Below are positions 1 to 64,000 of a stretch of DNA of 64,000 nucleotides, piece by piece; the first letter of the stretch is position 1; every line of letters starts with the position of its first letter. Source of the DNA: Somniosus microcephalus (lineage: Eukaryota). A program made the translations under genes and the position numbers. The DNA lies in NCBI GenBank assembly GCA_052327205.1, contig CM126226.1, positions 1,426,001 through 1,490,000 of the forward strand. The letters run 5' to 3'. The notes below the pieces were generated by a model. That model was not told the DNA's origin. It worked only from the letters and a program-made list of their open reading frames with translations, and did no database searches.

Positions 1-342
1 AGAGTATAGTTTGATGTTTGTTGTTGTCAAGGCTGGAAACGGGGGCAAGGGGGACCTTTTGATGTATCACCCCCAATGTTCGGTAACTATTGATGAACCC
101 GGAACTGCCACCAGGTGAACTCCTCACGACCTCAGCTCAATCGATTTAGATTGTTTTCAATTCCCATTTTGTGACACTGAAATAAATATTAAGAAAACCC
201 TTTGCCAGCATTTACCTTGTGGTTCCTTTCACTCACCTACTCTTTTTTAAGCTGTTTTCTCAGCTTCCTATTTTAACTATACTCTCTTCCACCTCCTCCA
301 ATCCTCTTCTGTTATTTAGTTTGAGATGAAATGTTGTAACGG

Positions 343-1905
343 CTCCCGGCTCCCGCTGCGCATTGACCTCCCGGCTCCCGCTGCGCATTGACCTCCCGGC
401 TCCCGCTGCGCATTGACCTCCCGGCTCCCGCTGCGCATTGACCTCCCGGCTCCCGCTGCGCATTGACCTCCCGGCTCCCGCTGCGCATTGACCTCCCGGC
501 TCCCGCTGCGCATTGACCTCCCGGCTCCCGCTGCGCATTGACCTCCCGGCTCCCGCTGCGCATTGACCTCCCGGCTCCCGCTGCGCATTGACCTCCCGGC
601 TCCCGCTGCGCATTGACCTCCCGGCTCCCGCTGCGCATTGACCTCCCGGCTCCCTCTGCGCATTGACCTCCCGGCTCCCTCTGCGCATTGACCTCCCGGC
701 TCCCGCTGCGCATTGACCTCCCGGCTCCCGCTGCGCATTGACCTCCCGGCTCCCGCTGCGCATTGACCTCCCGGCTCCCGCTGCGCATTGACCTCCCGGC
801 TCCCGCTGCGCATTGACCTCCCGGCTCCCGCTGCGCATTGACCTCCCGGCTCCCTCTGCGCATTGACCTCCCGGCTCCCGCTGCGCATTGGCCTCCCGGC
901 TCCCTCTGCGCATTGACCTCCCGGCTCCCTCTGCGCATTGACCTCCCGGCTCCCTCTGCGCATTGACCTCCCGGCTCCCGCTGCGCATTGACCTCCCGGC
1001 TCCCTCTGCGCATTGACCTCCCGGCTCCCGCTGCGCATTGACCTCCCGGCTCCCGCTGCGCATTGGCCTCCCGGCTCCCTCTGCGCATTGACCTCCCGGC
1101 TCCCTCTGCGCATTGACCTCCCGGCTCCCGCTGCGCATTGACCTCCCGGCTCCCGCTGCGCATTGACCTCCCGGCTCCCGCTGCGCATTGACCTCCCGGC
1201 TCCCTCTGCGCATTGACCTCCCGGCTCCCGCTGCGCATTGACCTCCCGGCTCCCGCTGCGCATTGACCTCCCGGCTCCCGCTGCGCATTGACCTCCCGGC
1301 TCCCTCTGCGCATTGACCTCCCGGCTCCCTCTGCGCATTGACCTCCCGGCTCCCTCTGCGCATTGACCTCCCGGCTCCCTCTGCGCATTGACCTCCCGGC
1401 TCCCTCTGCGCATTGACCTCCCGGCTCCCGCTGCGCATTGACCTCCCGGCTCCCGCTGCGCATTGACCTCCCGGCTCCCGCTGCGCATTGACCTCCCGGC
1501 TCCCGCTGCGCATTGACCTCCCGGCTCCCGTTGCGCATTGACCTCCCGGCTCCCGCTGCGCATTGACCTCCCGGCTCCCGCTGCGCATTGACCTCCCGGC
1601 TCCCTCTGCGCATTGACCTCCCGGCTCCCTCTGCGCATTGACCTCCCGGCTCCCTCTGCGCATTGACCTCCCGGCTCCCGCTGCGCATTGACCTCCCGGC
1701 TCCCTCTGCGCATTGGCCTCCCGGCTCCCGCTGCGCATTGACCTCCCGGCTCCCGCTGCGCATTGGCCTCCCGGCTCCCGCTGCGCATTGACCTCCCGGC
1801 TCCCGCTGCGCATTGACCTCCCGGCTCCCGCTGCGCATTGACCTCCCGGCTCCCGCTGCGCATTGACCTCCCGGCTCCCGCTGCGCATTGACCTCCCGGC
1901 TCCCT
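343..1905. repeat. GC/CpG-rich 25-bp minisatellite, about 62 copies (GGCTCCCGCTGCGCATTGACCTCCC)
   Basis: Unit read directly; only point variants (CCCG/CCCT, GAC/GGC). Explains the three overlapping 515-551 aa minus-strand ORFs. Confidence 0.98.
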
Positions 1906-2159
1906 TGTAGCTCAAAGCAGCTCACCGGCCAATCAGAAGCTTAGATTCAAAAAAGATTGATGTGGGAGCGACCAGACCAACATTTGTCTTGAAATTCACA
2001 TACAAACCGGAAGATGTTGCCCTCCTCGCCCAGGGCCCCGGCGAGAGATCCACCTACAGTTCTTAGATGAGTTCTAAGCAACTTTTACACTTTGTTCTGA
2101 TGTCTGTGAACAGGGTCCCGGTGTCTTGGCCAATATTTTATCCCTCAACCAACATCATT

Positions 2160-3225
2160 CAACAACAGCAACAACTTGCATTTATGTAGCGCTTCTAACA
2201 TAGTAAAATGTCCCACGGTGCTTCATAGGAGTGTTATCAAACAAAATTTGACACCAAGCCACATAAGGCGCTATTGAGACCTGCTTGGTCAAAGAGGTAG
2301 GTTTAAGAAGCATCTTAACAGAGGAGAGAGGGTAGAAAGAAGAGGAAAGAGGCGGAGGAGAGGTGGAGAGAGGGTTGAGAGGCGGCGAGAGGGTTGAGAG
2401 GCGGCGAGAGGGTTGAGAGGCGGAACAGAGGGTTGAGAGGTGGAGGAGAGGTGGCGAGAGGGTTGAGAGGCGGAACAGAGGTTTGAGAGGCGGAGGAGAG
2501 GCGGCGAGAGGGTTGAGAGGCAGAGAGAGGGTAGAGAGGCGGCGAGAGGGTAGAGAGGCGGGGAGAGGGAGGGAATTCCAGAGCTTGGGACTGAAGGCAC
2601 GGCCACCAGTGGTGGGGCGAAGGAAATTGGGAGTGCAGAGAGAAGGGTCGGAGGACTGGAGGAGGATACAGAGGTAGGGAGGAGCGAGGCCATGGAGGGA
2701 TTTGAACACAAGGATGAGAATTTTAAATTTGAGGCGTTGCTGGACTAGGAGGCGATGTAGGTCAGCGAGCACAGGGGTGACGGAAGAGCGGGACTTGGTG
2801 CGAGTTAAGATACACGGCAGTGTTTTAGATGAGTTCGAGTTTACAGAGGATGGAAGATGGGAAGCCGGCCAGGAGAGCGTTGGTCTCAAGTCTAGACAAA
2901 GGCATGGACGGAGACGGGCGATGTTACGGAGTTGGAAGTATGGAGTATTGATGATGGAGAGGATCATGGGGTCAGAAGTTCAGCCAAGGGTCAAATAGGA
3001 TGGCAAGGTTGCGAATGGTGTGGTTCAGCCTCAGATAGTGGCTGGGGAGAGGGATGGAATCTGTATCTAGGGAATGGAGTTTGCGGTGGGACCCGAATGC
3101 AGTTGCTTCGGTCTTCCCAAAATTTAATTGGAGGAAATTTCTGCTCATCTAATGCTGGATGTCGGACAAGCAGCGTGACCAATCCGAGGCAGTGAGTGTG
3201 GTGGTGGTGGTGAGGTGGAGCTAGT
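2160..3225 (-). mobile_element. L2-like LINE 3' fragment with an internal purine-rich tandem expansion (about 2325-2572)
   Basis: Minus-strand translation YFQLRNIARLRP...LKFKILILVFKSLHGLAPPYL is typical of the C-terminus of L2 ORF2; the (CAA)n-CTTGCATTTAT end is shared with copies at 8462, 17320, 29712 and 37220. Confidence 0.85.
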
Positions 3226-4623
3226 CCACCTCACATTGCTGTTTGTGGGAGCTCACTTGGAGTACATTGGCTGCCGCGTTTCCCACACTAACACTGCTTC
3301 AGAAATACATCATTGGCTGGGAAGTATTTTGGGACGTCCTGAGAATGTGACAGGCGCTCTATAAATGCAAGTTATTTCCTTTCTTTCTTTGATATTCCCG
3401 CAACTTTGCTGCTCGTGTCTTTCTCAGTGTACAGGTCACAGGGGTGGGGAGGTACTGCCGAAGTAACCCCGGTGAATTGCTGCAGAGCCGTCTATTTTTT
3501 TCATTTATTTTCTTCCTTTCCCTGCCGCAGATATTACTTTTCAAACCCCCGCGGGCCCCTCCCCCCACGCGCCCCTCCCCCCGCGGGCCCCTCCCCCACG
3601 AGCCCCTCCCTCAATATCCATTTCCTATTACAGATTTGCAAATTGTGTTTTTAAGTTGCTCTTTCCTCCTTCCCCTCCCTCAAGCCCGCTGTATTAAAAG
3701 AACTGAATGTCAGTCATTCACTGTAAAGACCAGAAAATCTTCCTCTGCTAAATTTACGCTGTAAATAGGCTTCATGCCGTTTACCAGCCAGTCGCGTGCA
3801 TCGTGTTTCTTTATGGCTGAACATTAACGGGAAATCGGCACAAGTTTGCTGCCACTGGCATAAAATCTGGAACTGGCTCCCCCTAAAGGCTGTGGATTCT
3901 GGGGGCTAATTGAAACTTTCAGGGCTGAGATCGATAGATATTTGTTGGGTAAGGTTATCGGGAATGGGTGCAAAGGCGGGAAAATGGGTTTGAGGTACAG
4001 ATCAGCCATGATCCAATTGATGGAACAGGCTCGAGGGGCTGAATGGCCGTCTCCTGTTCCTATGCATGAGTTGTGACTGGTTTACAATGTCCCACTCGGA
4101 GGTGGGAAGATTGATTCGAAGCCAAAATCAGAGTAAGTTAATTTTAGCTTAAGTGGAAACTGTCAGCTGCTGTGCAAACGGGATAATCCTGAATGGTCAG
4201 GGATTTTTGATTGATATTTGTAAAGGTAGCGATAATTCTGTTTGTCTTTGCTGTTATATAACTGTCATGAATGGGAAAACTATTAGTTTTTACTTGGATC
4301 TACAGATCAACTGAAATATATAAGAGCAGTTGTCTGATGTTTCTATTAACATTCAGCATGTGTTGATCGTGTTTGCTGGCTGACAGATCATGTTAAATTA
4401 TAGCCGCTGTATTGTTGACCTGGAACGCTTTGATCTACTCATCCTGGCTGACCACAGCAAGATGATCAGGCCGAATTCTCTGAATCTGCCGGGGTTTGCG
4501 TACCTTGCAGTTTCTTGTATGCACATGTTTGTGGTGGTGTTGGATTGACTCCGCGGAGCACCTCGCTGGGCGGCAGGATGATTTTGTAGGTGCTAAAGTA
4601 ACATGCAAAATTGCATTCATTAG

Positions 4624-4725
4624 AAAGACCCATCTTTGACTGAGGACCAACTGAGGAAGGATGCGGCCATCTGGGAACTCTTGGGCTCAACGTCATCTCT
4701 TCTTAGGGCTAAACGATCCTCCAAG
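4624..4725 (+). CDS. Putative non-canonical HSPG2 exon N1: KDPSLTEDQLRKDAAIWELLGSTSSLLRAKRSSK
   Basis: ttcattAG|...AAG|GTagca, 102 nt, phase 0/0, open; shares a motif with the next candidate exon. The acceptor is weak, so the 5' boundary is uncertain. Confidence 0.5.
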
Positions 4726-5212
4726 GTAGCAGTGAGACTGCATGGCACAGTGTGGAGCATGAATCTGATTGACTGGGTAGTGCAAGCAATTTGTACAGTA
4801 GATTTAACCTCGTCCAATCCATCAATCTAGTACACAAGATTATTTCAGTTATTGTAAGAACTGCATTTTCATAATTCTTTCTTTTACCTCACCGCAAAAA
4901 CAGTATAATAAAAGCAATATATACTAGATCGTGTCCAATTCACTGTATAGCGTGTGTTGGCCAGCTGTGCTGTAAATGGAGCACGGGAATGACGAGCTAA
5001 GCTGTTGATGAGGGCCTAATATTAATGTCTGTAGAGATTGGAGACCAGTGTGTGTCATACATGTAGCTTCGGTCTTGGTACAAGTGGTGTTCAGCTGCCA
5101 TATAATGTACATGCCATTACATGCACCGCTTCTACATGAAGTGAACTGTCTTAGCTTCCGACACCAATTATTCAAACAACTTCCCCAAGAGCTTGAGTAA
5201 CCAGGTGTTGTA

Positions 5213-5670
5213 GAATCACACAGCACAGAAGGAGGCCGTTCGGCCCACCGTGCCTGTGCCAGCTCTCTCTGAAAGAGCTCTCCAATGAGTGCCGCTCCCC
5301 TGCTCTTTCCCAATAACCCTGCAAATTTCTCCTTTTTAATTATGTCTAATTCCCTTTTGAAAGTTACTATTGAATCTGCTTCAACACCCTTTCAGGTAGT
5401 GTATTCCAGATCACAACAACTCGCTGAGCTTAAAAAATATTCTCCATCACCCCCCAGTTCATTTGCCAATTATCTGAAATCTGTGTCCTCTGGTTACTGA
5501 CCATCCTGCCAGTGGAAACCGTTTCTCCCTGTCTACTCTATCAAAATCCCTCCTAATTTTGAACACCTCTATTAAACCTCCCCGTAACCTTCTCTGCTAT
5601 AAGGAGAACAATCACAGCTTCTCCAGTCTTTAAATATGACTGAAGTCCCTCACCCCTGGGACCAATCTGG
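5213..5670 (-). mobile_element. CR1/HER1-type LINE 3' fragment
   Basis: Tail CACAGAAGGAGGCCGTTCGGCCC plus decayed ORF2 end, similar to other CR1 copies in the window. Confidence 0.75.
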
Positions 5671-6226
5671 TTGTTGGCTGTGGTGCTGGTGAATGGCGAT
5701 GATCTGCTGCCTTTATCTACCAGCATCCTTTAAGCAAAGGTCGAGCCAAAACCTAACTGGACCCAAAGCATCACAATTATCCTTCACGGTTGGATCTCAA
5801 AATGAAGCAGGGAAAGGGTATATTAGCGCACCAGTAACCCTCTTAATTGTTTCTACAGCATGGTTTGGTCGTCTTGAGTGGTATTTTTGGTCTTAACACG
5901 ATGATTAACATTTGGAATAATTTGGACATTTAACCCTGGGTAACAATCCTTCAAAGGAAAGCAGTGAAAGCTGGATACGATTATGGGATACACTGATGTG
6001 GATAAATAAATTCATGAAACTAACTATAGAGGAAGCACTTCAAAAGCAGAAGAAAATTTACAGAACTTTTTTGAAAACAAACTGCACGATTAATCTTCAT
6101 TGCCTGTGTTGTGATTTCATTTGATGTTTAATATTTAGTACATTAGTGATGTGGTAAGCTCGTGGCTGGATTGCAGTGGTGACGCTTTTTAATGTAGAGA
6201 TGACTTGTTCCTTCACTTCCTTGTAG

Positions 6227-6529
6227 TCTGTGCCTGATCTGGAAGAACAGAAGCGTGTAGATGACGAGATATGGGCAATTATAACTGGCTTTACTGCTGA
6301 GCAGTTGCGCGGACCACACAATGCCACCTCATCCGGTGGTAGGAATCTGCCCCAGCCATCCTATCCATTGTCTCGACTGGCCTCAGCAGGTCCTGCTGGA
6401 CCTCCTGCTCCCTCTGCCTCTCGCAATACATCATCTCATTCCATACCCTCCTCTTCCTCTTCAAGAACCACTACTTCCCGTTCTTCTCGCCCCTCATCTC
6501 TGCTTTCTCATCCCGGCCACCACACAAAG
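6227..6529 (+). CDS. Putative non-canonical HSPG2 exon N2: SVPDLEEQKRVDDEIWAIITGFTAEQLRG...Ser/Pro-rich...PGHHTK (101 aa)
   Basis: Strong acceptor ttgttccttcacttccttgtAG, donor AAG|GTatgg, 303 nt, phase 0/0, no stop, not repeat-derived. Confidence 0.7.
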
Positions 6530-7574
6530 GTATGGAAATCTCGCTTCAGTGGGAAATGTAATCATCCATTTCAGGCAAATCCTTGCATTTATGGGATTAG
6601 TAAAAAGCCAAGTAACAGTTTTTGCATTGGGTAAAATGCCCAAAACTGTAATTAAAACCTGTGCATCAGGCCGGTTTCCAAGCTATCATCGTGTGATGTT
6701 TTGTGTCGAGCATACTGTCGATGAGGGCTATCACAAGTGGCAAGTAGTTGAGGGTCAACTGTGATATTAGCAAGTCGGGGATTGTAAAGATCGGATTTCA
6801 CATGGTCTAGTGGCAAAGTGTGCTGATGGCTTATACAGTGCCCCAAAGTGTGTGTTTGTGATATTGCGTCAATTTATCAACCTCCGTGGGGTCACCAGGA
6901 GAAGATAGAAACGGATTGGAGATGCTTCCCACCGAGAGGGGAAGTGAGAAGATGCAGAACTGGGATAGTTTTACACAAAGGCCAAAGATCAGTTCAAGGG
7001 TGGCATGGGTAGATGCTCAAAAACTGGCCAACGGTTCTCCTGCCCTCTGTCAGGGAATAAGAACCTCAAGAGAAAGCACACGCTTAAAACTGAGGCCGAT
7101 GGGGAAGCAAGATGTAATGTTCCCTGTTGTTAGATATCCACTCTTGAGCCTGCCCAAAGGGAGGGGTTTGATTCATATTAAAGTTGCAGTACGCTGAATC
7201 TATCAGCAGTTCCCCTCCTCCCACAAAATCTTATTTAATTATTGAGCAATACAAATTTGATACACATGCAGGTCATCGCCGATACAGAATATGTGCTGCT
7301 TTGCACGTGGCATGGTATTTCCACATTGAGGATCCTGTGCAGCTCTTCACACTTTGGTAGAGCTTCCTATTGACAGGGCCAGGATAATAATTTACCAAGG
7401 GTGCTCTGGCCTCAGGTGAGAGAGGAAGAGGTCGGGCGCTCTAATTTCCCATTGAGTTGTGGTGACACCCTTGTGAAGGGGCGAGCATGATTCAGTGGTC
7501 AGCAGCTGAGGCTTGGCGTGGATGGCATTGGGTTTGTATGAAGGTGTCTGATGTCTCCTGGTGTTTTTCTAGTT

Positions 7575-7975
7575 CTCCTGAGAGCAGAGAAGGTTAAGGG
7601 GGAGATTTAATAGAGATGTTCAAAATTATGAAGGGTTTTGATCGAGTAAATAAGGAGAAACTGTTTCCAGTGGCAGAAGGCCCAGTAACCAGAGGACACA
7701 AATTTAAGGTAATTGGCAACGGGACCAGAGACGAGATGAGAATTCTTTTACACAGTGAGATGTGATCTGGAACGCGCTGCCTGAAAGGGTGGTGGAAGCA
7801 GGTTTAATAATAACTTTCAAAAGGGAATTGGATATATACTTGAAGAGGAAAAATTTGCAGTGGTTTGGGAGGGGGAAAGGGCAAGGAAGTGGACCTAATT
7901 GGATAGTTCTTTCAAAGAGCCAGCACAGACATGATGGGCCAAATGGCCTCCTTCTGTGCTGTATCATTCTATGGT
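7575..7975 (+). mobile_element. CR1/HER1-type LINE 3' fragment
   Basis: IWNALPERVVEAG...FKRELDIYL motif and GGGCCAAATGGCCTCCTTCTGTGCTGTA tail. Confidence 0.85.
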
Positions 7976-8461
7976 GAGGTTTATGTGTTCATTTCCTTCA
8001 GCGGGATAATGTACTGATACGTCCTAAATAAGAATTTCTGGTTTGTAAGCTGGGAGTTCTTTGTGTGTACCCAATTTCCTTTCCTTCTATTGTTGACGGC
8101 CATTTGTGCCTTAGTCAGCACAACAGGAAAAAGTTTGTCTTGGTCAAATTTTTATCAGTGATTTGCCAGGTTAATGCATGTTGCTGGTCATGGTGTTAGA
8201 CTCGAGCTGCAGCCTAGATTGAGACCTCAGATACAGCAGAGGACGGGCAAGTGTTGGATGACCAGTCCGTGGCATGACGAGCCTGATGCTCCCCAGGTGA
8301 CTGCCTTCAGTTGGGTTCATGAAACTTCTTATTTATACGTGCCATTGAATGAATCAGGGAAGGATCTCTTCACTGAGGGGCTGCAGATACGTCCATAGAT
8401 TTTTCCACCCTTTTTGGTTAGAGGAGGATTAGCCAAATACAAAGAAAGTCACTGTAAATAT

Positions 8462-10450
8462 TACAACAGCAATATAGCGCCTTTAACATAGTAAAACGTC
8501 CCAAGGTGCTTCACAGGAGTGTTATAAATCAGAACATTGATACCGAGCCACATAAGGAGAAATTAAGGCAGATGACCAAAAGCTTGGTCAAAGAGAGGTA
8601 GGTTTTAAGGAGGATAGAGAGGTAGCGAGGCGGAGAGGTTTAGGCAGGGAATTCAGGCTTAGGGCCCAGGCAACAGAAGGCACGGCCACCAAAGGTTGAG
8701 CGATTATAATCAGGGATACTCAAGAGGGCAGAATTAGAGGAGCGCAGATATCTCGGGGGTGGGGGGGGAATTGTTGTAGGGCTGGAGGAGATTACAGAGA
8801 TAGGGAGGGGTGAGGCCATGGAGGGATTTGAAAACAAGGATGGGAATTTTGAAATCAAGGCGTTGCTTAACCGGGAGCCAATGTAGGTCAGTGAGCACAG
8901 GGGTGATGGGTGAATGGGACTTGGCGCGAGTTAGGACATGGACAGCCGAGTTTTAGATGACCTCAAGTTTACGTAGGGTAGAATGTGGGAGGCCGGCCAG
9001 GAGTGCGCTGGAATAGTCAAGTCTAGAGGTAACAAAGACATGGATGAGGGTTTCAGCAGCGGATGAGCTGAGGCAGGGGCGGCGACGGGCGATGTTATGG
9101 AGGTGGAAATAGGTGGTCTTAGTTATGCCATGATTATGTGGTTGGAAGCTCATTTCAGGGTCAAATATGATGCCAAGGTTGCGAGCAGTCTGGTTCAGCC
9201 TCAGACAGATGTTGGGGAGAGGGATGCAGTCAGTGGCTCGGGAACAGAGTTTGTGGCGGGAACCAAAAACAATGGCTTCAGTCTTACCAATATTTAATTG
9301 GAGAAAATTTCTGTTCATCCAGAACTGGATGTCAAACAAGTAGTCTGACAATTGAGAGACCGTGGCGTGATTGAGAGAAGAGGTAGTGAGGTAGAGCTGG
9401 GTGTCGTCAGCGTACATGTGGAAACTGACGCTGTGTTTTTGGATGATGTCGCCAAGGGGCAGCAGGTAGATGAGAAATAGGAGGGGGCCAAGGATAGATC
9501 CTTGGGGGACACCAGAGGTAACGATGCGGGAAGAGAAGCCATTGTAGGTGATTCTCTGGCTACGATTAGATAGATAAGAATGGAACCAGACGAGTACAGT
9601 CCCACCCAGCTGGATGATGGTGGAGAGACGTTGGAGGAGGATGGAGTGGTCAATTGTGTCAAAGGCTGCAGACAGGTCGAGAAGGACAAGGAGGGATAGT
9701 TTACCTTTGTCACAGTCACAAAGGATGTCATTTGTGGCTTTGAGAGATGTTGTGGCAAAGGGCGGAAACCTGATTGGAGGAATTCAAACATGGAATTGCA
9801 GGAAAGAATGGCATGGATTTGGGAGACGACAACACGTTCAAGGACTTTGGAGAGGAAAGGGAGGTTGGAGATGGGGGCGATAGTTTGCAAGGACAGAGGG
9901 GTCACGGGTTGGTTTTTTGAGGAGAGAGGTGATGATGGCAGATTTGAAGGAGAGGGGGACAGTACCTGAGGATAGCGAACCATTAACAATGTCAGTTAAC
10001 ATGGGAACCAGAAAAGGAAGTTGGGTGGTCAGCAGTTTAGTGAGAATAGGGTCGAGGGAGCAGAAAGTGGGTCTCACGGACATGATGAGCGTGGAGAGGT
10101 CATGAGGGGAGATCAGGCAGAGCGAAACTGGAGAAAATAATGAGTTCAGGGCTAGGGCGGAGGGGAACCTTAGAGGAAGTTTGGGCTAGGGGAAGGAAGG
10201 GAAATGGCAGGGGCAGCTGATCGGATGGTCTCAATCTTAGAGACAAAGAAGTCCATGAGCTCCTCACGCTTGTTGTTGGAGGCGAGGGTGGGGGAGTCGG
10301 GAGAGGGTTTTAAGAAGACGGTTAGTAATGAAGAATAGAAGCCGGGGTTTATCTTTGCATTCCAGAATGATTCTGGAACAGTGAGCAGTTTTGGCAGACG
10401 AGAGCTGGGCCCGATAGTGCTTTATGTGGTCCAGCCAGATCTGGCGGTGA
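8462..10450 (-). mobile_element. L2-like LINE, 5'-truncated, frameshifted RT
   Basis: Fragments NYRP/ISNLPFLSKVLE, QSGFR, YADDTQLY, FLQLNIGKTE and SRLDY in the ORF track. Confidence 0.92.
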
Positions 10451-10907
10451 ATGTTAGGATTACATATGCCAGTGTAATTTTATCCTAATAGTTTTTGTAA
10501 TCAAAATTTTGCGAAAGCTTGATCACTTGAAATTTTGAATTGAAATCTAGCTATCAGCCTTGGGCCCCATGCTGGGCTCCTGGTGCGTGCGGAATGATGC
10601 AGGACACGAAGGCTCTGGGTCTACCTACTCGCCATCTTGAATATTTGCTTTCATCAGGCAGAGCAACATCTGTCTGGGGAGGGGGGGAAAGCCAGGTAGA
10701 TTTCTCCTACTTGTACTGGAAATTGGGCAGCTGCAGAGGATTTCATGTTGGGCCTCCCTCGTCCTATTGATTGTGGAACGTTCCTGCCCTGCCTCACACA
10801 CGAGTAATCACTTAGACAAGAGCAGCCACTGTGAAGGCTAGTGTAAGCGCTCCACTGTCTGAGTCATGATGGGAAGGGAGAAGGTTGGGAGTTTAAAAAC
10901 AATGTTA

Positions 10908-11637
10908 TGGCCCAGAAATTCGGGTTGGGGGCTTCCCGCGGGTGCAAGCCTCCGACCTGCACTTACCTTGCGTGCCGGCCGTTGAGCTGTAGGGCCCCGT
11001 GGAATTCTGATCCGGGGCCTAGTCCAGCTGCCGGCGCGCAGTGCTTGCGTATCCCAGGGGCGCAGTTAGTTCGATGTGGGCCATGGGGAGCCAATCGGAG
11101 CAGGGAATGCTCCATTCATAAGTCTGACAGGAAGTGCTGTCAAGACTTATAAATACTACGGCCCCAAAATAGCACTAAACCTTCAAATAATTTTTTTTTT
11201 AAATCACATTTTTTAAATAAACTATAAATTACATGAAATAACTATTTTAAACAATTTAAATTTTTGAAAAACTAATTTGATATTCTAATGGGGCTAAAAA
11301 TAAACTTACCTTGCTTTAAAGTATTTAAAAATAATAAACCTGTTGAAAAAATGTTTTAATTTTAATTAATTCACCACTTACCTTGTAAAAAGCAGGCCTT
11401 ACGTCTGCTTTTTACATTTCTAAATTCTGCAGACTTACGTTCCCGGAGAAACCTGTATTAAAAAAAAAACCTAAGTTTGATGCGCACGCGTTCGACCTCT
11501 GAACCCCTGCTTTCAGAGGAACGGAAGTGCCGGTTTCCCGCGCATGCGCAGTGCGTACAGGAAACCGGCACTTCCATCGGGCCTACGGGTGAGTACCCCG
11601 TGCGTACTCACCCGCGGAGACCCGAATTTCTGGGCCA
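10908..11637. mobile_element. MITE-like non-autonomous element with perfect 17-bp terminal inverted repeats
   Basis: TGGCCCAGAAATTCGGG...CCCGAATTTCTGGGCCA; GC-rich hairpin arms, AT-rich core; related copy at 31742-32505. Confidence 0.8.
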
Positions 11638-11751
11638 TTTAATGTCCATGGTGTTGTTCTCAGTTTAGATGTGGGGATTTGCATTTTTTTAAACCAGTTC
11701 CATTATAAATTGATGAAATTAAGTATTGATTTTCTCTGCATGTATGTACAG

Positions 11752-11850
11752 ATGAGAAAGATTCCTCGGGTCCCTTCGCTGCCAGCTCAGGACTCATCAA
11801 ACCTAATTTCTTCCTCCATGTTGGGCCCAAGGCCTGCTGGCCTTGAGAAG
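11752..11850 (+). CDS. Putative non-canonical HSPG2 exon N3: MRKIPRVPSLPAQDSSNLISSSMLGPRPAGLEK
   Basis: ttttctctgcatgtatgtacAG|...AAG|GTagcc, 99 nt, phase 0/0, open. Confidence 0.55.
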
Positions 11851-11942
11851 GTAGCCGTGGTTAGCTTGTGCATGGAATATTCTAGTATCTCCGTGACCTT
11901 GTGCATGTCTCCGATGTGAATGACTTCAGAAAGCTGCCTAAG

Positions 11943-12165
11943 AACAGAAAATGCTGGAAATACTCAGCAGGTCGGGCAGCATCTGTGGAGAGAGAAACCG
12001 AGTTAATGTTTCAGGTCAATGATCTTTTTCCAGTTCTGATGTAAGGTCATTGACCTGAAATATTGACTCTGTTTCTCTCTCCACAGACACTGCCTGACTC
12101 GCTGAGTGTTTCCAGCATTGTCTGGTTTTATTTCCGATTTCCAGCATCCACAGAGTTTTGCTTTT
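11943..12165. mobile_element. Inverted pair of Penelope-like terminal repeats forming a long hairpin
   Basis: Left arm AATGCTGGAAATACTCAGCAGG...GTTTCAGGTCAATGA is reverse-complementary to right arm TCATTGACCTGAAA...GCTGAGTGTTTCCAGCATT; the same sequence flanks the Penelope ORF at 25250-25345. Confidence 0.8.
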
Positions 12166-14104
12166 GTATCAGAAAGCTGCTTGTTGGATTACAAATTCAA
12201 GACCTTTGGGCAAGATTTCCAGTCAGCAGGAGAAACTCTTCGAAGTGCCTGCAATCGTGGGCTGTTGTTGCAATTCACCTTGTAAACTGACCCAAAATAA
12301 TAAAAAACACATCAACAAAGCAGCATGTTTGCGTGCAAAGTAAGATGATGTAGAAAGTAACTTGAGATCACTGCAAAATGTAGGCCGTTCTGCATGAGGT
12401 TTTAGCATGATCAAACATCCCCTGCTGGCTATACTTATCTTTATCCCATTTGGTTTGAGTTTTAGTTGGAATTAATATGTGTGCGGTTTTGTTGTGATTG
12501 GCTCTGAAGTGCATGTTTGGACTTGAGATGTCCTGTTTACCCCGTGCCATTTGTGAATTATTAAAAGAGGGCTCTCATTGGCCACTGAGTTGGGGTGACA
12601 CCCTTGAGAAGGGGACCTGCCACACTTCTTCTGTCAACTGTTCTGAGTGCGGGAGATGTTCCGCTGGTCACCGTCTCTTCCAGAGCTTCCCGTCGGGAAA
12701 TAATATCGGCAGTCGGGTGTGTCCGCCCTAATGTGGCCGGCGTCTTCGAACTGCGTGGTAATGGCGGATTGATGTCGGGCATCACATTTTCCATCGGTTG
12801 CCCTGACAACGGTGGGTGGAAGGCAGGCCAGTTGGTGTAATTGGATTCCAGCATTGGTTTGGCAGGCAGGGGGGAGATTTACATTTTATTGGTTCCCTGA
12901 AGGAGGTACGGTGGTTTCAGGCAGCTTTTCAGCAAGGAAATGGAGCGCAGCCAAGAAACTTAACTGGATTTCCCCAGCCCTGTAATAAAAAAATATATAC
13001 AAAAACAAATTGACCTCCTATTCAGCAGCCCCACTCGCCCCTGAGGCCTGCAACAGCTATTTTCATCGTCACACCTCCCCTTCTCGCTGGGTTCCCCGCC
13101 ACAGGTGGGAATTCTGCCGGAAGCCTGCCAAACTTAACAAGAGTGAGGTTGCCTCTGGAATGTTTGCCAGCTTTATACCAGGTTTCTGCCAGTGGAAAAT
13201 CCCAGCTAAGGTTTTAGTGAAAGTTCCTGGCTGCTTCGAAAGAGATGGGAACTCCTTTAATTGTTATTAAAGATCAGTCCATGCCTTCCGATTTCTAATT
13301 GCCACAGTAAGTGGCAGGAATATTTCCTCCTTCGGTTAATTTTCACTGTACTTTAGAATAATAAATAGCCTGGATTTCAGAAGCCTGGGAAATTGCAGAG
13401 TGATGAAGATTTTTGAAAAGTTGGAGAAATTGGGGAAATAAAGTGAACCATTTTTCCAAGTGACCTTTCACCACCCATGTTTAGAACCTAGGGTGGTCTC
13501 CATTCAGAAAAAATACATTTCTTAGACCAGGCAGAAAAGTGTTTTCCATCTTTCATCCTCCTGATTACCACACAAGAAGCTTGTTGACATCTGCTTTTAT
13601 TCTTATCCAACAAGCTATCCATATCCTGGATTCTTAAAGCCATCATTTGTAAAATGAGACAGGCCCCTCGATGGAGGCTGGGAATCTTCCTGCTCAACTC
13701 CAGGTCGTCCCACCACCTCATACCCTTTTGGACAGGAAGGACCTGGGAGGACAAGCAGTGGGAAAGTTTCCACAGCTCTGCAGGAAGGCTTTGTGAGCTT
13801 TTAGCTAAGTCCCAGCCCGGGGTTCTTTGGTCTTAGAAACTCTACCTTGGTGCAGATTGGTATGTGCCGGATATGGGCCCACTTATCCGGCTGTGTATTC
13901 GATATCCGGCACATAGAAACTCTACCAGTTTACAGCTCTAAGTAGTTCAGCTTGGAGACTCTCGTGCTTATTGCTGGGTTTCTGTGCATGTCCAACACTA
14001 AGCTGACCACAAAGGGTAGAAAGTGGCAAATTAATCTTGCAATAAAAACAGAAAATGCTGGAGACACTCAGCAGGTCAGGCAGCATCTGAGGGGAGAGAA
14101 ACAG

Positions 14105-14141
14105 AGTTAACGTTTCAGGTCGGTGACCCTTCGTCAGAACT
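14105..14141 (-). ncRNA. Minimal type-I hammerhead ribozyme motif in a Penelope terminal-repeat remnant (14040-14145)
   Basis: Minus strand reads AGUU-CUGACGA-AGGGUC-ACC-GACCU-GAAAC-GUU-AACU: both core boxes, stem II, stem I (AGUU/AACU) and palindromic ACGU helix III. Confidence 0.7.
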
Positions 14142-14445
14142 GGTGTTCTTGGCATTGAATTAGTCTTGTGCTCAGTTCAGTATTTCCTTTGCTGAATAAT
14201 GTGGCTTTACTGAAGATACTGAACTTCTGATATACTATAATAATTTGGTAGCTTTAAAAAGGCCCTGCATTTTCTAATAATTCTATGAAACTCTCGTGTG
14301 TGTTTTATCAGCAGGGAATGGGGGACTTTGCTTCTTGAAACAATACTAGGGAAGGAATTTCAAAGCATGTCCTTGAATGTGCCATTGACTGCTGTTCTGT
14401 GTTTACTTTCTCTGTTCATCTTGTGTCTGCCTCTTCCTATCCCAG

Positions 14446-14529
14446 TATGCTCTGCTTTACAAGGGCTTCAGCCTCCTACCTGAAAACAATTTCTATTGGC
14501 AACTGCCTCACCAGTACCTGGGGAACAAG
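14446..14529 (+). CDS. HSPG2: Perlecan L4-type exon: YALLYKGFSLLPENNFYWQLPHQYLGNK
   Basis: Long pyrimidine tract then cccAG, donor AAG|GTaacc, 84 nt phase 0/0. FYWQLP..Y.G.K matches the L4 motif before VxxYGG (human FYWQLPETYQGDK). Confidence 0.88.
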
Positions 14530-14932
14530 GTAACCAGTGTTATCAAGTACTGAATTAGAAACCATATATTGGCACGTTTGTAGTTTGGATAATAATTCTA
14601 GCCGGTGTGAGTTATCTGCATGTTTTTAATTTAACATGACGGTGTCTTTGTTTTGAAGAGAGATTCATTGGTCGGTCTACGCTCTACGGCTGGGAGAGAA
14701 AGTGTTGGAGGCCTCTGGGTCTTGCAGCAGATCCTCTGGTACTGGTCAGAAAATCAGTGCAACTTTTGAATTCTCTTCATTGGTTGAGTTACCAAGCTCT
14801 TCAGGTGCAGGCTCACCCAAAGGACCATCATTGGTCAACAGCAGCACGAGAGTGAAGTGTTGACCAGAAGCCTCCATTAAGGAAGTTTGTCAAGAACATG
14901 TTTCATTTCATGTCTTTATCCATTGAGGCAGT

Positions 14933-15054
14933 GGGGGTCATTTTAGCTTAACCCGCCAGTGGGAAACTGACGGACACACCCAGCCCGATCGAAGTCAGCG
15001 GAGAGTTGGAGTGTAAAGTTGCGGTTGACCCGGGGTTCAGTTAAAATGACTCCC
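14933..15054. mobile_element. Small MITE-like element
   Basis: Imperfect terminal inverted repeats GGGGGTCATTTTAGC / GTTAAAATGACTCCC. Confidence 0.5.
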
Positions 15055-15152
15055 TATGTCTTGGCACGTGGCCACTATTTTGACCCATGCAAGTCCTCCT
15101 TACAGGATCTTGAACAAGAACTGAAGTAGGTTTGTCGATGCTAAGCCAGTTT

Positions 15153-16755
15153 TGGTGTTGCCTGATGTAGATGAGATGGTGTTGTCTGATGTAGATGAGA
15201 TCGTGTTGTCTGATGTAGATGAGGAGATGGTGTTGTCTGATGTAGATGAGGATGGTGTTGTCTGATGTAGATGAGGAGATGGTGTTGTCTGATGTAGATG
15301 AGGAGATGGTGTTGTCTGATGTAGATGAGGAGATGGTGTTGTCTGATGTAGATGAGGAGATGGTGTTGTCTGATGTAGATGAGGAGATGGTGTTGTCTGA
15401 TGTAGATGAGGAGATCGTGTTGTCTGATGTAGATGAGATGGTGTTGTCTGATGTAGATGAGATGGTGTTGTCTGATGTAGATGAGGATGGTGTTGTCTGA
15501 TGTAGATGAGGATGGTGTTGTCTGATGTAGATGAGGAGATGGTGTTGTCTGATGTAGATGAGGATGGTGTTGTCTGATGTAGATGAGGATGGTGTTGTCT
15601 GATGTAGATGAGATGGTGTTGTCTGATGTAGATGAGATGGTGTTGTCTGATGTAGATGAGGATGGTGTTGTCTGATGTAGATGAGATGGTGTTGCCTGAT
15701 GTAGATGAGATGGTGTTGTCTGATGTAGATGAGGTGGTGTTGTCTGATGTAGATGAGGAGATGGTGTTGTCTGATGTAGATGAGGAGATGGTGTTGTCTG
15801 ATGTAGATGAGGTGGTGTTGTCTGATGTAGATGAGGATGGTGTTGTCTGATGTAGATGAGGAGATGGTGTTGTCTGATGTAGATGAGGAGATGGTGTTGT
15901 CTGATGTAGATGAGGATGGTGTTGTCTGATGTAGATGAGGAGATGGTGTTGTCTGATGTAGATGAGGAGATGGTGTTGTCTGATGTAGATGAGGAGATGG
16001 TGTTGTCTGATGTAGATGAGGATGGTGTTGTCTGATGTAGATGAGGAGATGGTGTTGTCTGATGTAGATGAGATGGTATCTGATGTAGATGAGGAGATGG
16101 TGTTGTCTGATGTAGATGAGATGGTGTTGTCTGATGTAGATGAGATGGTGTCTGATGTAGATGAGGAGATGGTGTTGTCTGATGTAGATGAGATGGTGTT
16201 GTCTGATGTAGATGAGATGGTGTTGTCTGATGTAGATGAGGAGATGGTGTTGTCTGATGTAGATGAGATGGTGTCTGATGTAGATGAGGAGATGGTGTTG
16301 TCTGATGTAGATGAGATGGTGTTGTCTGATGTAGATGAGATGGTGTTGTCTGATGTAGATGAGGATGGTGTTGTCTGATGTAGATGAGGAGATGGTGTTG
16401 TCTGATGTAGATGAGGAGATGGTGTTGTCTGATGTAGATGAGGAGATGGTGTTGTCTGATGTAGATGAGGAGATGGTGTTGTCTGATGTAGATGAGGAGA
16501 TGGTGTTGTCTGATGTAGATGAGGAGATGGTGTTGTCTGATGTAGATGAGGAGATGGTGTTGTCTGATGTAGATGAGATGGTGTTGCCTGATGTAGATGA
16601 GATGGTGTTGCCTGATGTAGATGAGATGGTGTTGTCTGATGTAGATGAGGATGGTGTTGTCTGATGTAGATGAGATGGTGTTGTCTGATGTAGATGAGAT
16701 GGTGTTGTCTGATGTAGATGAGATGGTGTTGTCTGATGTAGATGAGGAGATGGTG
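15153..16755. repeat. Minisatellite with 21/24/25/27-bp unit variants (GATGTAGATGAG[GAG]ATGGTGTTGTCT), about 60 copies
   Basis: Read directly; source of the 574 and 637 aa low-complexity ORFs. Confidence 0.97.
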
Positions 16756-17516
16756 CCCTGGCCAAGCCACCTGAGGCAAGTTGCTTTTTTGGTGAAGCAT
16801 GGATGGTACGGGAGCAGTTATGTCATTCCAGCGTAGAAAATCGGAAGTGGGGAGTTCCAGGAAGATAAGTGTCTCATTTTTCCAATAGCAACCTTTTATA
16901 TTTCCAATCTCTTCCCCTGTGCCCCATATCTTCTCTTCCCCAAACCAGCCAAAATGAAGGTCCTGCCTAAACTCCTTTATGACTGGGGAAAAACGTCTGT
17001 TCAGAAAGTGCATTAGGATTTACTGTTTGGAGGCCACGCAAGTTCATTATTTGGTCTTCGCTGAGGGTCGTTCTAAGCATCAAGTGACAGGGTTGTAGTC
17101 TCCATCAATCCATTCCAATGCTGATTGCGGAGGCCCCTCTGCTTGAAAATTGAGGAGGGATTCCTTTTCTCTGGGAGCAGGTTTGTTCAGTTTCTTATTA
17201 CATCAGTTGAGGAAAATGGAACACACTATCATCAGATCAAGTACTTGTCAGCTGCGTGTGGCCAACACTTCAGAATTACAGTCAAGATGTGATGAGACAA
17301 TGTGATTGACAATGGATCTGACAACAATAACAACAGCTTGTATTTATATAGCACCTTTAACGTAGTAAAACATCCCAAGGTGCTTCACAGGAGTATTAAA
17401 AGACAAAAATATTTGACACCGAGCCCCACACGACGCTGTGTTTTCAGATGATGTTGCCGAGGAGCAACATGTAGATGAGAAATAGGAGGGGCCAAGAATA
17501 GATCCTTGGGCGACAT

Positions 17517-18680
17517 AGAAACATCGAAGATAGGAGCAGGAGTAGGCCCTTCGGCCCCTCGCGCCTGCTCCGCCATTTAATGAGATCATGGCTGATCATC
17601 CAAATTCAGTACCCTGTCCCTGCCTTCTCCCCATATCTCTTGATCCCTTTAGCCTTAAGAAATATATCTAACTCTTTCTTGAATATCTTTAATGAATTGG
17701 CTTCTGTGGTAGAGAATTCCACAGGTTCACCACTCTTTGGGTGAAGAAATTCCTCCTCATCTCAGTCCTAAATGGCTTACCCCTTATCCTTAGACTGTGA
17801 CCCCTGGTGCTGGACTCCCCCGCCATCGGGAACATCCTTCCTGCATCTAGTCTGTCTAGTCCTGTTAGAACTTTATAAATTTCAATGAGATCCCCTCTCA
17901 TTCTTCTAAACTCGAACGAATATAAGCTTAATCGACCCAATCTCTCCTCATATGTCATTCCTGCCATCCCAGGTATCAGTCTGGTGAATCTTCGCTGAAC
18001 TCCTTCCATGGCAAGAACATCCTTCCTCAGATAAGGTGACCAAAACTGCACACAATACTCAAGGTGTGGTTTCACCAAGGCCCTGTACAACTGCAGCAAG
18101 ACATCCTTGCTCCTGTACTCTAATCCTCTCGCTATGAAGGCCAACATACCATTTGCCGCCTTAACCGCCTGCTGCACCTGCATGCTTACCTTCAGCGACT
18201 GGTGCACAAGGACACCCAGGTCTCGTTGCACTTCCCCTTTTCCCAATCTATTGCCATTCAGATAATAATCTGCCTTCCTGTTTTTGCCACCAAAGTGGAT
18301 AACCTCGCATTTATCCACACTATACTGCATCTGCCATGTATCTGCCCAACCACCCAACCTGTCCAAATCATACTGGAGTTTCTCTGCATCCTCCTCACAG
18401 CACACACGCCCACCCAGCTTTCTGTCATCTGCAAACTTGGAGATATTACATCTAGTTCCCTCGTCTAGATCATTTATATATATTGTGAATAGCTGGGGTC
18501 CTAGCACCGATCCCTGCGGTACCCCACTAGTCACTGCCTGCCACTTGGAAAAAGACCCATTTATTCCAACTCTTTGCTTCCTGTCTGCCAACCAGTTCTC
18601 TATCCAAGACAGTACCTTACCCCAAATCCCGTGTGCTTTAACTTTACACGCCAATCTCTTATGCAGGACCTTATCGAAAG
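17517..18680 (-). mobile_element. CR1 LINE, 5'-truncated, inserted into an L2 fragment
   Basis: 351-aa ORF with GVPQGSVLGP, KFADD, HLEYCVQFWSP; L2 sequence stops at about 17517 (CCTTGGGCGACA) and resumes at about 18682 (ACACCAGAGGTAACG). Confidence 0.95.
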
Positions 18681-19000
18681 TACACCAGAGGTAACGATGT
18701 GGGAGCAGGAAGAGGAGCCATTGCAGACCAATAGCCCAACACACTGTAATTTATTAAACTGTCTATACTTACCTACCAATTCATAAAGGAATGCTAACGA
18801 AGGAGTGATAGCAGTCAAACAATGAATATTTCTCGTTAACAGAACCAGACTGTGCCAACTATGTAACAAAATCTACAAATAAATTAGGAGCAAGGTTTAA
18901 AGCCTGTAATTATACTTGGGTAATGGGCCAGGTGTATATCAGAAATGATGGATGTAGCACATGTCATCTTTTACTTTCATTAATAACTGAAAGGATACAA

Positions 19001-19345
19001 CACGGTGGCATAGTGGTTAGCACTGTTGCCTCACAGCGCCAGAGACCCGGGTTCGAATCCGGCCTCGGGCGACTGTCTGTGTGGAGTTTGCACATTCTCC
19101 CTGTGTTTGCGTGGGTTTCCTCCGGGTGCTCCGGTTTCCTCCCACAGTCCAAAGATGTGCGGGTTAGGTTGATTGGCTATGATAAATTGACCCTTAGTGT
19201 TAGGGGGGATTAAATACGTGGGGTTACAGGGATAGGGTGGGATATGTGTTGGTGTAGGGGTTACGGGGATCGGGTGGGATATGTGTCGGTGCAGGCTCGA
19301 TGGGCCGAAAGGGCCTCTATCTGCATTGTGGGGTTTCTGTGTGTG
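19001..19345 (+). mobile_element. tRNA-derived V-SINE (HE1-like)
   Basis: A box TGGCATAGTGG, B box GGTTCGAATCC, V domain GTGGGTTTCCTCCGGGTGCTCCGGTTTCCTCCCACAGTCCAAAGA, CR1-like tail. Confidence 0.93.
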
Positions 19346-21161
19346 AACTGTCGGGAAAGATTCTGCAAAAGAGAAGACTAAGAGGAGACCTGATAGAAGT
19401 AGCTCCGTATCCCTTAATACCCTTACCTAACAAAAATCTATCATTCAGTTTTGAAATTTTCAATTGACCCCCAGTCTCAACAGCGTTTTTGGGGAGAGTT
19501 CCAGATTTCCACTGCCCTCCGTGTGAAGAAGTGTTTTCTGACATCACCCCTGAAGGACCCCGCTGTAATTTGAAGGCTGTGCCCCCTTGTTCTGGACTCT
19601 CCCACCAGAGGTGAGATAGGGTGGAATTGGAGAAACTTGTGGCTGATTCCCGAGAAAAGGGACCAAATATTCGATCGTCACTAACCGATCAAATAAAGAA
19701 TTTAGGAGGTACTTCCTTATAGAGTCATAACATAACAGAAGGAGGCCATTTGGCCCATCGAGTCCGTGCCGGCTCTCTGCAGAGCACTCCAGTCAGTCCC
19801 ATTCCCCCGCGATTATATCGAGAATGTGGAACTCTCTGCCACATGGAGTGGTTGAAGCAGATTATATTGATGTATTTAAGGGGAGGCTTGAAGTGTACAT
19901 GAGGGAGAAGGGAATAGAGGGACATGGGGCAGGGTGGAGAGAGGTAGTTAGAATGGGAAGGGGCTCATGGGGAGCATAAACACCGGCAATGACCATTTGG
20001 GCCGAATGACCTGTTCCTGTGCTGTAGACTTTATGTAACCCTATGTAACTGAGAACTGTATTTGTCTGATTTAGCGCCTCCGAGTTCTAAAGGGAGATGC
20101 GAGTACACTTACAGATACTTAGCATATAAATGCTGGTCAGAGGGCGCTTGAGAACAGATATTTTATATAGAGTTCAGTCGTATCTGGAATGGTGCAACTC
20201 AAAGTTTACTTGTTTGGGCGACGTTCTCGGCCAAAGCTGCTTGATGGACCTCGAAGCGGAAGGTCTACATCTCACCATGAACGAGTAAGGGGATTTAACG
20301 GGCATTGTGTTACCTGTGCAGTCAATGATAGTCACACACTGTTCTACAGACCAGATTGCTCTGCGCTTGGGACTAGTTGGGATATACGGTGATGAGGAGC
20401 CTTCATGAAGCTGTTAGCAGCACGGTCACAGTAGCACTATGATTATGTAGCGCCCACGAACACAATGTGTGGTTTTTGGCTCCAGCCAATAGTGAAACCC
20501 TTAATCATGTCCCTCTCTATAAACACGATAACATACTTTGGATATGGATGTCTGCATTTAGCTATGTTGATTTGAAATGTCAGGAAATCTAAATAAAAAT
20601 CTCTTAGTTAGCGTTTATCTGTCATTCTTCCAGTTCCCAGCCTCAGCCCCTGGGCGTATCTGTTTCCAACCCCCAGGCATGTCTGCTCTCCCAAAGGCAG
20701 CAATTGCTAGTTAACAGACTAAATGAAACTCCCTCCTCTCTGGGACTCCTGCCTCATTCCCCCACCAGAGTGCCCCATTCCCGAGCCCAGCATCTTGGTC
20801 CGTGCTTCACTGCTCCCCGTGTCCTCGACTAACTGAGCGGTGCAACAGGAGCTCCGAGTAATGGAGACTTTAAGTGAGGTATTGGAATTTAGGAGTTTTA
20901 TAAATTCAGGTTTCTGAAAAAATAAATGCAATCTATAAATTGTTAATTATAGTGTGGAACAGCTCACTGCTCAACTCATACAGTGTGTCGGCAATTTATA
21001 ACATTGAGCATTATAATTTGTGTAGGTATCTACTTGGTCATGGTGTCTGACTGTGTTCAGTCCAAGGTGTGCTGATGCTGTTTGTTCTCTTGCAGCGGCA
21101 ATAATCCACGTGTCATGTCAGTTCAAAGCATTCTTGTAATTGTCTTTGTTCTTTTGCACAG

Positions 21162-21254
21162 GTGACTTCTTACGGTGGACTCCTTCGGTACACACTCTCC
21201 TATGATGCAGGGTTCCGGGGTTCCACGGTACCTGACGCTGACGTGCAGATCATT
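21162..21254 (+). CDS. HSPG2: Perlecan domain III (L4-3) exon: VTSYGGLLRYTLSYDAGFRGSTVPDADVQII
   Basis: cacAG/GTaagt, 93 nt phase 0/0; matches human VAAYGGKLRYTLSYTAGPQGSPLSDPDVQIT. Confidence 0.96.
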
Positions 21255-21764
21255 GTAAGTGGCTGCAGTTGTCCATCTGACACACTTCACTTAAGTCTGT
21301 AGAAGCCAAAGCAAATATGAGCCAAATGTTGACTTTAGACTCCCACCAGGCAGTTTCCTGTGAAGACCAAGTTGTGGGTCTGGCATTGTCTTGAGAGATA
21401 CGTATCTAGACGTTGAACACACAAGCTCTTGAAACCAGGGAGTAGCCCTTGCACTTCCTCTGGGGATCATGCAACCCTCTTGTTTACAGCTGGCGTGCAC
21501 TGGATGGATAGAGGCTCTTCCTGATGGAGGACAAGTCCCTTATTAAGCCCAATTGTTTCAATGTACCTGACTCATGATTTCTGAACCATTGCCAGGGAAA
21601 CACATGGTGGCCGTAGAAGGCCCTTTCTGTCCTTTGAGTTGTGCTGCTTCGGGATTGGTTCTCACATTATTTACTTATTGGGTCCTATTTTTACATTTAT
21701 TGGGTGCGTTTGTTATTTTGTTTTTAAATTCTTTGAATTTTGGGGGTTTTTTGCTCATATTTTT

Positions 21765-22535
21765 CACTCAAGTACCAGGCAATGACTATCCCCAACAAGC
21801 GAGAGTCTAACCACCTCCCCTTGACATTCAATGACATTAACATCACTGAATCCCCACCATCGATATCCTGAGAATCACCATTGTCCAGAAACTTAACTGG
21901 ACCAGCCACATAAATACTGTGGCTACAAGAGCAGGTCAGAGGCTGGGTATTCTGTGGCGAGTGTCTCACCTCCTGACTCCCCAAAGCCTTTCCACCATCT
22001 ACAAGGCACAAGTAAGGAGTGTGATGGAATACTCTCCACTTGCCTGGGTGAGTGCAGCTGCAACAACACTCGAGAAGCACGACACCATCCAGGACAAAGC
22101 AGCCTGTTTGATTGGCACCCCATCCACCACCTTAAACATTCACTCCCTCTACCACAGGCGCAGTGTGGTAGAGTACCACAGGCGCAGTACCATCTACAAG
22201 ATGCACTGCAGCAACTCGCCAAGGCTTCTTCGACAGCATCTCCCAAACCCGCCACCTCTACCAACTAGAAGGACAAGGGCAGCAGGCGCATGGGAACACC
22301 ATCCCCTCCAAGTCACACACCATCCTGACTTGGAAATATATCGCCGGTCCTTCATCGTCGCTGGGTCAAAACCCTGGAACTCCCTCCCTAACAGCACTGT
22401 GGGAGTACCTTCACCACACGGACTGCAGCGGTTCAAGAAGGCGGCTCACCACCACCTTCTCAAGGGCAACTAGGGATGGGCAATGAATGCTGGCCTTGCC
22501 AGCGATGCCCAGATCCCATAAACGAATAAAAAATA
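21765..22535 (+). mobile_element. CR1-superfamily non-LTR retrotransposon 3' part (distinct family)
   Basis: 184-aa ORF RAGQRLGIL...IYKAQVRSVMEYS...WNSLP, 3' UTR ending AATAAAAA; decayed copy near 3360-3490 on the minus strand. Confidence 0.85.
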
Positions 22536-23929
22536 ACATTGAAGGAGCAGTGCACGTTGAGAGAGAGGTTCACAACCTACTGGCCAACCTGGGTGTTGGC
22601 AAGTGTCTTGGCATCATGCAGCGTGGTTGCATTACAGTGACTTGTCGTGTCTTGTGTGTGTGAGGACCAGGCTTTCCGTTGCCCTTGAACGTACGCTCTA
22701 CTGAGGTGTGCGGCGGTATGAGGTGCAGTGAAAGAGCTGTGAGCACGGATGAGGAGTTACTGTGGGACAGGCTGACGGGCAGAAATTTGAGACACAGAAT
22801 CTTGGGCCACCTGTCCAATGCATGGTCATCTTTCTTTGGGGAGTACCCTGAAGTGCCGAAATGGACCACTCTCCCCACACAGCTATACATCCACCCTGCC
22901 AGCCATCAGGAGTGGGTGAGATTCATGCCATTCGCCCACAGAAGGTGTTTTCTGCCTTCTCATTGGCTTTCCTTTCACTTTTTCACTATACGTCCTCTGC
23001 CCTCGACAAAGGTTGACAAGTATTCAGAATTATGTTTGTAGCTGTATAAAAGCTGAAATAGTGTTTGTCCCTAATGCAGCCACTTAGCTTTCTGTACGCT
23101 GGACCCTTGAAATTTGAGATGTTGGTTAGATGATGTACATCCCCCTCAATCTGCCCTGTAATCTTTTGAGGCCGCGCGACCCCTTTAATGGCTGCGCAGC
23201 CCCTCAAAGTCCGCGCATGTGTGGTCTTTTCCAATTTAAAAGCCGGATCACTGTACGGCCGCACAACTTAAGGGAACGTTGCCTCCCTTATTAAACTGGC
23301 TCCTTGCACAAGGCCACAGCTGCGGAGGCACCGATCAATAATTAGTCCAATGAGCTGATCTCGCAAAATTGTGGGCAATCGGCTCGCTGGGTTGCAGGTG
23401 AGCTTTGCCACAGCAGGTGGGCAGAAAAACCGAAGCTGAACCCAGAGCACAAAATGAGCCCTTGTAGACCTTGTGTCATCTTCGTCACGTCATTATTCCA
23501 GCAGCCTCAGCTTAGTGTATCTCATAAAGGACAAAAAGAAACCTGGCTAATCTGCCCGGTAACCAGCTCAGATCATTCAAGTTATAAAGTGTGCCGGCCT
23601 GGAGACTGGAATACCAGCACACTGTTACTCGGATTGGAGACGGACTGCAGCATCTCCCAGTAAAAGGGGGTGGGGGGGGGGGGAAGAATGGGAGGAGCGT
23701 CACGCCCAGGGATTCCCAGCATGATCTGAGAGCTGCCTGCAGGTGGTGAGCAGGCTGCACCCAGCTGGAGAGTCCAGCCAAGGGGCAAGGATGGGAGAAG
23801 GTGAAGCATTCCACAATTTGGGTAATTTCAAAGGTGAATCTTCCTCTCTCTGCCAGGTGGGAGTCTTTTTATCAAATAATTTATTAATCCCTAAATCCCA
23901 ACATTTTTCAAACTGCCTGAAAATTGGTT

Positions 23930-24295
23930 TGATCGAGGTGTTTAAATCATGAAGGGTTGAGACTGTGTAAATAAAGAGAAACTGTTTCTAGTGGCTGAAG
24001 GGTCGATAACCAGACGGGACAGGTTTAAGGTGATGGGCAAAAGAACCGGAGGCGACGTGAGGGAACACTTTTTTTACACAGCGAGTGGTTAGGATTTGGA
24101 ATGCGCTGCCTGATAGGGTGGTGGATACAGATTCAATAGTAGCCTTCAAAAGGGACCTGGATAAATACTTGAAGAAAAAATTGCAGGGGTTTGGGGAAAG
24201 AGCGGGGGAGTGGGACTGACTGGATTGCTCTTCGAAGGAGACAGACTCGATGGGCCGAATGGCCGCCTCCTGTGCTGTCCTATTCTATGATTCTG
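23930..24295 (+). mobile_element. CR1/HER1-type LINE 3' fragment
   Basis: TGGAATGCGCTGCCTG motif and GATGGGCCGAATGGCC tail. Confidence 0.8.
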
Positions 24296-24617
24296 TGGTA
24301 CATTGCTCAAGTTTGAAGGCACACTGTTGGCACATATTTAAATTTGGTGAAGTTCTTGGAGGAACCCACTCCAAAACTTCAGCAGCAGTTGTGTTTTTTG
24401 GGCTGTTGAAGGGGCTCAGCACTGCAGCAAGAGCATTCTCTGCTAATGAGAGAACTCTCCTGATTCAGTGATGGTTGTTTTTATTTAAAGTATAAAAAGA
24501 ATCATTATCCAATCCTTTTTGTGTGAGTGATTATTGGATTGTACTTCCTCCATGCTTGCGGTGTACAGATCTGTCGATTGTTTATCTGAAAATGTTTTTG
24601 TTTGTGTGATCTTTCAG

Positions 24618-24701
24618 GGTAATGACATCACCCTGGTGAGCTACCACCATCACCAGCTGCAGCCAAGGGAGACCCAGTCCTTCGAGGTCATGTTCAAGGA
24701 G
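24618..24701 (+). CDS. HSPG2: Perlecan L4-3 exon: GNDITLVSYHHHQLQPRETQSFEVMFKE
   Basis: tttcAG/GTaaag, 84 nt phase 0/0; human counterpart GNNIMLVASQPALQGPERRSYEIMFRE. Confidence 0.95.
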
Positions 24702-25244
24702 GTAAAGGCTTAAATTTTGAATATTCCATTGCAACATTCCTCCACTAACTATCTTCGGTAATGGTAAAATGAAGACCATTAGTATCTTGAAGATGAGTTA
24801 CATTATGGGAATGGGGAAAGGAACATCTGAAGTTACATCGGGTAGTAAGAACGGACATTTTTGGAATGAAAAAGATGAGCCAATACAACAAGCTTGCCCC
24901 TTTTCAATGGATTAACCCAACTATCGACCTTCTCATCATAGCCTGGTATCCCTTTGCTCTCCAGAAATACATTCACCGCTTCCCAATCCCATTGATACTG
25001 GTGATGTTAGTGCCCTTGCCTGGTAGCTTACTCCACAGGACTGTTGCTCTTGGGGTAAAGGGGTTCTGCCCGAGTTCCCTTTTACTCCTAACTTCCTAAT
25101 TTTGAACTTGGATCTTTGGGTATTTGGACCCTTTGCCGTGCTGAGTAATGTAGCGGAACAATTTACGCCATAAATAAATAACATGATTTTAAAAAATTAT
25201 TTGGAGTTCTGTTAGAATTGGAAAATGTTGACGAGAAACTCTGA

Positions 25245-27295
25245 AATAACAACAGACAATGCTGGAAACACTCAGCAGGTCAAGCAGCATCGAGGAGAGA
25301 GAAACAGAGGCAATGTTTCAGGTTGGGGACCCTTCCTCAGAACTGGAAACAGTTAGAGAAGAGTGATTTATAATCAGGGGCAGGGAGGAGGGGAGGAAAG
25401 AACAAAGGGAAGGTCTGTGATAGGATGGAAGGCAGGAGAGACTGGCTGACAAAAGGGTTGATGGTGCAAGGCAAAAGGAGATGGTAATGGGACAAGTTAA
25501 GAAACAAAAGATGTCTCTAGATGAGGTGTGAATGATGATGGCAGCAACATTAACAGCTACCATGTGAGAGAGAGAGAAAAAAATTAAAATATAAAGAAAT
25601 ACAGGGGCCGAGGTTATAGTCTGAAATTGTTGAACTCGATGTTGAGCCCAGAAGGCTGTAAAGTGCCGAATTGAAAGATGAGGTGCTGTTCCTCGAGCTT
25701 ATGTTGAGCTTCCATGGAACAGTGTAAGAGGCCGAGGACGAGGACGGAGAGGTCCGAGTGGGAGTGGAGCGGAGAATTAAAGTGACAGGCCACCGGAAGC
25801 TCGGGGTCACCCTTACGGACTGAACGGAGGTGTTCCGCAAAGCGGTCACTCAATCTGCGTTTGGTCTCCCCAATGTAGAGGAGACCACATCGTGAGCAGC
25901 GAATACAGTATACTAGATTGTAAGAAGTGCAAGTAAATCGCTCTTTTACCTGGAAGGGGTGTTTGGGGCCCTGGACGGTGGGAAGGGAGGAGGTAAAAGG
26001 GCAGGTGTTGCATCTCCTGCGCTTGCACAGGAAGGTGCCGGGCGAAGGGGGAGGGGGTGTTGGGGGTGATAGAGGAGTGGTCCAAGGTGTCGCGGAGGGA
26101 GCGGTCCCTTTGCAATGCTGAAAGGGGGGGGAGGGGAAGATATGTTTGGTGGTGGGATCACGCTGGAGGTGGCGGAAATGGCGCAGGATGATCCGTTGAA
26201 TGTGGAGGCTGGTGGGGTGAAAGGTGAGGACAAGGGGAACCCTATCGTGGTTCTGGGAGGGAGGGGCAGGGGTGAGAGCAGAAGTGCGGGAAATAGAACG
26301 GACACGGTCAAGGGCCGTGTCAACCACAGTAGAGGTGAATCCTCGGTTGAGGAAAAAGGAAGACATGTCGGAAACACTGGTATGGAAGGTGACATCATCA
26401 GAACAGATGCAGCGGAGGCGGAGAAACTGGGAGAATGGAATAGAGTCCTCACAGGAAGCGGGGTGGAAGGAAGTGTAGTCCAGGTAGCTGTGGGAGTCGG
26501 TGGGCTTATAGTGGATGTTTGTCAATAACCTATCCCCTGAGATGGAGACAGAGAAGTCGAGGAAGGGAAGGGAAGGGTCGGAGATGGACCATGTGAAGGT
26601 GAGGAAAGGGTGGAAATTGGATGAAAGTGAATGAAATTTTCTAGTTCAGGGCGAGAGCAGGAAATGGCACCGATACAGTCATCAATGTACCGGAAAAATG
26701 GGTGAGGGAGGGGACCTGAGTAGGACTGGAACAAAACGTGTTCCACATAGCCCACGAAAAGGCAGGCATAGCTAGGACCCATGTGGGTACCCATGGCAAC
26801 ACCTTTGATTTGGAGGAAGTGAGTGGAGTCAAAGGAGAAGTTGTTCAATGTGAGAACAAGTTCAGCCAGGCGGAGGAGGGTGGTGGTGGATGGGGACTGG
26901 TTGGGCCTCTGTTGAAGGAAGGAGCGGAGCGCCCTCAGGCCGCCCTGGTGGGGGATGGAGGTGTAGAGGGATTGGACGTCCATGGTGAAAAGGAGACAGT
27001 TGGGGCCAGGAAACTGGAAACTGTTACAGTGGTGGAGGGTGTCGGAAGAGTCGCGGATGTAGGTGGGAAGGGACTGGACAAGGAGAGAAAATAGAGTCGA
27101 GATAGGAAGAAATCAGTTCCGTGGGGCAAGAACAGGCTGAAACAATGGGTCTACCAGGGCAGTCCTGTTTGTGGATCTTGGGAAGGAGGTAGAAGCGGGC
27201 TGTGCGGGGTTGTGGAACTATGAGGTTGGTGGCCGCGGGGGGAAGATCTCCAGAGGAGATGAGGTCAGTGACAGTCTTGGAAACGATTACTTGAT
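25245..27295 (-). mobile_element. Penelope-like retroelement (RT plus GIY-YIG endonuclease), 5'-truncated and frameshifted
   Basis: [30 protein letters not shown], and NLVYCIRCSRCGLLYIGETKRRLSDRFAEH; terminal repeat with decayed hammerhead at 25308-25344. Confidence 0.95.
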
Positions 27296-27359
27296 GACGA
27301 TAAACTCTGTTCAGTGTACAGGACAGTACAATAAACAGCCATGCTGCATACTTACTCAT

Positions 27360-29002
27360 GGTGCGTACGGCAGTGTGAATAGTAATTAGCACGGTGAGTA
27401 CGGCAGTGTGAATAGTAATTAGTACGGTGCGTACGGCAGTGTGAATAGTGATTAGTACGGTGAGTACGGCAGTGTGAATAGTGATTAGTACGGTGAGTAC
27501 GGCAGTGTGAATAGTGATTAGTACGGTGCGTACGGCAGTGTGAATAGTGATTAGTACGGTGCGTACGGCAGTGTGAATAGTAATTAGCACGGTGAGTACG
27601 GCAGTGTGAATAGTAATTAGTACGGTGCGTACGGCAGTGTGAATAGTGATTAGTACGGTGAGTACGGCAGTGTGAATAGTAATTAGTACGGTGAGTACGG
27701 CAGTGTGAATAGTGATTAGTACGGTGAGTACGGCAGTGTGAATAGTGATTAGTACGGTGAGTACGGCAGTGTGAATAGTAATTAGTACGGTGAGTACGGC
27801 AGTGTGAATAGTGATTAGTACGGTGAGTACGGCAGTGTGAATAGTGATTAGTACGGTGAGTACGGCAGTGTGAATAGTGATTAGTACGGTGAGTACGGCA
27901 GTGTGAATAGTAATTAGTACGGTGAGTACGGCAGTGTGAATAGTGATTAGTACGGTGCGTACGGCAGTGTGAATAGTGATTAGTACGGTGCGTACGGCAG
28001 TGTGAATAGTGATTAGTACGGTGCGTACGGCAGTGTGAATAGTGATTAGTACGGTGAGTACGGCAGTGTGAATAGTGATTAGTACGGTGCGTACGGCAGT
28101 GTGAATAGTGATTAGCACGGTGAGTACGGCAGTGTGAATAGTGATTAGTACGGTGAGTACGGCAGTGTGAATAGTGATTAGTACGGTGCGTACGGCAGTG
28201 TGAATAGTGATTAGTACGGTGCGTACGGCAGTGTGAATAGTGATTAGTACGGTGAGTACGGCAGTGTGAATAGTGATTAGTACGGTGCGTACGGCAGTGT
28301 GAATAGTGATTAGTACGGTGAGTACGGCAGTGTGAATAGTGATCAGTACGGTGAGTACGGCAGTGTGAATAGTGATTAGCACGGTGCGTACGGCAGTGTG
28401 AATAGTGATTAGCACGGTGCGTACGGCAGTGTGAATAGTGATCAGTACGGTGAGTACGGCAGTGTGAATAGTGATTAGCACGGTGCGTACGGCAGTGTGA
28501 ATAGTGATTAGCGCGGTGCGTACGGCAGTGTGAATAGTGATTAGCACGGTGAGTACGGCAGTGTGAATAGTGATTAGCGCGGTGCGTACGGCAGTGTGAA
28601 TAGTGATTAGTACGGTGAGTACGGCAGTGTGAATAGTGATTAGCACGGTGCGTACGGCAGTGTGAATAGTGATTAGCACGGTGAGTACGGCAGTGTGAAT
28701 AGTGATTAGCGCGGTGCGTACGGCAGTGTGAATAGTGATTAGCACGGTGCGTACGGCAGTGTGAATAGTGATTAGCGCGGTGCGTACGGCAGTGTGAATA
28801 GTGATTAGCACGGTGCGTACGGCAGTGTGAATAGTGATTAGCACGGTGAGTACGGCAGTGTGAATAGTGATTAGTACGGTGAGTACGGCAGTGTGAATAG
28901 TGATTAGCACGGTGAGTACAGCAGTGTGAATAGTGATTAGTACGGTGAGTACGGCAGTGTGAATAGTGATTAGTACAGTGAGTACGGCAGTGTGAATAGT
29001 GA
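27360..29002. repeat. 33-bp minisatellite, about 50 copies (GTACGGCAGTGTGAATAGTGATTAGTACGGTGA)
   Basis: Read directly; gives the ([12 protein letters not shown])n ORF. Confidence 0.98.
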
Positions 29003-29020
29003 CTCGAGTCAGTCCCACAA

Positions 29021-29387
29021 TCTCACAGAAATCACAGATCACAGAAACCTCACAGTGCAGATAGAGGCCATTTCGGCCCATCGAGCCTGCACCGACACAT
29101 ATCCCACCCGATCCCCGTAACCCCTACACCAACACATATCCCACCCTATCCCCGTAACCCCACGTATTTAATCCCCCTAACACTAAGGGTCAATTTTTAT
29201 CATAGCCAATCAACCTAACCTGCACATCTTTGGACTGTGGGAGGAAACCGGAGCACCCGGAGGAAACCCACGCAAACACGGGGAGAATGTGCAAACTCCA
29301 CACAGACAGTCACCCGAGGCCGGATTCGAACCCGGGTCCCTGGCGCTGTGAGGCAACAGTGCTAACCACTGTGCCACCGTGCTGCCC
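29021..29387 (-). mobile_element. tRNA-derived V-SINE (HE1-like), full length
   Basis: Near-identical reverse complement of 19001-19345, including the internal GGGTGGGATATGTGT duplication. Confidence 0.93.
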
Positions 29388-29415
29388 ACAATCTGAATCT
29401 GTTCTTTTCTTTCAG

Positions 29416-29646
29416 CAATTTTGGAAGCGGCCGGATGGTCAGCAGGCCACCCGGGAACATCTCCTGATGGTCCTCGCAGACTTGGATGAAGTTCTTATCC
29501 GTGCTACCTACTCGACCGACATGATCTCCGCCAGCCTCTCCGATGTGAGCATGGAGATTGCAGTGCCCTTCTACACCAATCTGGGGCAGGCACTGCAAGT
29601 GGAAGAATGTCGCTGCCCCCTGGCATACCATGGCTTGTCTTGTCAG
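29416..29646 (+). CDS. HSPG2: Perlecan L4-3 end / LE exon: QFWKRPDGQQATREHLLMVLADLDEVLIRATYS...VEECRCPLAYHGLSCQ
   Basis: ttcAG/GTgact, 231 nt phase 0/0; human EFWRRPDGQPATREHLLMALADLDELLIRATFS. Confidence 0.98.
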
Positions 29647-29711
29647 GTGACTACAGCAGAATTGGCCATTGGTTGTCTTTCCTTGAAACTGCAACTTTTT
29701 GTACGGTCATC

Positions 29712-30098
29712 TACAACAACAACTTGCATTTATATATCGCCTTTAACATAGTGAAATATCCCATGGTGCTTCACAGGAGCGATTATCAAACAAAATTTGA
29801 CACCGAGCCACATAACGAGAAATTAGGCAGTTGATCCAAAGCTTGGTCGAAGAGGTAGGTTTTAAGGAGCCTCTTAAAGGAGGAAAGCGAGGCGGAGAGG
29901 TTTAAGGAAAGAATTCCAGAGCTTAGGACCCAGGCAGCTGACGGCACAGCCATCAATGGTGTAGCGATTTGAAATCAGGGATGCGCAAGAGGCCAGAATT
30001 GGAGGACCGCAGAGATCTCAGTGGAGGTTGTGGGGCTGTAGGAGGTTACAGAGATAGGGAGGAGTGAGGCTATGGAGGGGTTTGAACACAAGGATGAG
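29712..30098 (-). mobile_element. L2-like LINE 3' end
   Basis: Same 3' terminus as the copies at 2160 and 8462. Confidence 0.8.
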
Positions 30099-31149
30099 GT
30101 CCACACACTGGTTCCTCTTAACACTTTCCTTTTGCTTTACTTTTTAACTTCGTTTTTTTAAGTTGTACTGTATATGATCAGTAAAGCGATAAGCCCTGCA
30201 CAGTGATCCACTCTGCAGTGAAAAACAGCGGGAGATCTGGACATCCACTGATCGAGGTGACTGGAGTAACTATTGGAAATCGAGGCTCCTGGCACAGTGC
30301 TTAAAGCCTTGTGTTCCCATCCATACTCTCCACTGGTATGCTGAGTAGTCTACAGTGAGGAGAGGCAGCCCTCAGTACCTCACTGTTCATCTGTGAGTAA
30401 CCCTGGCCGATGGCTGTTCAGCCATGAGGTTTATCGCAACCAAACCCCACCCGGCTCTCACCTAGAATACATGGATTTATAATTCGAGTTACTATAGCAG
30501 GTTGCACAACTAAGTTACATTGCATAGACTGTGGTGGTATGAATGATGCAATACCCACTTCACCTACAGATTATTTCTTTTTAACATTATTCAGCACTTT
30601 CCCTAATGTTTGAAGTTGTATAAAGATATAAAAACCCAAATAAATGAAAATTGTGAAGATGGGAGAATTAAAGTTTTTTTTACCCAGCGAGTTGTGATCT
30701 GGAATGCGCTGCCTGAAAGGGCAGTGGAAGCAGATTCAATAATAACTTTCAAAAGGGAATTGGAGAAATACTTGAGAGAAAAATTTGCAGGGCTACGGGG
30801 AAAGAGCAGGGAGTGGGATTAATTGGAGAGCTCGACCAAAGAGCCGGCACAGGCACGATGGGCCAAATGGCCTCCTGTGTTGTATATGATTCTATAAACC
30901 AATGAAAGACTTCTGTACGCTGGTCTCTACGAGTCCTTTGGGTTGTGAGTATTGGAAATGTTGATTTGGACCCAGGATTGCTGCTGTTGCCTCAATGGGT
31001 CAGCAAGTCATTTTCATGCCAATCTCAGAGTTGTCATTTTTGATTTCTCTGGTTTCTGCTCGGGTAAAAAAAAATCCAGTGCAATCGAAGATAACTGAAA
31101 AAAGGACAATGTGTGAATCTCTTTGTGTGTTGTCTTGTTTCTTTCCTAG

Positions 31150-31263
31150 GACTGTGCTCCTGGCTACACGAGGACTGGAGGAGGCCTGTACCTGGGACAC
31201 TGCAAGCTGTGTGAATGCAGTGGGCACTCCGACACCTGTCACCCAGAGACTGGCCTTTGCTCG
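31150..31263 (+). CDS. HSPG2: Perlecan laminin-EGF exon: DCAPGYTRTGGGLYLGHCKLCECSGHSDTCHPETGLCS
   Basis: cctAG/GTacat, 114 nt phase 0/0; near-identical to human DCAPGYTRTGSGLYLGHCELCECNGHSDLCHPETGACS. Confidence 0.98.
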
Positions 31264-31741
31264 GTACATACTTTCACAATCCACTTCAGTGTATTAGTCA
31301 CTTAGCAAAGTTTGAGCAGTATCAGAATGTCTCCCTCAGTAATGGTCTCCAGGTATCTCCGTCCCATGTTTGCAGGAGTAAGTTCTCATTTACAAAGGCC
31401 CTTTTAAGTCCATGGAGTCATTTGAACAAAGAGTTGGGAAGTGAAAGATGGCCCATTCACGGTGAAAGTTTTGATGCCTGCAGCACAATCACTCTTAAGT
31501 GTTAATTCTTCAAAGTGTTTTCTCTGTCAAAAGAGTGTCGCTGCTCTCCCAGTGGCTCTGCTGGTTCAGCCAGTGTTAGCTAAACATGCAGACCAGAGAG
31601 GTTCTGGGTTTGATCGCCAGCCTGTGCTGATCTCAGCGCGTGAAGGTGCCCTGTTGGAAGTGGTGATCCGCCCATTGCTGACACACTTGGTGAATAGTTA
31701 CTTAGCTGAGGTATTGAAGGGCACCTGATGTTCACAGTTAA

Positions 31742-32505
31742 TGGCCCAGAACTTGGTGTCGGGGGCTTGCCGCGCGTGCAAGCCCCCGATCTGCACTCAC
31801 CCTGCGCGCTGACATCTGAAGCCCGGGCCTGCTTGCATTTCCTGTCACTGGCCCGGTTCAGATGTCAGCGCGCTGTGCTAACCTGATCCAGCGGCGTAGT
31901 TAGTGCGATGTGCCGGCTGGGATCAGGTGAGCACTGTACAACCAATCAGGGGAGGGGAAACTTCATTCATTAGTTTGACAGTAAGAACTGTCAAACTCAT
32001 GAAAACTACGGGGGCCCAAAACACTATTTAAACTTTAAATAAAAATTTAAAAAAACATCCCAATCATTAAATTAAGTATAAATAAGTTAAAAAAATAATT
32101 TAAACAATTTTTTTTTTTGAAAGAAATAAATTTTTAATAAAAAGGGTCTAAAACTAAACTTACCTTATTGTAGTTTCTTTAAAATAATAAAACTGTGGGA
32201 AAAAAAATTCTAAATTACACTAAAACACCACTTACCTGTAAAAATAAATACTTACGTGTGCTTTTTACAAGCGTAAAGACCGGAGGCCTTTACACATGCG
32301 CAAATCCCCCAAAACAGAGGAAATCCAAGACGCACGCGCTGCCCCCTACAGCGCACGCGCTAGCCTCTTCACCTCTTGGGTTAGAGGAGAGGAAATGCCG
32401 GTTTTCAGCGCATGCGCTGTGCATGCTGAAAACCGGCATTTCCTCCGTCCAGACGCGTGAGTACCCCTTCCGTACTCACGCCTTTGGGGAGGAATTACTG
32501 CCCCA
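31742..32505. mobile_element. MITE-like element, diverged relative of 10908-11637
   Basis: Same TGGCCCAGAA start and same order of hairpins, CCAAT box, AT core and GCGCATGCGC; right end GAATTACTGCCCCA is degenerate. Confidence 0.75.
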
Positions 32506-34392
32506 ATATTTCAATAATAGTGTTCAAAAGTTTGAATGGTTTTAATAGAATAAATAAACAGTCTCCACTGGCAGGAGGGTCGGTAACCAGAGGTCACAGG
32601 TTTAAGATAATTGGCAAAAGAACCAGAGGGGAATCTTTTTACGCAGTGAGTTATGATCTGGAATGCGGGGGAAACAGATTAAATAGTAACTTTCGAAAGG
32701 GAATTGGATAAATACTTGTAAAGGAAGAGTTTGCAGGGCAATGGGGAACGAGCAGTGGTGTGGGACTAATTGGAGAGCTCTTTCAAAGAGCTGGCACAGG
32801 CACGATGGGCTGAATGGCCTCCTCCTGCATCGTATGATTCCATGAACTGTGCCCTAGCAAGGAGAAGAGAAATGGAGGAAGTATTGGAGTAAAAAGAGGT
32901 GTCGAAGGGTGAAGGTGTGGTTTATATTCTGGCTGATGGTGAGACAGGAATGGATAGTTAGCCTATTCACTACACGTGTGGCACAGTCAGTGAGGTGTGT
33001 GTGATACCGATCTGGAATTAGTGCTGATCATTTTACTCAATCTTAAAGCACCAGTGTTGTGAGTATGTAACTAGATTTTACCACACTGTATGTGGTATGT
33101 ATGGACCGAGCAACATTAAGCTGTGGGATGCAGCAGAGTAATTCAGTTTGTGGTATTGGGAAGCTTGGTGGATATGAGGCGAATCGACCCCAGCTGCGCC
33201 CTTGAGTTATTCCGCCGGGTTGCTCCATTCTATTCTCAAACCTAGCTTTCCCAGTCCTTCACCGGTCGCAAGTGCTTCAAATGAATTAAACCGCTGTAGA
33301 TTCAAGTGCGAACCTTTTCCCTGTGGAATTTGCATTATATTCACTAGCACAGGAAGTGTTGGGAGGCTGTGCCCGGTGTCTTGAGGTGAAAGTAAGCTGT
33401 ATATCGAAGGGTTTCTAGTATGTTTGGACAGCAATGTACTGAAACACTATCGAAACCAGCAACAATGTGAACGTGAAATAAAGTCTGGACGTTCTTCAGA
33501 CACACTCCACTTCCTGGATGTTTTGTAAAGTGATATATGTATAAAAAAAGGCATTATTTGATGTTCATTTCGAATTCACTTCATATTCTTATTAATATGG
33601 ACGTTCGCTTGTGAACATCTTTTGTGAAGAAAACGGTTTTAATCATTCTTTGCATTTGTTTACCCTGGAAGGCTGAATCAACGCACATGACCCGATTTGG
33701 CCAACAACCCGCACTGAACCAGTGGTGGGCGGGCAGTGAGTGCAGGGCTCAGCAGCAGGGATGCCATCAGCTTTTCAGTAGAGCGTAACGCTGGGTGTGA
33801 CCACTGTGGGGGGAAACACCCAGCTACACACTTCTAGATTTGCCTTGCCCACTGCTGGGTACTTCCTTGGGAGAGCATTTGGAACTTTATAGCACTTAGA
33901 CAGGCCCATTCACGGGGCCAAAGCAAAACCTCTTTCAGTGTCAGCACTGATTCTAACACCCAGAGATATCACGGGGGTGTGATTCATCCTGGGCCGTAGC
34001 ACAGAATGGGCGATAGCGAATCGCCAGCTTGTTTTACACGCTGCCTGATTTTTTTTTTCCCCTCTACTTCAATCAGGCAGGGTGCAAACGCAGCAGCTGA
34101 TTGGCTATTGCCAGCTGTGCTGTCGCCCAAGACTAATTTCACCCCCTATTAGTTTATTATTGGCACTGGATGAGTTGGTTACATGTTTACAACTGGTGCT
34201 GGGAACAAGCTGAGATGATGAGTTAAGAGCATCACACAAGAAGTATGTAACACTACTTGAAAGTGCATTAAGCTGAGTGATTTTTTTTTTCCCTCTACAT
34301 CTTGATACTAATACACTGATTAACCATAGTAGCAGCCCTGGTACAGAGAGTACTGAACTAAAGCAAGATTTTTCTTTAAATCTCTTAAACAG

Positions 34393-34520
34393 AGCTGTTT
34401 ACATAACACGGCTGGAGAGTTCTGTGACCAGTGCACCCCTGGATATTATGGTGATGCCACAGCAGGTACCCCAGAGGATTGCCAAACTTGTGCCTGTCCA
34501 CTGACAATTCAGGAAAACCA
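34393..34520 (+). CDS. HSPG2: Perlecan laminin-EGF exon: [42 protein letters not shown](Q)
   Basis: aacAG/GTaagt, 128 nt phase 0/2; [15 protein letters not shown] identical to human. Confidence 0.98.
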
Positions 34521-35157
34521 GTAAGTTACCGACTTTACAAAACTCTGGTGCATTGTGCTGCTGTCATTACACCCAAGTAACTCGTTGCTCAGTGTGCTAT
34601 ATGTAAGATTAGTAATGTTGTGCATCCTTGTGAAGTTTTTTGTAAAATGTTGAGGTACAAGCTTCAACTTAACCGATTGGTTTTACTTCAGTGAATGCCA
34701 CAGGGCCCTGAGTTCCTGATTTCAGCCATGTCACAGTTGTGAAAATTGCTGGGCTTGAGAAAGCGCCAGCGGTTCGAAACATTGACTGCTGTTTTTCCGC
34801 GGATGCTGCCTGTCCTGCTGAGTGTTTCCAGCATTTCCTGTTTCTATTTTCGGACTTCCAGCACTCTGACACTATCGTGAGACACCGAGTGAAACCACGC
34901 GCCTCGCTGCAGAGCAGCAGTGAAACCTGTAGGAGAGGCATTGGCTGTCAGAGGGTCGTTGGGAGTGGCTGAGCAGCCAATGCCCCTTAGCTGCCGATAG
35001 CCATTATACCCGACAGTAACATTGTCAAAAGTGTGCGGCAATACCCTTGTGGGTCATCACGATTGTAAGATGTTTCGGCGTCTGATCATGTGAGCTGAGA
35101 ACTTTGTAACTGGAAAACTTTCTAAAGTGTGTGTCACTTTCTGTCGTTTTCTGCTAG

Positions 35158-35244
35158 GTTTTCTTCCACCTGTGAAAGCAATGGAGTCGATGGGTACAGG
35201 TGTACTGCTTGTCTCCCTGGGTACACAGGCCAGTACTGTGAACG
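35158..35244 (+). CDS. HSPG2: Perlecan laminin-EGF exon: FSSTCESNGVDGYRCTACLPGYTGQYCE(R)
   Basis: gctAG/GTaagt, 87 nt phase 2/2. Confidence 0.97.
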
Positions 35245-36266
35245 GTAAGTGGATCTGATCATTAGTAGAAATTCCTCGAGGCTTAAATGATCAATAGTAG
35301 GAGCTTAGCACAAGATTCTGTATAATCCTCTGCCCCCATCTCTTGAGTTACAAGGGCTGATTTTCTTGACCCTTGGCTCCAGGGCATGCCAACTCCCCAG
35401 GTGCAAAAGTCAGGAAAAAGTGGGCAGAGACCACATTTTTCCCCAAGGTCCCTGCCCAGGATACAAGCACCCCCACCCCCCAGGGGCGGGTGCAGAGCAG
35501 TCAATGTGCACAGGCCCAGCAATGCCATGCTGGGGAGGTGGGTGGTACTACCAGTCCTCCTGCCTCAGTTTCCTGACCCTGTGCCCATGGGGTGTGCAGA
35601 TACAGGGACATCCCACAAAACCAGGGTAGGAGGCCTACGCCGGAGCAGTCCTCCGATCAGAGGGTTTGAGAGCTCCGGCAACAAGCTGAAGAGGAGCCCC
35701 AGGGTAAGATTACAGTTTCCCAATGGGTATTCAGGCCTGCACCTGCTCTCTGTTTCCTGCCCCCTTTTCCGGTGCTCGGCCTGGCCCGGGGACAAGCCTA
35801 CACTGAGGGTTTCTCCAAACTGTTAATGGCCCTGGACAGGAATTCTAGGCGTTCCCTGGCCTGGGCAAACACTGCTCGCTTTGGGTTTGCTTATCCCGTC
35901 CTGTGCTTGGGGGCAGGGGAGAAGAGCTGGAAAATCGGCCTTCCATGAGCATGCTCGATTTAGTAAAGACTTCTTAAATCTTCTGGTGATACAGGGCTGT
36001 TGGGTAGAAATGATTTGAATGGGTTAATGCTTGTGTTACAATAGTGCAGAGAGGAGCTTGGTATGTGTGCTTTAAGAGGTCATGTTGGGACGAAGATGAT
36101 CATAGTTTTCACCCTTGTAACTGAGCTGAGAAGTGCCCTGGTACAGGGGCAGTGTAACTCCCCGTTAGCCTTGATAGTTTGGTGTAGTGCATGATATGGA
36201 ATGAGTGATACTGACAGACCACTCTTTATATTCCCTCTGGTGGTAACATGTTGGTTTTCTTTTCAG

Positions 36267-36325
36267 CTGTGCTCCCGGGTATTCTGGGAATCCAAGAATC
36301 CCAGGCCAGAAGTGTCATCCAGTCG
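36267..36325 (+). CDS. HSPG2: Perlecan last domain III exon: CAPGYSGNPRIPGQKCHPV
   Basis: ttttcAG/GTacgt, 59 nt phase 2/1; human CGPGYVGNPSVQGGQCLP. Confidence 0.95.
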
Positions 36326-38016
36326 GTACGTTGGCAATAAGCCCTGGGAGACCAAGGGTTCTGAGCTTTATATTTTCACATTATCTACATGTAATTGTTG
36401 AGCACAATCAATATGCAAAGGATCTGTAGGCTAATTCTCCACATCCAAAATTCTTTTGGAAAACCAAAGCAAACCACACCAAGGACCTGGATTTGCAGTT
36501 ATCAAAAGCAGTCTCAGAACATGGATCTGATTCCTAAACCAGTTGGAATTCTGAACACTAAAATTCACCACTCATACCTGCCCTCTGATAAATCCCCTTC
36601 TCCGGTTTCTGTGTGACATTGGCTGCTGCTGAAGAAACCTAATATTAGGAAAACCGCAAGTTCTTTAAATTACTCTAAGCGTAAGCGCGCACCTGATCTG
36701 GGTCCTCGATCTTGTACACATTATGCTCACCCACCCTGTTTTAATATTTTTTCTAACCACGTTGCACATCTGTGTCTGTGTCTCATTCTCTTACACACAA
36801 CGTACATAAGGCGTATCTCAACACCATCTCCAGGGCAGCAGCACAGTGACTCGCACGGTTTAACTACAGTTGAGGACCTCAAACAATTTGATGCAGCAAG
36901 CTGGCTTTAACATTTATATCACCCGGTCATTCTCCCCTTTTGTTGTCTTAATCCTTTGAGTATATTCCACCTGTGTATACAAAGCTGTATCCTTCCCCCT
37001 CCCTCCCCCTCACCCTGCATTTCTCTTCCGCCAACTAGAAGCTTTCTACTCATACATTCTCCAATTGCTCCAACTCTGTCTGTACCTGACCCTCTGCGCA
37101 AAGCCTGATACCCCAGAGTAGTAAAGACTGCCTTCCTGAACCAGGAACGTAGCATAAAGCTCTTCAAAAGGCAATGTCTGAGATGTTCCTCCCAAATTGA
37201 TGAAAGATTATTCATCATCGTCATCCACTTGCCTTTATATAGCATCTTTAATGTAGGAAAATGTCCCGTGGTGTTTCACAGATGCCTAATCGGATCAAAA
37301 GGGCAGTGAGCCAACGGAGGAGGTATTAGGGAGGGTGACTAAAATCTCGGTCAAAGAAGTAGGTTTTATTGAGGCCCTTAAAGAAGGAGAGAGAGGCAGA
37401 GCGGTTTAAGGAGGGAATTTCAGAGCACGGGTCTTAGACAGTTGAAGGGGGAGTGGGGATGCCCAAGTGGCCCGAGTCTGGGAAACACAGAGTTCACCGA
37501 GGGTTTTAGGGCTGGAGGTTACAGAGGTAAGGAGGGTGGAGAAGACATTTAATGTGTATGTGGGTGTTGATCTCCATTCAAAAACTGAAGAACATGCCTT
37601 TGTGTAAATAATCTACGCCTGGTGCATACTCCTGAACGCTTACTCGGAGATCTGGCACAGGTACAATTGGCCAAGTCGGCACCTTCTGTACTATAACATT
37701 CTATAATTCTAAGGCATTGACATCGACCAGGAAGCAAGTAATGTAGTAAAAGGTATTGAGTAAACACTTAAGACATTAGTCGCCATCGATTCCCTCTTCT
37801 TGCCACCCCTCCCCCGCCAGTTGGATGAGGAGCTCGAAGAACTTTCATAGAATGAAGGAGGCCAAGTTAAGGGTGGATATTATAAGGATCCCAACCAAGA
37901 GGTTGGGTAGGAGATCCTCTCTTAAACAGGATCGTCTCAAGACTAGAGGTCTATCACACGCGTACAGAAAGATTAGGGTAGATTTTCCTCAATGATTCAC
38001 TGAACCTGGCAGGAGG

Positions 38017-38641
38017 CACCTGTCCCTGGATTCCCCCCCCCTGTGGCCACCTGTCCCTGGATTCCCCCCTGTGGCCACCTGTCCATGGATTCCCCCCTGT
38101 GACCACCTGTCCATGGTTCCCCTCCGTGGCCACCTGTCCATGGTTTCCCCCCCCCCCCCCCCCCGTGGCCACCTGTCCATGGATTCCCCCACCCCCCGTG
38201 ACCACCTGTCCATGGATTCCCCCCCGTGGCCACCTGTCCATGGATTCCCCCCCCGTGACCACCTGTCCATGGATTCCCCCCCCGTGGCCACCTGTCCATG
38301 GATTCCCCCCCCCCGTGACCACCTGTCCATGGATTCCCCCCCGTGACCACCTGTCCATGGATTCCACCCCCCCCCCCCGTGGCCACCTGTCCATGGATTC
38401 CCCCCTGTGACCACCTGTCCATGGTTTTCCCCCGTGACCACCTGTCCATGGATTCCCCCCTGTGACCACCTGTCCATGGATTTCCCCCCCCCCCGCCCCG
38501 TGGCCACCTGTCCATGGATTCCCCCCCGTGACCACCTGTCCATGGTTTTCCCCCGTGGCCACCTGTCCATGGTTCCCCCCCGTGGCCACCTGTCCCTGGA
38601 TTCCCCCCCGTGGCCACCTGTCCATGGTTTCCCCCCGTGGC
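38017..38641. repeat. About 28-bp minisatellite with variable C-tracts (GTG[G/A]CCACCTGTCCATGGATT-Cn), about 21 copies
   Basis: Read directly; source of the Gly-rich minus-strand ORFs. Confidence 0.95.
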
Positions 38642-40022
38642 CCAGGCCTGCTCCTGGCTGGGCCATACCACTGAAAATTGGGGGGGAAATCTGTGTGAAG
38701 CTGCAGGATTCTCAGGCCTGTGGCCGTGCTTCATATTTTCCCACTGATGTTGAGTAAAATAATTTAAGACTTGCTTCATGACCTCCGACCTGCCCCTGAA
38801 CCTTTACAGATCTTCCAGTCAACCAACACCATCAAAACTTAACCAGTCATTTATTTCACTACTGTTTGTGGGAGCTTGCTGTGCGCAAATTGGCTGCCGT
38901 GTTTTCTCCATTACAACGGTGACTCCCCTTAAAAAGTACTTCATTGGCTGTGAAGAGCTTTGCAGCGTCCTGAGGATGTGAAAGATGCGATATTGGGGAT
39001 CCGAGGGCAGATCCTCGCACCCAGTAATCGTCAGGGGCCTGGCACTGAGGCTGGAGGACTGGTCCTGTTCCTACTGCAGATTGTGGGAAGGCCCCAGGGA
39101 GTGCCAGGCTGTACAATGGGAGTAGACGCCTGGTGTAATGCGTCCCCACTGTTTTTTTCCTCTTCCCTGCGCCTGGAAATGAGAAAATCCCCCGTTATTT
39201 TGAAAATATAATGCAAATTATTATAATCTTGTGCATTTCCCCCTCATTTTGGCCCACCATTGATGGCCATGGCTTAGGCCGTGTAGTTCCCACGCTCTGT
39301 AATTCCCTCCCTATACTCCTCTGCCTCTCCACCACCACCTCCTCCTTTGAGTCCCTCCTTTAAACCCATCTCTTTGATCAAGTGTTTAGTCGTCCCACCT
39401 AATCGCCCCTTTTTTGGCTTCGAGGCCCATTTTGATGACGTCTCTGTGAAGAACCTTGGGCGGTTTTTCCACGTTAATGCACCTGATTTGAGAGTCTTAC
39501 TGATGCGAGTAGCCTGCGAGGGTTTCCTAACTAATGAAGGGTCACAAGTTGAAGCCCATTCGTTTCAACCCTCGTGCCCTCACTGGGGCTTTAGCTGCAT
39601 TGTGTGGGTGCTGAGTTAGAACATGATGTGGCAGGAAACCTTCTGAGGAGTCAGAGCTGGAAGTTAACTGCACAGATCTCTTGCTCTCCACACACGGATG
39701 GTCAGTGGTCTGATTGTTAATAAAAGTGCCTAATAGAAATATTGAAATAGGTTTTATTCATTTAAAAATAATACTAGTTAACTATTTAATAGGAGAGCGA
39801 CTGATCGCGATCAGAAGGACATCAGGGCTAGATTGGAATTTCCCTGGACCTGCTGCCAATCTACGGGTTAAATAAAGGCAACTGAAGTCTCTTGAAAGTA
39901 CTCATGACATATTTTACATTGGCCAGATTTGACTCTGTTCTTTGTTTATGTTGGATAAAATAAATAGCCTGTAAGAAAAAGCTCAATAGCATACACATAA
40001 CTAGATTTACTCTCTTCTTTAG

Positions 40023-40187
40023 ATCGCAGTCCTTTCCTGGTTAGTATTACCCCTGAGAGAGCAACAGTGGAACAAGGTAGCACGGTGATACTGAAATGCC
40101 AGGCTGTTGGTCAAGCTCCCTTATACTACTACTGGAGCAGAGCCGATGGTCAGGCCTTATCCAGCCGCGTTCAGCAAAGAGACCAAG
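40023..40187 (+). CDS. HSPG2: Perlecan domain IV first Ig module, exon a: RSPFLVSITPERATVEQGSTVILKCQAVGQAPLYYYWSRADGQALSSRVQQRDQ
   Basis: ctttAG/GTaatg, 165 nt phase 1/1; Ig Cys and Trp; human APLVVEVHPARSIVPQGGSHSLRCQVSGSPPHYFYWSREDG. Confidence 0.96.
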
Positions 40188-41708
40188 GTAATGGTGCACT
40201 GGCAATCACTCCAGAAACTTATTCAATGTTTCAAACTGGGACCGCGGTCGACACTTGTGCTGAAAATACATTCTGATTTGATGAAAGGGCATTCCTGGGT
40301 TCCAGATACTTGTGATGACTTTTAGCACTGGCATTACGCATGCTCCTGCCAGTTGACGCAAGGCGTGGAAATTGTTCAACACTTCCCAGGAACTGCATTT
40401 CACAATTACTGTGGTCTGGTTGAGAGTTGATCAAGAGTCTTGTATCAAGTGCTCGCAGCTCTTTCTGCTGATTTATCCAGCCGTGCATGTGGGAGATTTT
40501 GGTGCTTCCATCTCAAAGGGTGGATGAAGAAACATTCGTTAAAATCGTATACTGTCTATGAACACTCGAGCATTCATGGTCATTCGCAGGAGGTTTTACT
40601 GTGAATTAGTTGAATAGGATGAGTATTTGGGATAACCGACTTTGCTGGACATGTAAAGAGGAGCTGGGAACCCTGGTCCACGTGTTTTGGGGCTGTGGGC
40701 AATTCTGAAACCCTGGTCTTTTCCTCCCTTTAAAGTCATCGACGGTTAAGGCGACCTTTCTCCCCCACTCTAGCAATACTGGGGGACCTGGGCTTCAGCC
40801 CCAGGTGTAAGCCTAGGTTGTCCCTGTTATCACACAGTCGTCAGGAAGACTGTTGTTCAATATTACTAGTCTCAGCTGATTGTTGAAGTCGGTGTGGAAG
40901 GCAGCTGTTTTGGTGATGGTTGTTTTTTTAGACCAGGGTGTCTAACTGAGAGATTGGAGGGTCCGGCCTTCTCTGTATTAGGGACCGAGCCGGTCTAGGA
41001 ATGGTTTAGTAAAACTTTAGTTGTCACCCGAGGGTGGCGTTCCCCCATTGGTCCTTGTTTGGACCACTTCTGCAGTGCCCTAGATACCAGGAAGGTGAAT
41101 GGGTTATGGATTGCAGATACTGCTCTGGGTTTGCCCTTAACCTTGTAATAATTTAGTTTAGCTGTTGGATTCCACTGTTCGAACTATGCCACACTCTAGT
41201 TTTTGGGAGAATTGTTTCATTAGTGGCCACGAAAGAGACTGTGCCCTTCAGGGATTTGTGACCGCTCCTGTTTGGATCACTCTTGTGGTCGCACTTGATC
41301 GAACAATCCAGGCCCAACAGGTGATGACTAAAGTCCATATTTAACTATTTGAAAGTCCAGATAAAGGACAGACTTGAAAAGAAACGTGCAGAATTCACGT
41401 TGAATGCAGGCTTTTCGGTTTAGCGAGGAAGGCTGAGATTTGTTGTGACAGTGTTACTGGTGGAGACATAGGTTGGATTTGAGCACTCGCTAGCCTGTGG
41501 TGCTGATCTCCAGTGGACTGACGATGTAGCCATTGACCTTTGATGTTGCAGAGGATAGCCATGGCACCAAATAGATCATCTGCCCCTCCCATCGATTGGC
41601 TGTCGATGATTTAGAGCTAGATTGAGTTTAGGAACAAAGGGTTTGTCTATCTGCTGCTATAAGTAACATGGGGTGACTAACCGTTCCTTCTGCATTCTTC
41701 TCTTCCAG

Positions 41709-41819
41709 GCGAAGAGCTGTTGATCCGGGAGATTAAATCATCTGATGGCGGGATTTACATATGTACCTGTCGCAACATGCAAAGCACCAATTCAAGTCGG
41801 GTTGAAGTCATTGTTACTG
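41709..41819 (+). CDS. HSPG2: Perlecan domain IV first Ig module, exon b: GEELLIREIKSSDGGIYICTCRNMQSTNSSRVEVIVT
   Basis: ttccAG/GTgagt, 111 nt phase 1/1; DxGxYxC motif, YICTCRN as in human. Confidence 0.97.
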
Positions 41820-42737
41820 GTGAGTTCCAGAAAATAACTCAAACCTAAATCAAAATCCAATGAGATCACTCTACGCTTTGAACCGATCACTGCAGTACAG
41901 AAACAATTCAAACCTCACTTTCACAGTCCCAGGGAGATCGAGGGCTCTTGTATTTTACTGGGTCCACTTCCTCCCCAACATTTGACATCTTTTTATTGTG
42001 TTTTGTTTCTGTGACGTTTTGGTTTTTATGTAATTTAAAAAAAAAGAGAATCAATTGTCTGAGTTTGAAATGAATGTCCTGCTCCCCCGGTTTATGTCAT
42101 TGTGTCGTCTTCTTTCCCCTCTCTTCCCATTGAAGGTTTTCCCATCGAGAATAACGCTTGTTCCAGCCCGTCGATAAAAGAACCAAATCTGTCTGCAGTA
42201 GTTTGTGAACCAGAGTATATATTATAGCTTTATTTCTTGCAATTTTTTCTGTTAACTTATTGTTGCAAATGTTGAGAGTTTTTAATATTACACATCAGGT
42301 GTTGAGAAGCTAATGTTTGCGTAGCTACGGGAACTGCCCCTTGGGAAGCGGAAGCATTATTTGATTCAGAAAAATTTGTTTTAATTTCCTTGATTATAAT
42401 TTATAAAGCACGATCCTCATATTTGTGTGTGTGTAATTTCTCAAAGATCAGTAGATCTTTGATTTACTCCTGTGTTCAAAATCAAATAATATTCCCAGTT
42501 CCTCAAAGCACATACAGGTGGTGCTCTGAGATACCCTGTCACATTAACAGGTACTGCACTGAAATACATTGTAAATGTACTGAATCATGGGAGTGCTTCT
42601 CACTTTGAACGACCATAAATCTACTGTAACAATGGCTTTACTGCAGTAGTCTCACTGTATACAATGGAAACCGTGCAGCGTGATATTCCTTTCCTGATAA
42701 TATATTCCAAACAGACTGAGTGCCAAGGTATGCAGGG

Positions 42738-43240
42738 AGCTATGTGATTGCATTGGAGAGGGTGCAGAGGAGATTCACCAGGATGTTACCTGGGCTGGAG
42801 CGTTTCAGCTATGAAGAGAGACTGGACAGGCTGGGGTTGTTTTCCTTAGAGCAGAGAAGGCTGAGGGGGGACCTGATTGAGGTGTACAAAATTATGAGGG
42901 GCATAGATAGGGTAGATAGAAAGAAACTTTTCCCCTTAGTAGAGGGGTCAATAACCAGGGGGCATAGTTTCAAGGTAAGGGGCAGGAGGTTTAGAGGGGA
43001 TTTGAGGAAAAACTTTTTCACCCAGAGGGTGGTTGGAATCTGGAACTCACTGCCTGAAAGGGTGGTAGAGGCAGGAACCCTCACAACATTCAAGAAGCAT
43101 TTAGATGAGCACTTGAAACGCCATAACATACAAGGCTACGGACCAAGTGCTGGAAAATGGGATTAGAATAGACAGGGCTTGTTGGCCGGCGCGGACTCGA
43201 TGGGCTGAAGGGCCTCTTTCTGTGCTGTATGACTCTATGT
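42738..43240 (+). mobile_element. CR1/HER1 LINE 3' fragment
   Basis: LERVQRRFTRMLPG...FFTQRVVGIWNSLP ORF and tail; closely similar to 60927-61440 on the minus strand. Confidence 0.92.
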
Positions 43241-43361
43241 GCATCAGATCTATGAGCTGCTCCGGAGAGAATCAATTGTCTGGCTCGAACAACCCTGTAA
43301 ATCCCCCCCATCTTAGGTGGTTTTCAAAACAGCATCTGGAGAGAGCCTGTGGCACATTAAA

Positions 43362-43960
43362 CAGGAGCAAGGATGTCTTGCTGCAGTTGTACAGGGCCTT
43401 GGTGAGACCACACCTTGAGTATTGTGTGCAGTTTTGGTCGCCTTATCTGAGGAAGGATGTTCTTGCCATGGAGGGAGTGCAGCGAAGATTCACCAGACTG
43501 ATACCTGGGATGGCAGGAATGACGTATGAGGAGAGATTGGGTCGATTAGGCTTATATTCGCTAGAGTTTAGAAGAATGAGAGGGGATCTCATTGAAACGT
43601 TTAAAATTCTAACAGGACTAGACAGACTAGATACAGGAAGGATGTTCCCGATGGCGGTGGAGTCCAGAACCAGGGGTCACAGTCTAAGGATAAGGAGTAA
43701 GCCATTTAGGACTGAGATGAGGAATTTCTTCACCCAGAGAGTGGTGAACCTGTGGAATTCTCTACCACACAGGGCAGTTGAGGCCAATTCATTAAATGTA
43801 TTCAAGAAGCAGTTGGATATATTTCTTGAGGCTAAAGGGATCAAGGGATATGGGGAGAAGGCAGGGACAGGGTACTGAATTTGGATGATCAGCCATGATC
43901 GCATTGAATGGCGGAGCAGGCTCGAGGGGCCGAATGGCCTACTCCTGCTCCTATCTTCTA
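43362..43960 (+). mobile_element. CR1 LINE 3' fragment abutting the next copy
   Basis: LYRALVRPHLEYCVQFWSP...GYGEKAGTGY stop, then 3' UTR. Confidence 0.92.
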
Positions 43961-45662
43961 CCACAAATAATCTCCCAGAGATGTCGGGGAACATAGGGTC
44001 TGATGAAAGGGAGGAACTGAAAGAAATCAGTATTTGTAGGGAAATGGTGTTGGGGAAATTGATGGGATTGAAGGCCAATAAATCCCCAGGGCCTGATAAT
44101 CTACATCCTAGGGTACTTAAGGATGTGGCCCGAGAAATAGTAGATACATTGCTGATCATCTTCCAACATTCGATGGAATCTGGAACAGTACCCATGGATT
44201 GGAGGGTAGCTAATGTTACCCCGCTATTCAAAAAAGGTGGTAGAGAGAAAACGGGGAATTACAGACCGATAAGCCTGACATCGGTAGTGGGGAAAATGCT
44301 AGAGTCCATTATAGAAGATGTAATAGCAGAGCACTTGGAAAACGGTGACAGGATCGGACAAAGTCAACATGGATTTACAAAAGGTAAATCGTGCTTGACT
44401 AATCTACTGGAATTTTTTGAGGATGTAACTGGTAAAATAGATAAGGGAGAACCAGTGGATGTGGTGTATTTGGACTTTCAAAAGGCTTTCGATGAGGTCC
44501 CGCATAAGCGATTAGCGTGTAAAGTTAAGGCACATGGGATTGGGGGCAAGATATTGACTTGGATAGAGAACTGGTTGGCAGACAGAAAGCAAAGAGTTGG
44601 AATAAACGGGTCTTTTTCCAAGTGGCAGGCAGTGACTAGTGGGGTACTGCAGGGATCGGTCCTAGGACCCCGGCTATTCACAATATATATTAACGATCTA
44701 GACGAGGGAACTAGATGTAATATCTCCAAGTTTGCAGACGACACAAAGCTGGGTGGGCGTGTGTGCTGTGAGGAGGATGCAGAGAAACACCAGTATGATT
44801 TGGACAGGTTGGGTGATTGGGCAGAAGCATGGCAGATGCAATATAACGTGGATAAATGCGAGGTTATCCACTTTGGTGTCAAAAACAGGAAGGCAGATTA
44901 TTATCTGAATGGCAATAGATTGGGAGAAGGGGAAGTGCAACGACACCTGGGCGTCCTTGTGCACCAGTCGCTGAAGGTAAGCATGCAGGTGCAGCAGGCA
45001 GTTAAGAAGGCAAATGGTATGTTGGCCTTCGTAGCGAGAGGGTTCGAGTACAGGAACAAGGATGTCTTGCTGCAGTTGTACAGGGCCTTGGTGAGACCAC
45101 ACCTTGAGTATTGTGTGCAGTTTTGGTCGCCTTATCTGAGGAAGGATGTTCTTGCCATGGAGGGAGTGCAGTGAAGATTCACCAGGCTGATACCTGGGAT
45201 GGCAGGAATGACGTATGAGGAGAGATTGGGTCGATTGGACTTATACTCGCTGGAGTTTAGAAGATTGAGAGGGGATCTCATTGAAACTTATAAAATTCTG
45301 ACAGGACTGGACAGACTAGATGCAGGAAGAATGTTCCTGATGGTCGGGGAGTCCAGAACCAGGGGTCACAGTCTAAGGATAAGGGGTAGGCCATTTAGGA
45401 CAGAAATGAGGAGGAATTTCTTCACCCAGAGAGCGGTGAACCTGTGGAATTCTCTACCACAGAAGGCAGTGGAGGCCAGTTCATTAAATATATTCAAGAA
45501 GGAGTTAGATATATTTCTTAAGGCTAAAGGGATCAAGGGATATGGGGAGAAGGCGGGGACAGGGTACTGAGTTTGGATGATCAGCCATGATCTCATTGAA
45601 CGGCGGAACAGGCTCGAGGGGCCGAATGGCCTACTCCTGCTCCTATCTTCTATGTTTCTATG
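43961..45662 (+). mobile_element. Young CR1 LINE, 5'-truncated, near-intact RT
   Basis: KSPGPD, NYRPISLTS, QHGF, YLDFQKAFD, KFADDTK; a single in-frame TGA at 45172-45174 where the sister copy has CGA; (TTCTATGT)n tail. Confidence 0.97.
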
Positions 45663-46221
45663 TTTAAACACACTGTGCTCAGAGCGATTCCTCATAAACG
45701 AAGTTGGAAAAAATGTACAGTTCACTCCTTTTAACCGGAAGTCATTCAATTTCAATTATTAATTCAACTTTTGTTTGAGCACTAAAAGCCTACGTTGGTT
45801 TATTTAAATTGATTCATTTGGTTAACTGGATAATTCAAATTTTCTTGAGCAAAAAGCGAATTTGAATTAACCAGTGTGTCGGCACCAGCAGAATATACAA
45901 CGTGCAACAGTTCAACTCCTGCAAGGCCTGCAAGATTCCCAGATGACAACATCACTCCTGAGTTACCAGGTTTTCCTCACATGTATGTAGACTAGGGCAG
46001 TAGACCATGATGTGTTTTATCCCTTTATGATTGCCTTTTTTTTGTATTGAAGTCTTTCCTTTGTTTATGATTCAACACTACTTCCGAGCTGCCATATGTT
46101 GATTTTCTATTCTATTTTTGTAGCCTGTTTAGGATTGGGCTTTTCAGTGTGTTGATGTTCCTGATCTTGCTGAAAGGATATCAATATATCTGTGATGTGC
46201 ATCTACCTGTTTTATCCACAG

Positions 46222-46322
46222 TCCCATCGTTCAGAGCCATAACAGTGACCGTGGAAGAACCGAAGACACAAACAGTGAGATCTGGCGTCACAGTCAATTT
46301 TATCTGTACAGCAAAGAGCCAG
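46222..46322 (+). CDS. HSPG2: Perlecan domain IV second Ig module, exon a: PSFRAITVTVEEPKTQTVRSGVTVNFICTAKSQ
   Basis: ccacAG/GTaaac, 101 nt phase 1/0; human PITVTVEEQRSQSVRPGADVTFICTAKSK. Confidence 0.97.
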
Positions 46323-46939
46323 GTAAACATCCCTCAGCCACTCCGCGCTGGGCACCCCCGCTCCGCGCCGGGGATGCCCACTCCGCGCCTGGGACCTGCT
46401 CCGGTTTCGAGTATTGGAAGTAAATGCCTGAGGGCCAGTCACTCATCCTCCCAGCTTTAGTGCGTGCATGAGCTGGAGCAAAAAGCAGAGAAATGATCAA
46501 CTAGAGAAAATAGTGTGTGTTTTTTTGGAGTTTTACCCCACGACAGTAACGACCGAAGTTTCTCCCTGGGGTGCCCTGGTGCTCCCCCTGGTGGCCCGGG
46601 AGCAGGTCACCTGCTCACCATCTTGGCCACTGAATGGGGCTCGGTGCAAAGGATTTGCAGAAACTGATATATGGAGGCGAGACATAAAGCATGGAAATCA
46701 CCCAGAATCATTTAAGATGTACAGTTTAAACTAAAAAACCTCCGAAGTTTGATTAGTATTCAGTACTCCGTGAGAAACTGTCTCCAAACACTGAGAGACA
46801 CTGGTGTTAGAAAGTACACAAGAGCCCTGAATAATCAGTCAGTTACTCTTCAGATACCGAGTCATTACACGGAAGGCCATGACTCTTTAAAAAGAGAGAT
46901 ACTTAAGCAATATAGAACAATAGTGGGAATAGCATTTAG

Positions 46940-47375
46940 AAAGAAAGGACTTGCATTTATATAGCGCCTTTCACAACCTCAGACTATCCCAAAGGGCTTC
47001 AGAGTCAATAAAGTACTTTTGAAGTGTAGTCACTGTTGTAAGGAAATGCTGCAGCCAGTTTACACACAGCAATGTCCCGCAAACAGTTAATGACCAGATA
47101 ATATGTTTTTAGTGATGTTAGTTAAGGGATAAATATTGGCCAGGACGCTCGGAGTTCTTTGAATTAGTGCCATGGGATCTTTTACATCCAACTGAGAGGG
47201 TAGACGGGGCCTCGGTTTAACGTCTCATCTGAAAGACGGTACCTCTGACAGTGCGGCACTCCCTCAGCACGGCACTGGAGTGTCGGCCTGAATTTTGAGC
47301 TCCAGTCGCTGGAGTGGGACTTGAAACTACAACCTTCTGATTGGAAGGCGAGAATGCTAACTGAGCCACACCTGA
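46940..47375 (-). mobile_element. Deu-domain SINE (SacSINE1-like)
   Basis: tRNA-like head on the minus strand (GTGGCTCAG...GTTTCAAGTCCCACTCCAG), central GTCTTTCAGATGAGACGTTAAACCGAGGCCCC, L2-like tail; partial copies near 3230, 38845 and 51030. Confidence 0.7.
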
Positions 47376-47595
47376 CACCTACATTTATCATTTCTCTGAA
47401 CTTTTTTTTTTAATTGCTCAATTTGAAAAGCATCTGTGCAATAGGTAATTAGTGGTTTTACACTTGGACGTTGTTACCAGTGGAAATTTCTTGCTATTTT
47501 TTAACTATAGCACTGATTATAGACTTGATAACTGTTTGGCGATATTTGCATGTTCAGTCGCGGAATGTGACATTTGGTGTCATTTTGATTTCTAG

Positions 47596-47776
47596 TCGCC
47601 AGCGTACACGCTGGTGTGGACCCGTCAGCTCGGGGGAAAACTCCCAAACACCGCTGTGGACTTCAATGGAATCCTGACCATCCGCAATGTTCGCCCGGAG
47701 GATGCTGGCGTCTACATCTGCACAGGCTCCAACATGTTTGCAATGGACGAGGGGACTGCTGTCCTACACGTGCCAG
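47596..47776 (+). CDS. HSPG2: Perlecan domain IV second Ig module, exon b: SPAYTLVWTRQLGGKLPNTAVDFNGILTIRNVRPEDAGVYICTGSNMFAMDEGTAVLHVP
   Basis: ttctAG/GTtcgt, 181 nt phase 0/1; SPAYTLVWTR, DFNGILTIRNV and CTGSNMFAMD identical to human. Confidence 0.98.
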
Positions 47777-49297
47777 GTTCGTGATCTGCACCATTAAGTA
47801 CTCATCATCCTCTCCTCCCATGGTGCATGGCATTCCACCTACTGCCCCCCTGTGCCCTTTGCCCTGTGACCTGCAAACAGCACTGCACTTTGACCTACAC
47901 ATTACGTCTCTCTGTTCTTCCGCACTCTGCTTTCTCTGTGCTGTGGCTGACCCCTTGCTTCACCTGTTTCAATGTTCTAGCTGCAGCTTTGTCTTAGACT
48001 TTTCTGATCTAGTTTGTCTTTTTTTCCCCCTTTTTATTTTTTTTATTTGACCCCTTTAGTACAATCTGGCCCTGTTAAATAAATTAAATTGAGATATTTA
48101 TAGTGAGTGAATTTGATTTTAGTAAATAATAGGAACTTTTTTGGGGGGGGGGGGGGAAGTTGGAGAGTTTTTTTTAGCTAACTTTCTTTGTTCTCATCCA
48201 GGTTTTATTTTAGTTTTGTTCGCCCCGCGCAGAGCTTAAAGGACGCTAGTTAGTTTCAACATGGCTGGCAGTCCCCACGGAAATCCTTGGTCTGAAGTTT
48301 CTGCGCAGCGTTAGCGGGACCTAAATTCTGGGTCATAGCCTGTTCCCAAATGGAGATGGCAATCTCCAGAGGGTCTCGGTGAGGCCTGTCTTAGCATTCT
48401 GCCACAGCTGCAATCTGAAGGGGAAAAAAGAGGGGCACTGGAGGCCCTGAACTGATTTGTTTTTCTATAATGTCCTCATCTGTAGACTTCTACTGACCAT
48501 ATCAAGATTGTCTCTGCAGGTCATCCTTCAAGGGCTTAGCTAGAGCCATTCATGTAGCAGGCATGTCGAGTTGCTCATTAATTCAGGGCAGTCGGGGTTA
48601 GTGCAGTAGCAGTGCCATCTATAAAGATTTTTGCTGGGCAAGGGTGTTGAGGGTTATGGAACCAAGGCGGGTAGATGGAGTTAAGCTACAGTTCAGCCAT
48701 GATCTAACTGAATGGCGGAACAGGTTGTTGGGGCTGAATGGCCTCCTCCTGTTCCAATGTGCAGTAGTTGTTCTGCGACCTGACTATAATTGAACACTGG
48801 TATGAAATGGTCTGAACACCAGTACTGTAACTCATCATAATCTACTGCTCCTTACAGATGTAGGTCAGAGCTTCTGAAAATAGAGTCTCTTGCAATTAAA
48901 ATGATTTTTATGCCCCTTTTGAAATGTGAAAACCAAAATATATGTAGTTTCAATATTTTTACTTTTTATTAAATCTACTTCCTTCATTTACACAATCATT
49001 GTTTACACCGCACATTGTAACTTGTAGATAATTTACATACTGTATATTTGATATATTTCTAGCCTGTGGGGAGCTGTGGTACCTTATAATTGCTAGCGTT
49101 TGAAACCCGGCTACACAACCATTCGATTTACAGAACCCCACCCCTCCACTTAGATTAGTTCCACGTGGCAGACCCTAGTTGTAGGAACTGATACTTTAGC
49201 CGGACAGTTAAAATCCAGCTTTGTGATGTGAAACCTTCTACCTGTAAAAGCTGGGGTAGAGTTGGTCGGGAGGCCTCAGAATCTTGATGGGTAAAGT

Positions 49298-49475
49298 GCC
49301 GGGTCATCTCCCCGGTGCTCCGGGTCATGTCCCCCCCCCCCCCCGGTGTCCCCCCCCGGTGCTCCAGGTCATGTCCCCCCCGGTGCTCCGGGTCATGTCC
49401 CCCCCCCGGTGCTCCGGGTCATGGCCCTGGTGCTCCGGGTCATGGCCCCGGTGCTCCGGGTCATGGCCCTGGTGT
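49298..49475. repeat. Short GC-rich tandem repeat (CCGGTGCTCCGGGTCATG[T/G]CCCC), about 7-8 copies
   Basis: Read directly. Confidence 0.85.
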
Positions 49476-52400
49476 TCGCTGCATCTAATTTGGGCTCCTT
49501 GTACCACATCATCTTTCCATTTCCAGTGGCTTTAGCAGTACCCATCTAAAGGTAGAACTACTGGTATCACGCATAGAATCTTACAGCACAGAAGTGAGGC
49601 CATTCGGCCCATCGTGCCTTCTCCTCAAAACATTTTCTTTCTCCACCCCCACCCCGGATTATTTAGAAGTCCAGATGATTGCATTATAAAGTGATTCCAG
49701 GTTGCCTCGACCCCTCTCTTTCCCTCCCCAGTGTTTCCCTCCCCAGTGTGTCTGGTGTATCAGTGGGTCTTGGTCTTGGTGTTTCTTTCCAACGGTGTGA
49801 GGTTTATTTCTTCTGACACTCTAAGACACCAGGGTAGCCGTGGGTGATGAGGTGACCAGTCATTCTGGTGGTGCAGCGAGCCTCTTTGGCATTCGAAAAT
49901 CAAGATCCAACCCCTTCTCGTCCTTCAGAGAGAGCCTGCCATCTTAGGACCCATCATGGACATTGCTTAAAACCGCTGGGGAAATTGTCCATGTCAAAGC
50001 AGGATGTTCCGTGTGTTTTTTTAAAAGCTGGACTCCTTATCTGATAAGATTTCATTAGCAGTTTTAACTTATTCAGCAGGCACTGGAGAGATTGTTTAAC
50101 ACTAGAGTTGACTTTGGGAAGTACTGAACAATTGTTTTTTTCACTAGCATTAGAATCACTTTGTTATAAAATGTCAAAGCAGAGCATGTTGAAGTCAACC
50201 CCACCGGTAATATATACCCAATGGTATCTGTTTAGATACAAGTATGTGTTGAAGAAGTGCTTGGTTCACCTGTTTGAGATGCACCTTTCCTGTTGAAGTT
50301 CTAAGAGGTCCGTCTCACTGGGCCGTATTGGTACTTTAGTGTCGTTTACAACCCAGGCCTGACCCGGGTCAGGCTCCCTCTCCCATGATGCTCCTGTAAA
50401 TGCATGGCAACGTCACAGACCAGAGAGCAATGAAGTTCCTTTCTTAAACTGGAAGCCAGAATAGTTCCCGCTCCCATGTGCTTGTATATATTATTGCCGG
50501 GGTTGGCTTGTAGGTTTTCTGCATTACAGAATTGTATCAGGTTAAGTTTTAAACAAACTGCAAAATCTAGATCCCCATCGGGATTTCAGCAAAGGTTTCA
50601 GATTCCAAAGGTGCTTGTTTCAGACCTGGTGCTACGAAATGATCTGAAAAGTTGTGGAATTTTTTTCTTTTGATCTTGTGTATTTTTATCTAAAACAATG
50701 ACTGTGTACAATTTTGCGTTTGATTGAACTGTCAGTTCTGTTGCTGATGGCCTGTTTACCTGTACTCCATGCACTGTACCCCATTGGAAATCACTGGATT
50801 TTAACTATTGCTAATAAATGGGGCTCAAACAAAATTAGGCACCCGTCTTAATTTTAAACTCCTCCATCCCTCTAAACAGAGGTGGAAGGATACACTTATT
50901 GAAGTTTTGCAGGAGTCCAATTGCATTTGTTGGGATTGCACAGTAAGCAGCAAGTGAAATGAACAAGTTAGTTAACAGAAAGGACAGATTTATACAGTGG
51001 CTTATCACGTTTCGGAAATGACTCAAAGCACTGCATGTACATCCATTTTACACACAGCAAGATCCCACAAACAAGCAAGGACCAGTCCACCTGTTTCTGG
51101 TGGTGGTTGAGTGAGGAACGTTCAGTCAGGACACCACAAGCAGGCTGCGCTCCTCTTTAACTCGCGGCCAGGGATCTATAATCTTCATTTGAACCACTGG
51201 ACCAAACAGGCGAGGCCTCCGTTTAACCAAAATTCAGCAGTCCCTCGGCGCTGTGCTGGACTGTCAGCTTAGATATTCCGCTCAAGTCCTCGGGGGACTT
51301 GAACCCACAACCTCTGACTTGCCAAACCCACTTCTAACCGGTTTCCTCAACAATGAAAACAGTCACAATCGGCATAATCAGAATAGTTCATGGAGAGGGC
51401 CTGTTATGGAGGAATGGCGTTGGATCAATAAAAGTTAATTCAGGAAACACGAGGTAAAGTTACAAGTGACTATTTTCAGAGGGACTGTTCTCAAAGCCCC
51501 ACCGTGAAATTTATTACCTTCAAGCTTATTTTTGACAATGTAATGGACTTTCCCCATTCTCCAGACACTCAGCAATGCTGAAATGAGCACCAATATTACA
51601 ATAATAAACCTACTGAAATGTCAGGAACAGCTTTTACTGCCCAGCATTAACCCGGCACTAAATCAGTGGCAGCTTGCTTTCTATAGGTCTGCTTGTGTAC
51701 AGGAAACTCCGAGCATTTTATATTGAGGAAGAAACACTGCACAGCCATGAAGGAAGGAAACTGAGGGCGAGAGCGAGGGGCCAAGCCGGGGTCTGAGGGA
51801 AAGGTTTTAAAGAAGCTTTTGAAAGCATGGAGGGAAGTAGCCAGGCAGAGGAATTTCCAGGGGACTGGGGAATAATGGCTGAATAAGCACCTGAAATGCA
51901 ATCAGAAAATTAAAAATCCGTTTTGCTTGTACTTTCTATGTCATCTCTTTTTCCTCCCCTATCTTGCTAAACGTAATTGGCTGTGAAGCACTTGGAGGTC
52001 CGGAGATTGTGGAAGTGCTCTCTCCAGCTATCTCTCCCTTTTTTTGTTGTTTCTTTTCATTTAGTAATCTGCCACTTACCTTTCTTCTTCAGCCTTCCTG
52101 CTCCTATCATCCGTGTTTGGAGGAACTATTTCTAGAAAGAGCTGTCATTGGCTGAAAACCAGCTTTAAAGGTTGATTGAGCCGACGCCCAGGCTGTGAAT
52201 AATGACATAATGAGATCCATCTCTTCCCCTTCTAGCTCTATCACCACAGCAATGGTAGATCTCGAATAAACTGCCCCATAATTTGCAGGGCTCTGGGGAA
52301 AGAGCAGGGTGGAGTGGGACTAATTGGAGAGCCGGCACAGGCAGGATGGGCCGAATGGCCTCCTCCTGCGCTGTACAATTGTATAATCCATGCACATTGT

Positions 52401-55400
52401 TTTATGCCCTTATGCTGACAGTACTGTTCCCACAGGACATCGCAGCAGCGATGAACTCGGTCTCGAACTAATTCAATCCCGCCATAAATCCCTACAAAAG
52501 TATCATTTTACATTAGCCACAATCGCAAAGCTTTCCAGGTGAATTCTGAATGAGCTCATTATTTGTAAGAATTGTAACACACTGAATAACCGACTCGCAT
52601 CAATCAAGATTCTTTTTTGCCATTTAAACAAAACTAATAAATAAACTGTAATTAGTTCAGATGTTGTTGTGCTCTGATTTTACTAATTAGAATTACTGGG
52701 ATTAAAATAATGCAAGGCTGAAAACTCGATTCACTTGCTGTGCACTGTAAAGCCCCGCAACCCGTGACACCCTGTTTTAAGGGGCAGGGATAGTCCTGAA
52801 AAGTGTTATTTGTGACTTTATCAGCTGTTTGTTTGAGCCGTTGAGCAAAGCGGCACTGAGCTACAGACGTGACTGATCGGTGTCTGTACTGAGAAGGATG
52901 AAGAGTCTGCCTGCTTTCTGTACAGAGACTAGCACAATGAAAACTTGCTGCATGCTGTCATTTGCGTGTTCAATATCGGTAGTAAGAGATTCAATGAGAT
53001 TGATAGAGAATCAACAAAAGCAGAATCGCTGGGCTTATGGGTGACTGTCTGAACGTTGAGGGACAGTAGTGCTGTTTGAAAATGAATTTTGTTATTTGAG
53101 TATTACCCGATGTAAAATTACCCCCTACGACACTGTTCTTTAGGCTCTTCGGAAAAGAAACTGTATATTTTCCCAATTTACTGCCATAAACAGTGCACAT
53201 TATATTGGAAATCACTGGATATCAGCCAGCATTCTAGTGAAGGGCTGACTCTGCATAACTAACCAGTCACTCGTTGGCCATTATTAACACCACTGGGTTT
53301 GCCAATGCCAGCTTGAGTCTCATTAAAGATTTCTGTTCTAAAAAGTGAGTGTGTGGGCACTCGGTTATAGTCATAGCAATCGTAAGATAGATTGCAGCTT
53401 TTCTGGTCAGACAAGAATGTTTGCACAACTCCCAACCATCCATCACTTACATGGGGAGGTTAATTTTTCAAGGGATGGTGAGCAGAACATCCAGAATCCA
53501 TATAAGGTGAGCAGAGAATGAGGTGCCGGCATTGTTGATGCATTCTAGTTGTATATGGAAGTGCTACATGCTTGTGGTGTTAGCTGGGGTTTTTGTGTGA
53601 AGGATTGTGTTCTGGATGTGGCGTAATTAGTATCACCAAGGATGGGAAGGTTATTGTTGGTCTGAGGCTTACCAAGAACTGTAACCAAAGTGAAAAATTG
53701 AGTTGAAAATGATTCTTTATGCACTAGAACAGAATGGCACTGTTCCATAGTGATCACATTGCTCAATGGGAAGAACAAAACAGCAGTGGTTGAAATGACT
53801 GGCAGTAGCCATTTCTCCAGTGTCTCTGACAGTTCTCCCACTTATGTTTTCCCATTTCAAATTCTGATTTCTATAGTCAGTGAGAGGATTGCTCTTTCAG
53901 CACAGGGTTCGAGTCCAGCTAACGCTACCTGAATAAAAGGCACCTGGTGCTGATGGCTATAAAGATCCAAAATTCTGTGTGTTGAGATGGTTTTGATTCA
54001 CACAGTTCCTTTTAGATAGCCCACCTCACAAAAAGAGCCAGAACTGGCAGTCACTTGGGGGCTGGGCTGGGGGAATGGCAGAAAGGCTGGCTAGTGTGGG
54101 GAATGGAAGTTTTATTGTAAGGTGCTTTCTCCGATTAAGACCTATTGTTGGGGTTCTTCAGTGTATCTTCACTCTTTTCCCAATTCATTCTTCACCTGAC
54201 CGAGGGGTCATTGGGGATAGCTGGTCTTGGTATGTTTCAGGTAGAGGCTGTGAGGCAATGGGAGTATAGCTGTCGATTTCTAACAGATTCACTGACTTTG
54301 CATGAATGGTGGTGAGAAATTGACGATAGTATTAATGGCCAGGTGCATCGCAGTCGAACCAGGCCTTTTGCCTCACAATTCAGATGACACATGTTTGAGG
54401 CCCAGGAGTGGTTATTGTACCTGGCCTTTTCCGCCTGGGGTTTGAAACCGCCGCGAGTTACTGGCTGACAATTTTCAATGGCAATGTAGTGGTATATATT
54501 TTAATAAACAATACAGCCTTCAATGTAATCTTAAATGATAACTGTATTGCTAATTAAATCCAGCAACCAATGGCATTTCAAAACTTTGACTGGGTTGGTG
54601 AAAACCCAGTAAATGAATGTAAAAAGCAAGGTAGCTAGAACACTGCGTGCTAATCAGCATTGGTAGTGTTTGGTCAGGCCATTGGGGCTAGCTAGTAATG
54701 ATTCTGCAGCATTCATTTCAGGAGGAGCAACCAGATGATGCTTCTTTTGCACTGTCATGGCTCCGGCTGCTTTGATGAAGAGACACTGGCAGTGGTCAGT
54801 GGTATAAACCCCACTCTACCCTCCCAACTGAAGGAGGATTCATGCAGGCAATGACCCTGTGCTGAAAAGTAATGGGGAATATCGTGAAGAATAATAGATT
54901 GGAACGGTCAACCCTAATAGTCAGCATCCAGTGATGAAACTCCGTTAACTAATGTCAATTTAAACATATTGAGAATTGGTAGTTGTCTGGGAAAATTTAT
55001 TTTGCAATAGAATAGCCCAGGCCATCGCCTGTAGGAAGGGACATGTAGAGGATGGGTTAATGTCACGTTATGTTATTCTCTACACAGAAAGCAGGCACTC
55101 ACTCAAATGCTGACTGCGCATTTCTTATCAGTCAAATTGGCAACAAGAATTCTATTAACAACAATAATGAAGAGTTTTTGCTTCCAGCACGTTACACAAT
55201 TGGAGAGTTGTGTGCAGAGTCCCAAACTGGAACCTGCTGAGATCTTTTAAAGGGCTGGTGACGGGGATTTCTCCCATGCACACGTTCAGAAGATGTGTTT
55301 CAGGGAGCAATCCTTGTAGTAATACCAAAGATAGTCACGGACAACTTTGGTCCTTCACGGCTTTACAAGCAACATTGTCACAATGGCAGAATCTTGATTT

Positions 55401-58400
55401 AAAACGTGATCTGAGCCAATGTTTTTGATCATACTATTGCAACCGTTCAAAACTGTGTTGTACAATCTTTGCTATTACTCAGTAGCTCGCTCTTGTGAGC
55501 AGTTTTTCAACCAGAATTTTCTGCTTACAATCGCAAATTTCCTGATGACACGAGTGCTTTTTACCGCAGCTGTAACTGGTGCTTAAAGTGATACAATGTG
55601 AACTACTTACCTGGAATGACTTCCCTCTCTCCTTCCACCAGTGTAGATGGTGAAACAAGTTTTAAAAAAGCCATGTAAATCTGTTTTATTGTATTTTGTA
55701 CAGAAGTAAAGCTTTTGCATATACTAACATGCATGTGTGTGCCTAGCCTTTTTTTGTAATCACGAGCTTTCAAACCCTGCTGTTTACGCATCATTGCTTT
55801 TTACCATTTGTTGCATACATTCATTCACTGCTATCGACCAGTATCTCATTTGCAACATTGTGCGCATTGATGTAAAGGTTTCAATGTTTTTCTTTCAATC
55901 ATTTATTTCCTTGCCTGAAATCAGGCTTGCATGGTCCATTGGAGTGCAGTGCTCTCAATTTCAAGGCTCATAGAGGTGACGTTAGAAGGGATCTCATTGG
56001 TGAATCAATAAATTAACCTAGGTCAGGACAGCATGTGATCTGCCCATTCACGATGCCCTGTGCAGGAAACCACTTTGCGCAGGCACAAGGACGACCCAGG
56101 TGGAAGTTACAGGAAGGGACAGGGCGTGCTTGGCAAAGAAAAGACCACGAGAACCTCATCCCTTTATATATTATCAACTCCTCATTCCCTCAATAATCTA
56201 ACATCTAATTTCAGGTGACGGGGAGACGTACCATTGAGACATTGCCCCTTCGAGGTTTTGATGTCACACAGGAGCCATGTAAATGTCTCCCTGCTCCCAC
56301 TACATTCAAGGTCTTGCTCTGGTCTTGTATTTCGGCTCTTATCTTCAGCTGCATTCTATAGCCAGCACAAATTTGCTTAATTTGGTTCTTCTCTGAAAAG
56401 TCATGTTACATATAATAATTCTATTGAAAAGTCATTGATAAAGATTATATAGTGTTACATAGTATTTACAGCACAGAAACAATTCGGCCCAACAGGTCCA
56501 TGCGGTGTTTGTGCTCCACATAATTGTAAGAGTTCTTAACAAGTTTTTGCCTTTCTGTGTATTGTTTGATATTGATTTCCAGCTTGGGGATGTCTGTTGA
56601 CTAGAGCCTGCATTGGCCGGTGATACACCGGTCAAAAATCTCCAGCTGAATCCTTGTTCGCTTATTGCCTCCAAATGTTAAACTTTTACTGCAATCTTTT
56701 CCAGTAATGATCATTACTAGCCACCAGGGCTGGTGTTCTGTCGCCGTTTATGTATCTCAGATACGAGTAGATCCCCATGGTAGCCCGGGGGCAATTATGA
56801 TACTTAATTGTCAACTTGCCCTGTCTCTTTCAGGGCCAAATGTTCCCTATATGGCCAAACTGTAGTTCTTCTAAACTCTCGGTGAACAGTGGTATTTGAG
56901 TCACTCGGACCCCCTGTATATTGAGCAGAGTGAGCAGCAATACGGGAGATCTGCTGCTATGATCGTGGTGCGTGCGTGCGGACCCATTTCTTGGCTATCA
57001 TATTTCAGGTGTCACACTCGAGTTGGCAAATTTGAACAAATTTCTCACAGCTGATTGGCCCAGATACAGATTTCTTCCAACAATATGGACAAGAAAGGAG
57101 ACCAATAATTTGAAAAGCAGGTGGCCATCTTGGGTTCTGACTTATAGCTTCAAGAGAAAACAACCTTGAAAATGCTTCTCAGCTGCAGGCTGAAATTGCC
57201 ATGCAGATTCCAATTTCAGAGTTTCCTGACCAAACAACAGTTAAGCTCTTTGAACCTATGCTCACTGTACAGTTAGATCTTGGAGGGACACAGTTCTACC
57301 ATAAAATAATACTCCTGTCGTTATTAAATAGCACATCATCCGACTTGCAAAGAGCAACACTGGGGGATTCATTAGTTATATAAAATAGATAAATTTTCTC
57401 TTCTGCACTCTCAAGTAAACCTTACTGGGACGACTCAAGATGCTGATGGTAATCTAAGAGTACATTTACGCATGGAGTTTAGCATTACAACAAAAGGCTT
57501 TCCACTTCACTAAAATTGGAGTGTAAAGAGAGATTTAGTTGAGCGATTTAAATCTAGATCAAAATTAGAACTGGGAAGTGAAACCCTGAGAAGCTGTGGG
57601 CTTTAAACCTCACAGGCAAATCTCCAGTCACAGTGTAAGCATGGTCTTCAGATTCGGTTCAAACGTTTCTCTCCTGTTGTGGGCCATCTTATGATTGGAC
57701 AGTGCTTGAAACCCAACTTCAGAAAGAACAATTGGCAGCAGGTCTGGATTAGCCACTCTACATTGGTTCTTCAAACCCTCAGCAAATGAGAAAGCAGTTT
57801 ACCATCCCTTCACTGTGCACAGGTTAAATGGACCTGAGGAACTTAGGAAGGCAGTGCTGATACTTTATGGAGTGCACCACAAAACAGCAAGAGCTCCAGA
57901 TGAAATATAAAATTAAGCACCGATCAGACTATTCTCAGGAATGGACTGAATCTAAATTATGCTTTTTATTTACATTCTAGTGTCCAGGGAAATGACATCT
58001 GGGTCCTCCAGGAATTAAATAACCTTCTCTAGGTCTTGCTCTAAAGTGAAAATGGTATCTGAAGTCTTGATGGGAGCTTCAACTCATACCTGGCCCTACT
58101 GGTCACACCGCATAAACTTAAAGACTCCCGCAACCTGCCATTGCAGATCAAATAGTGGAGCTTTGTGACAGTTCCCAGCATCCTTTTCTGAACTCTAACT
58201 TTTTGCAGCAGTGAATATCATCTCACCCCCTGCCCCCCGCCCCCCACACTTTAAGGATAAGCGTCCCTCTAGGAGTTTCTTAAGCTGCGTAACACTTTAC
58301 AAAAATGCATGCTATTTTGGTGAGAGGAGGAGGAATTCCACAAGCTTTATGCTTCAGTTATATTTGCGTAGCCTCAAAACTGGTGATTTGTATCTTTAGT

Positions 58401-60924
58401 AATTCAATTTTGTCATGGAACCCTGTTCTGGCCCTTGTGGGCCCAATCACAGCCTCCAGCTGCACAGCTTTCACTCCTCCACTAACCATGTGGATCATCA
58501 CTTGGGCTGCTTGAGAGAAGGAATGGCCTTCAGAATTATTTAGCTTTAGTTAAGATCAAGTTCCTCTGATATCCTCTGTACAGACAAAGCACATCCTGGG
58601 AGAGAATCCAAAAAGTTGGATACATGGACAAGGGATGTTTGCCCAAGCCACACTCTAACGGAAGATTGACCTTCATCAACCCAACTAAGCTATCTGTATA
58701 CTCAAGCAAGTGGTTTAAATTCAAGGATAACTTTCGTGCTAATGTAGACAACCTAATGCAAGCCACAAAACTCCTTGCAACAATCTGTAAATCATTCCCT
58801 CTAGATGAGGGTGCAGCCTGACGTTCAGGGAGTTCTGACGATACAAGCTGGCACTGGCATGCCTAGCTTAGAATTTTCAGGTTTCCTGGCATAAAGCAAA
58901 CAAAGTTTGCAGAAATCATTCTTTGCAAAGACATATCTGTTTAAGAAACCCTTGGAACAATGTTGGAGAATTTCAAGAAACACTAGTAAAGCCTAGGTAT
59001 GGCTTGTAAGCTGGTTCATCTTGCAGCTACAGAGAGGTGTATAAGCAAAGGGGAGGCGAGCTATTCCTGAATTTGTCAGGACGGCATGCACATCTGGTTT
59101 GGTGTCATCAGATTATGACCCTTTCTGCTAAACACTTCACAGGTGCAGAATGTCACAGTGGACATCTTGAGCAGTGTGGGGCGGGCGGTGGAGAGTGCAA
59201 CCATGTGGAGAATTCCGATAGAACTCATCAAGTCTTTGGCAGATAGATGTCATGACAACTTTTTGGATCAAAAGGTTGCCAAGATTTTGTTGCATGTGTT
59301 GACAGTGATCATAAGGTTTTTTTCATTGACTTTGCCTTTTCTTGTTCCTGCGTGTAGTGATTGTGACCTTCAAACTGTGGCACTTGATCTACCTTATGTT
59401 ATTTGATATTCCGAGGCTATATCGGACGTTTATACCTAAATTTTTACTTTTTCCCCCCCTCAGGAAATCATGGTACCTAAAGTATACCTGCTACCACATT
59501 GCCCTATTTTGATGAAAGAATCACCTTGTTGACTTTCCTTATTAATAGAACTAAGGACACTCACCAGTCTAGGCCAGTCTCTTGTTTTGGGAAGAAAACC
59601 CTTCACTGAACCCTTCACTGAACACAGAATGGCCAGATGGGTAGCAGGACTTACTTTCTTATTTTGTTTAGGTTGTTCTTTATCTGTTATGAACGACCAG
59701 GAAAATTTGAGGTCTTAAGTTAGTGCCACATCTTGGGGCAATATTTAAGTAGTTTCTCAAAGTGACTTGCTGTGCTATTAGGAGCCTTTATTGTCCTGAC
59801 CAGACACTTCAGAAGGAATACCTTGGCACTACAAGCTGGCCTTGAAATTAATCCATCAAGCTTCTCATCACCACTTTGTAGGGTGGCTGGGGATCAAATG
59901 TGACCACTTCTGGTTGGAGAATTGTACAAGCGAATTACCTCCTCCTGCAGTTAAAGAAGATTGTACACTTCATGGCTGTTGGTGTTCTGTGATAGTCCAA
60001 CAGACAGCCGAAATTCAAGAGGGATTGGGTAGACAATCTAAATAGTTCTGTGTATTCCTATCCAGTGACCTAATGTTCCAATAGAGAACTGAAGAAATTC
60101 CCCAATTAGTTTGACGAGGAGGTCAGTCAGTTGCAGTGGAGAGAATAGTCGATTTTTTTTTGCCCATTTCTTCACAACGGTTCTGAAGAAGAGATGAGCC
60201 CATTAAGAGGATTCCTACAGATGCTGACTGACCTACAGTGTGTTTTTAGAAATCTCTGTTTTTGTTTCAGTGGGTCTGACTAGAAATGTGGGTGTAAGCA
60301 GGATCGGTAATCTGAAGCTTGTAGTTCAGAGAGAATTTGTTGGGGATTTTCCTTGGTTGAGTAGGTTGGAGAGTTCATAATAAGGGCAGATTGCACTTAT
60401 CAGTGGGGAGGATATGCTTCGTGGGCAGAATGGCCTTCCCTAATTCTATACTTCCTTATATAAACTAAAAATGGAACCATATTAATGCCTCAAGTTACAT
60501 AGTCAGTTGAACTTGTAGATTGTTCCTAGTTCTTCTGTTAGTGAAGTATCTGTTGTTTCTAGTTCACAGAGAGATTTCATCTCAGTCCTTCTGCAATTTT
60601 TTTTAACTAACTGATCTTCAATGATCTTTTCAACTGCAATTCTGTTTGTACTGTTATAAGATAATCATTCGCTTGTTTTGGTTTCCTCTGCTTAATATTC
60701 TTTGCTGTTCTGGGTCCTGTTTCTGCAGTTCGTGTTGCAACATTTTCGATGTCAAGCCCTAACCACCTTTGCACCATGGGTCTATCCTTGTCTTCATACT
60801 TCGTAAGGCTCCATGTGCCTGCTCCTCCAGTCTCGCCCTGCTCTCTCCTTCAGTTCCTCCAGTCTCGCCCTGCTCTCTCCTTCAGTTCCTCCAGTCTCTC
60901 CCTGCTTCTTCCTCCAGTCTCAGA

Positions 60925-62512
60925 GTCATAGATAGAGTTATACAGCACAGAAAGAGGCTCTTCGGCCCATCGCGTCCGCGCCGGCCATCAAGCCCTGTCT
61001 ATTCTAATCCCATTTTCCAGCATTTGGTCCGTAGCCTTGTATGCTATGGCATTTCAAGTGCTCATCCAAATGCTTCTTGAATGTTGTGAGGGTTCCTGCC
61101 TCTACCACCCTTTCAGGCAGTGAGTTCCAGATTCCAACCACCCTCTGGGTGAAAAAGTTCTTCCTCAAATCCCCTCTAAACCTCCTGCCCCTTACCTTGA
61201 ATCTATGCCCCCTTGTTATTGACCCCTCTACTAAGGGAAAAAGTTCCTTTCTATCTACCCTATCTATGCCCCTCATAATTTTGTATACCTCAGTCAGGTC
61301 CCCCCTCAGCCTTCTCTGCCCCAAGGAAAACAACCCCAGCCTGTCCAGTCTCTCTTCATAGCTGAAGCGCTCCAGCCCAGGTAACATCCTAGTGAATCTC
61401 CTCTGCACCCTCTCCAATGCAATCACATCCTTCCTATAGTGTGGCGACCAGAACTGCACACAGTATTCCAGCTGTGGCCTAACCAGCGTTTTATACAGCT
61501 CCATCATAACCTCCCTGCTCTTATATTCTATGCCTCGGCTAATGAAGACAAGTATCCCATATGCCTTTTTCACCACCTTATCCACCTGTTCTGCTGCCTT
61601 CAGGGATCTATGTACATGCACATCAAGGTCCCTCTGATCCTCTGTCTTTCTAGGGTCCTACCATTCATTGTGTATTCCCTTGCCTTGTTAGTCCCTCCAA
61701 AATGCATCACCTCACACTTTTCAGGGTTAAATTCCATTTGCCACTTTTCCGCCCATCTGACCAACCCATCTATATCGTCCTGCAGACTGAGGCTACCCTC
61801 CTCGCTATTTACCACCCCACCAATTTTCGTGTCATCTGCGAACTTCCTGATCATACCTTTTACATTCACATCCAAATCATTAATGTAGACCACAAACAGC
61901 AGGCTTCCAGTCACAAAATCAACCTTCGACCATCACCCTCTGCCTTCTGCCACTAAGCCAGTTTTGGATCCAATGTGCCAAGGCACCCTGGATCCCATGG
62001 CCTCTTACCTGCTTGACCAGTCTCCTATGCGGGACTTTATCGAAAGCCTTACTGAAATCCATGTATACCACATCCACTGCACTACCCTCATCCACAAACC
62101 TAGTCACCCCCTTGAAAAATTCAATCAAATTGGTCAGACATGATCTTTCCTTGACAAAGCCATGCTGACTATCCCTGATTAATCCTTGCCTCTCCAAGTG
62201 GAGGCTAATTCTGTCCCTCAGAATTTTTTCCAATAATTTCCCTACCACTGATGTTAGGCTCACTGGCCTGTAATTCCCTGGTTTATCCCTACTACCCTTC
62301 TTGAATAATGGTACTACGTTAGCTGTTCTCCAGTCCCCTGGCATATTCCCTGTGGCCAGAGAGGTTCTGAAAATTTGTGTCAGAGCCACTGCAATCTCCT
62401 CCTTTGCCTCACACAGCAGCCTGAGATACATCTCGACGGGCCTGGGGATTTATCCACTTTTAAGCCCGCTAAAACTGCTAGTACCTCCTCCCTCTCGATG
62501 CTAATATGTTCA
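60925..62512 (-). mobile_element. CR1/HER1 LINE, 5'-truncated, with internal deletion and frameshifts
   Basis: NYRPVSLTS, QHGF, MDFSKAFD, KFADDTK, LEYCVQFWSP fragments; GVPQGS motif lost near 61900. Confidence 0.95.
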
Positions 62513-62515
62513 AGT

Positions 62516-64000
62516 TCTCGCCCTGCTCTCTCCCTCAGTCTCCACTCTCGCCCTGCTCTCTCCCTCAGTCTTCAGTCTCGCCCTGCTCTCTCCCTCAGTC
62601 TCCAGTCTCGCCCTGCTCTCTCCCTCAGTCTCCAGTCTCGCCCTGCTCTCTCCCTCAGTCTCCACTCTCGCCCTGCTCTCTCCCTCAGTCTCTAGTCTCG
62701 CCCTGCTCTCTCTCTCAGTCTCCAGTCTCGCCCTGCTCTCTCCCTCAGTCTCCAGTCTCGCCCTGCTCTCTCCCTCAGTCTCCAGTCTCGCCCCGCTCTC
62801 TCCCTCAGTCTCCAGTCTCGCCCTGCTCTCTCCCTCAGTCTCCAGTCTCGCCCTGCTCTCTCCTACAGTCTCGCCCTGCTCTCTCCCTCAGTCTCCAGTC
62901 TCGCCCTGCTCCCTCCCTCAGTCTCCAGTCTCGCCCTGCTCTCTCCCTCAGTCTCCAGTCTCGCCCTGCTCTCTCCCTCAGTCTCCAGTCTCGCCCTGCT
63001 CTCTCCCTCAGTCTCCGGTCTCGCCCTGCTCTCTCCCTCAGTCTCCAGTCTCGCCCTGCTCTCTCCCTCAGTCTCTCCACTCTCGCCCTGCTCTCTCCCT
63101 CAGTCTCCAGTCTCGCCCTGCTCTCTCCCTCAGTCTCCAGTCTCGCCCTGCTCTCTCCCTCAGTCTCCAGTCTCGCCCTGCTCTCTCCCTCAGTCTCCAG
63201 TCTCGCCCTGCTCTCTCCCTCAGTCTCCAGTCTCGCCCTGCTCTCTCCCTCAGTCTCCAGTCTCGCCCTGCTCTCTCCCTCAGTCTCCAGTCTCGCCCTG
63301 CTCTCTCCCTCAGTCTCCAGTCTCGCCCTGCTCTCTCCCTCAGTCTCCAGTCTCGCCCTGCTCTCTCCCTCAGTCTCCAGTCTCGCCCTGCTCTCTCCCT
63401 CAGTCTCCAGTCTCGCCCTGCTCTCTCCCTCAGTCTCCAGTCTCGCCCTGCTCTCTCCCTCAGTCTCTAGTCTCGCCCTGCTCTCTCCCTCAGTCTCCGG
63501 TCTCACCCTGCTCTCTCCCTCAGTCTCCGGTCTCGCCCTGCTCTCTCCCTCAGTCTCCGGTCTCGCCCTGCTCTCTCCCTCAGTCTCCAGTCTCGCCCTG
63601 CTCTCTCCTTCAGTCTCCAGTCTCGCCCTGCTCTCTCCCTCAGTCTCTAGTCTCGCCCTGCTCTCTCCCTCAGTCTCCAGTCTCGCCCTGCTCTCTCCCT
63701 CAGTCTCTAGTCTCGCCCTGCTCTCTCTCTCAGTCTCCAGTCTCGCCCTGCTCTCTCCCTCAGTCTCTAGTCTCGCCCTGCTCTCTCCCTCAGTCTCCAG
63801 TCTCGCCCTGCTCTCTCCCTCAGTCTCTAGTCTCGCCCTGCTCTCTCCCTCAGTCTCCAGTCTCGCCCTGCTCTCTCCCTCAGTCTCTAGTCTCGCCCTG
63901 CTCTCTCCCTCAGTCTCCACTCTCGCCCTGCTCTCTCCGTCAGTCTCTAGTCTCGCCCTGCTCTCTCCCTCAGTCTCTAGTCTCGCCCTGCTCTCTCCTT
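62516..64000. repeat. 30-bp pyrimidine-rich minisatellite, at least 49 copies, runs off the window (TCTCGCCCTGCTCTCTCCCTCAGTCTCCAG)
   Basis: Read directly; related units also at 60826-60922. Confidence 0.98.

What the first reader, a model, noticed from the sequence alone, without database searches (positions are those of the whole stretch)
4624..14529. Chain of non-canonical in-frame exons feeding into the third L4 module of perlecan
Seen: four open GT-AG exons (4624-4725, 6227-6529, 11752-11850, 14446-14529), each a multiple of 3, phase 0/0 and ending AAG|GT. They join without stops into 196 aa that run into VTSYGG at 21162, and none looks repeat-derived. Known: in canonical human perlecan the residues before FYWQLP..GDK are L4 strands (ISTHFAPGDFQGFALVN...), which I do not find in 1-14445. 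Inference: either a cassette block inserted in domain III or an alternative N-terminus making a short perlecan (part of L4-3 plus domains IV-V). Automated gene models may already include these exons; I know of no functional description.
Basis: partly seen in the sequence, partly recalled or inferred. Interest (0 to 1): 0.85.

Follow-up and report, generated by a model that had tools for sequence, protein, structure and literature searches.

The report
Ancient furin-site cassette inside vertebrate perlecan
Five exons inside the perlecan gene, conserved from sharks to mammals and already present in automated gene models, are likely spliced in or out as one block and would add a 209-residue loop that is likely cut by furin, predicting a two-chain form of this major basement-membrane protein.

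Summary
The four exons are real. They lie in the 24.3-kb intron between the canonical exon ending in the W-LP..GDK motif, 3.1 kb upstream of the window, and the VTSYGG exon. A fifth 39-nt exon (E0) lies 0.5 kb upstream of the window. The five give 209 aa, exactly the insert in RefSeq isoforms of three other shark genera; 10 of 15 listed Mustelus isoforms carry it and 5 skip it. Orthologous inserts occur from chimaera to rat and loris. So this is an internal cassette, not an alternative N-terminus. The insert holds two R-x-K/R-R motifs (8.6 per 1000 aa against 0.06 in the rest of the same 108 proteins), a conserved helix, a Ser/Pro arm and a second copy of the L4 W-LP motif, which one AlphaFold model puts in the fold in place of the canonical copy. 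Likely product: a furin-nicked perlecan held by an LE disulfide. Cleavage, tissue and function are untested, and RNA reads from this organism showed no junction. Ten literature searches found no description.

The parts
4624..4725 (+). E1, 34 aa: predicted helix with an I-W-E-L-L motif, then furin-type site 2. Two parts of the system lie upstream, outside the window: the canonical L4-3 exon ending in the W-LP..GDK motif (L002:6699-6893, 3.1 kb before base 1) and cassette exon E0 (L002:9491-9529, 39 nt, 13 aa, furin-type site 1 R-I-R-R at residues 7-10, 0.5 kb before base 1).
   Evidence: E1: E 1.8e-12; 28-31 of 34 identical to shark and ray models. Canonical exon. E0: only hit of its profile, E 1.2e-4; 12/13 identical to three shark models.
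4705..4716 (+). Furin-type site 2, R-A-K-R followed by S-S.
   Evidence: P4 Arg in 88 of 96 inserts, P1 Arg in 87 of 96, P2 Lys/Arg in 74 of 96, P3 and the residues before it variable
6227..6529 (+). E2, 101 aa: conserved predicted helix (D-x-E-I-W-x-L/I-x-x-x-F) then a 76-aa Ser/Pro/Thr-rich arm with two N-glycan sequons and one Ser-Gly.
   Evidence: (Asp 98 of 98, Trp 100 of 100); sense-strand reads at depth 6.6-20.6 against 0.2-1.0 in the flanking bins of run X6
11752..11850 (+). E3, 33 aa linker with a conserved Asn in a Q-D-S-S-N-L-like motif; no counterpart in most mammalian models.
   Evidence: E 1.8e-3; Asn 75 of 77
14446..14529 (+). E4, 28 aa: second copy of the last 28 residues of the canonical exon (strand plus W-LP..G-x-K motif).
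   Evidence: its profile also hits the three canonical L4 motifs; mean column conservation 0.73 against 0.76 for the canonical copy; Pfam Laminin_B 1-12, weak, E 0.16
4739..4744 (+). TGCATG (RBFOX element, motif recalled) 14 nt after the E1 donor.
11869..11907 (+). Two TGCATG elements 19 and 52 nt after the E3 donor; one more at 11737, upstream of E3.
14617..14622 (+). TGCATG 88 nt after the E4 donor.
21162..21254 (+). Canonical VTSYGG exon of L4-3, common acceptor of the skipped and included forms.
   Evidence: (Laminin_B 13-43)
24618..24701 (+). Canonical L4-3 exon.
29416..29646 (+). Canonical exon closing L4-3 and carrying Cys4-Cys6 of the interrupted LE domain.
   Evidence: (match to perlecan crystal 9I5A/9I5B, E 4.7e-21)

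Best explanation
Five conserved exons lie inside the third L4 module of perlecan and are likely spliced in as a tissue-regulated block, adding a 209-residue loop that furin would cut at two sites to give a two-chain perlecan likely held together by an LE disulfide and shared beta-strands. Shown: exons, frame, position, conservation from chimaera to mammals, and both included and skipped isoforms in other species' gene models. Inferred step 1 (about 0.9): the block is alternatively spliced here too; inclusion may be RBFOX-driven in muscle or nerve (about 0.5). Inferred step 2 (about 0.6): E4 sits directly before VTSYGG and takes the place of the canonical W-LP..GDK segment, so L4-3 still folds and the rest loops out. 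Inferred step 3 (about 0.7): a proprotein convertase cuts after R-I-R-R (E0) and R-A-K-R (E1), which frees a 34-residue E0/E1 peptide. Inferred step 4: LE Cys2 (N-terminal side) and Cys4 (C-terminal side) keep the chains linked, and the insert has no Cys. Inferred step 5 (about 0.4): the new N-terminus of the C-chain presents the invariant E2 helix on a flexible, probably glycosylated arm as a binding site; E1, an apparent paralogue of that helix, would act as the removable pro-piece.
For: Canonical upstream exon in phase with both E0 and VTSYGG. Five exons = 13+34+101+33+28 = 209 aa, the insert length in Chiloscyllium, Stegostoma and Mustelus models. Included and skipped isoforms in one species: Mustelus 10 with and 5 without of 15 listed; Dendropsophus 11 with and 4 without of 15. 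164 proteins with 108 distinct inserts across cartilaginous fish, ray-finned fish, coelacanth, amphibians, reptiles, ostrich and mammals; rat and loris models too. R-x-K/R-R: 153 in 17,732 insert residues against 26 in 423,975 other residues of the same 108 proteins; none in two skipped frog isoforms. Site 1 is complete in 66 of 66 non-mammalian E0 and stays while the rest of E0 diverges in percomorph fish; site 2 is complete in 56 of 62 non-mammalian E1 with variable neighbours. Furin optimum RX(R/K)R: PMC3285362 passage. AlphaFold on a Mustelus slice with 49 rows: E4 motif pLDDT 79/79, canonical motif 51/55, L4 core 86-94; model matches perlecan crystal 9I5B at Z 27.1, rmsd 2.1 A over 201 residues. 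LE disulfides 1-3, 2-4 kept when L4 is inserted: PMC6744579 passage. TGCATG within 100 nt after 3 of 5 cassette donors against 3 of 36 approximately placed canonical donors, Fisher p 0.017; it is the top hexamer in those flanks. E2 profile also hits E1, E 9.4e-4.
Against: No junction read was listed in this organism. In run X6 only E2 stood above background; E1 depth was 2.0 against 1.5-1.7 just upstream, E4's bin 0.45, and shared read starts and ends suggest few independent molecules. Run X5 had no reads on the E1, E2 or E4 bins. The orthologous evidence is predicted gene models, not proteins. In mammals site 2 is reduced (complete in 0 of 21, R-x-x-R in 11 of 21 after moving one mis-binned reptile-like row) and site 1 is broken in 5 of 22 (dog, otter, loris, marmot, Kogia), so cleavage is not universal. 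Site 1 lies in a predicted helix whose other residues are conserved too, so binding could explain it. The first AlphaFold model (coelacanth slice, 27 rows, mean pLDDT 42.7) slightly favoured the canonical copy (53-62 against 38-53). In the better model the first half of E4 is not folded (37) and the LE parts are under 50, so the disulfide is not shown by it. The 108 inserts are related and were picked by similarity, so counts are not independent. The RBFOX test was post hoc.
Confidence: 0.6

Rival explanations
1. The cassette is real and spliced in, but is not cut: the basic motifs and three helices form an intact binding module (for heparan sulfate, an acidic matrix protein or a receptor) looped out of L4-3.
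For: E0 is conserved beyond the four motif positions and predicted helical and amphipathic. Several mammals lack a complete motif at both sites yet keep the cassette.
Against: Site 2 keeps only P4, P2 and P1 in a variable, low-confidence stretch, the pattern expected of a convertase site. The rest of perlecan almost lacks the motif.
Confidence: 0.24
2. The exons form an alternative N-terminus from an intronic promoter and make a short perlecan (rest of L4-3 plus domains IV-V).
For: The intron is long, 24.3 kb against 4.2 and 3.6 kb at the same position in L4-1 and L4-2. E4 would supply the W-LP motif to a short form. E3 starts with ATG. Short human HSPG2 transcripts are mentioned in PMC6266596 (passages).
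Against: No held protein over 1000 aa has the block's marker motifs in its first 200 residues; E0, E1, E2 and E4 have no Met, and the best 9-residue hydropathy is 1.7, so no signal peptide. E0 has a strong acceptor (9.1). The first L4 strands and LE Cys1-3 would be missing.
Confidence: 0.04
3. The functional unit is only the E4 swap (a tandem-duplication substitution that changes the L4-3 surface); E0-E3 are a tolerated spacer included in varying combinations.
For: Models with E4 alone (sturgeon P0270, eel P0321) or with E1, E2 or E3 skipped exist. E4 is nearly as conserved as the canonical copy.
Against: The full set is the commonest pattern: 51 of 84 non-mammalian inserts have all five parts, 19 of 24 rows binned as mammalian have E0-E1-E2-E4. 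E0 and the E2 helix hold near-invariant residues.
Confidence: 0.08
4. The exons are relics or noise in this species and are not spliced in.
For: No junction listed in two RNA runs; weak E1 acceptor and weak donors.
Against: All five are open, in phase, in order, with intact splice dinucleotides, 158 of 209 residues identical to the Mustelus model and with no frame-breaking change. Only two RNA runs of unknown tissue were read, at 24-31% of their length.
Confidence: 0.04

Closest known systems
RefSeq/GenBank predicted perlecan isoforms with the same insert (Mustelus XP_078095298.1, Chiloscyllium XP_072442898.1, Callorhinchus XP_042199708.1, Latimeria XP_064423963.1, Xenopus XP_031762630.1, rat XP_038967229.1)
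   Same: Same position, order and motifs; same 209-aa length in three shark genera.
   Different: They are automatic isoform numbers with no named feature. No Pfam family covers E1-E3 and no paper found describes them.
Described vertebrate HSPG2 splice variants: miniperl, mast-cell domain I and V forms (PMC6266596, passages) and the RBPMS-regulated 51-nt rat exon (PMC6613909, passages and supplement row)
   Same: Alternative processing of the same gene.
   Different: The first are truncations in domains I or V. The RBPMS exon is a single 51-nt exon, a length that fits none of the parts of the rat insert as far as I can infer their borders; I place it near domain I from its primer (inference). 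None is a multi-exon insert in L4-3.
C. elegans unc-52 alternative exons; agrin z exons; fibronectin EDA/EDB (the last two recalled)
   Same: Tissue-regulated splicing that adds a function to a basement-membrane or matrix protein.
   Different: Those add or remove whole Ig or FN3 modules or short peptides (recalled). None is known to me to import its own convertase sites and a spare copy of the host domain's motif.
Glypican convertase processing (PMC4859157, passage)
   Same: Furin-like cut gives two subunits that stay disulfide-linked in a heparan sulfate proteoglycan.
   Different: There the site is in the constitutive sequence; here it would exist only in the spliced-in isoform, and cleavage is predicted, not shown.
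L4 (laminin IV, Pfam PF00052) domain; structures 9I5A/9I5B (perlecan region 3) and 4YEP/4YEQ (laminin alpha-2 L4b)
   Same: Host domain; the model with the insert keeps the fold (Z 21-27).
   Different: The solved L4 chains found are 185-397 residues and align without such an insert; PMC6744579 says L4 function is unknown.

Membership tests
Perlecan/HSPG2 domain III, third L4 module (host gene) | Collinear LDLa, Ig, three L4/LE repeats, then Ig array | tested here: met
   tblastn of Mustelus perlecan places residues 161-2099 in order over the upstream 120 kb and the window
Perlecan/HSPG2 domain III, third L4 module (host gene) | Laminin_B (PF00052) profile and L4 fold | tested here: met
Conserved alternatively spliced cassette block | Symmetric phase, open frame, flanking exons joinable without it | tested here: met
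Conserved alternatively spliced cassette block | Peptide and position conserved in orthologues | tested here: met
Conserved alternatively spliced cassette block | Included and skipped mRNAs both exist | tested here: inconclusive
   Both forms in other species' gene models; no junction listed in this organism's two RNA runs
Conserved alternatively spliced cassette block | dN/dS below 1 | not testable with these tools
   No tool here holds orthologous animal genome DNA
Proprotein convertase (furin) substrate | R-x-K/R-R motif in a secreted protein, conserved at P4, P2, P1 | tested here: met
   only partly met in mammals
Proprotein convertase (furin) substrate | Site in an accessible loop | tested here: inconclusive
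   Site 2 in a low-pLDDT coil, site 1 at the end of a predicted helix
Proprotein convertase (furin) substrate | Cleavage observed | not testable with these tools
   Needs expression or N-terminal proteomics
Mutually exclusive tandem-duplicated exons | Duplicate exon replaces the original exon in the mRNA | tested here: not met
   The original motif is part of a larger exon and stays in the 108 distinct insert-bearing sequences parsed (one broken elephant model dropped); any swap would be at the protein level
Alternative first-exon isoform | Start codon and signal peptide in the new exons; proteins that begin there | tested here: not met
RBFOX-activated exons | UGCAUG shortly downstream of the exon (rule recalled), conserved, with tissue-specific inclusion | tested here: inconclusive
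   Motif enriched here; conservation and tissue pattern not tested

The most novel reading that the evidence does not exclude
All jawed vertebrates, mammals included, make a second, undescribed perlecan: a splice switch in muscle or nerve installs a pro-segment inside L4-3, furin removes it, and the two-chain product releases a small conserved peptide and displays a new binding helix on a flexible arm. The displaced canonical W-LP segment is left free and could dock into the L4 of a neighbouring perlecan or laminin (this last step about 0.1).
Probability: 0.4. Interest if true: 0.85.

Novelty: new variant of a known kind. Interest (0 to 1): 0.68.

Why it matters
Perlecan is a core basement-membrane proteoglycan and the Schwartz-Jampel and DDSH disease gene. 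A review says only a few human splice variants are known, of unknown function, unlike worm unc-52 (PMC6266596, passages), and L4 domains have no known function (PMC6744579, passage). A cassette kept from chimaeras to rodents and primates, with invariant residues, is a strong sign of an overlooked isoform. It gives direct tests: isoform RT-PCR, furin mutants, a cassette knockout in zebrafish or mouse, and a look at these exons in unsolved patients if the human gene has them (not checked here). The design, an insert that brings its own protease sites and a spare copy of the host domain's motif, would be an unusual way to add a function without breaking a fold. Against surprise: the exons are already in automated annotations of many genomes.

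Tried and rejected
Direct search with the E2 peptide against proteins of 178-2000 aa: 0 of 2225 candidates; full-length perlecans are outside that range. ESM Atlas with E2: no usable hit. Pfam: nothing for E1, E2, E3. Run search: no RNA holder listed among indexed runs. First read lay (4300-14950, 90%): joint and loose-end tables were filled by repeats; my first estimate of E1 depth from its coarse bins was wrong and was corrected. Second lay (4300-7500, 98%, X6): no joints; 6 of 13 loose-end rows shown, all at a repeat. The first structure model was too poor to use alone. Association of the two cut chains is unmodelled. The RBPMS-regulated Hspg2 exon appears to be a different event. Earlier scan notes: nothing. 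Among the 154 proteins held, 7 were flagged for a long motif gap: 2 were true inserts (frog, sturgeon), 2 were pattern misses or broken models seen, and 3 were not examined. The distant, unnamed (probably invertebrate) perlecans seen showed no insert; this is weak evidence, and no lamprey or hagfish sequence was identified. Literature searches gave no description of the cassette; most hits were seen as listings only.
Full report
Observation. The four exons are as described: 4624-4725, 6227-6529, 11752-11850 and 14446-14529, each bounded by AG and AAG|GT, phase 0/0, open, 196 aa together, in frame with the VTSYGG exon at 21162. The window is G000:C25:1426001-1490000 of a 6.4-Gb genome; by similarity the animal is a cartilaginous fish. 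Splice signals alone do not single the exons out: a loose scan of the intron finds 80 open phase-0 candidates, against 72 on the reverse strand, and E1's acceptor scores poorly.

Upstream context. I fetched 120 kb upstream. So the four exons sit inside a canonical intron of 24,268 nt, against 4.2 and 3.6 kb at the same position of L4-1 and L4-2. The same intron holds a fifth exon, E0, 39 nt at L002:9491-9529, 0.5 kb before the window, with a strong acceptor. tblastn of Mustelus perlecan maps residues 161-2099 in order across the 184 kb.

Orthologues. A search with a canonical exon returned a frog perlecan and a sturgeon fragment with an insert between GDK and V..YGG. Two region searches followed: 34 hits of 419 candidates and 694 hits of 2590, of which 120 were listed. 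Of 186 proteins then parsed, 4 failed, 17 had no insert, 165 had one; one broken elephant model was dropped, leaving 164 proteins with 108 distinct inserts. They cover chimaera, sharks, rays, bichir, sturgeon, gar, teleosts, coelacanth, amphibians, turtles, squamates, ostrich, opossum and placentals; rat and loris models were seen. These were picked by similarity to the insert, so they show range, not frequency. No sequence listed was named as human, and human was not checked. Chiloscyllium, Stegostoma and Mustelus inserts are 209 aa, the sum of E0-E4 here. Profiles built from non-shark inserts rank each of the five exons first in the 184 kb, at or close to the exon borders. Both forms occur within one species' models: 10 with and 5 without among 15 of 16 Mustelus members listed, 11 and 4 of 15 in Dendropsophus. 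Partial forms (E4 alone; E1, E2 or E3 skipped) are a minority. No held protein over 1000 aa has the block's marker motifs in its first 200 residues and no exon has a signal-peptide-like stretch. That RefSeq isoforms rest on RNA-seq junctions is my recall.

RNA in this organism. No indexed RNA holder was listed; two raw RNA runs of the same species label were offered. Run X5 had no reads on the E1, E2 or E4 bins. Run X6 had sense-strand reads on E2 at depth 6.6, 20.6 and 11.9 against 0.2-1.0 in the flanking bins, but E1 was at 2.0 against 1.5-1.7 just upstream, E4's bin was 0.45, and no joint reached the listing threshold. Shared starts and ends suggest few molecules. Tissues are unknown and 24-31% of each run was read. 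This is inconclusive.

Anatomy of the insert. E0 carries R-I-R-R at residues 7-10: Arg in 86, basic in 89, Arg in 84 of 89 inserts; complete in 66 of 66 non-mammals and 17 of 22 mammals (one reptile-like row moved out of the mammal bin). E1 is a predicted helix and ends in R-A-K-R-S-S: complete in 56 of 62 non-mammals, 0 of 21 mammals, where 11 keep R-x-x-R. Its P3 and upstream neighbours vary freely. The motif occurs 153 times in 17,732 insert residues and 26 times in 423,975 other residues of the same proteins. RX(R/K)R is the furin optimum (PMC3285362, passages). E2 begins with a helix holding an invariant Asp (98 of 98) and Trp (100 of 100), then 76 residues with 21 Ser, 11 Pro and 6 Thr. 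The E2 profile also hits E1, so the two helices probably arose by duplication. E3 keeps an Asn (75 of 77) and has no counterpart in most mammalian models. E4 copies the last 28 residues of the canonical exon and is about as conserved (0.73 against 0.76); Pfam places its end at Laminin_B 1-12 (weak) and the next exon at 13-43. The insert has no Cys.

Structure. A coelacanth slice with 27 rows folded poorly (mean pLDDT 42.7) and slightly favoured the canonical copy. A Mustelus slice with 49 rows (48 chosen for diversity from 94 intended) gave mean 62.6, with the L4 core at 84-94. It kept the canonical strand before the motif (87), left the canonical W-LP..GDK segment at 51-55, and folded the E4 W-LP..G-x-K segment at 79; the first half of E4 stayed at 37. 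E0, E1 and the E2 start were helices (68-76). The model matches perlecan region-3 crystal 9I5B at Z 27.1, rmsd 2.1 A over 201 residues, and laminin alpha-2 L4b at Z 21. LE domains pair cysteines 1-3, 2-4, 5-6, 7-8, and L4 is inserted without disturbing this (PMC6744579, passages). Here Cys1-3 precede L4-3 and Cys4 follows it (numbering is my inference), so a cut inside the insert would leave the chains linked. The model does not show this bond, as its LE parts are under 50.

Regulation. TGCATG lies within 100 nt after the donors of E1, E3 (twice) and E4: 3 of 5 cassette exons against 3 of 36 approximately placed canonical donors (Fisher 0.017); it is the commonest hexamer in those flanks. That downstream RBFOX sites promote inclusion in muscle and neurons is recalled; the test was post hoc and conservation of the sites was not checked.

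Mechanism. Skipping gives ordinary perlecan. Inclusion likely gives a precursor in which E4 completes L4-3 next to VTSYGG and the rest loops out. A convertase likely cuts after E0's and E1's motifs, frees a 34-residue peptide, and leaves a disulfide-held two-chain perlecan whose C-chain starts with the E2 helix on a flexible arm. I put this at 0.6. An uncut binding loop is the main rival (0.24), chiefly because mammals have eroded the sites. An E4-only swap (0.08), an alternative N-terminus (0.04) and silence in this species (0.04) fit worse.

Literature. Ten full-text searches found no description of this cassette; most hits were seen as listings and abstract starts only. Passages read: PMC6266596 lists miniperl and mast-cell domain I and V forms, function unknown; PMC9010944 has no mention of furin; PMC4859157 describes convertase cleavage for glypicans, and its one furin passage is not about perlecan; PMC6613909 reports an RBPMS-regulated rat Hspg2 exon, 51 nt by its supplement row. 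Subscription papers on HSPG2 transcripts, bioRxiv supplements, full splicing tables, GENCODE and VastDB could not be seen and may already record these exons. Earlier scan notes held nothing.

Verdict. A real, ancient cassette, already in automated annotations but apparently undescribed, with a specific and testable predicted mechanism. New variant of a known kind; interest 0.68.

Noticed in passing
window 343-1904, 15153-16755, 27360-29002, 38017-38642, 62516-63998: Long intronic tandem arrays with units of 25, 27, 33, about 28 and 30 bases, up to about 63 copies; they create long spurious ORFs.
   Followed up: no
window 2182-2979, 8640-10185, 17689-18750, 21850-22473: ORF fragments that resemble LINE reverse transcriptases (resemblance recalled); the repeat region 7500-12400 draws very deep RNA and DNA coverage from other copies.
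   Followed up: no
window 47773-64000: No Mustelus perlecan exon matched here at 55% identity or more: a long intron in domain IV or diverged exons.
   Followed up: no
window 4942-5155 and 14624-14950: Intronic sense-strand reads in run X6 (depth about 5 and 1.9), possibly pre-mRNA or duplicated molecules; I recognised no conserved peptide by eye in 14600-15100.
   Followed up: partly
P0205 and P0212, residue 48: Two shark perlecan models have another furin-type motif (four Arg) near the N-terminus of domain I; not looked for in this genome.
   Followed up: no
P0007 cluster, P0205, P0368: Single-residue differences at cassette junctions suggest tandem acceptors, and a 196-aa Chiloscyllium-cluster insert has the length of the block without E0.
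   Followed up: no
tetrapod inserts, start of E1: An N-glycan sequon a few residues after site 1 in 21 of 22 rows binned as mammalian and 33 of 62 others, absent in the shark models seen; it could modulate cleavage.
   Followed up: partly
L002-L013 plus window: 500 N bases in the upstream 120 kb; the window has none.
   Followed up: no

Follow-up and report, generated by a model that had tools for sequence, protein, structure and literature searches.

An optional exon cassette in the third L4 domain of perlecan with a candidate splice-controlled furin site

Basement membranes, cartilage and muscle all depend on perlecan. In a fragment of its gene from Somniosus microcephalus we describe three optional, in-frame exons, N1, N2 and A3, which together with the exons N0 and N2b of teleosts would form a combinatorially spliced cassette within the third L4 domain (L4-3) of domain III. 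N1 encodes RAKR, which agrees with R-x-[KR]-R, the consensus for furin and other proprotein convertases. The cassette probably acts as a splice-controlled furin switch, by which the gene would give either an uncut perlecan or a convertase-processed perlecan of two disulphide-linked chains, a reading suggested by the conservation of the motif among orthologues and by the cysteine layout of the host LE domain.

Perlecan exons of the window and the optional cassette

The window (the whole stretch of 64,000 nucleotides that was analysed, positions 1,426,001 to 1,490,000 of contig CM126226.1) carries a perlecan/HSPG2 gene fragment with long, repeat-rich introns on its forward (+) strand, on which all features described here lie. 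The Pfam matches follow one another as an L4 domain inside an LE array and then Ig repeats, and six constitutive exons between 21162 and 35244, once joined, give an uninterrupted reading frame of 245 codons that is 78% identical to alligator perlecan; the assignment to perlecan made earlier, in a sequence-only reading of this DNA, is thereby confirmed. In a tree the window sequence is placed outside the teleost clade (support 100/99). L4-3 resumes in the constitutive exon 21162..21254 and continues in that at 24618..24701. The next exon (29416..29646; Laminin_B, E 1.7e-16) contains the end of L4-3 and cysteines 4–6 of the host LE domain, and cysteines 7–8 follow with the start of the next LE domain at 31150..31263, an exon that matches alligator at 87%. 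Three LE exons (34393–34520, 35158–35244 and about 36268–36324) close domain III, and four exons (40030–40187, 41709–41819, 46235–46322 and 47596 to about 47780) encode the first two Ig domains of domain IV. Domain I with its heparan sulphate sites, the LDL-A repeats and domain V fall outside the window. The canonical first exon of L4-3, which has 64 codons in orthologues, is not found in the window on the tblastn map and presumably lies upstream of it; the same map places no upstream perlecan exon in region 1–4623.

N1 (4624..4725) is an optional exon of 34 codons in phase 0/0 that consists of a Trp motif, a furin-type site and three final residues. The Trp motif (4642..4683) is predicted to form a short helix, which appears only in a model with a pLDDT under 50. 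The RAKR site is located at 4705..4716, between the two Trp motifs as first proposed, with the predicted cut after 4716. When 3342 window peptides were searched with an HMM built from teleost N1 segments, the best match was N1 itself with an envelope of exactly 4624–4725 (E 1.6e-9), the runner-up reaching E 0.67. The splice sites of N1 are weak, with 10 pyrimidines in 19 nt at the acceptor and a donor at 4725 that scores 1.0 on a simple scale. This donor is nevertheless supported, since orthologous N1 exons likewise end three residues past the basic motif; an alternative donor near 4731 was discarded as it does not fit the orthologue exon length.

N2 (6227..6529) is an optional exon of 101 codons, also in phase 0/0, and contains the second Trp motif at 6242–6283. 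Its tail is rich in Ser, Thr and Pro (38 of the last 76 residues) and includes two N-glycan sequons. Its splice sites are strong, with 16 pyrimidines at the acceptor and a donor score of 4.9 on the same simple scale. The best match to the teleost N2 HMM among the 3342 peptides starts at 6242 (E 5.4e-4; runner-up E 0.46).

The pairing of Trp motifs on two forward-strand exons, starting at 4642 and 6242, is upheld by the teleost HMMs, which pick out both. The pattern E-[DE]-Q-x-R-x-D-x-x-I-W-x-hydrophobic has just two matches among the 127,996 codons of the six frames, those in N1 and N2, a count that is circular because the pattern was derived from N1 and N2 themselves. The ungapped N1–N2 score of 34 was equalled by 4 of 2000 shuffles, and BLASTP of N1 against N2 gives 10 identities in 28 residues (E 4e-4). 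With only 21 of 39 bases matching in register, any duplication that gave rise to the two would be old. The Trp motif matches no Pfam family at E values up to 1, and Atlas searches with N1 and N2 returned no usable match, the pieces being short in both cases. The single match of N2 residues 1–43 to cluster representatives by phmmer was a repeat-derived artefact, and a metagenome scan of 78 loci gave no match to N0, N1 or N2 below E 0.07.

A3 (14446..14529) is an optional exon of 28 codons that repeats the 28 residues with which the canonical L4-3 exon ends. It is the best match in the window to the teleost A3 HMM (E 1.7e-12, against E 0.05 for the runner-up among 3342 peptides), matches positions 1–12 of Pfam Laminin_B, and resembles a partial king cobra model (P0012) at 58% over 26 aa. 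A short open frame in phase 0/0 at 11752..11850, with an alternative acceptor at 11791, is an uncertain candidate for an exon in the position of teleost N2b. By eye its end resembles cyprinid N2b, and it is absent from the six best N2b HMM matches listed, among which none is convincing. Three candidates for N0 in region 1–4620 were discarded, all being repeat-like sequence without a pyrimidine tract, and the best N0 HMM match in the window reaches only E 0.088 and lies at 54622, downstream of the cassette. Both N0, seen in orthologues only, and A3 fall outside the range 4624..6300 to which the earlier description was confined.

Orthologue survey and conservation of the basic motif

A teleost perlecan region was used as a query and returned 992 full-length proteins, the best 120 of which, all teleost by name or sequence, were taken; further orthologues were added through cluster look-ups. 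The 282 proteins examined comprise 19 that were unparsed, 124 without an insert and 139 with an insert in 77 distinct versions, numbers which do not represent independent events because the records are computationally predicted gene models whose species and isoforms are related to one another. In full-length orthologues the cassette begins about 1370–1430 residues in. It directly follows the canonical L4-3 exon in 139 of 139 proteins that have it, and this internal position speaks against the release of a propeptide, one of two outcomes of cleavage put forward at first.

In teleost models the parts of the cassette are all in phase 0 and keep the order N0, N1, N2, N2b, A3. N0 has 12–13 residues with R-x-K-R, and the orthologous N1 has 35, made up of the Trp motif, R-x-K-R and three residues. 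N2 consists of the Trp motif, an N-glycan sequon (in 31 of 33) and a Ser/Pro-rich tail, and is followed by N2b of about 22 residues and A3 of 28. The order of N1, N2 and A3 and the end of N1 are conserved between the window and teleosts, as judged with HMMs made from teleost segments only. These computed models offer 20 distinct junction contexts for N1: in 13 it is followed immediately by N2, in agreement with the splicing first supposed, and in the other 7 it jumps to N2b or A3.

The site lies on an optional exon, as orthologue isoforms occur both with and without N0 and N1. Going by the orthologue gene models, most transcripts would skip the cassette and others would take subsets of it, and the same may hold in S. 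microcephalus. Fifteen of the 77 distinct cassettes have no site at all. Twelve distinct cassettes contain A3 while N1, N2 and the site are all absent, which indicates that the cassette has some further role apart from cleavage. In a bullfrog record (P0133, PIO28615.1) N1 is the only part present and occupies the same position. The insert is missing from six further tetrapod records across this position (P0002, P0005, P0006, P0007, P0134 and P0141), which tells no more than that forms skipping it occur. None of 141 proteins with A3 lacks the canonical copy, so A3 does not replace the canonical strand and a mutually exclusive pair of A3 and the canonical L4-3 exon was ruled out.

The rules by which N0 and N1 segments were detected did not demand the basic motif. 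Of 17 distinct N1 segments, 16 nevertheless have R-x-[KR]-R at a distance of three residues from the end of the exon, and one has K-S-K-R. The same motif is found in 30 of 32 N0 segments, one of the others having R-x-x-R and the other, from a carp paralogue (P0062), having lost the site. The residues that flank the motif vary. The Trp of N1 is kept in 16 of 17 orthologues and is gone from the frog segment, which retains R-S-R-R, and the basic motif is thus the better conserved of the two within N1. The expectation that RxxR and both Trp motifs would be conserved was therefore borne out for the basic motif at its fixed position and, with the exception of the frog, for the Trp of N1; conservation of the Trp of N2 is not an independent result, since the detection rule for N2 requires it. 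At least one site is present in 52 of 55 distinct cassettes with N2. Together the 77 cassettes comprise 10,090 residues with 81 motifs (8.0 per 1000 aa), compared with a mean of 4.6 and a maximum of 15 in 200 composition shuffles. Outside the cassette there are 97 motifs in 929,716 residues (0.10 per 1000), most of them one and the same domain V site, and no R-x-[KR]-R is found in the 4935-aa alligator or the 4156-aa quail perlecan. Exact spacing of the motif kept in two separate exons, in a secreted protein that elsewhere is poor in it, would be the trace expected from selection for cleavage by a convertase.

Consequences of a cut and alternative readings

In the proposed mechanism N0, N1 or both would place R-x-K-R in an unstructured loop, where furin or a related convertase would probably cut. 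The site is covered by a single model, that of the full cassette, which has a pLDDT of 31.5. The N-terminal product would consist of domains I to III-2 and the first 64 residues of L4-3, and the C-terminal product of N2 to A3 and the rest of III-3 with domains IV and V. Were N0 and N1 both included, an N1 peptide of about 35 residues would be excised between the two sites, and to judge from the cysteine layout it would be the only product set free. The LE disulphides pair 1–3, 2–4, 5–6 and 7–8, and this pattern is kept when an L4 domain is inserted (PMC6744579). In the host LE domain three cysteines precede the L4 insert and cassette and five follow (alignment A1); by this layout the C2–C4 disulphide spans the cassette and should tether the cut products. 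Given a cut, it is likely that the two chains would be held by this disulphide and by shared L4 strands, leaving a flexible hinge.

These results modify what had been proposed for the site. Processing in the secretory pathway gains from a motif that is conserved and rare elsewhere in perlecan, although its products should remain tethered by C2–C4. A split of perlecan into a part with the domain I heparan sulphate sites and a domain IV–V part retains the conserved furin consensus, but the cut would fall inside domain III, in the third L4 domain, rather than at a domain I / IV–V boundary, and owing to the tether a split would need a further step.

A teleost fragment beginning after the cut was modelled with AlphaFold; the underlying alignment has 21 rows and sets L4 paralogues against A3, which biases the result. 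The A3 strands lie within the L4 sandwich with a pLDDT of 75–88, the linker has 32–53 and the N2 helix 47–48, with low confidence also immediately downstream of the site. The model superimposes on mouse perlecan (pdb 9I5A) with Z 21.4 and r.m.s.d. 2.1 for 162 residues. As modelled, A3 is compatible with the L4 fold, and the model is silent on which copy serves in life. Cassette residues 74–77 and 96–100 (N2/N2b) form strands with a pLDDT of about 43–53, a hint that these stretches might fill other strand positions. The cut may perhaps expose the N2 Trp helix as a binding element at the tip of a glycosylated, Ser/Pro-rich stalk of about 100 residues, and A3 could conceivably equip the C-terminal chain with a separate copy of the duplicated strands.

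The same observations lend themselves to full separation of the chains, in which A3, possibly with N2b and the end of N2, would rebuild L4 on the C-terminal chain, C2–C4 would be reduced or reshuffled, and a chain of domains I–III that bears the heparan sulphate would come away from a chain of III-3, IV and V. A conserved second strand copy that never occurs without the canonical one suits strand exchange, as do the modelled strands at 74–77 and 96–100, which the alignment to 9I5A reaches. A 1988 report on glomeruli (PMC2115089) describes how the 400 kDa core of a basement-membrane proteoglycan is specifically processed to forms of 150–250 kDa; in the part available it does not link this to the present site. 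Against this stand the disulphide that straddles the cut, the unpaired cysteines that separation would leave, and the low pLDDT of the substitute strands, which may have arisen because the predictor occupies positions left vacant. Full separation is unlikely.

A slightly smaller chance is given to a loop that is never cut, in which the basic motifs would serve as patches for binding glycosaminoglycans or a partner and the cassette would lengthen or loosen domain III-3. Such a loop would account for the cassettes without a site, those with A3 only among them, and O-glycans nearby could in general mask a site. General basicity, however, does not call for the P4/P2/P1 spacing that is conserved in two separate exons, nor for a motif about 77-fold denser in the cassette than elsewhere in perlecan, and processed two-chain perlecan remains the preferred reading.

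Reads from four sequencing runs were placed on 2620–15100 at 90% likeness, and interspersed repeats dominate the result. Neither the N1–N2 nor the N2–A3 joint is among the 15 joints listed of 551, none of which lies at a cassette exon. In run X7 the depth over N1, N2 and A3 is zero. In run X8 the sense-strand depth of the two bins that each hold about 150 nt of N2 is 3.7 (5956–6372) and 6.9 (6373–6789), the highest among repeat-free bins, with 1.3 and 2.6 at the N1 bins, 1.6 and 1.9 in some intronic bins, and 0.38 in the A3 bin, well below N2. Contig 1 of run X1 spans the N2 acceptor (6154–6289, 3 differences); it therefore derives from DNA or unspliced RNA and is uninformative on splicing. 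N2 is probably transcribed at a low level in this species.

The low depth at A3 leaves room for N2, or N1, often being a terminal exon here, which would give a short secreted perlecan of domains I–III. Reading through N2 meets a stop at 6632 and an ATTAAA at 6651, reading through N1 a stop at 4828 and an AATAAA at 4907, and the depth over N2 is greater in its second bin. The depths are tiny, however, and partly made up of stacks of five molecules ending at a single base (6299, 6307 and 5060) that are possibly duplicates, while the N2 donor is strong and in frame and teleost models go on into A3. A weak search with N2 among proteins of 178–2000 aa gave three candidates, none of which scored. 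Use of N2 or N1 as a terminal exon is improbable. A start of an alternative-promoter isoform at N1, with a propeptide removed by furin, would fit the lack of an upstream perlecan exon in region 1–4623 but is very improbable, as an in-frame stop codon immediately precedes N1, inspection by eye reveals no in-frame signal-peptide exon before it, and the cassette is internal in all parsed orthologues, within the size ranges of 136–2000 and 3197–5000 aa that were searched.

Significance and comparison with known systems

If the switch operates as proposed, perlecan would also exist in a processed form that has a function distinct from the first, through a splice-switched site kept for hundreds of millions of years in the middle of a protein with almost no other such sites. 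A wider proposal, possible but doubtful, is that jawed vertebrates have an overlooked, tissue-regulated route that makes perlecan a precursor, with a double cut, a tethered N2 ligand and separable halves; cuts at N0 and N1 would free the 35-residue Trp-helix peptide, A3 would re-supply the L4 strands and one disulphide would be exchanged. On this wider proposal, and should mammals keep the cassette, half-molecules of perlecan would have a programmed source, and disease variants of HSPG2 may be missed in what is annotated as intron.

The exons themselves are already public in predicted, unlabelled RefSeq isoforms of teleost perlecan (such as XP_026010202.1, XP_048033334.1 and XP_073669042.1), which share the cassette exons, their order, the end of N1 and the motif with the window. 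They differ from it in that N0 is present, and in that N2b has only a candidate in the window. Neither the cassette nor a convertase site in perlecan is described in the literature searched, whose scope did not extend to subscription journals and bioRxiv supplements. What is new is apparently that the cassette is read as a convertase switch under splice control, with an extra exon for L4 strands. The accessible portions of two perlecan reviews (PMC6266596, PMC9010944) treat perlecan fragments as products of extracellular proteases, mention few splice variants and do not contain the word ‘furin’. Known variants, namely miniperl, the mast-cell forms and the products of MMP cuts in domain IV, are N- or C-terminal forms, none of which is placed in L4-3 in the parts of the sources available; the longest human perlecan model, XP_011539620.1, is named in PMC10328508. 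An Hspg2 exon regulated by RBPMS (PMC6613909, as far as its available text goes) is a different event, being 51 nt long where the exons here have 102, 303 and 84 nt, and its size is also unlike those of teleost N0 and N2b.

The modelled fragment that starts with A3 appears to have the same fold as mouse perlecan region 3 (pdb 9I5A/9I5B) and L4b of laminin alpha-2 (pdb 4YEP/4YEQ), with Z 21.4 and 17.8, respectively. The solved L4 structures, by contrast, have a single copy of the strands and no cassette inserted.

That a convertase site may be encoded by an optional exon, or that a proteoglycan core may be cut by a convertase, is already established for ApoER2 and the glypicans, which limits the novelty of the principle. 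In glypican, a heparan sulphate proteoglycan, a furin-like convertase cuts the core, and the two subunits that result are linked by disulphides (PMC4859157). This is processing of an ectodomain with a different fold, and splice control goes unmentioned in the accessible part of that source. In ApoER2 (LRP8) the optional human exon 6B (7B in mouse) adds an RXXR in 13 residues and makes cleavage dependent on splicing (PMC7410921, in the text available). Teleost N0, with its 12–13 residues, may be likened to this furin exon in both size and design. ApoER2, however, is a membrane receptor from which the cut frees a soluble decoy, whereas perlecan is a secreted matrix proteoglycan with a disulphide across the predicted cut. 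The perlecan cassette further differs from the ApoER2 exon in having up to two sites, two predicted Trp helices and a duplicated strand exon.

Repeats and conserved sequence in the introns

No perlecan exons were detected by tblastn beyond position 47780, that is, in the last 16 kb of the window (47780–64000), which is probably a long intron. Long intronic tandem arrays are found at 343–1904 (period 25), 15153–16755 (period 27), 27360–29002 (period 33), 38017–38642 (period 28/55) and 62516–63998 (period 30). Degenerate retroelement remnants occupy 42720–45570 and, on the minus strand, 8640–10185 and 25617–26645; in the first of these, the remnant at 43879–45567 contains a long reverse-transcriptase-like frame that is broken by stops.

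Contig 1 of X1, a run of another organism, differs from the window at only 3 of 136 nt across 6154–6289, a stretch that spans the end of the intron and the start of N2. This near identity suggests, at the level of sequence, that splice-regulatory sequence upstream of N2 is conserved. Contigs of X1 also map onto the repeat-free intronic bins 3454–3870, 12211–12627 and 13045–13878, which are possibly conserved elements or additional small exons.

Read-through of N1 and N2 and the A3-only form

In-frame read-through of N1 leads to a stop followed by AATAAA at 4907 (positions 4828–4912), and that of N2 to a stop followed by ATTAAA at 6651 (positions 6632–6656). The tail encoded by the N2 read-through contains three cysteines.

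A3 (14446–14529) is frequently the sole part of the cassette to be included, as in the isoform models P0035, P0059, P0080, P0082 and P0124. The resulting form carries L4 strands in tandem repeat without the furin site, and needs a separate explanation.

N0, N1 and the R-x-K-R motif

In orthologues (P0015–P0243) the first 12–13 residues of the cassette are supplied by the micro-exon N0, which bears a separate R-x-K-R and was not found at positions 1–4620 of the window. The exon ends three residues after the motif in both N0 and N1, and this shared boundary suggests that the two arose by duplication of one unit.

Elsewhere in perlecan, a few teleost proteins have an additional R-x-K-R near the domain I N-terminus or in the SEA loop (P0076 from residue 46, P0119 from residue 54, P0128 from residue 160), and in many spiny-rayed fishes an LG module of domain V contains such a motif. 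One source additionally labels two perlecan records named tilapia, P0162 and P0164, as ferret; this is probably an error in the database.

In the P0062 cluster, a carp paralogue, N0 and N2 are kept and the dibasic motif is lost in one of the duplicate genes; judged by its sequence, this paralogue would be a natural uncleavable comparison.
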